From a virus (taxonomy: Duplodnaviria; Caudoviricetes): 54,137 nucleotides of DNA. Every line of letters begins with the position of its first letter. Within the stretch, counting starts at the first letter, position 1. The position numbers and the translations under genes are program-made. Below are positions 1 through 54,137 of this stretch, piece after piece. The notes beneath the pieces are model-generated. The model saw only the letters and a program-made list of their open reading frames with translations, was not told the DNA's origin and did not search any database. The stretch lies in the IMG/VR virus record IMGVR_UViG_3300027963_000098, positions 1 to 54,137 of that record; one strand, given 5' to 3'.

Positions 1-388
1 AGTTGCTTTGGAAGTTGTGGATTACGAAAACTCCACATCAATTGCTTCATCTTCACGGATGACTGTGGCTTATCCGGGCATTTATAACCTTCAATGGTCT
101 GCTCAAATTCTTAACTCTGATTCTGTGACGCGAAGCCTTAGCGTTTGGTTGAAAAAGAATGGCACTGATGTAGTTGGTTCCACAAGGAACACTTTAGTGC
201 AGGCTGGACAGGCAAACGGTGCTTGGAATTATTACATTCAATTAGCCGCAGCAGACTATATTGAAATTTACTGGTCTACCAACAACGCATTGGTAACGCT
301 GCAAACATACGCTGCGCAAACAACACCAACACGCCCAACCACACCATCAGTAATTGCCACTCTTTCTTTTGTATCAGCAATACCATAA
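1..388 (+). CDS. C-terminal fragment of a tail/virion beta-sandwich protein (gene begins before the window)
   Basis: Frame open from the window start to TAA at 388; GIYNLQWS...LAAADYIEIYW pattern resembles C1q/BclA-like phage tail domains. Confidence 0.55.
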   Translation, partial: VALEVVDYENSTSIASSSRMTVAYPGIYNLQWSAQILNSDSVTRSLSVWLKKNGTDVVGSTRNTLVQAGQANGAWNYYIQLAAADYIEIYWSTNNALVTLQTYAAQTTPTRPTTPSVIATLSFVSAIP

Positions 389-412
389 GTACTAGCAAAA
401 TAAAAGGCAACA

Positions 413-2167
413 ATGGATAATACAGCCATGAACCAAACACACCACATGAAACCGATTGCTGCTGGTCTGGCTGGCCTTGGCCGGAATGGCGACTCCATGC
501 TTGTTCATATGCAACCGCGAGAGGTTGCTGGCCTTCAACGACTGGCTATGGCGCATGGCGGTTCACTTACAACCAACCCAGAAACTGGACTTCCCGAAGC
601 AAGCTTCTTAGGGGATGTGCTTGGCGCTGTTGCGCCGATTGCCTTGGGCTTTGCTCTTGGCCCCGCGGGGTTAGGGTTAAGTAGCCTTCAGGCTGGCCTT
701 GCAGTGGGTGCATTGGGTTGGGCAGCTAGTGGTAGTTTAAGTAAAGGTATTATGTCTGGCCTTGGTGGATATGGTGGTGCAGGACTTGGAGGTACATTAG
801 GAAAACTTGGGTCTACTGTAACGGCGGTTCCTGAAACAGCAGCTACTCCCTTACTTGGTGGGTCTGCCGCAGCTTCTAGTGCGCCTTCTCTTACTTCTTC
901 TGGTTTATCCGGTGCATTTGAGGTCCCCTTAGCAGGTGGCACACCATTAGTTACAAATGCCGCTCCATATGTTATGCCAACAGCAAACCAAGTTGCTGCG
1001 GGTGTTACCAACGCAGCGGGAACTGTTAATCTTGCTAATACTACAGTGGCTGGCGCACCTAGTGTACTTGGTGGCCTTAAATATGCCGCTGCTAACCCTC
1101 TAGAATTTATCAAAAACAACCCCGGCGCTGCCTTTACCGCTGCTTCCCCGCTCCTCGCCGCCGCAGCCGCGCCGCCGGAATACAAACCCCCCGCAGCCGA
1201 AGAAAAAACTCCGTACGAAGGTCCGTACTATCCGACTCAACGTGACGCTCGATTCCCCACTCAAGAAGAACGTCAACAACTTGGCACTAAAGAGTATCAA
1301 TACTTTAATCCCACACATCCCTATCCGGGCTATGAAAAGTACGACCCTAACTACCGTGGTTACGCTGAAGGCGGCGATGTAAACGAAACTCCAGACCCCG
1401 GTAGTGACCCGCGCCAAGATGCGCAAGAAGCCATGCAATATGGTATTGGGGGTATAGCTCAATTTGCTGATGGCGGTAGCACAGCAGAAAAAAACTACGG
1501 CCTTGCTTCTGCTGCCGGTAGTTTCCAAGACCCGAATTCAATTCCATCCACTGCATTCCAAGCTGAACTTGATGCGTATAACAAGAGAGTTAAAGATTTG
1601 AGGGGTGGACCTGTAGATAACGCGCAGTTCCCAAATTCTTTTTTTGCAATGGCTAATCCGGGTATATTTAGACTTTTTAATGGCCTCACCCAAGCGCAAG
1701 CAGAGGCCAAGGCAGGGCCGAAGCCGGTTTGGCAAGCACCACCTGCCACAACTGCACCCTCAGCTCCCCCGCCAGAAGCGATGGCAAACCCCAACTTTAG
1801 CGGCAGCGGCATTACTGCTCTACCTCAACGTCAGCCTACGCAGAACTTGAATCTTGCTCAGGGGTTCTCGGACATGTCTAGAGACATTATTAATTCTGGC
1901 GGTGCATTCGCTAAGGGCGGCTACTTGGATGGTCCCGGCGATGGTATGAGTGATTCGATTCCTGCAACTATTGCTGATAAGCAACCCGCCCGTCTAGCTG
2001 ACGGTGAATTCGTGGTCCCTGCTGATGTTGTATCGCATCTTGGTAATGGCTCTACTAAGGCCGGAGCGCAGCGTCTTTACAGTATGATGGATAAGGTACG
2101 TAAGGCCCGTACTGGTACTACCAAGCAAGGTAAACAAATCAATCCCAACAAGTACATGCCAGCATGA
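413..2167 (+). CDS. Putative ejection/internal virion protein
   Basis: 584 aa, Gly/Ala-rich, hydrophobic N-terminal helices; GRNGDSMLVHM and GPGDGMSDSIPA..LADGEFVVPADVV motifs; lies after the tail genes. Confidence 0.6.
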   Translation: MDNTAMNQTHHMKPIAAGLAGLGRNGDSMLVHMQPREVAGLQRLAMAHGGSLTTNPETGLPEASFLGDVLGAVAPIALGFALGPAGLGLSSLQAGLAVGALGWAASGSLSKGIMSGLGGYGGAGLGGTLGKLGSTVTAVPETAATPLLGGSAAASSAPSLTSSGLSGAFEVPLAGGTPLVTNAAPYVMPTANQVAAGVTNAAGTVNLANTTVAGAPSVLGGLKYAAANPLEFIKNNPGAAFTAASPLLAAAAAPPEYKPPAAEEKTPYEGPYYPTQRDARFPTQEERQQLGTKEYQYFNPTHPYPGYEKYDPNYRGYAEGGDVNETPDPGSDPRQDAQEAMQYGIGGIAQFADGGSTAEKNYGLASAAGSFQDPNSIPSTAFQAELDAYNKRVKDLRGGPVDNAQFPNSFFAMANPGIFRLFNGLTQAQAEAKAGPKPVWQAPPATTAPSAPPPEAMANPNFSGSGITALPQRQPTQNLNLAQGFSDMSRDIINSGGAFAKGGYLDGPGDGMSDSIPATIADKQPARLADGEFVVPADVVSHLGNGSTKAGAQRLYSMMDKVRKARTGTTKQGKQINPNKYMPA

Positions 2168-2580
2168 TGCAAGTCTCTATCGTACCTAAAGAATACGTAG
2201 AAGGATGTTGGAACCAGATTGAAGGGTATCTAGAAGGCGCGGCAAAATATACTTATGGTAGATACACCGTACAAGATATTAAAGATTGCGTAACCGATTA
2301 TGACCATCAACTGTGGATTGCTTTTGAAGGTGACAAGATTTACGGCGCAGTTGTAACAGAGATTGTGAATTACCCCAGATGTAGATTGTTAGCGATGCAG
2401 TTTACTGGGGGGGTTGAGTTAAAGAAGTGGAAGAAGCCCATGCTGGAATTACTACAACGCTGGGCAAGAGATAATGGGTGTGAAAAAATTGAGTCGCCCG
2501 GCAGGCCCGGATGGGCTAGAGTCTTTAGGGATGATGGCTATGAAGCAAAATTTATTACGTACGAACTACCGGTAGGGTAG
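2164..2580 (+). CDS. GNAT-like acetyltransferase-fold virion-associated protein
   Basis: 138 aa; WARDNGCEKIESPGRPGWARV resembles the GNAT-like protein found among podovirus ejection genes. Confidence 0.55.
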   Translation: MMQVSIVPKEYVEGCWNQIEGYLEGAAKYTYGRYTVQDIKDCVTDYDHQLWIAFEGDKIYGAVVTEIVNYPRCRLLAMQFTGGVELKKWKKPMLELLQRWARDNGCEKIESPGRPGWARVFRDDGYEAKFITYELPVG

Positions 2581-2595
2581 TTTAAGGAGCAGAAA

Positions 2596-3579
2596 ATGGG
2601 TAAGGGAAGTAAGGCACCGTCGCAACCGACAAGTCAAACTGTAACGCAGACCAATCTGCCTGCGTACCTCGAACCGTACGTTCTTAATATCGCTAAACGT
2701 GCAGAGGCGGAATCCTACCGTCCTTATCAAACGTATGGTGGCGAACGCACTGCTGGCTTCACTCCCGCCCAAGAAGCTCTTCAATCTGAAACTCTAGGAT
2801 TACAAACTCCGGGTCAATTTGGTGCCGCTACTGCAGGCGCCGGTGCTACTGGAATGCTGGGATTGGGCGCCGCTCAACGTGGGTTGAATGCTGCATTTGG
2901 TAACACCGCCGACTACATGTCGCCCTACATTCAAGGTGCGTTGAACCCGCAGATTCGTGAAGCCAACCTCCAAGCAGACTACGCCAAGCGTAACGATGCC
3001 CTGCAGAGCATGCGCGGGGGTTCTTTTGGCGGTAGCCGTCAAGCCCTTATGGCCGCTGAACGTGAGCGCAATGCTAACACGATGGTCGGTGACATCCTTG
3101 GTCGTGGCTATCAGTCGGCCTTTGATGCTGCGCAACGTCAACAACAGTATCTTGGCGGGCTTGGTATGCAGGGGCTCCAGCAAGCTGGTACCGCTTCGCA
3201 GCTTCTGGGCAATCTAGGCACTGCCGAACAACAAGCAAACGTTCAACGACTTGGCCTTCAGTCACAAACCGCTGCGCAAGCACAGGCTCTTGAACAACAA
3301 AAACTTGATACAGCGTATCAGGACTTTCTGCGCCAACGTGACTACCCAAAAGAACAACTAGGCTTCTACAGCAACATCATTCATGGTTTGCCACAGCAGA
3401 TGGGTTCAACACAACTTACTTATCAACAGGCGCCTAACTTTGGTGCGCAACTACTAGGCGGTGCCGCTAGTTTGTATGGTTTAGGTAGCAAAGCTGGCGT
3501 ATTTGCTGAAGGTGGTGAAGTTGAGGGTATTCCGGGCCTTGCTGGTCTCGGCCTGTATAACGCGATGAATAGGGGTTAA
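2596..3579 (+). CDS. Putative DNA transfer/ejection protein
   Basis: MGKGS start, Gln/Ala/Gly-rich, YMSPY and GGSFGGSRQAL motifs; AAGGAG RBS. Confidence 0.6.
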   Translation: MGKGSKAPSQPTSQTVTQTNLPAYLEPYVLNIAKRAEAESYRPYQTYGGERTAGFTPAQEALQSETLGLQTPGQFGAATAGAGATGMLGLGAAQRGLNAAFGNTADYMSPYIQGALNPQIREANLQADYAKRNDALQSMRGGSFGGSRQALMAAERERNANTMVGDILGRGYQSAFDAAQRQQQYLGGLGMQGLQQAGTASQLLGNLGTAEQQANVQRLGLQSQTAAQAQALEQQKLDTAYQDFLRQRDYPKEQLGFYSNIIHGLPQQMGSTQLTYQQAPNFGAQLLGGAASLYGLGSKAGVFAEGGEVEGIPGLAGLGLYNAMNRG

Positions 3580-3581
3580 TC

Positions 3582-5582
3582 ATGAGTATCCAACAAAACA
3601 TGACCCCAATCTCAAATCCGTTATCGCCCAAACTTGAGGCGATGATTAAAAACCTTACTACGCCGCAGCTTATGGACTTGTATAAGCGGCAAGCTACCAA
3701 CCCTAAACCCGACTATAAACTTACCCTTATTCTCGGCGAATTAAACAACCGAGAAGACCTCGATAAAAAGATGCAACAAATGCCCACTAGTACGGTGGCG
3801 CAAGACGTTATGCAGCGGGCTATGCCGCAGCCGCAACAACAAATGCCACAGCAACAAATGCAGCCTCAGATGCAGCCGCAACAACCTGTGATGCAAGCTG
3901 CGCATGGTGGTTTGGCTGAACTTCATGTACCCGACCACATGTTCCAAGAACATAACATGGCCGGTGGTGGCATCGTTGCGTTTGATGAAGGCGGGCACGT
4001 GCCGCGATTTGACGGTGTTACCAATGGTAGTTTGGTTTCAACTATGCCCAACTATGCGTCTAGTTTACAAGCATACCAAAATAGACGCGCTCAAATTATG
4101 CGCAGGTTGCAAGAGTTGGAAAGCTCGGGCCAAGCACAAATTGATGAAGATAGAGCAGGTATGCTTAACGCTATAGAGGCTCCGGGCCGCTGGTCTACTA
4201 ATGCTGCTGCTAATCTTGTTGAAGGTGTCGGTGGCCTTGCATCCAGAGTTGGTAACTTCTTCACTGGCAAGCCAACCTATGAAGCTAGAAAACAGCCACA
4301 CTATCCTAAACAGGAACCAGAGTCTGAAAAGCTTCGCGCAGAGTTGGAAAACATTGACGCTGCTTTGGCACAGACGGAATACCAAGGAAACCTCCCAATA
4401 AAGAACCCAACCGCCGCAGCTCCCGCTGCCGGTCCCGCCGCTGGTCCCGCTGGTCCACAAGTTCCTGCTGGTCCGGGTTTGCCCTCGCTACCCAGTATTT
4501 CAACCAAGCTTGGCCGGGCCACCAGCCTCTATACTCCTGAAGTTCTTCGACAACTGGAAGAAAGTCGGAAGCCGGTTTATTTGGATGAAAAAACTTATGT
4601 TCCTCCTGAGCTTTCAGTAGATGACGCAGCAAAGCGAGTAAAAGATGTACAAGCAGCGTTTGGTGTAAGCGAAAAACCTTACGAAGAACAATCTGCTCGC
4701 CTTAAGAAACGTGGAGAAGACCTTGAAGCTAAGGGCGCTCAAAATAAATGGGACGCTTTGATTGCTGGTGGCCTCTCTATGATGGCTAGCAAAAATCCGA
4801 ATTTCTTAGCTGCTCTTGGTGAAGGTGGTATTAAAGGGCTTCAAACATACACAGACGCGCAAGACAAGCTTGAGGCTTCGCGTGAAAAACTGGATACCGC
4901 ACAGTTCGCCCTTGCCGACGCACAAAACCGCTTCCGTCAAGAAGGTAGTAAAGAAGCTGCCGCTGACCTTAGAGAAAACCGCAACGAAATTAGAGCCGCC
5001 AAGCGAGAGTTTGCAAGAGACAAAGTTACTGCGGACCGCGCAGCAAACGTATTTAAACGGGATGATATTAAAACTGTAATTACTGAAGAAGGGCGCGTGC
5101 AAACAACAAATCTTGGGCAAGAATCCAAAGAAGCGGACCTTCAATATAAGCAAGCTGAAATTGCGCTACAAAGAGCTGGCCTCAACATTCAAAGCTTTAA
5201 TGCACAGACACAACGAATCGTGGCACAACGGCCCGACCTTGTTTCTACTGTCCTTTCTCAATTACAAAGCGACCCGACATATCAAGCAGCGGATGGTCAA
5301 ACTAAAGCAGATATGTTTGCTAAGGTCATTTCGGGTACTAAGGCGCAAGGCACTAGCGGTCTTTCAAGACAAGTTCTTATAAGTATGGACCGTGCAAGAG
5401 AAAGATTTCTTATGAATCCGCGTTATCTCAAAGCCCAAAAAGATGGGGATAAGAAGACAATGCAGGAAATTGAACAAGAAGAATTTAGAAAAATTCCGGG
5501 TTATGATGCAGTAATAAGCGGTCTTTCTACTGCTGGCGGGGCTTCTTCTCGTGCTGTATCGTATAACGACCTTCCCGACTAA
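3582..5582 (+). CDS. Putative internal virion/ejection protein
   Basis: 666 aa, coiled-coil with Gln/Pro linkers; ALIAGGLSMMASKNPNFLAALGEGG segment; synteny. Confidence 0.55.
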   Translation: MSIQQNMTPISNPLSPKLEAMIKNLTTPQLMDLYKRQATNPKPDYKLTLILGELNNREDLDKKMQQMPTSTVAQDVMQRAMPQPQQQMPQQQMQPQMQPQQPVMQAAHGGLAELHVPDHMFQEHNMAGGGIVAFDEGGHVPRFDGVTNGSLVSTMPNYASSLQAYQNRRAQIMRRLQELESSGQAQIDEDRAGMLNAIEAPGRWSTNAAANLVEGVGGLASRVGNFFTGKPTYEARKQPHYPKQEPESEKLRAELENIDAALAQTEYQGNLPIKNPTAAAPAAGPAAGPAGPQVPAGPGLPSLPSISTKLGRATSLYTPEVLRQLEESRKPVYLDEKTYVPPELSVDDAAKRVKDVQAAFGVSEKPYEEQSARLKKRGEDLEAKGAQNKWDALIAGGLSMMASKNPNFLAALGEGGIKGLQTYTDAQDKLEASREKLDTAQFALADAQNRFRQEGSKEAAADLRENRNEIRAAKREFARDKVTADRAANVFKRDDIKTVITEEGRVQTTNLGQESKEADLQYKQAEIALQRAGLNIQSFNAQTQRIVAQRPDLVSTVLSQLQSDPTYQAADGQTKADMFAKVISGTKAQGTSGLSRQVLISMDRARERFLMNPRYLKAQKDGDKKTMQEIEQEEFRKIPGYDAVISGLSTAGGASSRAVSYNDLPD

Positions 5583-5590
5583 GGATTGCT

Positions 5591-8500
5591 ATGGATGTTC
5601 GGATGCCAGATGGCACCATTATCAGTGGTGTGCCAGATAATATAACTAAGTCTGAACTTCTGCGCCGGTATAGCGCGTATCAAAAAACACAAGAAGAACC
5701 GGAACCGACCAAAGATACCGGCCTGCTAGATATGACAGGCCGTGCTGTTATGCGCGGGGTTAAGCAGCTTGGGTCTACTTTCGGGGATGTCATTCCCGCT
5801 ATGGCCGCTTCTGCTGTTGGTGAAGATGAATACGCCAAGCGACAGATGGAAGAAGCTGCCGCCACGCAAAAAGAAATTAAAGAGAAGTATGCACCGCGAT
5901 ATGAAAGCTATCGTGATGTTAAGGGTCTTGGGGATGTGCTTCCGTATATCTTAGAGACTGGCGCAGAGCAGGTTCCCAACATTGCTTCGGTTCTTCTACC
6001 CGGCGGTGTCGCAGGTATGGGAGGTCGCGCCCTTGCTGGCCGTACAGCTACTGAAGCACTAGCGGCTCGCGCTGCTGAAAAAGGAATGACCGAGGAAGCC
6101 GCTGCTAATTTAGCAGCACGTGTACTTCCTAAAGCAGAAAGAACTGGTCAGCAATTTGGTCAGGCTGCTGGTGTGTATCTTGGTTCATACGCACTTAATT
6201 CCCCCGAAGTATTCCAGAATATCTATGAAAGGACTGGCAAGCTAGAACCGGGTGCTGCCGCTTTGGCTGGCTCCGTGTCCGCTGCATTGGATTCGGTGTT
6301 CCCTGCGTATGCGCTAAATAAACTTACCCCCGGCGTTAAGGCTGGGGTTGTTGAACGAATCCTTGAACGCTCTGGTATGAAGCCGGGCATTGCAAGAGGT
6401 GCCGCAGCCGATGTTATTACCGGTGTTGCAACCGAAGGCCCGACGGAAGCCGCGCAAGAGGCGATTAGCATTGCAGCAGAAAAGTTTGTGGATGACCATG
6501 CAGATGTATGGAATAGTCAAGATTTTCAAAGGGTAGTGGACGCTGGCGTTGCTGGAGCTGCTGGTTCTGTGTTGTTTGGTGGAGTGTCAGGTGCTGCTCG
6601 TGGTTATATGCAGAAGAAAGCCGGAGAAACCCCGCCCGCTGCTGAAGCTCCACCTCCACCTTCTAAGAATGCTTACGACGAAGCAGACCAGCATGACCTT
6701 GATTTAGAACAAGAAGCTGTTCGTCAAGCTCGTGGTGAAACCGCACCGCCTCCGCCCGCACCGCCTAGTACTGTAGACCGACTTGCAGAAGAAGCTTTCC
6801 CGTCAATGGAGACCCTGCAAGCTAAGTACGATGAGCTGGAAAAAGAAAGAAAGTCTTTATTAAAGCAAGAACAAAATGAGCAAGTACAAGCTCGCTTGCA
6901 AGAGATTGACGCGCAGCAAGAACAGATTGCTGGAGAACAAGACCAGCTAGAAAGCCGACTGCAGCAGCGCCTTGACAATCCCCCCCGTATGCCTTCCGCT
7001 CCCCTTGCATCTATGGGGCCACAGCAAGGGCTTGATTTTGGTGAGGCAGTTTCACAAGAAGAACGAACAGCACCGCAAACCACTACTGGAGAAGCCCCGC
7101 AACAAGGGCTGGACCTTGGTGCTCCTGTTGAAAAACCGCAAGCACCGCCCACCATTGAGACGGTTAAACCCGCTGAACAGTTAGTTACGGATGTAAGTGC
7201 GGCACCGTTGGAGCGGTTTCTTGCGGCTATTAAGCCTAGCTCTCCTTCCGAACTTGAAATTAAGAAACAGCGTAGTGCCCTTTTAGAAGACAAGGGTCTT
7301 ATTCGTGCTATCCGCGATATGTACGAAGACCTCAAGGCAGATGACAAAGAACTGCCGTACTACACCGAACTTATCAAAGAGTTCTTCAATAAATACTTAA
7401 AGCCGCTCAGTCCGGAAAGACTTAAAGAGTTTGAGAACTTTGACAAGCTGTCGGCAGAGGAACAAAAGCAGTTTTTAGCCAGCGCCACCAACCTACCCGA
7501 CCTTACCACATACGACGGGGTCAACAAGCTCAAACTTGCGTTCAATGACTTTGTTTCAGAACAGCAACTTAAAGGCTTAGGCATAACCCCGAGCACCAAC
7601 GCATACGCGCAAGCAAAACAAACACTGCGGAAGCTAAAGGAAAAAGTTAAGTCTGGCCTCAAGAACTTGGATAAGGCAGAGCGTGCGGCCAATGACTATT
7701 TCCGCCGGTTTAATTTCGATACTGCTCTTCGTGCAGCCGCCTTTGATATGGCGTATGGCACGCCGCGTAATGAGTTGTTTAGTGGGCAGGGTGCCGATTA
7801 TGCCCCATTCTTTCAAGAGTGGTTACTTACTAATGCTTCTCCAGAAGTAAACCGCAAGTTTGAACAGTACCGCCGTGCGTATGAACATCTTGCTACCCGT
7901 GATGCAGAAATCGACCGGCAACGGGAAGAGCGAAGTGAGCATCTAGAATCAGAAGCAGAAACCGTGCGTGAGTACGAGGAAGCCGAAAGAGAATCACGGC
8001 TTGGCCCCTTTGCTACTTCTGAAAAGGTATCCGGCTCCTTAACTCAAATGATGCACCCGGCAGTAGTTGGGGCCATTGAAAGAAACGACTTAAACGACGC
8101 TCTTAGAACGCTATTAGCTGTTCAAAAGAAAAACCTAACTCCATATCAGAAGCAGCTTATCACTAAGTTGCTGTCACTTAATCTTCAAACGTCTATTGGC
8201 TACAACAAACTTAACGAAAGCTATGAACATTTAGTAGATTCAAATTCATGGATTTTTAATTCTGCTGTTAATATCTATCATCAATTAAAAAATCTTGCAC
8301 CATATTACCCGCGTATAAATATGTATGTAAAAAGATTAGATGAAGTATATTCAAATTCCCCGACTAATACTGGTATAATTACAGGGATGTATTATACAAT
8401 TTCTAATATTATAGATTATAATAACCAAAATCAGATTATTCCACAGAATCTCTTTGATGAAATAAAAGAGCTTGGGAAAATACTAAAACGCGAAAATGAG

Positions 8501-11500
8501 ATTATAGAGGACTCTTGGGGCGTTTACTTTCCTGAGATAGATTCAATTTCATTAAATACTCTCAATAATATGGGTGCTAATTCTGTGTATGTATTTCTGC
8601 ACGAAGTTATGCACGCGGCAACTTCTAGAGTTTTAAATGACCCTTCAGCCTACGGCGCTCGGCAGCAAGAAGCAGCGTTTGAGCTAAAGAAACTGTACGC
8701 GCATTCTAAAGCTATTTCTAAACTCGATAAGTATGGATTTACAGACATTCACGAATTTGTATCTGAAGCATTTACAAATCACGAGTTTCAAAAAGTTCTT
8801 CAAGCGATTCAATACAAAAATACTTCTAAGTCTTGGTGGGATAAGTTTGTTCAGTTCTGTATGCAGATGTTTGGCGTTGATAATGTGCTTGGTCAGACAA
8901 TCATCCAAACCCAAGCTTTATTCGATGCACCACATAATAGGTTTGGTTTGGGCAGCCCCAACGCTGCCATGCGTGGGTACTACGAGAACAATTCAAACGA
9001 ACAGCCCGGCGCTATCCGTAACATCAGCAATCAAATCAGAAACTCCAAAGAATTCAACGATATTAAGATGATTCTTTCTGAGCTTTGGTCAACCATGAAA
9101 GACCAGACTCGAAAGTATTTCTTGGGCGCTTTTACTCTGCGTCAGCTCGAAGAAATGATTGGCATCGAGTACAACAGACTGACTGGAGAATTTGAAACCA
9201 AGGTCCCTCAAATCTCCTTGCTAATCAAGAATATCGAAGATATGCAGGATAGCCGTAACAAGACTATCCAAAAGGGTAAGCCTATTCTTGACAAACTAAT
9301 GAAGTTGTATTCGTCCAATAAGGCTACATCAGAACTGCTTACCCGCCTCATCCAAACGTCTACTGTTGAACAACTGGACCCATCTGTAGCAAACCCTGCC
9401 ACCCCTGCTGACAAAGAGAAAGCGGCGCTCCTAAAGCAGTTGACTGCAGATTGGGAGGCTCTTGGCAAGATGAAGGATGGTGCTGCCGCTCAAGAACTCT
9501 ATATTGAGATGCGTGATTTCTTTAGAGAGACCTTAGCAAACTACAAGCGTATTTCTGCGGAACGGGAATACCGCCGCATCATGGGGTCCAAGGAAGCCGC
9601 AGAACGCGCCACTAGAGAGCATGTTGCAAGGCAGTTGTTTGCTTATCGACAGCTATATACGGGCAAAACAGATGAAGAACTTAAAGCGCTCATCGAGTCT
9701 GAAATTGAGCAAGACGCTCAAAAGTTAATTGCTTCGGGTAAGGAAACAATAGATACGGCCACTGCACGAGTGCTAGCTGACAAGAAGATTGAGAGTCAGT
9801 TTAAGGAAATGATTGACCCGTACTTTCCACTCAAGCGGTTCGGGCGTTTTTGGTACAAAGAAGGTACCGGCAAAGACATGAAGTTCTATATGTTTGAGTC
9901 TGCCTATGAACGTAATGAAGCGCTGAAAGACGCAAGGGTGAAAGACCCCAAAGGAAATTTTGCTTCGGGTAACGATGTCCGCAGCATGACATCTACTGCT
10001 CTTCAAAACGCTCGATTGTTTGAAGAGCTTAAAGGGATGGTCACCAATGTAGACGAAAAAGACCCAGAAAAACTTAAGGAAGCTATCTTAGACCAGATGG
10101 GTGAATTGTTTATTACTACACTTCCATCGCAAAGTATTCGTAATATGTTCCTGCATCGTAAAAACGTCCCCGGCGCAAGTGCTGATATGGTTCGTAGTTT
10201 TGCGCATGCTATGTTTCACCTTGGATACCAGCAGGCTCGATTTGAATATGCGCCGCGTATGTTCGACAGTATGGAGGCAGCTCGTAATTTCTTGTCCACG
10301 CAAGGCATAGCCACAACTCCGGAAGAAGATGTAACCCGTCGCACATTGAATGATTACCTTAATGAAGTTCAACGGCGGTTAGATAATGTGCTTAGCCCAA
10401 TGGACCAAGCATCGTGGGTTACTTTTGTATCTAATCTTGGGTTCTTAAATTTCTTGACCTCCCCTGCATCTGCAATCGTGAACATGCTCGCAGTGCCTAC
10501 TATCGGCTATCCGGTGCTTGCTGGTCCGTATGGATGGGGTCCCGCTAGGCAGGCGTATAGCAAGTACATGAAGATGCTTAGTGGTAGTGGGTGGAAAGAT
10601 GAGCTTGGTAACTTTGATGCTCCGTCAATTGGGCGCAATAAGAATCTTACGGAAGTTGAAAAACGTGCCTACCAAGCGTTTATTGATTCTGGCCTTATTG
10701 ACGTATCTATGACGCACGATGTTGCGGGGCTTTCTGAGCAGCCCAGCAATGACTACACGGGCCGGTGGCATAAGGTTATGACTTTTGCTGCGTTCCCATT
10801 CCATAAGGCGGAACGATTTAACCGTGAAGTTACGGCTATGGCTGCGTTTGATTTAGCATACAAATCTAATGGTGGTAATTTTGAAGCGGCTGTAGAGAAA
10901 GCTAAGAACCTTACTTACAAGTCGATGTTTGACTATTCAACTGCTAATAAGCCGCGCTACTTCCAAGGCGACTTACCAAAGGTGCTGCTGCAGTTCAAGC
11001 AATACGCCCAGCATATGACTTATCTGTTGTTCCGCACTGCCTATGAATCTACAAATTTGATTGGGCAAAAAGAGTACGAACAACTTATGGCTGAAGGCAA
11101 AACTGACGAAGCCAATAAAGTCATGAAGGAGTCAATTGAACTTCGCAAAGATGCGCGGCGTACTTTTGCGGGCATGATGGGTATGTCATTCTTGTTTGCC
11201 GGTACGATGGGCATGCCGGTATGGTTTATCTTCTCCGGTATCGCCAATGCTTTTGCTTCTGTGTTCGGTGATGATGACGACGAGTACGACGTTGAAAACT
11301 GGTACAAGAATTGGTTGAACTCAGTGTTTGGTGGTTTTGTAGGCGACTCTATTGCACGGGGTGTTGTACCCCAGATTACAGGGGCCTCACTGTCAGACCG
11401 TATGAGCACCAATCTCACAGATATGTGGTGGCGCGATACCAAGAGAAACCAAGACGAAGTTACAAACACTCAGAATGCAATCATTAATTTGCTAGGCCCT

Positions 11501-12052
11501 TCTGCGGGTATGATTATTAATTCTGCCGAGGCTGTTAAGCGGTTCAATGATGGGCATGTGGAACGTGCATTTGAGACTATTGCTCCCGCTGCTATCAAGA
11601 ACATTATGGCTGGTAGTCGTTTAGCTTCTGAAGGCGCTCTTACAATGAAGGGCGATACCTTGCTTGAAAATATTTCGGCGAAAGAAGCATTTTTGCAGAT
11701 GCTTGGATTCTCGCCGGAACGGCTGGCGCAGCGTCAAGCAGCAAACATCGAAGCCAAGAGTATGGAAGAAGCGCTCAAGTCGCGCAGACAAGATTACTTG
11801 AACTTTCTTGCTATGGCTTACGATGCTGGTGATAGTGATGCGGTAGCTAAGATATTAGAAAAAATTGCTGATTGGAATATGGTACATCCAGAAAAAGAAT
11901 TTCAAATCAATTTTAATACCATCAAAGCTTCTATGAAGAAACGCGCCGTAGAACGAGCACAGGCAAGTATGTTTGGTGGCTTGCGTATAAATAAGGCTTT
12001 CATCAACCGTGCTGAAGAGATGACTGCTTACGCGGACGACGACGAAGAATAA
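5591..12052 (+). CDS. Large polyvalent/ejection protein with a HExxH zincin metallopeptidase and a PLxRFG domain
   Basis: 2153 aa; VFLHEVMHAAT...HEFVSEAF; PYFPLKRFG; last gene of the virion operon. Confidence 0.7.
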   Translation: MDVRMPDGTIISGVPDNITKSELLRRYSAYQKTQEEPEPTKDTGLLDMTGRAVMRGVKQLGSTFGDVIPAMAASAVGEDEYAKRQMEEAAATQKEIKEKYAPRYESYRDVKGLGDVLPYILETGAEQVPNIASVLLPGGVAGMGGRALAGRTATEALAARAAEKGMTEEAAANLAARVLPKAERTGQQFGQAAGVYLGSYALNSPEVFQNIYERTGKLEPGAAALAGSVSAALDSVFPAYALNKLTPGVKAGVVERILERSGMKPGIARGAAADVITGVATEGPTEAAQEAISIAAEKFVDDHADVWNSQDFQRVVDAGVAGAAGSVLFGGVSGAARGYMQKKAGETPPAAEAPPPPSKNAYDEADQHDLDLEQEAVRQARGETAPPPPAPPSTVDRLAEEAFPSMETLQAKYDELEKERKSLLKQEQNEQVQARLQEIDAQQEQIAGEQDQLESRLQQRLDNPPRMPSAPLASMGPQQGLDFGEAVSQEERTAPQTTTGEAPQQGLDLGAPVEKPQAPPTIETVKPAEQLVTDVSAAPLERFLAAIKPSSPSELEIKKQRSALLEDKGLIRAIRDMYEDLKADDKELPYYTELIKEFFNKYLKPLSPERLKEFENFDKLSAEEQKQFLASATNLPDLTTYDGVNKLKLAFNDFVSEQQLKGLGITPSTNAYAQAKQTLRKLKEKVKSGLKNLDKAERAANDYFRRFNFDTALRAAAFDMAYGTPRNELFSGQGADYAPFFQEWLLTNASPEVNRKFEQYRRAYEHLATRDAEIDRQREERSEHLESEAETVREYEEAERESRLGPFATSEKVSGSLTQMMHPAVVGAIERNDLNDALRTLLAVQKKNLTPYQKQLITKLLSLNLQTSIGYNKLNESYEHLVDSNSWIFNSAVNIYHQLKNLAPYYPRINMYVKRLDEVYSNSPTNTGIITGMYYTISNIIDYNNQNQIIPQNLFDEIKELGKILKRENEIIEDSWGVYFPEIDSISLNTLNNMGANSVYVFLHEVMHAATSRVLNDPSAYGARQQEAAFELKKLYAHSKAISKLDKYGFTDIHEFVSEAFTNHEFQKVLQAIQYKNTSKSWWDKFVQFCMQMFGVDNVLGQTIIQTQALFDAPHNRFGLGSPNAAMRGYYENNSNEQPGAIRNISNQIRNSKEFNDIKMILSELWSTMKDQTRKYFLGAFTLRQLEEMIGIEYNRLTGEFETKVPQISLLIKNIEDMQDSRNKTIQKGKPILDKLMKLYSSNKATSELLTRLIQTSTVEQLDPSVANPATPADKEKAALLKQLTADWEALGKMKDGAAAQELYIEMRDFFRETLANYKRISAEREYRRIMGSKEAAERATREHVARQLFAYRQLYTGKTDEELKALIESEIEQDAQKLIASGKETIDTATARVLADKKIESQFKEMIDPYFPLKRFGRFWYKEGTGKDMKFYMFESAYERNEALKDARVKDPKGNFASGNDVRSMTSTALQNARLFEELKGMVTNVDEKDPEKLKEAILDQMGELFITTLPSQSIRNMFLHRKNVPGASADMVRSFAHAMFHLGYQQARFEYAPRMFDSMEAARNFLSTQGIATTPEEDVTRRTLNDYLNEVQRRLDNVLSPMDQASWVTFVSNLGFLNFLTSPASAIVNMLAVPTIGYPVLAGPYGWGPARQAYSKYMKMLSGSGWKDELGNFDAPSIGRNKNLTEVEKRAYQAFIDSGLIDVSMTHDVAGLSEQPSNDYTGRWHKVMTFAAFPFHKAERFNREVTAMAAFDLAYKSNGGNFEAAVEKAKNLTYKSMFDYSTANKPRYFQGDLPKVLLQFKQYAQHMTYLLFRTAYESTNLIGQKEYEQLMAEGKTDEANKVMKESIELRKDARRTFAGMMGMSFLFAGTMGMPVWFIFSGIANAFASVFGDDDDEYDVENWYKNWLNSVFGGFVGDSIARGVVPQITGASLSDRMSTNLTDMWWRDTKRNQDEVTNTQNAIINLLGPSAGMIINSAEAVKRFNDGHVERAFETIAPAAIKNIMAGSRLASEGALTMKGDTLLENISAKEAFLQMLGFSPERLAQRQAANIEAKSMEEALKSRRQDYLNFLAMAYDAGDSDAVAKILEKIADWNMVHPEKEFQINFNTIKASMKKRAVERAQASMFGGLRINKAFINRAEEMTAYADDDEE

Positions 12053-12076
12053 AAAAACCCCGCACGAGGCGGGGTT
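12051..12076 (-). terminator. Intrinsic terminator between the convergent operons
   Basis: AACCCCGC/GCGGGGTT stem; T7 tail on the minus strand. Confidence 0.8.
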
Positions 12077-12111
12077 AAGGAGAGAGATAACCAAGAGGTG
12101 CCCTTGCGGGC
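12051..12111 (-). ncRNA. Putative ~60-nt antisense sRNA
   Basis: Upstream promoter, 5' GCCC-GCAA-GGGC hairpin, unpaired C/U-rich core, terminator. Confidence 0.55.
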
Positions 12112-12117
12112 AGGCGA

Positions 12118-12146
12118 AGTGTAGTATTTTCTTGGTTGAATTACAA
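12118..12146 (-). promoter_or_regulatory. Sigma70-type promoter for the putative sRNA
   Basis: TTGTAA-17 nt-TACACT on the minus strand. Confidence 0.55.
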
Positions 12147-12152
12147 GTCAGA

Positions 12153-14987
12153 TTACTCTGCAATAATTTCTTCTGTTTTCACTTTGTCAGCTAGCGTTTC
12201 AACAAAGTGCTGCGGGTCCACAATCTTGTCGTTAAACACAAAGACTTCGACAGGGGGCGACGGAATCTTGGTGCCCTTGGACATCCGCTTCTTCATAGTG
12301 CCTTCGTAAGCCTCGGCCTCACGCAACTTGATGAGCATGTCTTGCACGGGTACCTGCTGCTTGCTGCAATACTGCCGCAGATGCTTAGCTGAGATGTACG
12401 TCTTCTTGGTATCCGGTTCAATCCGAATAATAAGCTCTTGCTTAGGTTCAATCAGAGGAATCTGGTCTAGTCCTGTGCGGTTATCTGCCATGTCGTTAAT
12501 GACCAACACCTTGAACCAATTCTCGTTGATGAACTCACCAATGGTAGCGGTGTAGTCTTCGCTAGGAGCAATGATGCTCTCCTTCAACTCACGGAGCATG
12601 CCAACAACCCAATTGAAGACACGCATCATGTCGTAGTCAATCAAACCGCATTCTTTGGCAATCAGACCACCAGTGATATTGGCAGCGGCGGTAGCGGAGT
12701 AGAAACGTTCTCGGCTTTCCAACCCCACAAGTGCATCAAGTTTCTTTTGCACAGTGCGAAGCGTGTCAATGACCAAGTCCTTATTTTTCACAATATATTC
12801 AAGATAGATAGGACCTGCGTGGCCGTAGTTCTCGTACATAATTTGGAAGATTTCATCAGCTTCCTGCTTGGACAGATTCGAGGTACGGTTAACCGTGTAC
12901 TCGATAAGGCGCATCATTTCGCCATCCGGCGTTGCCTTTAAAGCACGCAGTTTGTCATAGAACGAAGCATTGGAGCTAGTCAAGCCAATGGTTGCCCACG
13001 TGGTCTTGTTTGGACGTTCCGCGTTCGTTTGCGATTGCATCCGGCCCTTATTGTGCCCTTGCGTAATACTATAAGATATGTCCGAAAAATCATCCCCAGT
13101 CATCTTGGTGAGTTCGTCACACGTGTAAGCAAAGTTGTTAAGCAAGCCAAGCCGGTGAATCTTGTGGTTGTAGGTGTCCTTCCATTGCGACATCAGTTCT
13201 TCGGGATGCCCAATGATGCTATTGCACAGCTTGAGGACGGTTGACTTACCTGTACCTGACTCTTTGTTAAGGAGGTTAATCAAGGAACCGCGCATGCCCA
13301 TAAACTTCATGAGGGGCGCACCGAAGCCGGATAGAAAGCCGAAAGCCTGTCCTTCAAAACCGACCATGTTGTAGACGTTGGCGCACTGCTTCCACTTCTC
13401 TAGAGTGCCCTTGGGTTCCATCCACTCAGCCAAAACTTTAGTAGCCGATGAAGGAGGGCTGTATTTAATTTCTGTGGCACTGATTTCTTTGGTACCAATA
13501 ATAATTTTGGTGTCATCATCAGCCCAACCAAATTGATTGCGCATGGACTCTGCTTCCTTTCGTGTCTGTAAATCTTTAACAACATCAATGATATAGGCCA
13601 TAATTAACTTCATCTGGTCACCGCCACACACCACACCGTGATGCGCGAGAATCTTTCGCAGTTCTTCTTTTGACCCGATGTCAGCCGCAACTATCGTGAA
13701 TTCTCTGGCCCCATCCACAGGCAGGTGCAAACGCATATGTATGCACTCGCCATCTCCGTCTTTGTCGTGCAACCGTTTGATTACGAACAAATAGTTTTCA
13801 TAAACAAGGATAGGGTCACCATCCGTGACATTCTTGTAGACGCCTTTGAATTTACCGGCAAAGTAGGGAGAAGGAAGGTCTGGAATCTCGTACTTCCTTA
13901 GAGACCCATCAGACTCCTGTTCAACGATGTCTTTTTCCCCTGCCGCCATAGTCTCGTTGCCGAGAACAATTGGTGACTTAATACGCCCACGGTATTTGCA
14001 GTTCTCACACCCACTAGCATTAAGCGATTCAAACTTAGAGCAAGTGTATGGCCCAGCGATTGAGGCTGCTTTTCTTTTCGTACTTTCCGGAGAATAGTCA
14101 GGGTGTTGGTCAGATATAAGGTGGATAGCACTAGCGCCATCTACGCAGTGATTCGCAATAGACAGGCCAGCCCTCCACAACGGCTCTTCAATTTCTGCTT
14201 GATTGACGATGATGTTTTCAATTTGGGCACAACCGTCTCCTTCAGCAGTGCGTTCAATAAGTTTCGTGAACACTGACTGCTTGTTAGCCATGAGGGACAT
14301 GGTCAACTCATTGGGCCGCGAAGAAGGTGTAAAAGAACCGAACCCAAGTAAATCTGACTTTATCTCTTCTAAACAACTTTTGAAGAACTCTAATGTCACG
14401 GGTTCTGCCCAGTTAGCCACCGTTACATGTAGCGGAGGGTCCACCTTGAAATTCAAAGTCTCTGGGATACGCAGGATACGAACTGCATCCGTAGTACAAG
14501 CAGCATCTGCTTGAAGGTTATGTTTGTTGCATGTTTTAGTAAGGGCTTCTGCAATAGGCTTCCAGTCCGAAACTTCTATCGTTTCAGTCAGGGGCCAATA
14601 CACATGAAGACCACGACCAGAATCAACGATTGTTGGAAGTGGTAACTTAGTGGATTCGCAAAAGCCGGTTAGTGCGAGAAGTCCATCTTGTTGTGTTTCA
14701 TATGGTTTGCCAATACCACAGTCAATATCTAACCAAAACGCCTTGTTATTCAGAGCATTGTCGTAGTTACGTTTGGCGTTAGCGCCCCTGCCTTCTTTGA
14801 ATTTGGCAAGGGAAAAGAACGCGTTATACCCTTCGGTAACAAGACGCGTAGCAATAGGCTCAACATCATCAAGTGATTGAGTGAAGAACCGCTGCGGTTT
14901 TTTATCGACCCCATCTGGAGCAAGGCCAGCGATGCAGTACCAGCCATCTGTACCAAGCACATGCTCCAGTAATTCGCGCATAGCCAT
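12153..14987 (-). CDS. Primase-helicase (RepB/AEP-type primase plus DUF927-like region and P-loop helicase)
   Basis: WLDID and SGRGLHVYW primase motifs; Cys cluster CSKF..GCENC; Walker A ESGTGKST; Walker B CDE. Confidence 0.8.
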   Translation of the reverse strand: MAMRELLEHVLGTDGWYCIAGLAPDGVDKKPQRFFTQSLDDVEPIATRLVTEGYNAFFSLAKFKEGRGANAKRNYDNALNNKAFWLDIDCGIGKPYETQQDGLLALTGFCESTKLPLPTIVDSGRGLHVYWPLTETIEVSDWKPIAEALTKTCNKHNLQADAACTTDAVRILRIPETLNFKVDPPLHVTVANWAEPVTLEFFKSCLEEIKSDLLGFGSFTPSSRPNELTMSLMANKQSVFTKLIERTAEGDGCAQIENIIVNQAEIEEPLWRAGLSIANHCVDGASAIHLISDQHPDYSPESTKRKAASIAGPYTCSKFESLNASGCENCKYRGRIKSPIVLGNETMAAGEKDIVEQESDGSLRKYEIPDLPSPYFAGKFKGVYKNVTDGDPILVYENYLFVIKRLHDKDGDGECIHMRLHLPVDGAREFTIVAADIGSKEELRKILAHHGVVCGGDQMKLIMAYIIDVVKDLQTRKEAESMRNQFGWADDDTKIIIGTKEISATEIKYSPPSSATKVLAEWMEPKGTLEKWKQCANVYNMVGFEGQAFGFLSGFGAPLMKFMGMRGSLINLLNKESGTGKSTVLKLCNSIIGHPEELMSQWKDTYNHKIHRLGLLNNFAYTCDELTKMTGDDFSDISYSITQGHNKGRMQSQTNAERPNKTTWATIGLTSSNASFYDKLRALKATPDGEMMRLIEYTVNRTSNLSKQEADEIFQIMYENYGHAGPIYLEYIVKNKDLVIDTLRTVQKKLDALVGLESRERFYSATAAANITGGLIAKECGLIDYDMMRVFNWVVGMLRELKESIIAPSEDYTATIGEFINENWFKVLVINDMADNRTGLDQIPLIEPKQELIIRIEPDTKKTYISAKHLRQYCSKQQVPVQDMLIKLREAEAYEGTMKKRMSKGTKIPSPPVEVFVFNDKIVDPQHFVETLADKVKTEEIIAE

Positions 14988-14998
14988 AGCGGCCTCTT

Positions 14999-15250
14999 TT
15001 AGTCCATCACCCCCGCTTTTTCCAATACATCTCGGATGCGTTCTTCTTGGGCTTTTCGTGGTTCTACCTTACCCGTGAACCAGTTGTAGACGGTTACCTT
15101 AGATACTTGAAAGTATTCGGCTATATCTAAAACTGGAATATCCCGGGAGATACAAAAAGCACCGAGACGAACACCGAGACTATTGGAATCAGCGAGTTGG
15201 TTTGCTTCGATAACCCGTTGACTGTAGCCTCGGTAGTCCGTGTCACTCAT
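14999..15250 (-). CDS. XRE/Cro-like HTH protein
   Basis: VLDIAEYFQVSKVTVYNWFTG helix-turn-helix pattern. Confidence 0.7.
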   Translation of the reverse strand: MSDTDYRGYSQRVIEANQLADSNSLGVRLGAFCISRDIPVLDIAEYFQVSKVTVYNWFTGKVEPRKAQEERIRDVLEKAGVMD

Positions 15251-16154
15251 CGTCTACGTCCCGCGACTTGCTGGAAGCAAACTTGCTAAGGATGGCCTTG
15301 AGTTCCGGCTTGGCCTCAATAGCCGGTTGAGCGGGAGCCGCCTTTCTAGCCTTCGGCGGAGGAATATCTTCTTCCTCGTCATCTTCCGTTACATCCGGTT
15401 CAGCAGCCTTTGTCGGTGCCGGAAGGGCTTGTGTCTTGGGCTGAATCTTCGGTGCCGAAATAGCCATCTGACATTCTTGGGTATCACCAAGGCTGCAAGC
15501 CTGAGCGTAATCATCCTCGTCCAAGAAACGAACAGGGCTGAACACGAGCTTGGGCGTGTCGCTGTTGCTGTCAAACTTCATCTCGGTAACGAGGGCGTTG
15601 ATACTGAACCCTTGCGAGACAACGTATGTCAGGTACTGATTAAACGGCATGTGTTCTTGGTCGCCCGTACCAAAGATGGAGGTTGCGGACAAGACAAGTT
15701 GGTAGACATTTCCCAAATCATTAGGGAGTGCCAGCGCCAGACGACGAGCATACCGGCAAGCGCGAGAGCCACCTGCACCAGAACCCTTGATGTTCTTCGG
15801 GCAGTCTTTGCAGTTGCTGTGCTGCGGCTTGAGGACGCTAGCGTCGGGCTTAATACCATCCGGCGACCAGCAATCCGGCGAGGTAGTTTCGGCTTTCGGG
15901 TCGTAGGCCCCTGCATAGAAACTCCGTGAAATATCCTTGGAGGCATTGACGATAACAACTTCCATGCTGTTGCTCTCGTTCTTGGTCATCTCTTCGCCAT
16001 TGACAACCAGACGGAACACACGACCACGGATGGAGATACGCTTCAAGGGGCTATTGTTGATACTGGGGGCAAGCGCCTTGGTGAGGTCGTTAACACCGAT
16101 GTTGCGCAGGTGTTCCGGAATAGCCGACTTCTTGAACAGGGTTACGTTTGACAT
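15243..16154 (-). CDS. Putative ssDNA-binding/recombination protein
   Basis: Replication-module position, Cys motif (CWS..CKDC..CR), acidic C-terminal tail. Confidence 0.5.
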   Translation of the reverse strand: MSNVTLFKKSAIPEHLRNIGVNDLTKALAPSINNSPLKRISIRGRVFRLVVNGEEMTKNESNSMEVVIVNASKDISRSFYAGAYDPKAETTSPDCWSPDGIKPDASVLKPQHSNCKDCPKNIKGSGAGGSRACRYARRLALALPNDLGNVYQLVLSATSIFGTGDQEHMPFNQYLTYVVSQGFSINALVTEMKFDSNSDTPKLVFSPVRFLDEDDYAQACSLGDTQECQMAISAPKIQPKTQALPAPTKAAEPDVTEDDEEEDIPPPKARKAAPAQPAIEAKPELKAILSKFASSKSRDVDDE

Positions 16155-16166
16155 TTTGGTTACCTC

Positions 16167-16571
16167 TTAAGAGTTACGTGCGCGAGTTACACGGACTTCA
16201 TATTCCCGATTGACATTGAGTCCTTCTGGATGGATGTCGGGATTCTCCTCCAGAAATTGTTTCATCGACGTTTGGTTAATCCGCTTGTGCAGCAGATTGA
16301 AAGCATCATGGTCTCTGATGAAACGATACATCGAGTCCCAGTCGCTAGTCCAGTAGTCGGTTTTCACGGTGCGGCTAATTGTCCCGTGTGCAGTGCGGAT
16401 GCTTTCTGCTTGATTGCTCTCACAGATTTCCAGAAGCGCCTTGGAGATTTCCTCCAGTTGCTCATCCAACTCCTTGACTTGGAGTTCCATCTGCCGCTTG
16501 ATGTCTTGCTTCTGGTCTCGAATTGCCACGTATGCAGCAACGAGGTCGTCAGTATTAATTACATCAGACAT
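16167..16571 (-). CDS. Conserved phage protein (coiled coil, Gam-like)
   Basis: N-terminal coiled coil, SIRTAHGT and DWDSMYRFI motifs; GAGAGG RBS. Confidence 0.5.
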   Translation of the reverse strand: MSDVINTDDLVAAYVAIRDQKQDIKRQMELQVKELDEQLEEISKALLEICESNQAESIRTAHGTISRTVKTDYWTSDWDSMYRFIRDHDAFNLLHKRINQTSMKQFLEENPDIHPEGLNVNREYEVRVTRARNS

Positions 16572-16623
16572 AAATAACCTCTCTTGGTTGGTCTCAGAAC
16601 TCGGGTCTGCGCCCGATGTGTGA

Positions 16624-16652
16624 ATAGTAGAGCAGTTATTTTACTGTGTCAA
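16624..16652 (-). promoter_or_regulatory. Strong sigma70-type promoter for the SSB/primase genes
   Basis: TTGACA-17 nt-TACTAT on the minus strand. Confidence 0.75.
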
Positions 16653-18202
16653 GTGTCCAGCGAATTTTTGTAGAGGTCCACGAGGCTTTGATGAGTTGTC
16701 AGTTTGCGGCTCAGCATCTTGTACAGGTCGCGTTCCACCATACTTCCTTGGATATGCACCACCGTCATGGAGTTTTTCTGCCCCTTGCGGTTGATACGTG
16801 CGTTTGCTTGCAGGTATGTCTCGATGGAAGTTACAGGTGAATACCAAACAACTACGTTTGCGGCTGTAAGGGTGACCCCGTGTGCTGCCGACTGTGGTTG
16901 GATTATCAATACGTTTGGTTCGGGTTGTGTCTGAAACCGATTGAAAATATCTGTACGCTTACTTACAGGTACATCACCACATATAATCTCAGTTCGAGTC
17001 CCGTTTTGTGTAAGATAATTATACAACAGGTCAATAGTGTGGCGGAAAGGCACGAAGACAAGAACCTTGTGTGACGCTTCTTCGATTACCTCTTTGACTA
17101 CTTGCAGTCTATTTGATACGTCAAACTCAATGACTGCGCCCGAGTCCGCATACACCGCACCGCCAGAAATTTGTAGGAGTTTCGTTAGTTTGGCTGCTGC
17201 GTTGACTGCACTGATTTCTTCTCCCGCTGCTTCCGCCGCGAGTTTTGCCTTCATCTGCTTGTAGTACTTAGTCTGCTGCGCCGTGAGCGGTGCTTCGCGT
17301 TCTACGTATACGAGGTCAGGTAGGTCTAGGCATTCTTCTTTGGTGAACCGGATGGCAGGTTGTAGGGCTGCGTGTACTGCTGCGCTGGCTGTATGTTTCG
17401 GTATCCACTTGAACTTGTTGATTTGCTCCATGACTCGGTCACGGAATGCCCCAAAGAATTTAGGCACGTTGTCCGGTACGCAGAGTTTGCCAAGTCCGTA
17501 AGCGTCAGTCGGAGACTGTGCTGCAGGGGTGCCTGTCATCATCCATAGATAGGTCTGCGGTGTTAGCAAGCCGCGCATTACCTTCCAGCGTTTGGTCTGC
17601 GGGTTCTTGTAGGCGTTGGCTTCATCAATAATGATAAGGTCGAACCCACCTGCGGCTATCTCTTTGGAAACCGTCTCGACTCCGTCATAGTTGATAATGA
17701 TGTAGTCGTAAGGAGCGGAAATAATCTCCTTCCTTTTTTCCCTTGACCCATGCGCTACACCTACCTTGCGGTGGGTTGCAAACTTAAACAGGTCTGCTTG
17801 CCACGCCGACTGCATTATGGACAAGGGGCATACAATCAGAACACGCCCGATGGCACCTTGTGTCAGTAAGTAGTCCGAAGCCCAGATAGCGGCGGCGGTC
17901 TTGCCCGTACCTTGCTCGTTAAAGCAAAACGCACGGGGGTTCAATGTAAGAAACGACGCTGTATCTTTTTGATGCTGCATAGGCGGATACACGCCGGGCC
18001 ACTTATAGTCCCGCTCGATAGGGGAAGGTACTTTCTTAAACTTAAGTCGAGCTAATAGTTGGGCTTCTTTTAAGTTCCAATTGACGGCAACCATGTGGAT
18101 GCCCTCGTTTTCTGAAAGTGCCCTACTACCATCTATCGTCTCTGTGATTCTCTCTGGTGTCTTGGTTCGCACCAATAACACTTTGTCTTTTAGGATTTCC
18201 AT
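16649..18202 (-). CDS. SNF2-family (SF2) helicase
   Basis: EQGTGKT, IIDEA, MTGTP, HGVTLTAA, QANARINRKGQ motifs. Confidence 0.88.
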   Translation of the reverse strand: MEILKDKVLLVRTKTPERITETIDGSRALSENEGIHMVAVNWNLKEAQLLARLKFKKVPSPIERDYKWPGVYPPMQHQKDTASFLTLNPRAFCFNEQGTGKTAAAIWASDYLLTQGAIGRVLIVCPLSIMQSAWQADLFKFATHRKVGVAHGSREKRKEIISAPYDYIIINYDGVETVSKEIAAGGFDLIIIDEANAYKNPQTKRWKVMRGLLTPQTYLWMMTGTPAAQSPTDAYGLGKLCVPDNVPKFFGAFRDRVMEQINKFKWIPKHTASAAVHAALQPAIRFTKEECLDLPDLVYVEREAPLTAQQTKYYKQMKAKLAAEAAGEEISAVNAAAKLTKLLQISGGAVYADSGAVIEFDVSNRLQVVKEVIEEASHKVLVFVPFRHTIDLLYNYLTQNGTRTEIICGDVPVSKRTDIFNRFQTQPEPNVLIIQPQSAAHGVTLTAANVVVWYSPVTSIETYLQANARINRKGQKNSMTVVHIQGSMVERDLYKMLSRKLTTHQSLVDLYKNSLDT

Positions 18203-18477
18203 TATTTTTTGGGTTTGTTTCTTTTGACAGTGTGGTCTGAGTTACGTGAGAACGAACGATTCTTTGTGGGGGATTTAAGCCGAAGATTGCTGGGCGAGTT
18301 GGTGCCCCCTTTGGATAGCGGAATGGCATGGTCAATATCCTTTCCAGTTCGGTCTACGCCTTTTTTGTCCATCGCGTATCTTGCTCGTTGCCGAGCAGCA
18401 CGCGGAGCTTTTTCGTCTCGTGCCTTTTGTTGCTGCCATTCTTTCTTATAAGGTCTGGGTTTGTTTACGTACGGCAT
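18202..18477 (-). CDS. HNH endonuclease-like protein
   Basis: DIDHAIPLSKGGTNSPSNL...NR motif. Confidence 0.75.
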   Translation of the reverse strand: MPYVNKPRPYKKEWQQQKARDEKAPRAARQRARYAMDKKGVDRTGKDIDHAIPLSKGGTNSPSNLRLKSPTKNRSFSRNSDHTVKRNKPKK

Positions 18478-18486
18478 GGTGTCCTC

Positions 18487-19155
18487 CTAACGTCCATTAT
18501 TGCCATGATACTCGCAATCTGTCACAGGGCAAAACTTCTTGCACGTGAAGTTAGGACTAGGATTCCAAGTCTCTGACTCATAGCAGCCTTCAAGGCGAAT
18601 CAACTCATCGAACCAATTCATCCATGCTTCTTTCTGACCTTCGGGGGTGTATTCGGTTTGGATAAACTCTTGAGTTACTACAAACAATAACCCTGCCTTC
18701 ACTAACTTAATTTCAGGGAAGTGCTTGAACACGCAGAGCGACATTAGTTCCAATTGTTTGGTGTCGGCGTATTGCGATTTGCCAGTCTTATAATCAACCA
18801 AGAAGGCAGTGTCCCCGCTGATAATTAGCAAGTCAGCCACGCTACGCAGCCATACATCTTTTGCAAAGAACTCGCACGGTGCAAGTTCCTTAGTCAGCCC
18901 CATACGGTATTCGCAAAGCCGTTCACCATCAATGGTCATGAACACATCTAAGTAGGGCTTGATGAAGGAGAACTTCTCAGGGATGTCCTTGCCGTCCCTT
19001 ACATACAACTCGGCTGCTTTGTGTAACTCCTGTCCATACATCATTATTTCGGACATCGGTTCTTTGATGTCCTTGGTAATCTTCAGCCGAAAATACTTTC
19101 TCGGGCATTGCTGAAAGGTAGAAAGAGCGGAATACGACCATGTGTAATCTGGCAT
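18487..19155 (-). CDS. PD-(D/E)XK exonuclease (Cas4/RecB-like)
   Basis: SYSAL..CP, D...DYKTGK, QL and C-terminal C..CP...C. Confidence 0.8.
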   Translation of the reverse strand: MPDYTWSYSALSTFQQCPRKYFRLKITKDIKEPMSEIMMYGQELHKAAELYVRDGKDIPEKFSFIKPYLDVFMTIDGERLCEYRMGLTKELAPCEFFAKDVWLRSVADLLIISGDTAFLVDYKTGKSQYADTKQLELMSLCVFKHFPEIKLVKAGLLFVVTQEFIQTEYTPEGQKEAWMNWFDELIRLEGCYESETWNPSPNFTCKKFCPVTDCEYHGNNGR

Positions 19156-20958
19156 TTAGCATTCTCCGTAGCTATGTGCGTATCCGGCTTCACAGTTAAG
19201 GGGTAGTCCTTCCGCCCACTCAGGTGTCCACCGCATACATTTCTCTACGTACTTTTTTGCTTCTTCCGCTTCGTCTTCTGTAGCGACACACGCCACAGCG
19301 TCATGAACGGTAAGTACGACTTTGTACTTCTTGTTTATTTTCACCATCTGCTCGGCAATCACACAACGTGCTAGTGCTTGGCATAGGTTCTCTACTACCT
19401 TACCACCGTAGACCTTAGTTCGTCCATTGCGAGATTTGTATGTATACCCCTCTACCTCACTGCGCAGGTCGAAGTACTTGATGTGAAAGTCGTTAGGCAA
19501 CCGAAACCCGCGTGCGTCCATGCTCAGTGCTTGTGGTTGAACACCGACAGGGGCAACAGCCCCTTGAATCATTGCATCAAGGCAACGGCCCGCCTGTCTC
19601 CATAACTCTGGGATTTTTGGGTATGTTTGGCGATACACCGTTATGATGCGCTGACACTCTTCAAGGGGGGTGTCCACCCCAAAGTTCTTCAGTTGAATCT
19701 TAAACTTTTCAGCACCCATGCCGTATCCAGCGCCAAGAATCGTAGTCTTGCCTACAAATCTTTCCTGCTTGGTAATTTCTTCTATTGGTTTGTTGTATAT
19801 GGCGGACGCCATTATCTTGTACACGTCTTCGCCGTTCTTAAACGCTTCGACTAAGTCAACCTGACCCGCCAGCCAAGCCAGCATCCGTGCTTCAATCTGA
19901 GAAGAGTCCGAGTCAATGATGACGTATCCATCCGGCGCGATGATTGCGTTCTTGAGGGTGTTCGTCCCACGTGAGGGGAGATTCTGCAGGTTGAGTTTGT
20001 CGTCCCCACCCCACCGACCTGTGTGTGCTGCGTAGTACCGCAGGGGGACAGGAAGTTTGCCGCGCTTGGCGATGCTGATGAACCGCTGCGTGCGGGTCTC
20101 TTCAAGTGTGGATTTAGTGCCTAACCGAGCTGCCGCTAATGTTTGTACAGTTTCGTCTTCGTGCTCAAGTAAAGCCTTGAAGCCTTCGTCGGTCTTGGCA
20201 AATGCCCACGTTTCCTTGCCGGTGGTGTTACTAATTTTACGAGGGGGGTCTACACCAATGGACTTCAATAACTCCGCAAATTTATCATTTGACATGAGCG
20301 TTTCGCGGTCTGCTTCTGCAGCCTCCAATAGTTTCGACTTTCTATCCCGCACCGCTTCGAGATGCTGCTCCAACAGTTCAACATCCAATTCCAACACTGG
20401 CTCCGAGAACATCTTGGTCGTGATACTGATAACTTGAAGTTCTTGTTCGGAGACCTGTGATAGATAGATGTTAAGGAGTTTGAATGTCAGCTCGGTATCA
20501 TTCTTACAATACTCACCGTATTGCTTTAAGTCTTCTACCAGAAAGTCTTTGCGGTGCTTACCGAGCGCATCCAGAACTTCCGTGCCTTTGATGCCAAGTC
20601 CATGTCGCTCAGCCAATTTCTTAAGACTATTACCCTGTTCCAATCCATCCACTGCTCTAGCAATAGCAAGAGTATCAACCCACATGTAAGGGCGAATGCC
20701 CAACCGCCAAGTGAGGATAGCAGCATCAAAAGGAGCATTATGGGCCACAGCAATAGATTCAGCCCAATCAAAAGCAGCAAGAAAGTTTTTTGTTTCTTGT
20801 AGGTTACCTGAGAACCACTCGGCTTCTTCATCATTTACTTTAACTCCTACTCCGATTATTTCAAATTGGTCTGACCGTACGTATTCTTCGGTCGTTACTT
20901 TTGATAACGAAAACTCGCGTGAGTAATACGTTTCAAAGTCTATGGTTATGAACTGCAT
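19156..20958 (-). CDS. polA: DNA polymerase family A with 3'-5' exonuclease
   Basis: Exo DFET and HNAPFD; HTGRW; motif A DSSQIEAR; motif B RFVGKTTILGAGYG; motif C VHD. Confidence 0.92.
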   Translation of the reverse strand: MQFITIDFETYYSREFSLSKVTTEEYVRSDQFEIIGVGVKVNDEEAEWFSGNLQETKNFLAAFDWAESIAVAHNAPFDAAILTWRLGIRPYMWVDTLAIARAVDGLEQGNSLKKLAERHGLGIKGTEVLDALGKHRKDFLVEDLKQYGEYCKNDTELTFKLLNIYLSQVSEQELQVISITTKMFSEPVLELDVELLEQHLEAVRDRKSKLLEAAEADRETLMSNDKFAELLKSIGVDPPRKISNTTGKETWAFAKTDEGFKALLEHEDETVQTLAAARLGTKSTLEETRTQRFISIAKRGKLPVPLRYYAAHTGRWGGDDKLNLQNLPSRGTNTLKNAIIAPDGYVIIDSDSSQIEARMLAWLAGQVDLVEAFKNGEDVYKIMASAIYNKPIEEITKQERFVGKTTILGAGYGMGAEKFKIQLKNFGVDTPLEECQRIITVYRQTYPKIPELWRQAGRCLDAMIQGAVAPVGVQPQALSMDARGFRLPNDFHIKYFDLRSEVEGYTYKSRNGRTKVYGGKVVENLCQALARCVIAEQMVKINKKYKVVLTVHDAVACVATEDEAEEAKKYVEKCMRWTPEWAEGLPLNCEAGYAHSYGEC

Positions 20959-21233
20959 TAGTAATCCCCACTCAGCAGTAAACTCAAGATTCGTTCTCGA
21001 GTGTATCTGAGGTCCAACCTACGGCACTTGCGCCCGATAGCCCAGCGTTCACAAAACGTATACGCACCGAAAGAAGCCAGCCCTAACCAAGCGGATTCCT
21101 TGCGGTCCCACATACCCTCTCTGTGCTTGGAGAACAGTTCTGGATGTGTGTCTATTCTGTTCAACAGAATCTTTACTTCGTCTGCCGATAGGACGTACAG
21201 AATGTTGTCAAGTAGATTCGACATTTTTGGCAA
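20958..21233 (-). CDS. Hypothetical protein
   Basis: 91-aa ORF coupled to the polA start. Confidence 0.5.
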   Translation of the reverse strand: MPKMSNLLDNILYVLSADEVKILLNRIDTHPELFSKHREGMWDRKESAWLGLASFGAYTFCERWAIGRKCRRLDLRYTRERILSLLLSGDY

Positions 21234-21465
21234 TCTCCGCTTCTATGTTGGTGATAAGTTTGTCGAGGTACCAACGACTCTTACGCAGGTCGTTAACGCC
21301 ACCTTTCTTCTTCCACCGCCACAGATACTTAATAGAGTTGCCAACGCATACCGCTTCTAGACCTTCAAGCCCGTGAGTCGCCGCTGCGATTGCGTCGATA
21401 CATTCAATTTTGAAAGGGCTTTGGTAATGCTCGGGGTGGTCTACGGTATCAGTAGGTGTGCTCAT
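21208..21465 (-). CDS. DUF3310/SaV-like protein
   Basis: VDHPEHY..IECIDAI..GNSIKYLWRWKKKGGVNDLRKSRWYL signature. Confidence 0.85.
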   Translation of the reverse strand: MSTPTDTVDHPEHYQSPFKIECIDAIAAATHGLEGLEAVCVGNSIKYLWRWKKKGGVNDLRKSRWYLDKLITNIEAEIAKNVEST

Positions 21466-21784
21466 CTTGGTATTCTCCGTTCCAAAATAAATCGTCTTCC
21501 AGTTCGCGTTGCCACTTCATGTCTTCAAGCATGTGGCGTGCTCTGGTTTTCTTTTCTTTTATTTTCTGTGCTGTTTCTTTGCGTACATACGGGGTCTTTA
21601 CTTTCGGTTCTTCTTGCTTAGGCTCCTCAATAGGTTTGACAGTATACCGTGTCAGTTCGGACTCTAGGACTTCCAGTGTGTTAAACCGGTTACCACAAGT
21701 TAGGCACACTCTACGCCTTCTTTGTTTGTCCTCAATCAAACGGGTGTCAACTACTTTGGTGTCACTTCCACATGCACACTTCAT
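21449..21784 (-). CDS. NrdR-like zinc-ribbon protein
   Basis: MKCACGSDTKVVDTR..RRRRVCLTCGNRFNTLE resembles the NrdR N-terminus; no ATP cone; likely ATG at 21784. Confidence 0.7.
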   Translation of the reverse strand: MKCACGSDTKVVDTRLIEDKQRRRRVCLTCGNRFNTLEVLESELTRYTVKPIEEPKQEEPKVKTPYVRKETAQKIKEKKTRARHMLEDMKWQRELEDDLFWNGEYQDEHTY

Positions 21785-22110
21785 ATAGGTTCGTTTCTTT
21801 CTTCCCAATGATGAATCCGATGACAGTTAGCACAGAGAATAAGGCACTTCTCAATCTCCCTGTACGCAGCAGTGTAGTTATCATCTTGTACTAGTTTGTG
21901 TACTTTTCTTTTCTCGGGGTCATGTCGGTTTATGTGGTGGAAATCAATAATTGCTGGATGCGATGCACCGCATCTGGTGCAAGAAAGAGAAGCCTTATAG
22001 GCGTGCCATTCATCTCGTTTCTTTAACTTGTATTCTTTTACTTTCGCTTTAACCGTTTCTTTATTTTTTGCGTAGTGCTTTCTACTGGCGGAGCGTTTAG
22101 CCTCGGTCAT
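21781..22110 (-). CDS. HNH-like zinc-binding protein
   Basis: CTRCG..IDFHH..KCLILCANCHRIHH. Confidence 0.75.
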   Translation of the reverse strand: MTEAKRSASRKHYAKNKETVKAKVKEYKLKKRDEWHAYKASLSCTRCGASHPAIIDFHHINRHDPEKRKVHKLVQDDNYTAAYREIEKCLILCANCHRIHHWEERNEPI

Positions 22111-23627
22111 GACTTTTTTACTTGCACAGGAAAGCAGTAGTAATCGCCGGGGTGGACATTTTCATACCAAATTTTTAATTCTTGGCACTGCTCTAATGTT
22201 TCTAGCGTTTCTACATACATCCAGTGCCCACTGCTAAATAACAATAGATTAAACCAGATGTACATGATGGCTCCTATTTTTTCACTAGAACTTCTAATGC
22301 TTGGATAGTGGCCTCTAGCTTTGCAATGTAGCGGTCTTTTTCTTTTATCTGTTCCTCGTACTTCTCAAAGAAACGGCTGCGCTGCTCGTGTTCACGGTTC
22401 ATCAACCGAATAAGTTCTTGGCTGATGTCAAACTGCTTCTGCATAAAATCACTCATGATAGCCATCCCCATAGTGCGTAAAGAATACCAGCTAAAGGTAG
22501 GGCTAATCCTACAGCCATACCAAGTAAACCAAACCCAAGCCAGACATCAAAAACTACTTCTTTCACTTTCATGCGTCCTCCGGCTGTCCCATTTCTAGAA
22601 TCTGCATTTTAGCCAACTCAAGCGCCCAAAGAATATCTGGACCTCTGGTAATAGTGGAGTGCAGTGATAGTTCGCCATACTCATCGAAACAAATAATTAT
22701 TACATCTTCCGCCGTTTGTGCCTCGGCAAGGGCGTATTCAACTTTGCTCATTTCGATGCTTCTCCACAAACTGTTCCATACGCCAAATAAGTTCTTCCTT
22801 CATCCAGTCACATGCAGCGTCCCAGATGTCGTTAGGGTTGTGTGTCTTGCCACTATTCTCAAACCACCACTGCTCAAATGCCTTCCGGCGGCTCTCGTTC
22901 ATGGTCTTCCTCCATTAGTTTAATGGCGTCGTTCAGTATTGCGTTGAACCCACGCTCCATCAAATACTGACGGCCTTCCTCATCAACATCAAGACTCACA
23001 ATCAAGCCACTGTCGGTTTCAAGACAACTAATAACATCAAACTTCATCTTCCCCTCCTTCGATGAGGTCCTTCAAACCCTTCGCCTTTTCTTCACCAGCA
23101 AAGTACTCAAATATAACCCACAGTGCCTGTTTAAGTTTTTCGTTCCATTCAACATCGTCTGGGTGCAAAGAAGTAAAGTCACTGTAAGTGTACAAAATAT
23201 GGTCTTCTAAAGTTTTAACCATAATCAAATCAAACGCATCATCATCTATTTCAACAGTTACTTTCATCTTCATTCTCCTTAGTTGGTTCTTTCCATCTGG
23301 CACGTTCTGCAGCGGCGACCAGATTAGCAAAGCGTTCAAGTGCTTCTATGTAAATGCCATCACGGGCTTCTGACGTTGCTAAATGGCACTCAACAGCCAT
23401 GCGGATGATGTCATCGCGGTTCATTCTTCAACTCCGAAATGCTCAAACAACTTTTGTTTAATATCAACAAAATCCCCGCATCCATTATTGATAGAAACTT
23501 CAACGCATTCCTTCACAATCAACTCGGCGAACTTTGCAGGATTACAACCAGCAGGTGTAATAAACCCAGTCTTGTCAGTATAATAAAATCCAGCCTGTTC
23601 AGAAAGTTCTTTAATTCGTTCGTTCAT
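22107..23627 (-). other. Cluster of about 9 small coupled hypothetical ORFs
   Basis: Overlapping ORFs, several read by hand: 22107-22265, 22274-22456, 22453-22572 (one TM helix), 22569-22751, 22738-22902, 22874-23047, 23037-23273, 23251-23424 (MNRDDIIRMA), 23421-23627 (MNERIKEL). Confidence 0.6.
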
Positions 23628-23639
23628 AGTTCAACTCCT

Positions 23640-23728
23640 TGGTGCCAGAGGCCGGAATCGAACCGGCACAACCTGTTATGGTCGGCAGATTTTAAGTCTG
23701 CTGTGTCTACCGATTTCACCACTCTGGC
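23640..23728 (-). tRNA. trnL: tRNA-Leu (anticodon UAA)
   Basis: GCCAGAG/CTCTGGC acceptor stem with encoded ACCA; anticodon arm GCAGA-CTTAAAA-TCTGC; long variable arm; GGTTCGATTCC T-arm. Confidence 0.95.
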
Positions 23729-23735
23729 CCACTAT

Positions 23736-24014
23736 TTATTTGCGGTTTAGCAACCCCTTTGAAACCTCGTAGAGTAGCTCATCCATATTAATTTCCTTAC
23801 CCTTAGAGACCCCCGCAATAAAGGCTTCGTTCTCTTCTGCCTCCAGCAGTCCCCACAATTCTTCAATGATGTCAGCGGAGTGTTCACACATCCCGCTTTG
23901 TTGCTCACGTAACAACTGGCAAAAATCCTTAAGATATTCAGCCATCTCCTCGGCGGGGATTCCATTGTCCGGACCTTCAACCGCATACTTTTCCCACTTG
24001 CTCATATCAATCAT
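23736..24014 (-). CDS. Hypothetical protein
   Basis: GAGGAG RBS before MIDMSKWE. Confidence 0.55.
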   Translation of the reverse strand: MIDMSKWEKYAVEGPDNGIPAEEMAEYLKDFCQLLREQQSGMCEHSADIIEELWGLLEAEENEAFIAGVSKGKEINMDELLYEVSKGLLNRK

Positions 24015-24015
24015 C

Positions 24016-24324
24016 TCAGTTCTCCTCTTTAACAAAAGCACCACCACTTATCACCTTGCCCTTGCGGTCCTTGATTTCGTTGTACGCATGGGCCAAGCAT
24101 TTAGTTACATCTAAGTTCCACATCTGGCAATAAATAATCAGACATACAATAACATCCCCTACACCATCTATCCTACCTTCGTGGTTGGCTTTTAACTCTG
24201 CACTTGCCAACTCACCAAGTTCTTCGACGGCTTTTAGCAACTGTGCCTGTGGTGTAGAGTACGCAGTGATATCTCGGGCGAACGCCCATTCGCGCACTCG
24301 CTGTTCTAGTTCCTCAAAGTTCAT
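24016..24324 (-). CDS. mazG: MazG-like NTP pyrophosphohydrolase
   Basis: QLLKAVEELGELA..DGVGDVIV..AYNEIKDRKGK; start MNFEE after GAGG. Confidence 0.85.
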   Translation of the reverse strand: MNFEELEQRVREWAFARDITAYSTPQAQLLKAVEELGELASAELKANHEGRIDGVGDVIVCLIIYCQMWNLDVTKCLAHAYNEIKDRKGKVISGGAFVKEEN

Positions 24325-25302
24325 CGCGCCATCCTCGACTTTTCGCTCATCCAGTATCGCGGCCAAAGAAATACTTCCTTTTTAATGGCCCCGAGCACCT
24401 CTAACTCAATCTCACGCTTTTCCACACCGCCCGGCGCAACAAACACACCCTTCGCGGTGTAGTGCGGAAGCCAAGGCAGTCCTTTCAAATAGTACATGTA
24501 CGACCTGTCAGTTTCTGCGGTGGCGTTTGAGCCAAGTTTGTTTTTCATCTAATTCTCCAGTTTGTAATTTTTCTATTTGCGGAACTTAGGCAGGTTCCAT
24601 CTTCTTCATACAAAGTGCCTGTAACCACATCAGCATATACATGCCTTCGGCCTTCCTCGGTTGGTACGAGTATCTTGAAAACCCTAATCAATGAGTACCC
24701 CATACCATGCGTATATACACGTACGGTTTTCGGTCGTATCAGGAGTTTAGTTCTGGGCAGGTTCCAAAACCTATAGACTTCTATATCAAGAAGGCAGGGA
24801 GCCTCTGGACTTAATTTCCAGAGTCGCTCCCTTTTAGTCTTTTGCGTCCGCACACCAGATTTTTGTGTTGAATCGTTCTGCTTCGTATTGGTCATGCCAT
24901 TCTCTCCAAATAAACCCCTTGTGCAGTGGTTTTTCTGTTGATATGCACAAGTAGTGGAAGTCAATCTTCCAGACTGAGGGGTTTTCAAGATTTAGTCGTT
25001 TGAACCGACTATTCTCGATTTCTTGTTTTTCTACGCCCAAAGTTTTTGCAACGATTTCTACGGGACTATTCATCTAATTTGAGGCTATCGTGAAGTGTAT
25101 GACCAGTTCCCTACGCTGCAACGTCAAGATGGTGGTTTGCCCAAGCACGAACCATACGAGCGTTAACAATCAACTCATTAACCATCTCACCAACATCTCG
25201 GTAGTTTCTAGTATTGCATGCGTCATGAATGTCTCGTTCGAGTTTCTCAATCTTCAGCAGGGGCATCGCATAGTCGAAGATGTCGTTTTGGTTTTGGCTC
25301 AT
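24321..25302 (-). other. Four small hypothetical ORFs
   Basis: Adjacent ORFs 24321-24548, 24545-24988 (start uncertain), 24834-25073, 25111-25302. Confidence 0.5.
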
Positions 25303-25609
25303 GTTTTGGTCCTTTGTTTCCTGTTAAGTGTATAAGTATTTGCTTCAACTCATCCAAGTTAGATTCTCGGATTACGAGGGAATAACCTCCTACCTCCTGT
25401 ATCTTCCGGAGTTCGCGTCGTTGTAGTTCTGTTGTTTTGTTGTCTCCCGCCTTACATTCAATACCGATAAACTTACCATTGCAGCAAGCAACTATATCGG
25501 GAATACCCGCCCTACCATACGTCCCCATCGCAGGGAAGAAATGATAAGCGCCATAGGATTCTAGTAATAAGACGACTTGTTTTTTAACCTTAGATTCGGG
25601 GGTAGCCAA
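25247..25609 (-). CDS. VRR-NUC family nuclease / resolvase
   Basis: TPESKVK..GIPDIVAC..FIGIECKAG..TELQ; likely TTG start at 25609 after GAGG. Confidence 0.8.
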   Translation of the reverse strand: MATPESKVKKQVVLLLESYGAYHFFPAMGTYGRAGIPDIVACCNGKFIGIECKAGDNKTTELQRRELRKIQEVGGYSLVIRESNLDELKQILIHLTGNKGPKHEPKPKRHLRLCDAPAED

Positions 25610-25638
25610 ACTAACCTCGGTGTCGTCACTACAGAACA

Positions 25639-25667
25639 ATCTTACACTGGGTCTGCCCTCGGTGCTA
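25639..25667 (-). promoter_or_regulatory. Possible promoter of the middle/replication operon
   Basis: TAGCAC-17 nt-TAAGAT with an upstream A-tract, just downstream of two terminators and two palindromes. Confidence 0.4.
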
Positions 25668-25684
25668 TTGTTTTTTCTTATAGG

Positions 25685-25802
25685 GGACATCATGACGCCG
25701 TGTCAGTTTGTCCCAATAAAAAAGCCACCCGAAGGTGGCTGGCCGGACATCATGACGCCATGTCAGATTGTCCCAAATAAAAGGGCCACCCGAAGGTGGC
25801 CC
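25685..25802. repeat. Tandem ~60-bp duplication of palindrome plus terminator hairpin
   Basis: Two copies of GGACATCATGACGCC(G/A)TGTCAG(T/A)TTGTCCC, A-tract, GCCACCCGAAGGTGGC. Confidence 0.9.
25715..25802 (-). terminator. Two intrinsic terminators ending the early operon
   Basis: GCCACC-TTCG-GGTGGC stems, each followed by a T-run on the minus strand. Confidence 0.8.
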
Positions 25803-25920
25803 AGTACTACTAAAGGAGGCTACACAGTTGTTACATCTTGTAGGCTAAAGCAGATTCCACGTCCTACTCGTGGTTGGGAGGGTGCCGGTTCTACCGGCGC
25901 AGGGATAACTTACATCTGCT
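25803..25920 (-). ncRNA. Putative structured RNA (three-way junction plus anti-SD tail)
   Basis: Stems AGCAGAT/ATCTGCT, GCCGGT/ACCGGC, CCACG/CGTGG in a non-coding gap before a terminator. Confidence 0.4.
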
Positions 25921-25946
25921 AGGTTCATTATCCGTGCTCATATATT

Positions 25947-26132
25947 CTAGAATGCGGCTTCACCGAAAGCGTACAAATCAGCCGCTGGTTCAGTTGGAGC
26001 CTTTTGTTTTTTATCCACCTGCAAAATCAAATCTTTCCTGCACCCCATAAAGTGTGTAGCCTCAGTTTTAGTGGCGAACTTGCGGAGTGCGCCGTCTTCG
26101 TCGCAGACCCTATACCGTAATTGCGTCTTCAT
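25947..26132 (-). CDS. Hypothetical protein
   Basis: MKTQLRYRVCDEDGALRKF; overlaps the upstream gene end. Confidence 0.5.
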   Translation of the reverse strand: MKTQLRYRVCDEDGALRKFATKTEATHFMGCRKDLILQVDKKQKAPTEPAADLYAFGEAAF

Positions 26133-27078
26133 ACTTGGGGGTCGCAAGGGCGTTCTCGTGAAGTACGTAGAAGGTTTGGGGTTCATCATCGTCTGATATC
26201 CGCACCCCGATATTGAAGATTGGTTCCCGCGATGCCGCGACTTTCAAAACAGCCACACGGTCTTGAATGTGTTTCGGCAATGAGTCAAAAGTGCGATACC
26301 GAGTAAGGAAGTCCGGCTCTGCGTCCGTCACTTTGTTGCCTTTGATTTTGTTTTGGTATTCATGGTACTTGGCAAGGTCAACTACGTGCAAGGAGTCGTC
26401 CTTTAGACTTGCGACAGCATAGCCCGTAGCAAAAGATGCGCTTCGAGTGTTGGACGCTACTGCTCTGTCAATCTGCTTTGCTGCCATGTAGATATCGTAG
26501 CATGACCTGACTTGCTTTTTATCTTCCATTCTGAAATCTGATGGAAGCGTGAGGGGCGCACCAAAAAGAGCGTGTTCAACAAATCCCATTTGGGCTATCT
26601 CGGTATTGTAAGAAACCTTGTACGACAATTCATGCCGTGCGTTGTACGCGATAGAACTGATAGGCGCGGTAACGGTATTCATAATTCCGATAGCAATCTG
26701 GTATGGGTCTTTACCACTAAGTAACTTCAACGCATTCCGCACCGCAGCGGCGGGGTCGGCGGTAATCAGTACGTTACGCTTACCCCTGCTTTTTTCTACT
26801 TTGTGAGATTGAATACCGAACGCTTCTGGCTTGACGCCATCCTTGTTCTCCTTGCCTTCGTAAACGCCGAAACTAATCTCGCCAATCTGCTCAGCATCGT
26901 CGTATACCATGACTGCGTTGACTAACTTCTCTTGACTTACATCATCGCTGTATTTAGCAGTGGTGTATGTGTTTGAGACTTCATACTCAAACGTCGGGCG
27001 CTTCTTCGATAGTTTATCGAGAACGAACTTGAGGGGTGGGACAATGCCTTTGGCACTACCGAGAATAATCTTAGCCAT
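26110..27078 (-). CDS. Hypothetical early protein
   Basis: ~322-aa ORF with GGAG RBS before MAKII. Confidence 0.7.
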   Translation of the reverse strand: MAKIILGSAKGIVPPLKFVLDKLSKKRPTFEYEVSNTYTTAKYSDDVSQEKLVNAVMVYDDAEQIGEISFGVYEGKENKDGVKPEAFGIQSHKVEKSRGKRNVLITADPAAAVRNALKLLSGKDPYQIAIGIMNTVTAPISSIAYNARHELSYKVSYNTEIAQMGFVEHALFGAPLTLPSDFRMEDKKQVRSCYDIYMAAKQIDRAVASNTRSASFATGYAVASLKDDSLHVVDLAKYHEYQNKIKGNKVTDAEPDFLTRYRTFDSLPKHIQDRVAVLKVAASREPIFNIGVRISDDDEPQTFYVLHENALATPKYEDAITV

Positions 27079-27096
27079 GAAAGTTATCTCCACTAA

Positions 27097-27978
27097 TTAA
27101 AAGTTAAACTTCGACAGGATGTCGTCCACTTCGGACTTGACTTTGCTGCGTACTTCTTCGGACTCTTTCAAGTCTTCGGTGTCTACGCTATTCACGACTG
27201 CGTTGAACCGACGACGAGCCTCTTCGAGTTTGGGGTCTTGTGTCAGGTTGAGGTGCTTGAGAACATCGCACAGGTCGCGGGCGTTAGTAATCATTGAATC
27301 ATGAATGCGACGCTTCTTAACCTTCTCCCCGTTTGCCGGTTCAGTAACCTCTTCCAACTTGGTACTCATGTGGACGAGACTATCGCGTAGTCTGCCATAG
27401 ATTTCCTCCACGCCAGTTTGGATTCGGCTTTCCAACGCCGCCTCGTATTGCTTCTGCAATTCCTCCATCGCCTCGTTGCCCACATCTACACGGAAGTCAC
27501 CCGCCGCAGGGACGGGCAGAAAGGAATAACGGAAACTGAAACTATGGATAATCTCATGCTTGGGCGGGTAGTCCGATGCCACAAACATATCAACAAGCAC
27601 GTTCTCGGCTTCCTTCACCAAGTCTTCGTAGCGGTCTTTGAACTCTTCAACCATGTCACTACGCCGCATCTCGTAGTGTGAAAGAGTCTGCTTGTAGTTG
27701 AAGAAGTTTGATGCCGCAAGCAAGCGTGGGCCACGGTCTGACCACGGCAGGGTTTGGGATTGATGCCACAAACGGATACTTGCATCGAACTTGTTGATGT
27801 CAGCCAGAAGACTTGTACCAGCAAACAGGTTCTTAGTAACCTTGGCTACCTTTGCCGTGGCATTCTTGATTACATTAACTTCGTCCGACATATTGCGGTC
27901 GGTGATGTTGGCGGTCCACGACTTGATGTTGAGGTCCACGAGCATTGCGCTCGATGCGATGCTGATGCTGTTTTGCAT
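27097..27978 (-). CDS. DUF3150-like protein
   Basis: SSAMLVDLNIKSW..KNLF..TLPWSDRGPRLL..DYP..LNLTQDPKL; start reassigned to MQNSIS after AAGGAGA. Confidence 0.65.
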   Translation of the reverse strand: MQNSISIASSAMLVDLNIKSWTANITDRNMSDEVNVIKNATAKVAKVTKNLFAGTSLLADINKFDASIRLWHQSQTLPWSDRGPRLLAASNFFNYKQTLSHYEMRRSDMVEEFKDRYEDLVKEAENVLVDMFVASDYPPKHEIIHSFSFRYSFLPVPAAGDFRVDVGNEAMEELQKQYEAALESRIQTGVEEIYGRLRDSLVHMSTKLEEVTEPANGEKVKKRRIHDSMITNARDLCDVLKHLNLTQDPKLEEARRRFNAVVNSVDTEDLKESEEVRSKVKSEVDDILSKFNF

Positions 27979-27998
27979 TTTATTCTCCTTGGTTATCG

Positions 27999-28027
27999 GG
28001 ACAACCTGACACCATGTCAGATTGTCC
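27999..28027. promoter_or_regulatory. 29-bp palindrome, copy 3
   Basis: GGACA-ACC-TGAC-ACCAT-GTCA-GAT-TGTCC. Confidence 0.85.
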
Positions 28028-28042
28028 ATTTGCCGGGTGGAA

Positions 28043-28225
28043 TTACTTCTCATCCTTCTTGGCATGCTGATGTACGAGCAGTACTACTATCTGCGCGTAG
28101 GACAATTTCAGTCCGGTTGATGCCTCCATTTCATCCCCAATCGTATCGAGCATATCAACCACCTCGACAGGCAGAGAGATAGTGAGCCGATTGTTCTTTG
28201 CTACGCGTTCGCGCTTGAGTGCCAT
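28043..28225 (-). CDS. Ribbon-helix-helix-like DNA-binding protein
   Basis: RLTISLPVEVVDMLD..LSYAQIV beta-alpha-alpha pattern. Confidence 0.55.
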   Translation of the reverse strand: MALKRERVAKNNRLTISLPVEVVDMLDTIGDEMEASTGLKLSYAQIVVLLVHQHAKKDEK

Positions 28226-28227
28226 GC

Positions 28228-29502
28228 TTACTCCTTGATGTGAATAGTTTTGCCAGACTCGGCGTTAAATGAGGGATTACCAACCACGCACCAGATAATC
28301 GGACACCCCAAGTCTGCCCAATTACCCTCTCCATGAAAGTACCCATCAGTAAGGACAATAACTACGTCCACCTGCTGGCCTTCACCTTGGATGATTTTGT
28401 TTTTGATGTACGGCGGCAGACAAGACGGGTCTGTGCCACCACCTCCCCTCGGTTGTGTAGTCTTATCAATCTGGTCGTACTCCGCCGGAGCGTAGACTTC
28501 ATGCCCCGCAACTCGGGTATCCCAGTACAGATGATGCAAGCCTTCGGGCGTAACCTCGTTGCAGATAGACTTCACCTCGGACATGAACTTGCCAAGGATA
28601 GGGCCACCGATGGAACCAGATGTATCAACACAGTCTACGATAAACCCGACGCGGTGCTCGATGTTTTGAGGAAGATAAATGTCAGCCCCAAGATGACGAC
28701 GGCTGAATCGACGCCACGATGAGTCCCCGCTACCCTTGCATACATTCTTAACAAGGTCTCGCAGTACGTCACGCCAATCGACTTCTGGCTCCACGAGTTC
28801 TACTAAGTCGCGGGGCACATCACCACCCATCTTCCCAACCAACTGCTTACCCTGCTGCAAGGCACGGTTGATGCGACTCTCCAGTTCGCGCTTCTCCTTG
28901 TCAGTCAGTTCCTTGTCACCATCCCAATCGTGCTCATCGAACTGATTGTCATCAAGTTTCTTGCGGCTCTTACCTTGTTTCTTACCCCCGCTACCATCGA
29001 CAGGTTCGCCGTCTTCGCAAGGTTCACCGTCCCCCTCGCAATCATCTTCGAGTTCCTTCATCAGGTCATCGAACACTTGCTTCGAGTCCCAACCGCGATA
29101 CTTCTCATCAAGCAGGCCCATGCGGCTACCATCAGGGAACGTGGGGAATTGAATCTCCTGCTCATCAGGGTCTTGGTCAATCAACTGAAGATTGATGACG
29201 TAGTCACACGCTGCGTTAGCAACGAGCGGGTCTTTGCGATATAGGTTCTTCCACACGCTAGTGTGACGCCATGCGATATGTGACAACTCATGCAACACCA
29301 CGAACAAGAGTTGCTTCTGGTTTAGGGAATCAACGAACTCCCGACCATACCACACATCGGCTCCATTGGTACGTGCAGTCGGAACGTCATCATCGACGAA
29401 CACCTTGCCGACCATCGTCATACCCGCAAAGAAGCGAAACTTCTTCGATTGTAGAATTGAGACGTGAGCACGCTCAATCTTCTGCTCTGCTGTTATCTTC
29501 AT
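28228..29502 (-). CDS. Metallopeptidase plus VWA domain protein (DUF2201-like)
   Basis: HELSH, ACDYVIN, MIDAS DTSGS, GGGT, LTDG. Confidence 0.85.
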   Translation of the reverse strand: MKITAEQKIERAHVSILQSKKFRFFAGMTMVGKVFVDDDVPTARTNGADVWYGREFVDSLNQKQLLFVVLHELSHIAWRHTSVWKNLYRKDPLVANAACDYVINLQLIDQDPDEQEIQFPTFPDGSRMGLLDEKYRGWDSKQVFDDLMKELEDDCEGDGEPCEDGEPVDGSGGKKQGKSRKKLDDNQFDEHDWDGDKELTDKEKRELESRINRALQQGKQLVGKMGGDVPRDLVELVEPEVDWRDVLRDLVKNVCKGSGDSSWRRFSRRHLGADIYLPQNIEHRVGFIVDCVDTSGSIGGPILGKFMSEVKSICNEVTPEGLHHLYWDTRVAGHEVYAPAEYDQIDKTTQPRGGGGTDPSCLPPYIKNKIIQGEGQQVDVVIVLTDGYFHGEGNWADLGCPIIWCVVGNPSFNAESGKTIHIKE

Positions 29503-29512
29503 GCTTCTCTCC

Positions 29513-29800
29513 TTAATGGACAATGTGACCGGATGTCAGATTGTCCTCGTCTTCGTCAATGCCCTTGGTTACCAAGTAACTCATCTGCATTCCGTACAGG
29601 AACCCCTCCATACTGAGTCCGTTCTGTACCGCGAGTATTGCCGCAGACTTACCCAATACAGTCATGCAGTGGGCGATTGCGTCTCGCTTGTCTTTTATGT
29701 TGTTAGTGTTGTTAATCACTTTCTTGATTGCTTCCAACATAATCGCAAGGTCTCTCTCGGCAGCGGCTATCTGCTCATCCGTGATGTCATCTTCAGTCAT
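29513..29800 (-). CDS. Hypothetical protein
   Basis: 95-aa ORF with GGAG RBS. Confidence 0.6.
   Translation of the reverse strand: MTEDDITDEQIAAAERDLAIMLEAIKKVINNTNNIKDKRDAIAHCMTVLGKSAAILAVQNGLSMEGFLYGMQMSYLVTKGIDEDEDNLTSGHIVH
29518..29546. promoter_or_regulatory. 29-bp palindrome, copy 4
   Basis: GGACA-ATG-TGAC-CGGAT-GTCA-GAT-TGTCC. Confidence 0.85.
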
Positions 29801-29811
29801 GGTGTATCTCC

Positions 29812-30873
29812 CTAGAAAAGGTATTGGTTTTCACGCGCCCAGTCGATGAACGGCTGGCTGGAAAAGAGAATGCGCTTCTTCTCTTCGTTCTTTGCTGCTG
29901 TCAGGCAGAAGATAGATTGCAACTCTTTGGGTGCTCTCTTCATGTAAATGAACCACTTGCCGATGGTGCTGCGGTCAACCCATTGCACCGCCCCGAACGC
30001 GAGGATGCACAATGCTGCGGGGTCAGTCGGAACTCTTGCTGTTTCAGGAGTGTCGATGATGTCCTTACGCAAAGGTAGCGAGTCAGACAGGGCGATGAAC
30101 GCAGACAACTGCTGCGCCGCCGTCCCACCGATTGTGCCTTGCAATGCACAGATAAGCGCCCCCTCGCTGAACTTGTCACGCGCCTTGATGATATTGCTAG
30201 CCAGTTCCAAGGAACGCGGCGACACAAAGGACTTCTGGTTGTGTCGTGGGTTGTAGATGAGGTGGTTGTTCTCTTGCGCCGCATCCAGATATGAAGCAAG
30301 GCAATGCGTGTTCTCGTGTACCCACGCCAACATGACCGGAGCAATCCTGTCGCTGCCCCAGTTAATCCATTCCTCCGCACTCGGCTTGCGTATATTGAGT
30401 ACCGACAGACGGTTTCGACTGTGAGCCGCCATCACGTCGCCTACCCCATCGCTTGTCAAGTTACCCGCAGTTAGCACCACAGACGACGGGTGTAGAGTCA
30501 ACCCACCGACACGGCGCGGGTTAGTGAGTAGCGGATGCAGCATGTTCTTAACAGCAGGAGCACCCTTGGTGAACTCATCGAGCATGATACAAAGTGGTTC
30601 GTCAAGATGGAAACCCCAATGCTCACTCGGGTAGAGGGAGGTGGTGCGCGTCTCGCGGTCAGGCATGGGAATGCCCAAGTCACCCAACTCGGTATTCGGT
30701 ACGTCGATGTAAATACCTTTCATGTTGAGACGTTCGGCAATCACTCGGTGCATGCTGGTTTTACCAACGCCGGGTTCGCCGACAAGATGGAATGTATTAC
30801 CCGATGCACAGGCAACGATAAGGTCAGCGGCCTCGTTGAGGGAAACGTTCTGCTCAAGGTGAATCTGGTTCAT
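29812..30873 (-). CDS. MoxR-like AAA+ ATPase
   Basis: GEPGVGKT, MLDEF, AGN, SPRS motifs; near the VWA gene. Confidence 0.85.
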   Translation of the reverse strand: MNQIHLEQNVSLNEAADLIVACASGNTFHLVGEPGVGKTSMHRVIAERLNMKGIYIDVPNTELGDLGIPMPDRETRTTSLYPSEHWGFHLDEPLCIMLDEFTKGAPAVKNMLHPLLTNPRRVGGLTLHPSSVVLTAGNLTSDGVGDVMAAHSRNRLSVLNIRKPSAEEWINWGSDRIAPVMLAWVHENTHCLASYLDAAQENNHLIYNPRHNQKSFVSPRSLELASNIIKARDKFSEGALICALQGTIGGTAAQQLSAFIALSDSLPLRKDIIDTPETARVPTDPAALCILAFGAVQWVDRSTIGKWFIYMKRAPKELQSIFCLTAAKNEEKKRILFSSQPFIDWARENQYLF

Positions 30874-30897
30874 GATTTGGTCCTCTCTTGGTTTAGG

Positions 30898-32049
30898 TTA
30901 AACGTGGACATTCTGACGACGTGTCAGGTTGTCCCTCAGATACTGATATGTATACACATAACAAGTATTTCTCTCACTAGGTAATACCCCTGTCTCCACT
31001 TCTTTGCTTACAAAGCATACATCTGCATATGCTATCTTAAGTACATCGTCAAAAACTTCTAAAAGCGTGCTTGCGGGTATGCTGCTCCGCAACTCTGGTG
31101 TTTTGTGATAACCGTCTCCCACGAATGTTGCCAACAAGTCATGCTTAGTTGATGTACCAGCATCGACTCTAAAATTCGCAGCAACGCTTGCTGCTAGAAG
31201 CACTGTCAGTTTGCGCCAGTCATCAGGCTTGCTTGACTGCGCTAGATTAAGCGCATTGTTGAGGTTGTAACTCGCGTCCTCTTTGTCCTCCTCTTTGGCT
31301 TTCATTACAATTCTCATAGACGGGAGCAGTGTGTACTGAGTTTGGAACATCTGCTGAATCGAAAGGCGCATATTCCATATGGGGTTGACAGACCATTGAC
31401 TGTTTGCTTTATTCGCTATGTCAACAAGCATGTTTGAAACAAACCTAGCCCCCACCTGCGGGAAGCACTCAATCAATTCATCAGATGAATAAACGTCCGA
31501 AATCGCCGCCGTTACCTTGAGGTAGTTGATGAAGTCCGAGTACGCACGTCGCACCGCGTTGAGTGCCTTGCGATTGGCTACGTATTCGTATTTCACTGGT
31601 GCGTTAAGAGGCTCAAGCGTAGTCCACTCTTTGTCAGCCTTGAAGTACACCCATCCGTTCTTTGGTATCTCATAGTTGAGCGCCTTGTCAGGCCGAGGCA
31701 CAGTAAGAATTACTTTGTTGTCCTTCCGATACACCGTCCCGAGAGTGGCGGGGAGCACCGCATCCAAGAACTTGGCCGTAGTTATAGACGGCCAGCCGCA
31801 ACAGTTGAATGCAACCGTGCCATCCTTGGCGTACGTCATGACTATGTTGTCGTACAGTTTGAACTGCAGGCGTTCGTCTGCCATCTCGATGGAGCATTGC
31901 TTGTACCTACGGTTATTCCCGACCGGACGAATCGGCGGGTTGCTGCCACGGATAGGCTTGACCTCGTTGTAGAACTTGAGTGCGGTCTCGTAGTTCTTGA
32001 AGTCATGCCAACTGATTGAAGCAGGGTGATGCCTCGAGTGTCCCCACAT
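30898..32049 (-). CDS. Hypothetical early protein
   Basis: ~383 aa; KPIRG..IRPVG motif; GGAGG upstream. Confidence 0.7.
   Translation of the reverse strand: MWGHSRHHPASISWHDFKNYETALKFYNEVKPIRGSNPPIRPVGNNRRYKQCSIEMADERLQFKLYDNIVMTYAKDGTVAFNCCGWPSITTAKFLDAVLPATLGTVYRKDNKVILTVPRPDKALNYEIPKNGWVYFKADKEWTTLEPLNAPVKYEYVANRKALNAVRRAYSDFINYLKVTAAISDVYSSDELIECFPQVGARFVSNMLVDIANKANSQWSVNPIWNMRLSIQQMFQTQYTLLPSMRIVMKAKEEDKEDASYNLNNALNLAQSSKPDDWRKLTVLLAASVAANFRVDAGTSTKHDLLATFVGDGYHKTPELRSSIPASTLLEVFDDVLKIAYADVCFVSKEVETGVLPSERNTCYVYTYQYLRDNLTRRQNVHV
30906..30934. promoter_or_regulatory. 29-bp palindrome, copy 5
   Basis: GGACA-TTC-TGAC-GACGT-GTCA-GGT-TGTCC. Confidence 0.85.
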
Positions 32050-32495
32050 TTCACCTTCCTCCAAACTTGTAGATTACCCATTCACCAATTCGAGCAAGCA
32101 GGCTTTGCTTTTCTTCTGGCGCCCACAATGTCGGCTCGTAGCCATACGCTTCCTTCATGCTTCTCGCTATCCGGTAGTCCTTGTCACGGAACTCCGTGAA
32201 CTGATAGTGGCGTTCGTTCATTTCGTCTCTCCCTTCGCAGCCTTAACTGCACGTGCCAACTGCAGTCGAATGTACTGACGCTTCACGCGCTCGTACTCAC
32301 TCTTGGGGATTGCCATCCTAACAGATACAAACATCGTCTCGCCATCGTCCCCTGCTTTGAGCGAGGTCCAGTCTGCCTTGGTGTACTTCCAATTAATCTC
32401 ACCCACGGTCTGCGCTGTGACCATGCAGGCATGCCGATGCGCCCTACGGTTCATTGCCACGGTGTATGCGTGGTGCGGGACTTCATTTGCTGTCA

Positions 32496-32524
32496 GGACA
32501 TTCTGACCTTGTGTCAGGTTGTCC
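32496..32524. promoter_or_regulatory. 29-bp palindrome, copy 6 (intragenic)
   Basis: GGACA-TTC-TGAC-CTTGT-GTCA-GGT-TGTCC. Confidence 0.85.
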
Positions 32525-33779
32525 ACCACGGTTTCGGTTTTCTTCATTGCTTTCATCACACTTCTCCCTCGCCGTCTTTGATATCGGCCTCGCCGTTGCC
32601 GTGGAATGCAGCCATCGCCACCTTGTTGCGCCGCATGGCCTCCTTCATCCACTCCTCTTTGGTTGGTTTCGTCTTCAACAACACCAGTCTGTTCGCCAAG
32701 TGTGCGGCGACCTTCTCGTCTCTGGTTTTCATCACTCATCTCCCTTGATGTATCCGGTGGCCTTATCAATAAGGAACTCACCCTCCATGTAGTCCAACCC
32801 ATTCGGGTACTCGTCCTGCGCAGTCACTTCATCAAACTTGATGCGAACATGGGGCTTGCCGCCGTTGTCACGCACGTCTTCCGCAGCCTGTTCAAGCCAC
32901 TCAGCCACGCTCTCAACGGTAGAGCCATAAAGACTCACATCGAACGTCCATCTGATGGGTTTCCAATCTCGGTCATACGAAATCTCGACAATCCTGTAGC
33001 AATCCACAGTTCCATCTTCCGAAACAATCTCTGCTACTCCGTAACTCCAGTTCATCTCACTCTCCCTTGCTTGCGTAGTCGGTACGCTTGAACTCAAGCA
33101 CACCATCGTCGTTGAACTTAACCCAACCCAGACATTCGCCGTCTGGCACACCCCATATGTCCTCGTATACAGCCACTACGGGGTCCGGCTCCTCCTCGTC
33201 ATTGTGAAACGTAATCTCATACCGCACGGCGAACAGACCAAACTCAGTCACCGCTCGGGCCAACAACTCATGTGTCATCTTCTCCAACTCTCCCATCACT
33301 CATCTCCCTCTCGGACTACGTCCTCAACCATAAAGTTATCAGCCACTTCGTTAAGGGCTGCACTCACCACCCCAAGCACAGGCTTTGCTATCCTGATGCG
33401 GCTCTCATAAACCTTGATTAGTTCTTTCCTGTTCGGGATGTCCTCCTCTTCCTTGCTGTGTTGCAGTCGCGTCAGGCTCTCCTTCGCGCAACCGATGAAG
33501 TCAATCAACGCCCACTCGACGAGCACTGCGTCAACGTATGGCATGTTCAACGGAACAATCACTTCCTCTTTCACTTCGCTCATGGCTTGCTCCCCAGATG
33601 CTGTTCAATCGCTTTCAGTATCAGGTCTTTGTTGCGCGTCTTAGGCTCGCGGATGTACGCGGCGCAGTGGCGCAGTAGTTCCTTCTGTTGCTTCTGGACC
33701 TCCTTGTGCAGTTCGATGATTTCATGCAGCGAGTTGACCACTTGCTTGGTGCGCTTGATGTACGCGATGGATTGGGTTA

Positions 33780-33808
33780 GGACTTCCTGACGCCGTGTCA
33801 GATTGTCC
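33780..33808. promoter_or_regulatory. 29-bp palindrome, copy 7 (intragenic)
   Basis: GGACT-TCC-TGAC-GCCGT-GTCA-GAT-TGTCC. Confidence 0.8.
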
Positions 33809-33899
33809 TGTGCTTGTTGGTTGAGCGCGTTGTTGAGTAGCGCGTAGAGGTCGTCCACCTGTGGGGCGTAGGGACCTTCGATGGGGATGTTGTGCATGG

Positions 33900-34274
33900 T
33901 CATGCTTGCTCTCCCTTCATTGCCTGCAGCAGCAGGGCGTAGATGTAGTTGGACTTCGGGCGGTGCGTCTCGCGGGACATGGCCTCGAGCCATGCGTTTA
34001 CTTCTGGGCTGACACGCAATGTCAGTACGATGCTTCTGGGTTCCATGATTACTTCCTCCTTGATTTGTGCAAAGGTATGCAGCACCTTGAGATGTTTAGT
34101 TTTCTCTATGTGCAGTTTCAATGTGTCTTGGTTGTCAGCAGCAAGTTGCATCTTGCGTTTGATGTCCTCCCTGTTGGCCCGTTGCTTGTTGCCGTGCGTA
34201 CTGTCAGTAACCTCGCCGTCCCCGCACAGGTGGATGAACGACGTAGGCGTGGTGTTGATGATTTGGGTTTTCAC
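33900..34274 (-). CDS. Protein with a C-terminal ribbon-helix-helix (CopG/Arc-like) domain
   Basis: IVLTLRVSPEVNAWLEAMSRETHRPKSNYIYALL; GTG start at 34274 and an internal ATG at 34046. Confidence 0.7.
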   Translation of the reverse strand: MKTQIINTTPTSFIHLCGDGEVTDSTHGNKQRANREDIKRKMQLAADNQDTLKLHIEKTKHLKVLHTFAQIKEEVIMEPRSIVLTLRVSPEVNAWLEAMSRETHRPKSNYIYALLLQAMKGEQA

Positions 34275-34275
34275 A

Positions 34276-34518
34276 TTACTCTCCCCGCCACTCGGCGCGG
34301 ATGGCGCGCTCGTTGGCTTGTTGGTCTGCATACACAGCAGCGATGCGCTTAAGCATTACCCACATACTGTCGGTGTTGTATAGGTGGTCACCAGCAAACC
34401 GAAACCACTCGTTGTCGTCCCAACACTCGACCATCATGTCGCCACCGCGAGTGTAGTTCTCGAGGCACCAACGCTTCATGTCCTCAATTTCAATCAGCAC
34501 TTCTTTGAATGCACCCAT
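34276..34518 (-). CDS. Hypothetical early protein
   Basis: MGAFKEV after AACCAAGGAGA. Confidence 0.65.
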   Translation of the reverse strand: MGAFKEVLIEIEDMKRWCLENYTRGGDMMVECWDDNEWFRFAGDHLYNTDSMWVMLKRIAAVYADQQANERAIRAEWRGE

Positions 34519-34538
34519 CTCGTTCTCCTTGGTTGTTG

Positions 34539-34567
34539 GGACAAACTGACACCGTGTCAGAGTGTCC
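34539..34567. promoter_or_regulatory. 29-bp palindrome, copy 8
   Basis: GGACA-AAC-TGAC-ACCGT-GTCA-GAG-TGTCC. Confidence 0.85.
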
Positions 34568-34574
34568 CTCGAGT

Positions 34575-34853
34575 TCACTCTGTGTCAGTTGGCTTGGGGG
34601 ATTTGCGGACGCAGAAGCCTAGGGCTGCGTGCATGGCAACATGGTCTGGGTCGCGTTCTCCACCCAATGCTACGAGCACGTCTCCGCGTAGACTCGTAAG
34701 TAAATCCAACGCCGCATTGAGCACGGCGTGGTCAGTAACGAACCCGTCCAGTTTGAGTTGCATCGTGTTGGCGAGCGTACTCAGGTTTTTGCAAGTCTCG
34801 TTGCTGATGACTCGCGAGGCGAAAAGGTCATCGAGGTTTGTGTTCTGTTGCAT
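34575..34853 (-). CDS. Hypothetical early protein
   Basis: 92 aa after AACCAAGGAGA. Confidence 0.65.
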   Translation of the reverse strand: MQQNTNLDDLFASRVISNETCKNLSTLANTMQLKLDGFVTDHAVLNAALDLLTSLRGDVLVALGGERDPDHVAMHAALGFCVRKSPKPTDTE

Positions 34854-34873
34854 TTCTATCTCCTTGGTTGGCT

Positions 34874-34902
34874 GGACATTCTGACCGGATGTCAGGTTGT
34901 CC
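34874..34902. promoter_or_regulatory. 29-bp palindrome, copy 9
   Basis: GGACA-TTC-TGAC-CGGAT-GTCA-GGT-TGTCC; supplies the stop codon of the upstream gene. Confidence 0.85.
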
Positions 34903-35095
34903 TCTTGGGGTTGAGTTGACGTAGTTGTGTCAGGTCAGTAATCAGCAAGTAGTTGGACTTGTTGAGCGGCGCGGTGATGTGATACTTGCTTTCGGCTTTC
35001 GCTTGCTGCTCGCCGCAGTACATGCACGTGTGATAGCCCAACACCCAACGGTCAGGCACGACAACATCACCACAAATAACGCAATGGGTTTCCAT
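34892..35095 (-). CDS. Small C4 zinc-finger protein (DksA/TraR finger-like)
   Basis: CVICGD...RWVLGYHTCMYCGE; start METHC. Confidence 0.55.
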   Translation of the reverse strand: METHCVICGDVVVPDRWVLGYHTCMYCGEQQAKAESKYHITAPLNKSNYLLITDLTQLRQLNPKRTT

Positions 35096-35237
35096 TTCGG
35101 CTTCCCTCACTCGATGTGAACAAGACGGTTGAACACGAAATGCCCGATGCGGATGGTATGGCCCACACGCACATGCTCGGAACGGTAGAAGTAATAAGTA
35201 AGCATACGAAGAACACGCACAATGAATCTCCCAGAGG

Positions 35238-35266
35238 GGACAACCTGACATACCGTCATTTTGTCC
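35238..35266. promoter_or_regulatory. 29-bp palindrome, copy 10
   Basis: GGACA-ACC-TGAC-ATACC-GTCA-TTT-TGTCC. Confidence 0.85.
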
Positions 35267-35379
35267 GTTACAAAAAATGGACGAGGTACTACATTATCAT
35301 TATCCCACACTATGACACATACCTCAAATTTGTGTCCCGACTATCGCGTAGGTGTCCCGCATTACGAAATGTTGTCTAG

Positions 35380-35806
35380 TGTCACGCGGACTTGGTATTG
35401 ACAACGGAACAATAGGAACAATGGAACATTATAAGTGGGACGGAATGTCACGCGGACGTGGAAATGACAACGGAACAATAGGAACAATAGAACAATAGGT
35501 GTCAGTTGGGGTCAGTTAGCCCTAATGTTCTGTAATGTTCCATAATGTTCCTAGGGGGTAGGAACAAAACAAACCCAGTAAATACGGGGCTTGCAGCGTA
35601 ATGTTCTTTTGTTCCGTCTATTATTAGTTTTATATGAATTTATTTTTGTCCCCCTGCAAAACTTGCGTAGGTGCTCCGACTGACATAAAAATTTTCCCAG
35701 AAGCCCTAAATTGGACGGAACATTAGGAACAAAAGAACATTACTGCATAATCAGGCACTTACCGAACTGACACGACGGAACATTATAAGAACATTAGGAA
35801 CAATAG
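35380..35806. repeat. Iteron-like GAACA repeat field; putative replication origin
   Basis: About 18 GAACA/TGTTC units at 8-11 bp spacing in both orientations, a ~43-bp direct repeat and an AT-rich core. Confidence 0.7.
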
Positions 35807-35826
35807 GATTTGCCCCTTTTTGGTGC

Positions 35827-35855
35827 AGACAATCTGACACGATGTCAGTTTGTCC
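35827..35855. promoter_or_regulatory. 29-bp palindrome, copy 11
   Basis: AGACA-ATC-TGAC-ACGAT-GTCA-GTT-TGTCC. Confidence 0.8.
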
Positions 35856-35958
35856 CTCGCTCTGGTCGCCCTTTGTCAGTTTGTGACTTTGTACTCAGGA
35901 TGATGCTACCGCGTAGGTTTTAGGGAACTGGTCAGGCAGAGCCTGACCGAGGGAGGCG

Positions 35959-35996
35959 CGAGGCCGTGCCGAGGCCGTGCCGAGGCCGTGCCGAGG
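35959..35996. repeat. 11-bp tandem repeat, about 3.4 copies
   Basis: CGAGGCCGTGC three times plus CGAGG. Confidence 0.9.
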
Positions 35997-36059
35997 GCAG
36001 CCGAAAGCGTGACGCCGCGCCACCTGCTCGCTGCGCTCACCTGCTGGCGCACGATGGAC

Positions 36060-36087
36060 AAAAAAAAGCCCCGCCCGAAGGCGAGGC
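36060..36087 (-). terminator. Intrinsic terminator
   Basis: GCCTCGCC-TTCG-GGCGGGGC followed by a T-run. Confidence 0.8.
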
Positions 36088-36100
36088 CGATGCTGCTGGA

Positions 36101-36346
36101 TTACAGGAAGTGGTGGAATGGGGCGAACTCATACTCGACGTGGAATTCGGTGGCGTTGACGCTGGTCATGTACTGGTGACCAAGAAAATTCATGGTGTCC
36201 CTGTTGGTGGCATCATCTGACCACCGTTCCGCAAACCCCATGTCAACTGATGAGAACTTGACGATAGTCCAGCGCCAAGACCGCGCCCGCTTTTCGCAGG
36301 CGACCCGAACGCGAATGGTTAGACTACCCTTTGTGCTGTCTGACAT
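36101..36346 (-). CDS. Hypothetical immediate-early protein
   Basis: GGAGG RBS; flanked by terminator-like hairpins. Confidence 0.6.
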   Translation of the reverse strand: MSDSTKGSLTIRVRVACEKRARSWRWTIVKFSSVDMGFAERWSDDATNRDTMNFLGHQYMTSVNATEFHVEYEFAPFHHFL

Positions 36347-36371
36347 GATGCAACCCTCCGATATGGTATGG

Positions 36372-36400
36372 AAAAGCCGGAGGCCCGAAAGCCCCCGACC
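36372..36400 (-). terminator. Probable terminator
   Basis: Imperfect GC hairpin with TTTT after the 36411 ORF. Confidence 0.5.
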
Positions 36401-36410
36401 CGTTTACTAC

Positions 36411-37241
36411 TTACTGCGACTGCAGAACCTCGAGCACTTGGTCGAGAACGCGGAGGTCAGACACGAACAACTTGTTGTCCGCGCCGTCAACCTTCCGCTT
36501 GCCATACTGCGCAATGGCTTTCCACTTGTCGGATACCGCTTTGTTATGTTCATCCGACTCCGTACGCTCGCGCAGCGTGATGGCGGTCTTGATGCGCTCC
36601 GCCTCCGCCTCGCCCGCCGCGTCACCCTTAGCCGCTTTAGTGTAAGCCGCCTTGAGCGCCGCCTTTAGGTCAGCCTCGGACTTGCCCTCGAACGCCGCGA
36701 GCAACTTGGTGCGCTCCGCATCCGCTTTGGCTTTCGCCTCCGCACGTTGGGCCGCCTTTTTCAAGGCCTCCGGACTGTCCGACGCTGGCGGGATAAAGCC
36801 GCCTTTCAGCGCCATATCAACCAACTCCACAGCACGGCTCCACGCCTTGTCATAGGCGTTGTCTGTCAGCCCGACACGCTTGGCGCGGTATTGTTCCAGC
36901 ACCATCACCCGCACGCTCGAGTACCAGCCCCACAGCACCAACTGCACCCGCACGTGAAACTCAAGTGCCGGCCCATCCTCAGACACCAGAACGGGACGCC
37001 CATTACGCACTTCGACCACACCGTGTGTGGGCGATTGTGCCGCCAGCAACGCCGTCACCGCCGAGTACACTTGCAGGTTAGCCTTACCTTCTTCAGCCCG
37101 CAGTAACTCAGCCTCGAACAAACCGAGCGCCGCCTCTTGCGCCTTGCTGCGCAGGTCAACCGTCCACAACAGGCTTACCGCATCCGCGTCAGCCGCCAAC
37201 AACTCACCGGCTTGAGCCGGAGCCACTTGCTTCTGTTCCAT
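36411..37241 (-). CDS. Hypothetical Ala-rich first early protein
   Basis: GGAGG RBS before MEQKQ; ~276 aa with a helical C-terminus. Confidence 0.7.
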   Translation of the reverse strand: MEQKQVAPAQAGELLAADADAVSLLWTVDLRSKAQEAALGLFEAELLRAEEGKANLQVYSAVTALLAAQSPTHGVVEVRNGRPVLVSEDGPALEFHVRVQLVLWGWYSSVRVMVLEQYRAKRVGLTDNAYDKAWSRAVELVDMALKGGFIPPASDSPEALKKAAQRAEAKAKADAERTKLLAAFEGKSEADLKAALKAAYTKAAKGDAAGEAEAERIKTAITLRERTESDEHNKAVSDKWKAIAQYGKRKVDGADNKLFVSDLRVLDQVLEVLQSQ

Positions 37242-37308
37242 GTTGGAACCCTCCACCAGATACCGTCTGGCTAGTCGGACACCGCCACGACACGCAGCGG
37301 GTAGATGA

Positions 37309-37317
37309 ATAGTAGCA
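37309..37317 (-). promoter_or_regulatory. Possible early promoter (extended -10)
   Basis: TGcTACTAT upstream of the first early gene; no clear -35. Confidence 0.4.
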
Positions 37318-37366
37318 AACCCGCGGAACCTGTGTGATTTTTTGGGAGGCGCCGCCGCGCCGCCGC

Positions 37367-37396
37367 CGACAACCTGACACCGCCGTCACGATGTCC
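37367..37396. promoter_or_regulatory. Degenerate palindrome, copy 12
   Basis: CGACA-ACC-TGAC-ACCGCC-GTCA-CGA-TGTCC (6-nt spacer). Confidence 0.6.
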
Positions 37397-37567
37397 CCGC
37401 CGAGCCGCCACCCACCGCCCCCCATCCCCCCGAATGTCAGCAGATGGAACCAAGCGCGTTTTCTACACAATGATTTGCGCGTTCGACGACGTTAGTTTGG
37501 GTTTAGGGGAGGTGCGGGTCCCTCCGAGGGGGTGGGGGGTATAAAAATAATATTAGGGGTACCCCCC

Positions 37568-37595
37568 TTGACTTTTTAATTCACTACTATAGAAT
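37568..37595 (+). promoter_or_regulatory. Sigma70-type promoter of the packaging/virion operon
   Basis: TTGACT-16 nt-TAGAAT. Confidence 0.6.
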
Positions 37596-37629
37596 CCGCC
37601 TTTGAAACGCATCCCCCCTATATATACTT

Positions 37630-38247
37630 TTGGAGTCCCGTTTCCTCCGCATGGATACTACAAATCCTTTTGCGAATACCAATCCGCTTCTTAGCGAGTT
37701 GGGGATTACGCCTGAATTCACGAACGCCGTCGAATCTGACATTAAGGAGACGTTTTCGGCTCTCCAAAACGGCATTCCCCCCTCACCAAATCAAAATATC
37801 CCCGCCCACAGCATTATCAAAACGCTTGTGGAAGAGTACGCAAAAGAGGTATTCGACAGCCCTCAACAGGCTCGCTCGTTTATTACCAACAAACTCTTGG
37901 AATTATCCACGTGCGGGGACCCCCGGCACGAACTGCGTGCATTGGAATTGCTAGGCAAATTGTCTGACATCGGGGCCTTCTCAGAGAAAAGTGAGGTCGT
38001 TGTTACCGCCAAGAGTAGCGCGGATATTGATAGGCAGATTCGTGAGAAAGTAAATGAGATTCTTCTGAAGCGCGGTGTCAGTTTGGAGAAAGTAATTGAT
38101 GCCGAAGTAGTTGAGGTGCCAAAAGAAGAAGACGAACTGGACGAAGTAATCAGACAGCGTAAGCATAAAGACGACAAGAAAGTCGAAACCGTAGTAGAGA
38201 ACGACGTGTCAGTTGATGAACCGGTAGAAGACGATGAGTCAGCTTGA
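37630..38247 (+). CDS. terS: Putative terminase small subunit
   Basis: Directly before terL; ELRALELLGK motif; start may be the ATG at 37651. Confidence 0.6.
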   Translation: MESRFLRMDTTNPFANTNPLLSELGITPEFTNAVESDIKETFSALQNGIPPSPNQNIPAHSIIKTLVEEYAKEVFDSPQQARSFITNKLLELSTCGDPRHELRALELLGKLSDIGAFSEKSEVVVTAKSSADIDRQIREKVNEILLKRGVSLEKVIDAEVVEVPKEEDELDEVIRQRKHKDDKKVETVVENDVSVDEPVEDDESA

Positions 38248-39775
38248 CGAGCTAAGTACACAAGAGCTAGCTGCCATCATGCAGCTACTGCCTACGCTTC
38301 CGGAAGCCGAGAAGCGTGAACTTCTTATTAAGTTAGACCAACGAAATAGGCTGAAAGAAAAAGAAGACTGCCGTGCTGACTTTATGTCTTTCGTGCAGAA
38401 GGTTTGGCCTAATTTTATTCACGGAGCACACCATGCAAGGATGGCTAGAGCGTTTGAAAGAGTGGCACGAGGCGAGGTCAAGCGGCTCATTATCAACATG
38501 CCACCGCGCCACACCAAATCGGAGTTTGCGTCATACCTCCTTCCCGCATGGTTTCTGGGTAATTTCCCGCAGAAAAAGGTTATCCAGACTTCACACACAG
38601 CAGAATTGGCTGTCGGTTTCGGACGTAAAGTCCGGAACTTGGTGGATAAAGAAGAATATCGAATGGTATTTGATGGGGTTGAGCTACAAGCTGACTCGAA
38701 AGCCGCTGGACGCTGGGCAACTAACGCAGGTGGTGAATATTTTGCTATTGGTGTTGGCGGCGCTGTTACTGGTAAAGGTGCTGACCTCCTTATAATTGAT
38801 GACCCGCACTCGGAACAAGAGGCTGCATTAAGCGAAACTAACCCCGAAATCTACGATAAAACGTATGAATGGTACACATCGGGTCCACGGCAGCGCTTAC
38901 AACCGGGCGGTTCCATCGTCATAGTGATGACAAGATGGTCAAAAAAGGACCTGACTGGGCAAGTTTTAAAGTCAGCTATGCAGCGCAGCGGCGAAGAGTG
39001 GGAAGTGATTGAATTTCCGGCGTTACTCCCCTCCGGGCGCCCATTATGGCCCCAGTTTTGGTCATTAGCTGAATTAACTGCCCTAAAATCTGAACTTCCG
39101 CACTCAAAGTGGATGGCGCAGTACCAGCAAGACCCGACATCTGAAGTTAGCGCCATTATTAAGCGTGAATGGTGGCAGGTTTGGGATAAAGATGACCCGC
39201 CGGGCTGTGAATTTATCATCCAGTCGTGGGATACGGCGTTTTTGAAGACGCAACGGGCTGACTATTCAGCTTGCACCACGTGGGGCGTGTTCTATATAGA
39301 CGACGATACTGGCAAAGCGCAGGCCAATATTATCTTGCTCAACTCCTTCAAAGACCGGATGGAGTTTCCTGAACTGAAGCAAGAGGCATATAGGCACTAT
39401 TTAGAGTGGAATCCGGATGCGCTCATCGTAGAAGCGAAAGCCGCAGGCGCCCCGTTGGTGTTTGAACTGCGGGCTATGGGCATACCAGTACAAGAATTCA
39501 CACCGTCTAAAGGCAATGACAAGATTGCTCGATTAAATGCAGTGGCTGACATCTTTGCTTCTGGTAGAGTATGGGTACCTAACACAAATTGGGCAGAAGA
39601 GCTAGTCGAAGAAGTTGCTTCGTTCCCCGCTGGCGAGCATGATGACTTGGTTGACTCGATGACTCAGGCGTTACTTCGCTTCCGCCGTGGTGGGTTCTTG
39701 AGGTTGGACACCGACTACGAAGAAGAAATACCCGGTTTCCGTAGTTCTAAAGAGAAAAGATTTTACGCGATGTAA
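38234..39775 (+). CDS. terL: Terminase large subunit
   Basis: NMPPRHTKS, GADLLIIDDPH, QSWDTA, HDDLVDS motifs. Confidence 0.93.
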   Translation: MSQLDELSTQELAAIMQLLPTLPEAEKRELLIKLDQRNRLKEKEDCRADFMSFVQKVWPNFIHGAHHARMARAFERVARGEVKRLIINMPPRHTKSEFASYLLPAWFLGNFPQKKVIQTSHTAELAVGFGRKVRNLVDKEEYRMVFDGVELQADSKAAGRWATNAGGEYFAIGVGGAVTGKGADLLIIDDPHSEQEAALSETNPEIYDKTYEWYTSGPRQRLQPGGSIVIVMTRWSKKDLTGQVLKSAMQRSGEEWEVIEFPALLPSGRPLWPQFWSLAELTALKSELPHSKWMAQYQQDPTSEVSAIIKREWWQVWDKDDPPGCEFIIQSWDTAFLKTQRADYSACTTWGVFYIDDDTGKAQANIILLNSFKDRMEFPELKQEAYRHYLEWNPDALIVEAKAAGAPLVFELRAMGIPVQEFTPSKGNDKIARLNAVADIFASGRVWVPNTNWAEELVEEVASFPAGEHDDLVDSMTQALLRFRRGGFLRLDTDYEEEIPGFRSSKEKRFYAM

Positions 39776-39793
39776 TCGCAAAAGGACCAAACA

Positions 39794-42292
39794 ATGGACA
39801 TTCAGAAATCACTAAACCCCGCCCCTATGGGCCTTAATGCGGCGCCGCAGGGTATTGAAGAACTAGCCATCCCCGATATTCAGATTGAGATTGAAGACCC
39901 GGAGAGCGTGACTATTGGCGACGGTAGTATGGAGATTATTATTGAGCCGGGTAAGGACAGCGCGGAAGACGAAGAGTTTAATAAGAACCTCGCGGAAGAT
40001 ATGGACGAGGGGGAACTTACGGAATTAGCCGGTGATTTGCTGGGTGATTTTGAGTCTGACCTTGCTTCTCGACGTGATTGGCTAGAAACATATGTAGAAG
40101 GACTGGAATTACTGGGTTTGAGGTTAGAAGACCGCACCGAGCCGTGGCCGGGAGCTTGTTCTGTATACCACCCATTATTGATTGAAGCTTTGGTGAAGTT
40201 CCAGAGCGAGACCATTATGGAGACATTCCCAGCCGCAGGTCCGGTCAAGACCAAGATTATGGGCAAAGACACGCCCGATAAAGAACAAGCCGCTGAGCGC
40301 GTGCAAGAAGACATGAACTACCAGCTCACGGAGAAGATGCCTGAGTATCGTCCTGAGCATGAACGGATGCTGTGGGGTCTGGGTCTGGCTGGTAACGCCT
40401 TTAAAAAGATTTACTTCGACCCTTACCTTGGCCGACAAGCAGCCGTCTATATCCCTGCAGAAGACATGGTGGTCCCGTACGGCGCGAGTAATTTAGAGAC
40501 TGCTGAACGTGTTACACACGTGATGCGTAAGACCAAGAATGAGATTCGTAAACTCCAAGTTGCTGGGTTTTACTGTGACGTTGACCTTGGCGACCCGGTC
40601 CTTGTTCTTGATGAAGTCGAAAAGAAGATTGCCGAGAAGATGGGCTTTTCTGCCTCCGCCGATGAGCGGTTCAAGCTCCTTGAAATGCACGTGGATTTAA
40701 TTCTTCCCGGTGACGAAGACAAAGATGACAAGGGACATGAGACAGGGATTGCTCTCCCGTATGTAGTCACTATTGAGAAGGGCACCCAGACCATCCTATC
40801 CATCCGTCGTAATTGGGACCCCGAAGATGAGACCAAGCAAAAGCGTCAACACTTCGTTCATTATGGTTATGTGCCGGGCTTTGGGTTTTACCACCTAGGT
40901 CTGGTCCATCTTATCGGTGCCTTCTCGAAGTCAGGCACTATGCTCATGCGGCAGCTCGTAGACGCCGGAACTCTATCCAACCTCCCCGGTGGATTTAAGA
41001 CGCGAGGTCTTCGCGTAAAAGGTGACGACACGCCAATCGCACCTGCTGAGTTCCGTGATGTGGACGTACCTAGCGGTACCATCCGTGACAACATCATGCC
41101 GCTCCCCTATAAGGAGCCGTCGCAGGTCCTCATGTCGTTGATGAACCAGATTATTGAAGAAGGCCGTAGGTTTGCTAGCGCGGCTGACTTGCAGGTATCT
41201 GATATGAGTGCCCAGTCCCCGGTTGGGACCACTCTAGCCATCCTTGAGCGTAGTCTCAAGATTATGTCGGCTGTTCAAGCTCGCATTCACTACTCGATGA
41301 AACAGGAGTTCAAGCTCCTAGCGGCAATTATTCGTGATTATGCGCCTGTTGAGTACGACTACGACCCTGAGACTGGCAACAAAATGGCCCGTCAGGCCGA
41401 CTTTGATATGGTCGAGGTTATCCCTGTTTCGGACCCGAACGCGGCCACTATGTCGCAGAAAGTTGTTCAGTATCAAGCAGTTATGCAGATGGCGCAGTCT
41501 GCCCCGCAGATTTATGACTTGGCTGAGCTTAATAAGCAGATGCTGGAAGTCCTTGGTATCAAGAATATTGGCAAGCTTATCCCGTCCGCAGACGACCATA
41601 AGCCGAAAGACCCTGTAACTGAAAATATGGCAGTACTTACTGGTAAGCCGGTCAAGGCGTTTATCTACCAAGACCACGAAGCGCATATCTCAGTACATAT
41701 GGCAGCAATGCAGGACCCCAAGCTTGGGGCTATGGTTGGACAATCGCCTATGGCGCAACAGATTGGCGCTGCTATGCAGGCGCACATTGCGGAACACCTT
41801 GCGTTTGAGTACCGCAAGCAAGTTGAAGACCAGCTTGGCTCGCCGCTGCCCAGTCCTGAAGATGAGCTTAGCAAGGAAGCCGAACTCACCATCTCGCGCC
41901 TTGTAGCCGACGCTGCTACGAAACTGCTTCAGAAAGACCAAGCAGAAGCTCAACAGCAGCAGGCCCAACAGCAAGCACAAGACCCGTTGGTTCAAATGCA
42001 GCAGCAAGAACTACAGCTTAAGGCGCAAGAAATTGAGATTAAGAAGGCCAAGACACTGGCTGACATCGAGATTGATAAGGCCAAGCTGCAGATTGAGATG
42101 GAGCGTATCCAGTCACAAGAACGGCAGTCTGGCGCTCAAATGGGTATGAAGGCGCAAGAGTCGAAGGCAAAAATGGCCGCACAACAGGAGATGGAAGGCG
42201 TTCGTATGGGCATTGATGTCGCCAAAACACAACATCAGCTAAAGCAACAAGAACGTCAGCAGCAAAGACAACAACCTACTAAGGAGCAGTAA
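39794..42292 (+). CDS. Portal protein
   Basis: 832 aa after terL; Gln-rich coiled-coil C-terminal barrel as in podovirus portals. Confidence 0.85.
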   Translation: MDIQKSLNPAPMGLNAAPQGIEELAIPDIQIEIEDPESVTIGDGSMEIIIEPGKDSAEDEEFNKNLAEDMDEGELTELAGDLLGDFESDLASRRDWLETYVEGLELLGLRLEDRTEPWPGACSVYHPLLIEALVKFQSETIMETFPAAGPVKTKIMGKDTPDKEQAAERVQEDMNYQLTEKMPEYRPEHERMLWGLGLAGNAFKKIYFDPYLGRQAAVYIPAEDMVVPYGASNLETAERVTHVMRKTKNEIRKLQVAGFYCDVDLGDPVLVLDEVEKKIAEKMGFSASADERFKLLEMHVDLILPGDEDKDDKGHETGIALPYVVTIEKGTQTILSIRRNWDPEDETKQKRQHFVHYGYVPGFGFYHLGLVHLIGAFSKSGTMLMRQLVDAGTLSNLPGGFKTRGLRVKGDDTPIAPAEFRDVDVPSGTIRDNIMPLPYKEPSQVLMSLMNQIIEEGRRFASAADLQVSDMSAQSPVGTTLAILERSLKIMSAVQARIHYSMKQEFKLLAAIIRDYAPVEYDYDPETGNKMARQADFDMVEVIPVSDPNAATMSQKVVQYQAVMQMAQSAPQIYDLAELNKQMLEVLGIKNIGKLIPSADDHKPKDPVTENMAVLTGKPVKAFIYQDHEAHISVHMAAMQDPKLGAMVGQSPMAQQIGAAMQAHIAEHLAFEYRKQVEDQLGSPLPSPEDELSKEAELTISRLVADAATKLLQKDQAEAQQQQAQQQAQDPLVQMQQQELQLKAQEIEIKKAKTLADIEIDKAKLQIEMERIQSQERQSGAQMGMKAQESKAKMAAQQEMEGVRMGIDVAKTQHQLKQQERQQQRQQPTKEQ

Positions 42293-42483
42293 TGAACGAC
42301 ACGCTTGATTATCTGGTTAAAAGAATCGGAGAAGAGCGCAACGCTATCGCAGACTGTTTGGTTAATGGAAACCTACAGGACTTTGCGCAATATCAGTTTT
42401 TGTGTGGTCAGGCACGGGGTCTGCTGGCGGCACAAGTAATTATCTCTGACCTCGCAACTCAATTGGAGCAAGACGATGACTGA
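42292..42483 (+). CDS. Small conserved head-module protein
   Basis: DFAQYQFLCGQARGL; between portal and GroES. Confidence 0.65.
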   Translation: MNDTLDYLVKRIGEERNAIADCLVNGNLQDFAQYQFLCGQARGLLAAQVIISDLATQLEQDDD

Positions 42484-42841
42484 GCAAGTCACGCAGGAAA
42501 ATGCAACACAACTTCCCGAACCTACTGGGTACCGCATTCTTTGTGCAGTACCTGATTTGGGCGACACGCTGGATGAAGAAGGTTTGATTATTAAGGCAGA
42601 CAAAACCAAAGAGCTTGAATCACTTGCTACGGTTGTGTTGTTTGTCGTGAAAATGGGTGACATGTGCTACAAGGACGACCAACGATTCCCCACAGGTCCA
42701 TGGTGTGCTGAAGGTGATTTTGTTCTTGTCCGCGCATATGCAGGCACTCGCATCAAGATTCATGGGCGTGAATTCCGAATTATTAATGATGATTCGGTTG
42801 AAGCAATTGTCGATGACCCCCGTGGCTATAGCCGCGCATAA
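42476..42841 (+). CDS. groES: GroES-like co-chaperonin
   Basis: PTGYRIL..GDFVLVRAYAGTRIKIHGREFRIINDDSVEAIV. Confidence 0.85.
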   Translation: MTEQVTQENATQLPEPTGYRILCAVPDLGDTLDEEGLIIKADKTKELESLATVVLFVVKMGDMCYKDDQRFPTGPWCAEGDFVLVRAYAGTRIKIHGREFRIINDDSVEAIVDDPRGYSRA

Positions 42842-42848
42842 GGAGTAA

Positions 42849-43829
42849 ATGATGGCTGAGCAAGAAAACAATATGGAAATGGTGGAGTTTGAGTTTCCTG
42901 ATGAAGCTGAAGAAAAAGTAGAAAAGAAAGTAGTAGAGGAGCCTGAATTTGAGGTTGAGGATGACACCCCGGTACAAGACCGTGGGCGAGACCCCTTGCC
43001 GGAAGAAATTGTTGACGAGCTTGAGAAAGACGAGCTTAACGAATATTCAGACCGCGTCCGCACCCGCATGTCACAGATGAAGAAGGTCTGGCATGATGAA
43101 CGCCGAGCTAAAGAAGCCGCAGCCCGTGAACGCGAAGAAGCTCTTCGTCTGGCGCAAACTGTATACGAAGAAAATAAACAGCTAAAAGCCAGACTTGAAG
43201 ATGGTGAAGTTCAACTTGTAGAAAAATACAAGGAAGCCGCTTCTCGGGAAATGGAAATTGCCAAGCGAGAATATCGTGAGGCATATGATACTGGCGATGC
43301 CGATAAATTAATCCAAGCCCAAGAAAGACTTACTAACGCTCAGTTGGTATTTCAGCAGGTAGAGAACTATCGACCGCAGTATAAAAATGCAGAAAAAGCT
43401 TTACAATCTGATACTAGTAATGTAAATACACAATCACAACGGCCCCAAGTTCCTCAACCGGACTATAAAGCAGTTACGTGGCAAGAGCGTAACTCTTGGT
43501 TTGGAAGTGATGAGGAGATGACCAGCTTGGCTTTGGGGCTGCATGAGAAGCTGGTTAAGAATGGCGTAGACCCTAGGTCTGACGACTACTACCGTCGTAT
43601 TGATAATACGATGCGCAAGAGATTCCCCGAATATGAATGGGGAGATTCGCAGGAAGAGACTAAACCTCAACCTCGCGCAAAGCAGGCACAAGTTGTTGCC
43701 CCGGCAACGCGTAGCACCGCGCCTAAGAAAGTAGTGCTGACCAAGACGCAAGTAAGCCTTGCCAAAAAACTTGGTATTACCCCGGAGCAATATGCTCGTG
43801 AACTGATTAAGGAGAACAGAAATGGCTGA
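42849..43829 (+). CDS. Putative scaffolding protein
   Basis: Acidic N-terminus, coiled coil, AKKLGITPEQYA C-terminus; upstream of the capsid genes. Confidence 0.7.
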   Translation: MMAEQENNMEMVEFEFPDEAEEKVEKKVVEEPEFEVEDDTPVQDRGRDPLPEEIVDELEKDELNEYSDRVRTRMSQMKKVWHDERRAKEAAAREREEALRLAQTVYEENKQLKARLEDGEVQLVEKYKEAASREMEIAKREYREAYDTGDADKLIQAQERLTNAQLVFQQVENYRPQYKNAEKALQSDTSNVNTQSQRPQVPQPDYKAVTWQERNSWFGSDEEMTSLALGLHEKLVKNGVDPRSDDYYRRIDNTMRKRFPEYEWGDSQEETKPQPRAKQAQVVAPATRSTAPKKVVLTKTQVSLAKKLGITPEQYARELIKENRNG

Positions 43830-44271
43830 AAATCGACTCGCACGTGAACTTGAATCTACCGAAACTTTTAAGCGCCCTGAAGCGTGGAAGCCGCCTGAAT
43901 TGCTGCCGGAAGTTAAGCCGCAAGCAGGTTGGTCGTATCGTTGGATTCGTACAAGCATGGTAGGTCAATCGGATGCACGTAATGTTTCTTCTAAAGTGCG
44001 TGAAGGATGGGAGCCGGTCAAACTGGCGGACCACCCCGAAATGCAGTTTTATGTGGACCCCAACAGTCGTTTCTCTGATTCGATTGAAATTGGTGGTCTG
44101 CTGCTTTGTAAGACACCGCAAGAGTTTGTTAATCAACGAAATGCGTATTACTCAGCACAAGCACAAGCCCAGACTGACGCAGTGGATAATAGTTTGATGA
44201 AGGAAAGTGATGCTCGCATGCCTTTATTCAAAGAACGTAAGTCCACTACCACGTTTGGAAAAGGTAAATAA
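43822..44271 (+). CDS. Conserved head-module protein
   Basis: YRWIR..REGWEPV..GGLLLCK. Confidence 0.65.
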   Translation: MAENRLARELESTETFKRPEAWKPPELLPEVKPQAGWSYRWIRTSMVGQSDARNVSSKVREGWEPVKLADHPEMQFYVDPNSRFSDSIEIGGLLLCKTPQEFVNQRNAYYSAQAQAQTDAVDNSLMKESDARMPLFKERKSTTTFGKGK

Positions 44272-44290
44272 TCTTTAAAGGACCATAATC

Positions 44291-45172
44291 ATGGCATATC
44301 CGACTGTTTCTGCCCCGTATGGGTTTAAGCCAGTCAATCGTCTTGATGGGTTGCCGTATGCTGGCGCTACCCGCAAGCTACCGATTGAGTACAACTACAG
44401 CCAAAACATTTTCTATGGTGACGTAGTTCAATTTTCTGGCGGTACTGTTGTTCGTTCGTCGATGTCCGCCGCTTCGTCGCCGGGCACCGCTGTTGCTGGC
44501 ACGATTGGTGTTTTCTTGGGTTGTTCGTATACCAACCCGACCACCGGTCAAAAGCTGTTTGCTCAGTATTACCCCGCAAGCACTGCTGCCAATGACATTG
44601 AAGCCATTGTTGTTGATGACCCCCGCGCTTTGATGAAGGTAGTGGTTACGACGCAAGGCACCTCGCTGGCTAACACCAGCACCACCGTTGGCTACCTGAA
44701 CCCGTACTACGTTGGTTCTAACCTGTACATGGTTGGTGGCGCTGGCGGCGTTACTGGTAGCACGACCACTGGCAACTCGGCCCAATCGGTTTCGGGCGCT
44801 GTGATTACCTCGGGTACTTCGGGTGCTGGTGACCGCGTGACCTCGGCTTTGCCGTGGCGCATGGTTGGTGTTGTTACTGACACCGCTTATACCCTGACCG
44901 GTACCGGTAGCACCTCGGGTTCGTCGGCTACTGTGACCCTGACCGCTGCTGTTACTGGTCTGACTCCGGGTATGCAGTTGATTTGCCCGACCGGCACCGG
45001 CACTCTGGCTGGCCAATACGCAACCGTCATTAACGTGTCTACCACCACGCTGACTCTGGACGCCGCAGTTACTCTGGCTTCTAGTTCGGCTCTGACGTTC
45101 GTTGGCTACCCCGAAGTTCTGGTTGCTTGGAACGGCAGCTTCCACAGCTACTTCAACACCACTGGCGTCTAA
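44291..45172 (+). CDS. Capsid decoration/minor capsid protein with an inserted beta domain
   Basis: APYGFKPV, IFYGD, GVFLGCSY, VDDP; strongly biased codon usage; precedes the major capsid gene. Confidence 0.65.
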   Translation: MAYPTVSAPYGFKPVNRLDGLPYAGATRKLPIEYNYSQNIFYGDVVQFSGGTVVRSSMSAASSPGTAVAGTIGVFLGCSYTNPTTGQKLFAQYYPASTAANDIEAIVVDDPRALMKVVVTTQGTSLANTSTTVGYLNPYYVGSNLYMVGGAGGVTGSTTTGNSAQSVSGAVITSGTSGAGDRVTSALPWRMVGVVTDTAYTLTGTGSTSGSSATVTLTAAVTGLTPGMQLICPTGTGTLAGQYATVINVSTTTLTLDAAVTLASSSALTFVGYPEVLVAWNGSFHSYFNTTGV

Positions 45173-45183
45173 GGAGATAAATC

Positions 45184-46092
45184 ATGGCAATTTCTCGTGC
45201 CCAGCTACTGAAAGAACTCCTTCCGGGTCTGAACGCTTTGTTCGGTCTGGAGTACGCCCGTTATGGCGAGGAGCATAAGGAAATCTACGAAACCGAATCT
45301 TCGGAACGTAGCTTTGAAGAAGAAACCAAGCTGTCGGGCTTCAGCGCAGCACCGGTCAAGAACGAAGGTAGTGCGATTCGTTACGACAACGCGCAAGAAG
45401 CTTGGACTGCACGCTACAACCACGAAACCATCGCTTTGGGTTTCTCGCTGACTGAAGAAGCTGTTGAGGACAACCTCTACGACTCGCTGTCGGCTCGTTA
45501 CACCAAGGCTCTGGCCCGTGGTATGGCTTACACCAAGCAAGTCAAGGCCGCTAACGTTCTGAACAACGGCTTCAACTCGGGTTATGTTGGTGGCGACGGC
45601 GTCTCGCTGTTCTCGACCGCTCACCCGTTGATTTCTGGTGGCACCAACAGCAACACCCCGGCAACCGCCGCTGACCTGAACGAAACCTCGTTGGAAAACG
45701 CCGTGATTCAAATCGCTGCGTGGACTGATGAACGTGGTCTGCTGATTGCCGCCAAGCCGCGCAAGCTGATTGTTCCGCCTGCTCTGATGTTCGTTGCAAC
45801 CCGTCTGCTTGAAACCGAACTGCGTGTTTCGACTGCCGATAACGACATCAACGCACTGAAGAACAACGGTTCGATTCCGGAAGGTTACGCAGTTAACCAC
45901 TTCCTGACCGATAGCAACGCTTGGTTCCTCACCACCGATGTGCCGAATGGTATGAAGCATTTTGAACGTACCCCGCTGGCTACCTCGATGGACGGTGACT
46001 TTGATACCGGCAACGTCCGTTACAAGGCCCGTGAGCGTTATTCGTTCGGTTGGTCGGACCCGCTCGGCATGTACGGTTCGCCGGGCGCTTAA
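45184..46092 (+). CDS. Major capsid protein (Mu gpT-like, HK97 fold)
   Basis: MAISRAQLLKELLPGLNALFG..GDGVSLFSTAHP..DFDTGNVRYKARERYSFG; high-expression codons; terminator follows. Confidence 0.88.
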   Translation: MAISRAQLLKELLPGLNALFGLEYARYGEEHKEIYETESSERSFEEETKLSGFSAAPVKNEGSAIRYDNAQEAWTARYNHETIALGFSLTEEAVEDNLYDSLSARYTKALARGMAYTKQVKAANVLNNGFNSGYVGGDGVSLFSTAHPLISGGTNSNTPATAADLNETSLENAVIQIAAWTDERGLLIAAKPRKLIVPPALMFVATRLLETELRVSTADNDINALKNNGSIPEGYAVNHFLTDSNAWFLTTDVPNGMKHFERTPLATSMDGDFDTGNVRYKARERYSFGWSDPLGMYGSPGA

Positions 46093-46107
46093 GCAGTTTG
46101 ATGTAGG

Positions 46108-46133
46108 GAGGGGGCTTGCGCCCCCTCTTTTTT
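46108..46133 (+). terminator. Terminator after the major capsid gene
   Basis: GAGGGGGC/GCCCCCTC stem plus T6. Confidence 0.85.
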
Positions 46134-46158
46134 GCCGTATAATGCTGCACTGCAGCAT
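46116..46158 (+). promoter_or_regulatory. Promoter with an overlapping palindromic operator (PhaR-like)
   Basis: TTGCGC-16 nt-TATAAT; ATGCTGCA-C-TGCAGCAT at 46142-46158. Confidence 0.6.
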
Positions 46159-46178
46159 CTAACCTTTAGGAGAAACCT

Positions 46179-46331
46179 ATGAACTTTGATTTTGTCGCCG
46201 TATTTACTTCGCTGTCGAAGTCGTATCGTGAAATGGCCCACAAGACCCACGACCAGATGATTGAAGCTTGGATTAAGACTGAAAAGTCGATTGAAGATAA
46301 TTGCAAGCTGATGGCGTTCTGGAAGAAGTAA
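46179..46331 (+). CDS. 50-aa amphipathic, possibly phasin-like protein (absent from the ORF track)
   Basis: AGGAGA RBS; MNFDFVAVFTSLSKSYREMAHKTHDQMIEAWIKTEKSIEDNCKLMAFWKK. Confidence 0.7.
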   Translation: MNFDFVAVFTSLSKSYREMAHKTHDQMIEAWIKTEKSIEDNCKLMAFWKK

Positions 46332-46333
46332 TC

Positions 46334-46360
46334 AAAGGCCCTTCGGGGCCTTTTCTTTTT
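46334..46360 (+). terminator. Intrinsic terminator
   Basis: AAAGGCCC-TTCG-GGGCCTTT plus T-run. Confidence 0.85.
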
Positions 46361-46363
46361 GTG

Positions 46364-46392
46364 TTGTATATTTTCTTAATAGGTGGTATAAA
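46364..46392 (+). promoter_or_regulatory. Promoter for downstream virion genes
   Basis: TTGTAT-17 nt-TATAAA with TG extension. Confidence 0.6.
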
Positions 46393-46398
46393 GCAATC

Positions 46399-46473
46399 AC
46401 CTAGGAAATCGGCCAAACCAACTGACCTAGCAGACTTTGTAGAGATGGTTTGGCTTAGTGCTACAACACGGAG
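46399..46473 (+). ncRNA. Structured 5' leader with a predicted double pseudoknot
   Basis: GGCCAAACCA/TGGTTTGGCT stem crossed by CTAGG/CCTAG and TTGTAG/CTACAA. Confidence 0.6.
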
Positions 46474-46479
46474 ATTTAA

Positions 46480-46845
46480 ATGTCTAATACCACCTTTTCG
46501 GGACCAGTTCGCTCGCAGAACGGCTTCCAAACTATTTCGATTAACGCAGATACTGGCGCAGTCACCACCACCGCGACCATCGGCGCTGCAACTTCCGTCA
46601 CCACCTTGTCGGCTACCGGCAACATCACCGCTGACTCGAACCAAGCTGTTGTTGCTGGCGGCACTGCCGCGTTCCTTGCCACCACCACCGCTGGTTTGGG
46701 TATCTATGTGGGTTCGGGCGCACCGACCGTGTCGGCTGCTCAAGGCTCGCTGTACATCCGTACCGATGGTTCTTCGACTAGCACCCGTCTGTATGTAAAT
46801 ACGACCGGTTCGACGACTTGGACTAACGTTACCACTGCTGCTTAA
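46480..46845 (+). CDS. Virion structural protein
   Basis: MSNTTFSGPVRS N-terminus; GAPT..GSLYIRTDG..LYVNT fibre-type motif. Confidence 0.7.
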   Translation: MSNTTFSGPVRSQNGFQTISINADTGAVTTTATIGAATSVTTLSATGNITADSNQAVVAGGTAAFLATTTAGLGIYVGSGAPTVSAAQGSLYIRTDGSSTSTRLYVNTTGSTTWTNVTTAA

Positions 46846-46857
46846 TAGGGGCGCGTC

Positions 46858-47154
46858 ATGACGATGCAAACTGATGTTAAGTCGGCGCACCTAAGCGCCG
46901 CCGGTTCCTACTACGGGGACCGTACCAGACTACGGGGCATTGTTGTATCCCCAAAAATAAGCACGGCGGTAACATTTGAAATCCGAGACGGTAGCGCCAC
47001 AGCCGCCGTTCTCTACACGATGGACTTAGCTGGCAACAGTAATCCAAACACGTTTTATGTCATAGTCCCCGGTGAAGGTATTTTGGCTAAGACCGGGCTA
47101 TATCTGACCTTATCGGTTGGCTCAGTTACCGGTATCACGGTGTTCTATGGCTAA
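46858..47154 (+). CDS. Conserved virion protein
   Basis: MQTDVK..PGEGIL..TVFYG. Confidence 0.65.
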   Translation: MTMQTDVKSAHLSAAGSYYGDRTRLRGIVVSPKISTAVTFEIRDGSATAAVLYTMDLAGNSNPNTFYVIVPGEGILAKTGLYLTLSVGSVTGITVFYG

Positions 47155-47401
47155 GTCTCCGGCTTGGACGCGTAAAGAAGGCAAGAACCCCAAGGGTGGT
47201 TTGAATGCTAAGGGCCGTGCTTCTTATAATGCTGCTAATCCGGGTAAACCGGGGCTGAAAGCTCCGCAGCCTGAAGGTGGTTCGCGTAAGAAGTCTTTTT
47301 GTGCCCGTATGTCAGGTATGAAGAAGAAGCTTACTAGCGCTAAGACTGCTAATGACCCTAACTCGCGTATCAACAAAAGCCTGCGGGCATGGAATTGTTA
47401 A
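47147..47401 (+). CDS. Small basic protein
   Basis: MAKSPAWTRKEGK..SFCARMSG..LRAWNC. Confidence 0.7.
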   Translation: MAKSPAWTRKEGKNPKGGLNAKGRASYNAANPGKPGLKAPQPEGGSRKKSFCARMSGMKKKLTSAKTANDPNSRINKSLRAWNC

Positions 47402-47402
47402 C

Positions 47403-47585
47403 ATGACAGAACATCACGAAACCATTAAACAGGCAGTTGATGCGGCGTCTGTGGTCACTGTAGTTGGAACACTTATGAATGCACTACCGGCGATTGCAGC
47501 AGCATTCTCGATTGTCTGGTCGGTCATCCGCATCTACGAAACCAAGACCGTGCGAGACTGGATTCAAAATGCCAAGCGTAAGTAA
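47403..47585 (+). CDS. Small membrane protein (possible holin)
   Basis: Hydrophobic stretch VVTVVGTLMNALPAIAAAFSIVW and a basic C-terminus. Confidence 0.5.
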   Translation: MTEHHETIKQAVDAASVVTVVGTLMNALPAIAAAFSIVWSVIRIYETKTVRDWIQNAKRK

Positions 47586-48006
47586 GAAGCAGCACAACTT
47601 TATGGCGGCGGTGGCCCATAACCCGAAGTTTGCCAAAAAGGTAGGTATCCCTCAAAGTGTGGGGGAGGAATTTAACAAAGCCGATAAAGGCAAACAATTT
47701 AAACGAGGTGGTGAAATGGCTACGAAGATGAAGATGTTTGAAAAGTCAGGTAAAGACACTGAGAAGAAAGGCATGAAAGAAGGCTCTAAGGCAGATATGG
47801 CTTTGGATAAAAAGCAAATGATGGGCATGAAGAAGGGCGGCGCTTGCAAGAAGATGGCTAAGGGTGGCTCGGTTGGTTCGGCCTCTAAGCGTGCAGATGG
47901 TGTTGCTGTTAAAGGCAAGACCAAGGGCCGTAACCTTGGTGACTCTGGTAAGACTGTTGGTATTCAAAGCGGCGCTCGCGGCATGAAGCGCGGCGGTAAG
48001 TGCTAA
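47569..48006 (+). CDS. Lys/Gly-rich basic protein
   Basis: MPSVSKKQHNFMAAVAHNP; four xxxGG motifs. Confidence 0.65.
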   Translation: MPSVSKKQHNFMAAVAHNPKFAKKVGIPQSVGEEFNKADKGKQFKRGGEMATKMKMFEKSGKDTEKKGMKEGSKADMALDKKQMMGMKKGGACKKMAKGGSVGSASKRADGVAVKGKTKGRNLGDSGKTVGIQSGARGMKRGGKC

Positions 48007-48016
48007 GGAGCTAATT

Positions 48017-48451
48017 ATGGCAACCCCGAAAGAAAAATTAAGCAGATTACTTTTTGGTACGGATAAAAGTATTCTGACCAAAGGCGACCAACACGAAGAA
48101 TCCAAGATGGGGTCTTCCAAGAACGCCGACGCAGGCACTGGTCGGGGCACTACCGCTTTTGGGGGCAGCAAGTCATTTAAGGACGCTTTTAAAGAAGCCC
48201 GCGCTGCCGGTAAGGAAACGTTTAGCTGGAATGGGAAGAAGTATACCACGGAAATGGCCGGTGCAAAGAAGCCCGCCGCAGAAGAAACTAAATTTGAGTC
48301 GTCTATGCCTAGCGTTATGAGCGATGAAGAAGGCACTACAACTAGTTTTAAGCGTGGTGGTAAGGTGAAGAAAATGGCTTCTGGTGGCTCTGCTTCGCGC
48401 CGTGCTGATGGCTGCGCTCAACGCGGTAAAACTCGCGGAAGGATGGTGTAA
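48017..48451 (+). CDS. Basic protein with SFKDAFKEAR..FSWNGKKYTT motif
   Basis: AAGGAG RBS; shared C-terminal RADGCAQRGKTRG module. Confidence 0.65.
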   Translation: MATPKEKLSRLLFGTDKSILTKGDQHEESKMGSSKNADAGTGRGTTAFGGSKSFKDAFKEARAAGKETFSWNGKKYTTEMAGAKKPAAEETKFESSMPSVMSDEEGTTTSFKRGGKVKKMASGGSASRRADGCAQRGKTRGRMV

Positions 48452-48453
48452 TC

Positions 48454-48702
48454 ATGGCAATCGAAGACATTTTAGGAGCTGTTTCTCCTGTGTTTAGCGT
48501 TGTATCCGGTAAGGGTCCGTATGCTGATTTAGCACGAAGCGGCGTTGCCGGGATTATTCCTCAAGCAATTGTGCCCGAGAAAAAGCAGAAATCGCAAAAT
48601 GAAGTCAAGCAAGTGAAGAAGGGTGGCATGATTAAGTCGTCCGCCTCAAAGCGTGCTGATGGCTGCGCTCAACGCGGTAAAACACGAGGCAAAATGGTAT
48701 GA
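48454..48702 (+). CDS. Small basic protein
   Basis: Same C-terminal module as 48017. Confidence 0.6.
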   Translation: MAIEDILGAVSPVFSVVSGKGPYADLARSGVAGIIPQAIVPEKKQKSQNEVKQVKKGGMIKSSASKRADGCAQRGKTRGKMV

Positions 48703-48980
48703 GAGCTAGTCGGGGTATGGGTTGTATTAATCCTTCAAAGATGCCGAAGGCTAAGACCGTTCGTCGCAAAGACAACCCCAACGAAGTTACTGAATACAAA
48801 AAAGGTGGCCTGAGCAAGGTCAATGAAGCAGGTAACTACACCAAACCCGGCATGCGCAAGTCCTTATTCAACAGCATCAAAGGCGGCGGTAAGGGTGGTG
48901 CTCCGGGTCAGTGGTCGGCCCGCAAGGCACAAATGCTGGCGCTGCAGTATAAGAAGCGCGGCGGCGGGTACAGGGATTAG
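48699..48980 (+). CDS. Small basic protein
   Basis: MRASRGMG..GNYTKP..GQWSARKAQ. Confidence 0.6.
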   Translation: MRASRGMGCINPSKMPKAKTVRRKDNPNEVTEYKKGGLSKVNEAGNYTKPGMRKSLFNSIKGGGKGGAPGQWSARKAQMLALQYKKRGGGYRD

Positions 48981-48981
48981 T

Positions 48982-49227
48982 ATGAAAAAGCCCCAGCAAA
49001 GCCTCAAGGCTTGGACGGAGCAGAAGTGGAGAACTAAAAGTGGTAAGCCGTCAACGCAAGGACCAAAAGCAACCGGAGAGCGATACCTCCCGGAAGCGGC
49101 GATTAAGTCGTTATCTCCGTCAGAATATGCTGCAACGACTAGAGCGAAGAGAGCAGGAAAAAGAGCAGGAAAGCAATTTGTAGCACAGCCTAAAACTGTC
49201 GCAAAGAAAACTTCGAGATATAGATGA
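48982..49227 (+). CDS. Small basic protein (DUF5872-like)
   Basis: QQSLKAWTEQKWRTKSG..GERYLP. Confidence 0.6.
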   Translation: MKKPQQSLKAWTEQKWRTKSGKPSTQGPKATGERYLPEAAIKSLSPSEYAATTRAKRAGKRAGKQFVAQPKTVAKKTSRYR

Positions 49228-49955
49228 CTACTTCCGGCACCACAGACTTTAATTTAAACCTCAATGAGCTTGTTGAAGAAGCTTTTGAGCGTTGTGGCGC
49301 GGAACTAAGAACTGGTTATGATTTACGAACTGCTCGGCGTAGCCTTAATCTGCTTACTATTGAGTGGGCTAATCGCGGCATTAATCTTTGGACTATTGAG
49401 CAGGGAAGTATCGCCCTTACCCAAGGAACCATTGTATACGACCTGCCTGTTGATACTATTGATTTGCTCGACCACGTGGTCCGGACTGGCACCGGCCAAA
49501 ACCAAATCGACATCAATATCACCCGAATCTCAGAATCAACCTATTCGACAATCCCGAATAAGAACGCTCAAGGCCGACCGATTCAGGTCTGGATAAACCG
49601 TCAGTCTGGTGCTACGTATCCAACTACTGGTGTTAACGCCCCTAAGATTAATATCTGGCCTACGGCTAACGTAGATAATACATACACCTTTGTATATTGG
49701 CGCTTGCGCCGTATCCAAGACGCTGGTACCGGCGGTACCGCTACACAAGACATTCCGTTCCGCTTCCTCCCCTGCATGGTTGCGGGCCTTGCTTATTATC
49801 TTTCTATGAAGCTGCCTAACATAGACCCCGGCAGACGTGCTGAGTTGAAAATGGACTATGAGCAACAGTTTCAAATGGCCGCTGATGAGGACCGGGAAAA
49901 AGCTTCTCTCCGTTTAGCCCCGCGTATTGGGTATGTTGGTGGCGGGGGCTGGTAA
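49224..49955 (+). CDS. Head-tail adaptor/tail tubular-like protein
   Basis: EEAFERCG..RSLNLL..WANRG..PFRFLPCMVAGLAYYL; synteny. Confidence 0.65.
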   Translation: MTTSGTTDFNLNLNELVEEAFERCGAELRTGYDLRTARRSLNLLTIEWANRGINLWTIEQGSIALTQGTIVYDLPVDTIDLLDHVVRTGTGQNQIDINITRISESTYSTIPNKNAQGRPIQVWINRQSGATYPTTGVNAPKINIWPTANVDNTYTFVYWRLRRIQDAGTGGTATQDIPFRFLPCMVAGLAYYLSMKLPNIDPGRRAELKMDYEQQFQMAADEDREKASLRLAPRIGYVGGGGW

Positions 49956-50368
49956 TGTCTTCTAAGTTTTCATCCGGCAAAAATGCAATTTCGGAGTGTG
50001 ACCGTTGTGGATTTAGGTATAAGCTCAAACAGTTAAAACGCTTGGTTATTAAGACCAAAAACATTAATATTCTGGTGTGCCCTACTTGCTGGGAACCTGA
50101 CCAACCGCAGTTGTCTTTAGGATTGTATCCGGTCGATGACCCGCAAGCAGTACGTAATCCACGGCCCGATGTATCATACTATCAGTCAGGTACTACAGGT
50201 CTGCAGCTTACAAACAGCGGTAACGCCGGACCTCCGGGTGGGGGGAGTAGAGTTATTCAGTGGGGTTGGAATCCGGTTGGTGGCTCAAGAGCAAACGACG
50301 ACTTTTTGACTCCTAATAACTTAGCTCTAACCGTACTTTTAAATAGCGTAACCGTAGTAACAACTTAA
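49955..50368 (+). CDS. Conserved Zn-finger virion-module protein
   Basis: CDRCGF..VCPTCWEPDQPQL..DPQAVRNPRPD. Confidence 0.65.
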   Translation: MSSKFSSGKNAISECDRCGFRYKLKQLKRLVIKTKNINILVCPTCWEPDQPQLSLGLYPVDDPQAVRNPRPDVSYYQSGTTGLQLTNSGNAGPPGGGSRVIQWGWNPVGGSRANDDFLTPNNLALTVLLNSVTVVTT

Positions 50369-50377
50369 GGAACAATC

Positions 50378-50548
50378 ATGGACAAGAAAGAAGTTAAGAA
50401 GATTGCCGACGAAGAAGTTAAGTCGCACGAAAAGCGTATGCACGGCAAGGGTTTCGCCAAAGGCGGCAAGACCAATCTTGATATGAAGAAGTATGGTCGC
50501 GGCATGGCTAAGGTCATCAATCAACGCACTTCGTCGCGGGGTCGATAA
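50378..50548 (+). CDS. 56-aa basic protein (absent from the ORF track)
   Basis: AAGGA RBS; MDKKEVKKIADEEVKSHEKRMH..FAKGG. Confidence 0.65.
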   Translation: MDKKEVKKIADEEVKSHEKRMHGKGFAKGGKTNLDMKKYGRGMAKVINQRTSSRGR

Positions 50549-50814
50549 TGGCTAATTTCAGTATGAAGAAGGGTGGCAAGGAAGTCGGCTCTGCCGAAGT
50601 CTATGCTGAACCCCATAATATGAAGGGTCAAAAAGGCGCGGACGTTAGCAATAACGGATATTTCCCGGAACCAACCAAAGCAGATAAAGTGAATATGTCG
50701 GTGGGTAATGTCAACCGTAATGGGTACGACCCCAAAGCCAAAGATGATGGCATTGAAATCCGTGGTTGTGGCGCTGCTACTAAGGGCACCAAAGCCCGTG
50801 GCCCGATGGCTTAA
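50548..50814 (+). CDS. Small basic protein
   Basis: MKKGG; C-terminal RGCGAATKGTKARGPMA. Confidence 0.6.
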   Translation: MANFSMKKGGKEVGSAEVYAEPHNMKGQKGADVSNNGYFPEPTKADKVNMSVGNVNRNGYDPKAKDDGIEIRGCGAATKGTKARGPMA

Positions 50815-50816
50815 TC

Positions 50817-51500
50817 ATGAACTACACACAGTTAGTTGCTGAGATTCAAAGCTATACTGAGAATCAGTTTGCAACTGATGATATAAACACGTTCATTAAA
50901 CAAGCCGAACAACGTATTTACAATACGATTCAGTTCCCGTCGCTGCGTAAAAATGTTACCGGTACAACCTTTTCTGGTAATAAGTACCTTTCCGCCCCGG
51001 ATGATTTTCTTGCAGTTTATTCTATGGCCGTTGCTACCGGAGTTACCGGGGGTAATATAAATACAGGCACATACGAATATCTGTTAAACAAAGACGTTAA
51101 CTTTATTCGTGCCGCATATCCGTCACCAAATGATACGGGTGTACCTGCGTATTACGCAATTTTTGGTCCAACTACGACAAGTTCATCAGTTATTACAAAT
51201 GAGCTTTCATTTATTCTAGGCCCAACACCAAACGCTCTTTACTATATTGAGCTGCATTATTACTATTACCCCGAGTCAATTGTTACCGCTACTACGTCTT
51301 GGCTTGGTGATAATTTTGATTCCGTTCTTTTTTATGGCTCACTGCTTGAAGCCTATACCTATATGAAGGGTGAGGCAGATGTTTATAGCGCGTATCAGAA
51401 ACGCTATGATGAAGCTCTTGCTATGGCTAAGCGTCTGGGTGATGGCATGGAGCGTGGTGATGCGTATCGTGATGGTCAATACAAGCAGAAGGTGGTTTGA
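50817..51500 (+). CDS. Head-tail connector/adaptor protein
   Basis: MNYTQL..FIKQAEQRI..GPTP..FYGSLLEAYTYMKGE. Confidence 0.65.
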   Translation: MNYTQLVAEIQSYTENQFATDDINTFIKQAEQRIYNTIQFPSLRKNVTGTTFSGNKYLSAPDDFLAVYSMAVATGVTGGNINTGTYEYLLNKDVNFIRAAYPSPNDTGVPAYYAIFGPTTTSSSVITNELSFILGPTPNALYYIELHYYYYPESIVTATTSWLGDNFDSVLFYGSLLEAYTYMKGEADVYSAYQKRYDEALAMAKRLGDGMERGDAYRDGQYKQKVV

Positions 51501-51919
51501 TGAGTTTCACCGGTAACTACACCTGCGATACATTCAAGTCCGGGCTACTAGCCGGTACGTTTGACTTTGCCGCGCCGACTTCACAGACTTTCAAGATTGC
51601 ACTGTATGATTCATACGCTACGTTGAATGCACAAACCACTGCGTACACAACCGACTATGAAGTTGTAGCGACGGGATACACCGCAGGTGGACAGACCATT
51701 ACTCCGTCTGTAGGTTTCTTGGATGGCGTTTCATATTTGGATTTTTCTGACGCCACTTGGACTGGTATTATTACTGCTCGTGGCGCACTGATTTATCAAG
51801 ATAGTAGTAATATCGCTTTGTTTGTTCTTGATTTTGGGGCGGATAAAACGTCCACTACCCAATTCCAAGTTCAGTTCCCTATAGCATCAAACACATCGGC
51901 GTTAGTCCGAATCAATTAA
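51497..51919 (+). CDS. Tail structural protein
   Basis: FKIALY..GYTAGG..ARGALIY..LDFGADK. Confidence 0.65.
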   Translation: MMSFTGNYTCDTFKSGLLAGTFDFAAPTSQTFKIALYDSYATLNAQTTAYTTDYEVVATGYTAGGQTITPSVGFLDGVSYLDFSDATWTGIITARGALIYQDSSNIALFVLDFGADKTSTTQFQVQFPIASNTSALVRIN

Positions 51920-51928
51920 GGAGTTATC

Positions 51929-52708
51929 ATGCAAAACGAAGAAGTCAAAATGAGTGACGCTACTGCGGCGCTTGTTGAACAAAATGGTGGCCTTGCCGAT
52001 AGCGCAAAGGCTAGTGGTGTTTATCACATCCAATGCTGGGACAAGGACGGCAACCTCAAGTGGGAAGCCGAGTCTAAGAACCTTGTATTGAACGGTGGTC
52101 TGCAAGACATGAACTCCAAGTATTTTATTGGTTCGTCTTACACTGCTGCTTGGTATATTGGTCTGTACGGTTCGGGTGCTTCGGTTAATCCGGTTGCTAC
52201 TGACACGATGGCAACCAGCACGTTCTCTGCTACTGGCTCGTCTATTTCTGGCACCACGCTGACTATTGGTACTGTTACTTCTGGTACTGTAACCATCGGT
52301 CAACTTATTAGCGGCACCAACGTTTTGGGTGGTACTTATATTACTGCCGGTTCGGGTTCTAGTTGGACTGTTTCGCAATCGCAAACTGTGACATCGACCA
52401 CCATCAGTGCAGCAACCGCTCGTACTTGGTCTGAAGTTACTACTTATAGTAACGCCACCCGTCCCGCCGCTACGTTTGTTGCGCCTACTGTTGCAAACCC
52501 GTCTGTAGCCACCAATAGTGCTTCGCCCGCATCGTTTACCATCAACGGCACCACTACCGTTGGCGGAGCATTTTTAACAAACGTCAACACCAAGAGCGGT
52601 GTTACCGGTGTTATGTATTCGGCTGCTGACTTCTCGTCGCCGGGTGACCGTGCGGTTGTGTCTGGCGATACGCTGACCGTTACTTACACTCTCAGCCTTG
52701 CCGGTTAA
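51929..52708 (+). CDS. Tail structural protein with an inserted beta module
   Basis: [27 protein letters not shown]. Confidence 0.65.
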
Positions 52709-52718
52709 GGAGAACTAA

Positions 52719-52898
52719 ATGGCTACTAAATTTAAAAAAGGCGATAACGTCAAGGCTAAAGGCGTCATCCCCGAAGGTCCGGTTGAAGCCCTGCGTATGG
52801 ATGAAGATGGTAATTTCTTCTACCAAATTTCGTGGAATGATGTTAACGGCGAAACTCAACAGCGGTGGTTTGGCGAAGCAGAACTAACTGCGGAGTGA
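52719..52898 (+). CDS. 59-aa KOW/SH3-like small protein (absent from the ORF track)
   Basis: AAGGAG RBS; MATKFKKGDNVK..RWFGEAEL. Confidence 0.65.
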   Translation: MATKFKKGDNVKAKGVIPEGPVEALRMDEDGNFFYQISWNDVNGETQQRWFGEAELTAE

Positions 52899-52903
52899 TT
52901 TAA

Positions 52904-54137
52904 ATGGCGCTTGTTGTCAAAGACAGAGTACAGGAAACCACGACCACTACCGGTACCGGCACCATTACGCTTGCTGGTGCTGTTAGTGGATTTCAATCTT
53001 TTTCGGTCATTGGCAACGCCAACACTACTTACTACTCAATTGTTCATCAGACGCTGGCCGAATGGGAAGTAGGTATTGGAACCTATACTTCCTCTGGCAC
53101 GACACTGTCGCGTGACACAATTCTTGCTTCTTCTAATAGCGGTAGTGCTGTTAACTTCAGCGCAGGTTCAAAAAACGTATTCTGTACTTATCCGGCTGGT
53201 AAATCTATTTATCTTGATGCCTCTGGTAATTCTATTGCTCTTGGAACCATAGCAAGCGGAACAACTTTAACCAACGCTACTGGCCTTCCACTTTCTACTG
53301 GCGTAACGGGCACTTTGCCCGTGGCCAATGGTGGTACCGGTCAAACTTCTTACACCGACGGTCAACTACTAATTGGCAACACTACCGGCAATACGCTAAC
53401 AAAAGCCACGCTAACCGCTGGCTCAAATGTAACCATTACTAACGGCGCTGGCAGTATCACTATTGCTGCTAGCAGTCAGATACAAACTGTATTGTTTAGT
53501 GGATTTGCCGCAACGGCAACTGGCTCCAGCGGCACAATGACAACCAGCAGCGAACAAAACTCACTATTGCAAAATGGCGTTTACGGTTCGTTTGTGCTGC
53601 CAACTTATGCAGGAACTGCATCGGTCAGCGGAACCACCATGACTGTGACTGCGACCACTCAAGGCGCACTGGATGTCGGTTCTGTGGTGACGTTCCCTTC
53701 ATTTGCTGGTACCGCGACAAACTCCGGCACTACGTTGACAATTGCCACTAACACCGCTGGCGGAGTACAAGTCGGTACGGTTATCAATACGGCGTGTTCA
53801 ATCACAGCATCAAGAGCTACTAGCGTAATGACCGTGACAGCAGTGGCTTCTGGCGGTGTTCATGTTGGCATGGTGATTAGTGGGTGCGGGACTGTTGTTT
53901 CCTTTGGCACCGGCTCTGGTGGTAACGGTACATACAACATGGACGCATCCGGCACTGTGGCAAGCGCCTCTCGCACCGGCTCTGGCACTGCGACCATCTC
54001 CGCATTTGGCACTGGCGCTGGCGGCACAGGCACCTACACCACTAACAGGTCTTACACCGCCACCACCTACACGCTGACCGCCAACACGTTGACCAAAACC
54101 ATTTCGGCACTTGGTACCGGCACCGGCGGTAATGGTA
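52904..54137 (+). CDS. Tail fibre protein (runs off the window end)
   Basis: MALVVKDRVQETTTTTGTGT N-terminus; GTLPVANGGTG motif; Ser/Thr/Gly-rich repeats; no stop before the end. Confidence 0.8.
   Translation, partial: MALVVKDRVQETTTTTGTGTITLAGAVSGFQSFSVIGNANTTYYSIVHQTLAEWEVGIGTYTSSGTTLSRDTILASSNSGSAVNFSAGSKNVFCTYPAGKSIYLDASGNSIALGTIASGTTLTNATGLPLSTGVTGTLPVANGGTGQTSYTDGQLLIGNTTGNTLTKATLTAGSNVTITNGAGSITIAASSQIQTVLFSGFAATATGSSGTMTTSSEQNSLLQNGVYGSFVLPTYAGTASVSGTTMTVTATTQGALDVGSVVTFPSFAGTATNSGTTLTIATNTAGGVQVGTVINTACSITASRATSVMTVTAVASGGVHVGMVISGCGTVVSFGTGSGGNGTYNMDASGTVASASRTGSGTATISAFGTGAGGTGTYTTNRSYTATTYTLTANTLTKTISALGTGTGGNG

What the first reader, a model, noticed from the sequence alone, without database searches (positions are those of the whole stretch)
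12051..12146. Hidden ~60-nt sRNA antisense to the shared leader/RBS of early genes
Seen on the minus strand: TTGTAA-17-TACACT promoter, predicted start near 12111 at a GCCC-GCAA-GGGC hairpin, unpaired ACCUCUUGGUUAUCUCUCUCCUU, then a terminator. This core is complementary to translation initiation regions of minus-strand genes. Matches: 10 nt at 27988-27997 (DUF3150-like), 11 nt at 29506-29516 (VWA peptidase; 2 nt fall in the terminator stem base), 9 nt at 30885-30893 (AAA ATPase), 9 nt at 16581-16589, and 7-nt matches at the 34518 and 34853 leaders. Inference: a trans-acting phage sRNA that shuts off translation of several early genes, many of which also carry the 29-bp palindrome. That would be a two-layer DNA plus RNA switch.
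Basis: partly seen in the sequence, partly recalled or inferred. Interest (0 to 1): 0.82.

Follow-up and report, generated by a model that had tools for sequence, protein, structure and literature searches.

The report
Conserved phage anti-leader small RNA
Between two converging genes, this uncultured freshwater phage encodes a roughly 60-base non-coding RNA whose open stretch mirrors the ribosome-landing sites of several of its own early genes; RNA and landing sites have changed together in related phages, so it probably turns those genes down, although nobody has yet seen the RNA.

Summary
Every motif and every claimed match is at the stated coordinates, and the matches exceed chance: 4 of 45 same-strand start regions hold 9 nt or more, against a null mean of 0.2-0.5, P about 0.001.

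The unit lies in the 100-bp spacer between the primase operon and a giant late gene. It has a promoter, a 5' hairpin, a CU-rich open stretch and a terminator.

The unit is kept across a whole lineage of lake phages. I found 43 distinct versions, with primase identity from 39 to 100%. Both stems show compensatory changes.

In 38 loci the open stretch matches the start region of the same phage's DUF7307 (weakly Gam-like) gene far better than those of other lineages. The mean longest match is 9.7 nt for own pairs against 6.1 nt for cross pairs, and 0 of 20000 permutations reach the observed sum. The paired sequence differs completely between lineages.

Best reading, confidence about 0.65: a base-pairing RNA, made as an sRNA and/or as an operon tail, that blocks the ribosome-binding sites of early genes.

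Weak points:
- There is no transcript evidence.
- The promoter is clear in only 24 of 43 units.
- Some lineages and some claimed targets show only Shine-Dalgarno-level pairing.

No Rfam family matches. This scan has noted the same theme in at least 8 other phage genomes that are unrelated in sequence.

The parts
12141..12146 (-). -35-like hexamer TTGTAA, 6 nt after the primase stop codon
   Evidence: It is kept as TTGTAA or TTGCAA in 6 of 6 close relatives, while the 17-nt spacer varies in sequence but not in length.
12118..12123 (-). -10-like hexamer TACACT
   Evidence: It reads TACACT, TAGACT or TACAAT in relatives. Together with the -35 it matches 8 of 12 consensus positions, so the scan does not list it.
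12051..12111 (-). Predicted non-coding RNA of about 61 nt. The predicted +1 is at 12111, the first base of the 5' hairpin. The 3' end lies in the U run that overlaps the stop codon of the converging 2153-aa gene.
   Evidence: Fold. The +1 rule is. The model R1, built from distant relatives, finds 12050-12107(-) at 16.9 bits, E 0.036. Indels of 1, 2 and 4 nt among close relatives exclude a coding frame.
12100..12111 (-). 5' hairpin GCCC-GCAA-GGGC
   Evidence: It is invariant in 6 of 6 close relatives. More distant relatives carry other hairpins at the same place.
12077..12099 (-). Open CU-rich anti-leader segment ACCUCUUGGUUAUCUCUCUCCUU
   Evidence: Positions 24-35 of the RNA are unpaired in the fold, and the first ten core bases form only a weak 3-bp hairpin. 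TTGGTTA and TCTCTCCT are invariant in close relatives. Complementarity to start regions exceeds chance.
12051..12076 (-). Intrinsic terminator: stem 12076-12056, then a U run
   Evidence: 8 pairs, 6 G-C, loop of 5. Relatives show compensatory stem changes.
16572..16600 (-). Leader and ribosome-binding site of the 134-aa DUF7307 gene (16167..16571). AACCAAGAG at 16581-16589 is complementary to CUCUUGGUU. This is the most consistently matched target.
   Evidence: (duplex -21.5 kcal/mol). Gene family.
30874..30900 (-). Leader of the AAA ATPase gene (29812..30873), with AACCAAGAG at 30885-30893
   Evidence: The sister lineage G9 has AACCAAGAGAG, 11 nt complementary to its lineage's RNA.
27979..28000 (-). 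Leader of the 293-aa gene (27097..27978), with GATAACCAAG at 27988-27997
   Evidence: The sequence is unchanged in sister lineage G9.
29503..29520 (-). Leader of the DUF2201 (VWA-like / metallopeptidase) gene (28228..29502), with TTAAGGAGAGA at 29506-29516. This is a doubtful target.
   Evidence: The extended match is not kept in G9, which reads CTAGGAGACAAG.
12153..14987 (-). Primase/helicase-like gene (DUF927), last gene of the early operon. Its read-through transcript would carry the same RNA as a 3' tail.
   Evidence: No terminator lies between its stop codon and 12076.

Best explanation
The spacer encodes a small non-coding RNA on the minus strand, from 12111 to about 12051, with its own sigma-70-like promoter. 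The same sequence also forms the 3' tail of any primase-operon transcript that runs to the shared terminator.

The RNA is a 5' hairpin, an open CU-rich stretch and a terminator hairpin with a U tail. The open stretch pairs with the extended ribosome-binding leaders (AACCAAG plus Shine-Dalgarno) of early genes of the same phage. The most consistent partner is the 134-aa DUF7307 gene. In this lineage the AAA ATPase gene and the 293-aa gene are also partners.

The pairing covers the Shine-Dalgarno sequence and ends 0-10 nt before the start codon. It should therefore keep the 30S subunit off and lower translation, acting as negative feedback or as a timer on early proteins.

Shown: the anatomy, family-wide conservation, stem covariation, and lineage-specific complementarity of RNA and leaders.

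Inferred: that the promoter fires, that pairing occurs in the cell, that the effect is repression, and when it happens.
For: (1) Conservation in close relatives. In 6 of 6 close relatives the hexamers and the RNA body are kept, while the promoter spacer and the flanks vary.

(2) Conservation across the lineage.
- Of 77 metagenome loci found with the primase, 65 have 120 nt or more of downstream DNA.
- In 61 of those my script found a terminator.
- These give 44 distinct units, of which 43 were analysed. All lie at the same place and share one architecture.
- CTCCT occurs in 33 of 43 RNA bodies and in 0 of 43 control segments.

(3) Stems. On 11 sequences, 88.8% of cells pair and 9 of 18 pairs show compensatory change; 0 of 500 shuffles reach this, and slid controls give 45-57%. 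On 24 model-aligned sequences the figures are 92.7% and 14 of 18, but that alignment is fitted to the structure. A model built from the ~40% group finds one unit per locus, including the window's.

(4) RNA-leader covariation.
- In 38 loci holding both parts, the mean longest Watson-Crick match to the own DUF7307 start region is 9.66 nt, against 6.12 nt across groups.
- The duplex energy is -22.0 for own pairs against -15.2 kcal/mol for cross pairs.
- There are 15 sequence groups, and 0 of 20000 permutations reach the observed sum.
- The paired words differ by lineage: AACCAAGAG, ACCAAAATGA, AACCTAAAGGAA, AAGGAAAACGAA, TGGAGCTAACA, AGAGGAGCAAAC, GAAGGAGCAAAC, GAAAGGAACA.
- That start region holds the unique longest match of the whole 5-11 kb upstream strand in 16 of 38 loci and a tied longest match in 6.

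(5) Whole genomes. In four genomes, 18 of 180 same-strand start regions hold 9 nt or more, against 4 of 190 on the other strand; Fisher P 0.0016.

(6) Promoter. In 24 of 43 units a TTGnnn-17/18-TAnnnT promoter puts +1 at or next to the first base of the 5' hairpin, and that base is a purine in 22 of the 24.

(7) Transitions. Inside extended leader/RNA alignments, 6 transitions are G:U-compatible and 0 are of the A:C type, with 8 transversions, over 31 distinct pairs. This is weak evidence.
Against: - No transcript evidence. One lake metatranscriptome, held as contigs only, carries pieces of a related strain. From the from_end figures in table 3, I infer that one contig spans about 12163-12395 and so stops before the unit.
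- The window's promoter is weak, 8 of 12, and the scan does not list it.
- 19 of 43 units have no clear promoter by my rule: 18 in the ~40% supergroup plus L092. The -35 of many units overlaps conserved codons of a small ORF.
- The mirror-strand duplex test does not tell the strands apart: -22.0 against -21.8 kcal/mol, better in 20, equal in 2 and worse in 16 of 38.
- In 16 of 38 loci the longest match is not on the DUF7307 start region.
- In groups 6-9 (L046, L048, L049, L088) the own match is only 5-8 nt, which is the Shine-Dalgarno core. In L026 and L027 it is 6 nt exact, with duplexes of -16.2 and -14.3 kcal/mol that include G:U pairs.
- At fine scale the loop variants AUGCUCC and CUGCUCC fit the base after GGAGCA in only 2 of 7 loci: L066 and L073 fit, while L071, L072, L078, L062 and L065 do not.
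- Chance 11-nt matches exist in cross-genome controls, for example the window core against a gene interior of G1.
- The DUF2201 target is not kept in the sister lineage.
Confidence: 0.65

Rival explanations
1. There is no separate sRNA. The anti-leader works only as the 3' untranslated tail of the early (primase) operon mRNA. It pairs with ribosome-binding sites on the same or sister transcripts, as the icaR 3'-UTR does in Staphylococcus aureus.
For: The unit lies between the last early ORF and the operon's only terminator, so every full-length operon transcript carries it. 19 of 43 units show no clear promoter. The icaR precedent, a 3'-UTR anti-SD motif that pairs with the SD, blocks initiation and creates an RNase III substrate, comes from the abstract of PMC3868564.
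Against: In the window's lineage no ORF overlaps the promoter, yet both hexamers and the 17-nt spacing are kept while the spacer sequence varies. In 24 of 43 units the predicted +1 falls at or next to the first base of the 5' hairpin. The two forms are not exclusive.
Confidence: 0.18
2. This is an ordinary terminator spacer. The hairpins only end transcription from both sides, and the complementarity to start regions comes from a chance pyrimidine tract that mirrors any Shine-Dalgarno sequence.
For: CUCCUU is the complement of AAGGAG. Late-gene start regions with TTAAGGAGA also match at 9 nt, 2 of 43. Groups 6-9 pair only at Shine-Dalgarno level.
Against: The non-SD half alone hits 3 of 45 same-strand and 0 of 43 opposite-strand start regions, P 0.0015. 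The paired words extend well beyond the SD and differ by lineage, with 0 of 20000 permutations reaching the observed sum. The open stretch is invariant in relatives whose flanks vary.
Confidence: 0.07
3. One short motif is read by a protein or by the ribosome wherever it occurs. The reverse copy is then either a DNA site used in either orientation, or a leader mimic (decoy) on late-strand transcripts that read through the hairpin.
For: The duplex energies of the two strand readings are equal. Co-variation of all copies in a genome is also what a co-evolving binding protein would give.
Against: The forward copies always overlap the SD 0-10 nt before a start codon, often at gene junctions inside operons. 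That is a translational position, not an operator position. The U tract follows the terminator stem only on the early strand. No start codon or conserved ORF follows the reverse copy on the late strand (read). Transitions are 6 G:U-compatible against 0 of the other kind.
Confidence: 0.08
4. The RNA mainly targets host messages (host take-over), and the matches to phage leaders are secondary.
For: Known phage sRNAs such as PreS and VpdS act on host mRNAs (review PMC12197685, section 4). A CU-rich seed would fit many host ribosome-binding sites.
Against: The host is unknown and could not be searched. No close prophage relative was found: the best match was 26% over the full length in 14 loci. 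Host targeting does not explain why the seed tracks the phage's own leaders.
Confidence: 0.07

Closest known systems
c4 antisense RNA of phages P1 and P7 (Rfam C4, RF01695)
   Same: It is a short phage-encoded RNA whose exposed sequences pair in trans with the ribosome-binding region of a phage message and block translation. RNA and target differ together between related phages (review PMC12197685, section 9).
   Different: c4 sits in the immunity operon of temperate phages and controls one antirepressor operon. There is no sequence or structure likeness: no C4 hit at the gathering score or up to E = 10. Here the unit ends the replication operon at a convergent junction, several early genes carry the target, and no sign of lysogeny was found.
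icaR 5'-UTR/3'-UTR pairing in Staphylococcus aureus
   Same: A pyrimidine-rich anti-SD motif just before the end of a message pairs with a Shine-Dalgarno region and hinders initiation (abstract of PMC3868564).
   Different: icaR is a single-gene message that pairs with itself. Here the target lies 4.4 kb upstream, or on other operons, and a separate promoter is likely in this lineage.
Start-associated sequences (SAS/ESAS) of Cluster K mycobacteriophages
   Same: A private 13-nt motif containing AGGAG lies 3-7 bp before the start codons of non-structural genes. About half of the copies are preceded by inverted repeats, and there is a single copy on the complementary strand (passages of PMC3203893). 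The window has AACCAAG+SD leaders, a 29-bp palindrome before several of them, and one reverse copy. In phage Anaya the one reverse copy (17 sites found, 16 forward) lies in non-coding DNA beyond the last gene, in the loop of a predicted hairpin.
   Different: The phage group, the host and the motif are all unrelated. The Anaya hairpin is a single-sequence fold that I did not test further.
Bacterial base-pairing sRNAs that share a terminator with the upstream gene (3'-UTR-derived sRNAs) and CU-rich anti-SD sRNAs such as the betaproteobacterial 'toxic small RNAs' (RF02278)
   Same: They are about 60 nt long, have a CU-rich open stretch and an intrinsic terminator with a U tail, and have several predicted targets at ribosome-binding sites. 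RF02278 is the best sub-threshold Rfam hit. These RNAs are 57-92 nt long with terminators in Burkholderia, and their function was stated as unknown (passages of PMC4603805).
   Different: The score is 21.2 bits against a gathering score of 50, and the match covers only the terminator end (12050-12085), so this is not a member. Dependence on Hfq was not testable. That 3'-UTR sRNAs with internal promoters are an established class is recalled knowledge; no call here shows it.
T4 RegA translational repressor
   Same: It is a functional analogue: one phage product that lowers translation of many early messages by occupying their initiation regions. This is recalled; the T4 review PMC3014915 was seen only in a search listing.
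   Different: RegA is a protein.

Membership tests
Any Rfam 15 family (including C4 RF01695, sar, isrK, RF02278) | Score at or above the family's gathering threshold | tested here: not met
   At gathering thresholds the window gives only a tRNA at 23643-23728. Up to E = 10 on 11950-12250 the best hit is RF02278 at 21.2 bits against a threshold of 50; there is no C4 hit.
Independent sRNA gene | Own promoter placed to start the RNA | tested here: inconclusive
   The window's promoter matches 8 of 12 positions and is not listed. Its hexamers and 17-nt spacing are kept in 6 of 6 close relatives. 24 of 43 units have TTGnnn-17/18-TAnnnT with +1 at the hairpin; 19 of 43 do not. There is no transcript data.
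Independent sRNA gene | Intrinsic terminator on the same strand | tested here: met
   for the window. A terminator was found in 61 of 65 loci with enough downstream DNA. The longest T run in the tail is 5 or more in 40 of 43 units.
Independent sRNA gene | Non-coding | tested here: met
   Indels of 1, 2 and 4 nt lie inside the RNA body among close relatives. The only overlapping frame (11855..12163) is broken by them.
Independent sRNA gene | Conserved secondary structure with compensatory change | tested here: met
   The alignment is fitted to the structure.
Trans-acting base-pairing regulator | Accessible conserved seed | tested here: met
   The seed is largely unpaired in the folds, apart from a weak 3-bp hairpin over the first ten core bases in the window; in the ~40% group it lies in a 7-nt loop plus the 3' arm. 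It is invariant in 6 of 6 close relatives.
Trans-acting base-pairing regulator | Complementarity to targets beyond chance, co-varying with them | tested here: met
   Exceptions are groups 6-9, L026/L027, and 5 of 7 fine-scale cases.
Trans-acting base-pairing regulator | RNA is expressed and changes target translation | not testable with these tools
   Only contigs of one metatranscriptome were available, and none covers the unit.
Cis-antisense RNA (sar / OOP type) | Transcribed opposite its target gene with full complementarity | tested here: not met
   The RNA overlaps only the stop codon (12050-12052) of the converging gene. Its targets lie 4-19 kb away and match over 9-12 nt.
Transcription antitermination site (nut-like boxA/boxB) | Lies upstream of terminators and genes that must be read through | tested here: not met
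   Nothing on that strand lies beyond the terminator except the antisense of the late gene. The likeness of the hairpin and the CU tract to boxB and boxA is recalled, not computed.

The most novel reading that the evidence does not exclude
Many unrelated phages mark a set of their early genes with a private, extended ribosome-binding 'address' and keep exactly one antisense copy of it in a small structured RNA at the end of an operon. That RNA is an RNA counterpart of T4 RegA: one molecule shuts the whole set.

Because address and reader drift together, the pair would be lineage-specific. It could therefore also act between co-infecting relatives, as interference or as immunity at the level of translation.

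The same logic would explain the unsolved SAS/ESAS motifs of Cluster K mycobacteriophages. Their single reverse copy sits in a hairpin loop beyond the last gene of phage Anaya.
Probability: 0.3. Interest if true: 0.85.

Novelty: new member of a known kind. Interest (0 to 1): 0.66.

Why it matters
Few phage small RNAs are known to act on the phage's own genes. Those listed in the sections I read of a 2025 review (PMC12197685, sections 4 and 9) mostly control one gene, largely in temperate phages.

Here metagenome comparison alone yields an RNA family with a defined promoter, fold and seed, and a target that co-varies with the seed across about 15 sequence groups. The family spans a broad lineage of uncultured lake phages.

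If the RNA works as proposed, it shows that early-gene shut-off can be done by one small RNA reading a shared leader. It gives a concrete, clonable test system: a unit of about 100 bp plus three leaders. It also suggests an RNA reader for the long-unexplained start-associated sequences of mycobacteriophages, which can be tested in a cultured, harmless host.

Tried and rejected
- Phage collection, DNA search. blastn of 11400-12900 found nothing.
- Nearest cultured phage. By primase this is Pseudomonas phage Rollin at 30% identity. Its genes overlap at the convergence point and leave no room for such a unit.
- RNA evidence. One RNA run holds 13% of the sampled words and two more hold none. All are contigs. 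No contig covers 12051-12152 and no start or end could be read, so this says nothing either way.
- RNAalifold on a plain MAFFT alignment of 18 units gave a poor consensus. Hairpins with loops of 6 and 7 nt were put out of register. I then gave the structure by hand on 11 units and used a covariance model.
- Mirror-strand energy test: no difference between the strands.
- Second model hit in G4 (L139:11793-11861, 26.1 bits). On reading, it is a terminator with a different hairpin and no anti-SD stretch.
- Tiny ORFs on either strand of the unit (6 codons in the window, 21 in G1). They have no conserved start, no conserved frame and no conserved spacing, so I rejected them (read).
- A nut-like antitermination site. 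Rejected on position.
- A CRISPR-repeat mimic. The terminator stem is followed by a U run and not by a repeat tail; rejected on reading.
- A replication primer or origin. Not pursued, because it does not explain the covariation with start regions.
- Host and lysogeny. The primase profile scan of species genomes gave 14 loci, at most 26% identical over the full length, so neither a host nor a prophage was found.
- Whole-record motif count in metagenome records was not possible because the records are not held. I used IMG/VR records instead.
- Literature. Three searches and sections 4 and 9 of review PMC12197685 showed no description of this family or of a multi-leader anti-SD RNA in lytic phages. 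Supplements were not seen and subscription journals are not covered.
- L082 was dropped from the 44 distinct units because my terminator finder took its 5' hairpin for the terminator.
- L050, L057, L069 and L075 gave no terminator by my script. Three of them have under 260 nt of downstream DNA.


Full report
Where it is. The window is a 54,137-bp IMG/VR virus record, about 86% complete. The finding lies in the 100-bp spacer 12053-12152. This spacer separates two converging genes. One is a 2153-aa + strand gene (5591..12052). It has no Pfam hit, and its C-terminal part matches PHROG families of giant proteins, one of them labelled DarB-like. The other is a 944-aa - strand gene (12153..14987) with a DUF927 primase/helicase domain. 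Genes on the - strand from 12153 to about 35250 are replication and early genes: SNF2 helicase, family A DNA polymerase, AAA ATPase and DUF2201. The + strand blocks hold terminase, portal and structural genes.

The observation. The minus strand reads TTGTAA (12146-12141), 17 nt, then TACACT (12123-12118). It continues with hairpin GCCC-GCAA-GGGC (12111-12100), the 23-nt CU-rich core (12099-12077), and a terminator stem (12076-12056) with a U run that overlaps the stop codon of the converging gene. All six claimed matches are present. The promoter matches only 8 of 12 consensus positions, so the scan does not list it. The 62-nt RNA folds into the 5' hairpin and the terminator, with positions 24-35 of the core unpaired and only a weak 3-bp hairpin over the first ten core bases. 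The energy is -24.4 kcal/mol, z -3.85, and 0 of 200 shuffles fold as well. In a longer read-through RNA, an upstream AACCAAGA can pair with the UCUUGGUU of the core. That upstream word lies in the promoter spacer and is not kept in relatives.

Is it more than chance within the window? Among heuristically called genes, 4 of 45 same-strand start regions and 2 of 43 opposite-strand ones hold 9 nt or more of complementarity. Shuffled 25-mers give means of 0.20 and 0.09, and none of 2000 reaches 4. With CTCCTT kept in place the mean is 0.48 and P is 0.001. The non-SD half alone hits 3 of 45 and 0 of 43, P 0.0015. The leaders concerned share AACCAAG fused to the Shine-Dalgarno sequence, and three of them sit just behind a copy of a 29-bp palindrome.

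Close relatives. IMG/VR and metagenome contigs with 78-85% identical primase keep the unit. The -35 reads TTGTAA or TTGCAA. The spacer is always 17 nt, though its sequence varies. The -10 reads TACACT, TAGACT or TACAAT. TGCCCGCAAGGGCAC, TTGGTTA and TCTCTCCT are invariant, and the terminator stem shows changes on both sides. Indels of 1, 2 and 4 nt inside the RNA body rule out a coding frame.

The wider family.
- A profile of the primase found 77 metagenome loci from lakes and other fresh waters, 39-100% identical.
- 65 of them have at least 120 nt after the primase stop.
- In 61 of those my script found a terminator within 650 nt, giving 44 distinct units. I analysed 43; L082 was dropped because of a script error.
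- In relatives at or below 56% identity a small ORF of about 65 aa follows the primase gene, and the unit comes right after it.
- Everywhere the order is the same: promoter-like hexamers or the ORF end, a 5' hairpin, a CU-rich stretch, a strong G+C terminator with a T run, then the converging giant gene.
- CTCCT occurs in 33 of 43 RNA bodies and TGGTT in 14 of 43, against 0 of 43 control segments taken 1 kb upstream.

Structure. Folds of six relatives give the same three-part shape; a seventh stretch (L054) was taken at the wrong place and did not fold better than its shuffles. On 11 hand-checked units of the ~40% group, 88.8% of cells pair and 9 of 18 pairs show compensatory change. This is reached by 0 of 500 shuffles, and slid controls give 45-57%. 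A covariance model built from them found one unit per locus over 1.12 Mb, including the window's at 16.9 bits, E 0.036. On 24 model-aligned units, 92.7% of cells pair and 14 of 18 pairs show compensatory change, but that alignment leans towards the structure.

Promoter. In 24 of 43 units a TTGnnn-17/18-TAnnnT promoter puts position +7 after the -10 at or next to the first base of the 5' hairpin, and that base is a purine in 22 of the 24. The 18 units of the ~40% supergroup and L092 have no such promoter by my rule. They have only a TGA-TAnnnn arrangement that could be an extended -10. In many units the -35 overlaps conserved codons. Only in the window's lineage is it free of coding constraint.

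The key result is RNA-leader covariation. I searched the 5-11 kb of early strand upstream of each unit for the longest complement of the RNA body. In most lineages it fell on the ribosome-binding site of one gene. That gene is the 129-145-aa ortholog of window 16167..16571 (Pfam DUF7307 'Pam3 gp33-like', with weak Mu Gam likeness; PHROG 13900). The paired word differs by lineage: AACCAAGAG, TAACCAAGAGAG, ACCAAAATGA, AACCTAAAGGAA, AAGGAAAACGAA, TGGAGCTAACA, AGAGGAGCAAAC, GAAGGAGCAAACT, GAAGGAGCAT, GAAGGAGCAG and GAAAGGAACA.

Over the 38 loci that hold both parts:
- The own longest match averages 9.66 nt against 6.12 nt across the 15 sequence groups.
- Own duplexes average -22.0 against -15.2 kcal/mol.
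- None of 20000 permutations of group representatives reaches the observed sums.
- That 45-nt start region holds the unique longest match in 16 of 38 loci and a tied one in 6.

The pairing ends 0-10 nt before the start codon. In the ~40% supergroup the same extended site, AAGGAGCAAAC, also precedes the SNF2 helicase gene and other early genes. There the 5' arm of the RNA's hairpin (GGAAG or GAGAG) changes together with the 3' arm and with the leader.

Whole genomes. In four genomes, 18 of 180 same-strand start regions but only 4 of 190 opposite-strand ones hold 9 nt or more, Fisher P 0.0016. The four are the window, G1 (63 kb, complete), G4 (53.5 kb) and G5 (65 kb, complete). In G9, which belongs to the 85% lineage, the DUF7307, AAA ATPase and 293-aa leaders keep 12, 11 and 10 nt of complementarity to that lineage's RNA. 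The DUF2201 leader does not.

Results against the reading.
- No transcript was seen.
- The mirror-strand energy test is flat: -22.0 against -21.8 kcal/mol, better in 20, equal in 2 and worse in 16 of 38.
- Only a small count of transitions favours the early strand: 6 G:U-compatible against 0, with 8 transversions, over 31 distinct pairs.
- In 16 of 38 loci the top match lies elsewhere, often on another start region.
- Groups 6-9 pair only at the Shine-Dalgarno core, and L026 and L027 have 6 exact nt.
- Loop variants fit the leader in 2 of 7 fine-scale cases.
- Cross-genome controls give occasional 11-nt chance matches.

What it most likely is. It is a base-pairing regulatory RNA that occupies the ribosome-binding sites of a set of the phage's early genes. 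It would be made from its own promoter in this lineage, and in any case as the tail of the primase operon message. Pairing across the SD and just before the start codon is expected to block 30S binding. That expectation rests on established knowledge of sRNA action and is not shown here. The rivals are a tail-only, icaR-like action (PMC3868564, abstract), an ordinary terminator spacer, a motif read by a protein or the ribosome in either orientation, and host targeting.

Known relatives. No Rfam family is met. The closest in logic is the c4 RNA of P1 and P7 (PMC12197685, section 9). The closest on the target side are the SAS/ESAS motifs of Cluster K mycobacteriophages, whose reader is unknown (PMC3203893, passages). 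In phage Anaya I found 16 forward copies and 1 reverse copy of the SAS. The reverse copy lies beyond the last gene, in the loop of a predicted hairpin.

Earlier notes of this scan. They describe the same theme in at least 8 other phage genomes. By my look-ups none of them is related in sequence to this one. Those notes are unchecked AI notes. They gave me the SAS and icaR leads, and I then read both papers myself.

Verdict. This is a new RNA family that works like a known kind. My confidence is about 0.65 that it is a functional anti-leader RNA. Interest is 0.66.

Noticed in passing
window 27999-28027, 29518-29546, 30906-30934, 34874-34902 (minus-strand leaders): A 29-bp palindrome of the type GGACAAnCTGACAnnnnGTCAnnATGTCC lies directly upstream of the ribosome-binding sites of the 293-aa, DUF2201, AAA ATPase and 92-aa genes. 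It is kept, with changes, before the same genes in sister record G9. I did not test its function.
   Followed up: partly
window 16600-16625 (minus strand) and orthologous places in L025-L045: A hairpin sits just upstream of the DUF7307 leader: CGGGC-GCAG-ACCCG in the window. It is kept with compensatory changes in relatives (CAGGC..CCUG, CGGAC..UCCG, CUGGC..CCAG), as read from the start regions printed. In some lineages the RNA also pairs with its 3' arm.
   Followed up: no
L029-L099, directly after the primase gene: Relatives with at most 56% identical primase carry an extra ORF of about 65 aa that ends in ..GLRIWR. It lies between the primase gene and the RNA unit, and its last codons overlap the -35. 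The window's lineage lacks it.
   Followed up: no
window 25776-25925 (minus strand): This is a second structured non-coding tail at the end of another early operon. It has several hairpins, then GCCUCCUUUAG (like the 3' end of 16S rRNA), then a terminator, GGGCCACC-UUCG-GGUGGCCC plus Us. It could be a second anti-SD RNA.
   Followed up: partly
G1 (L017-L020), start region of the 152-aa gene upstream of the DNA polymerase gene: There is a 15-nt perfect complement, GAATACCAAAATGAA, start codon included, to that phage's RNA. It is the strongest single match seen in any genome.
   Followed up: partly
window 23640-23728 (minus strand): A tRNA-Leu (anticodon TAA) lies inside the early region. The metatranscriptome contigs that touch it run on into unrelated sequence and belong to other organisms.
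   Followed up: no
L159 (Mycobacterium phage Anaya, JF704106) 39871-39883: Of 17 SAS-like sites in the right 40 kb, 16 are forward and lie before genes. The single reverse copy lies in non-coding DNA beyond the last annotated gene and its terminator. On the gene strand it reads CCUCCUAUCC in the 10-nt loop of a predicted GCGCGG/CCGCGC hairpin.
   Followed up: partly
window 5591-12052 (+): The 2153-aa protein has no Pfam domain. Its C-terminal 900 residues match PHROG families of giant proteins, one labelled DarB-like antirestriction. A homologous giant gene converges on the RNA unit in the relatives I examined.
   Followed up: no
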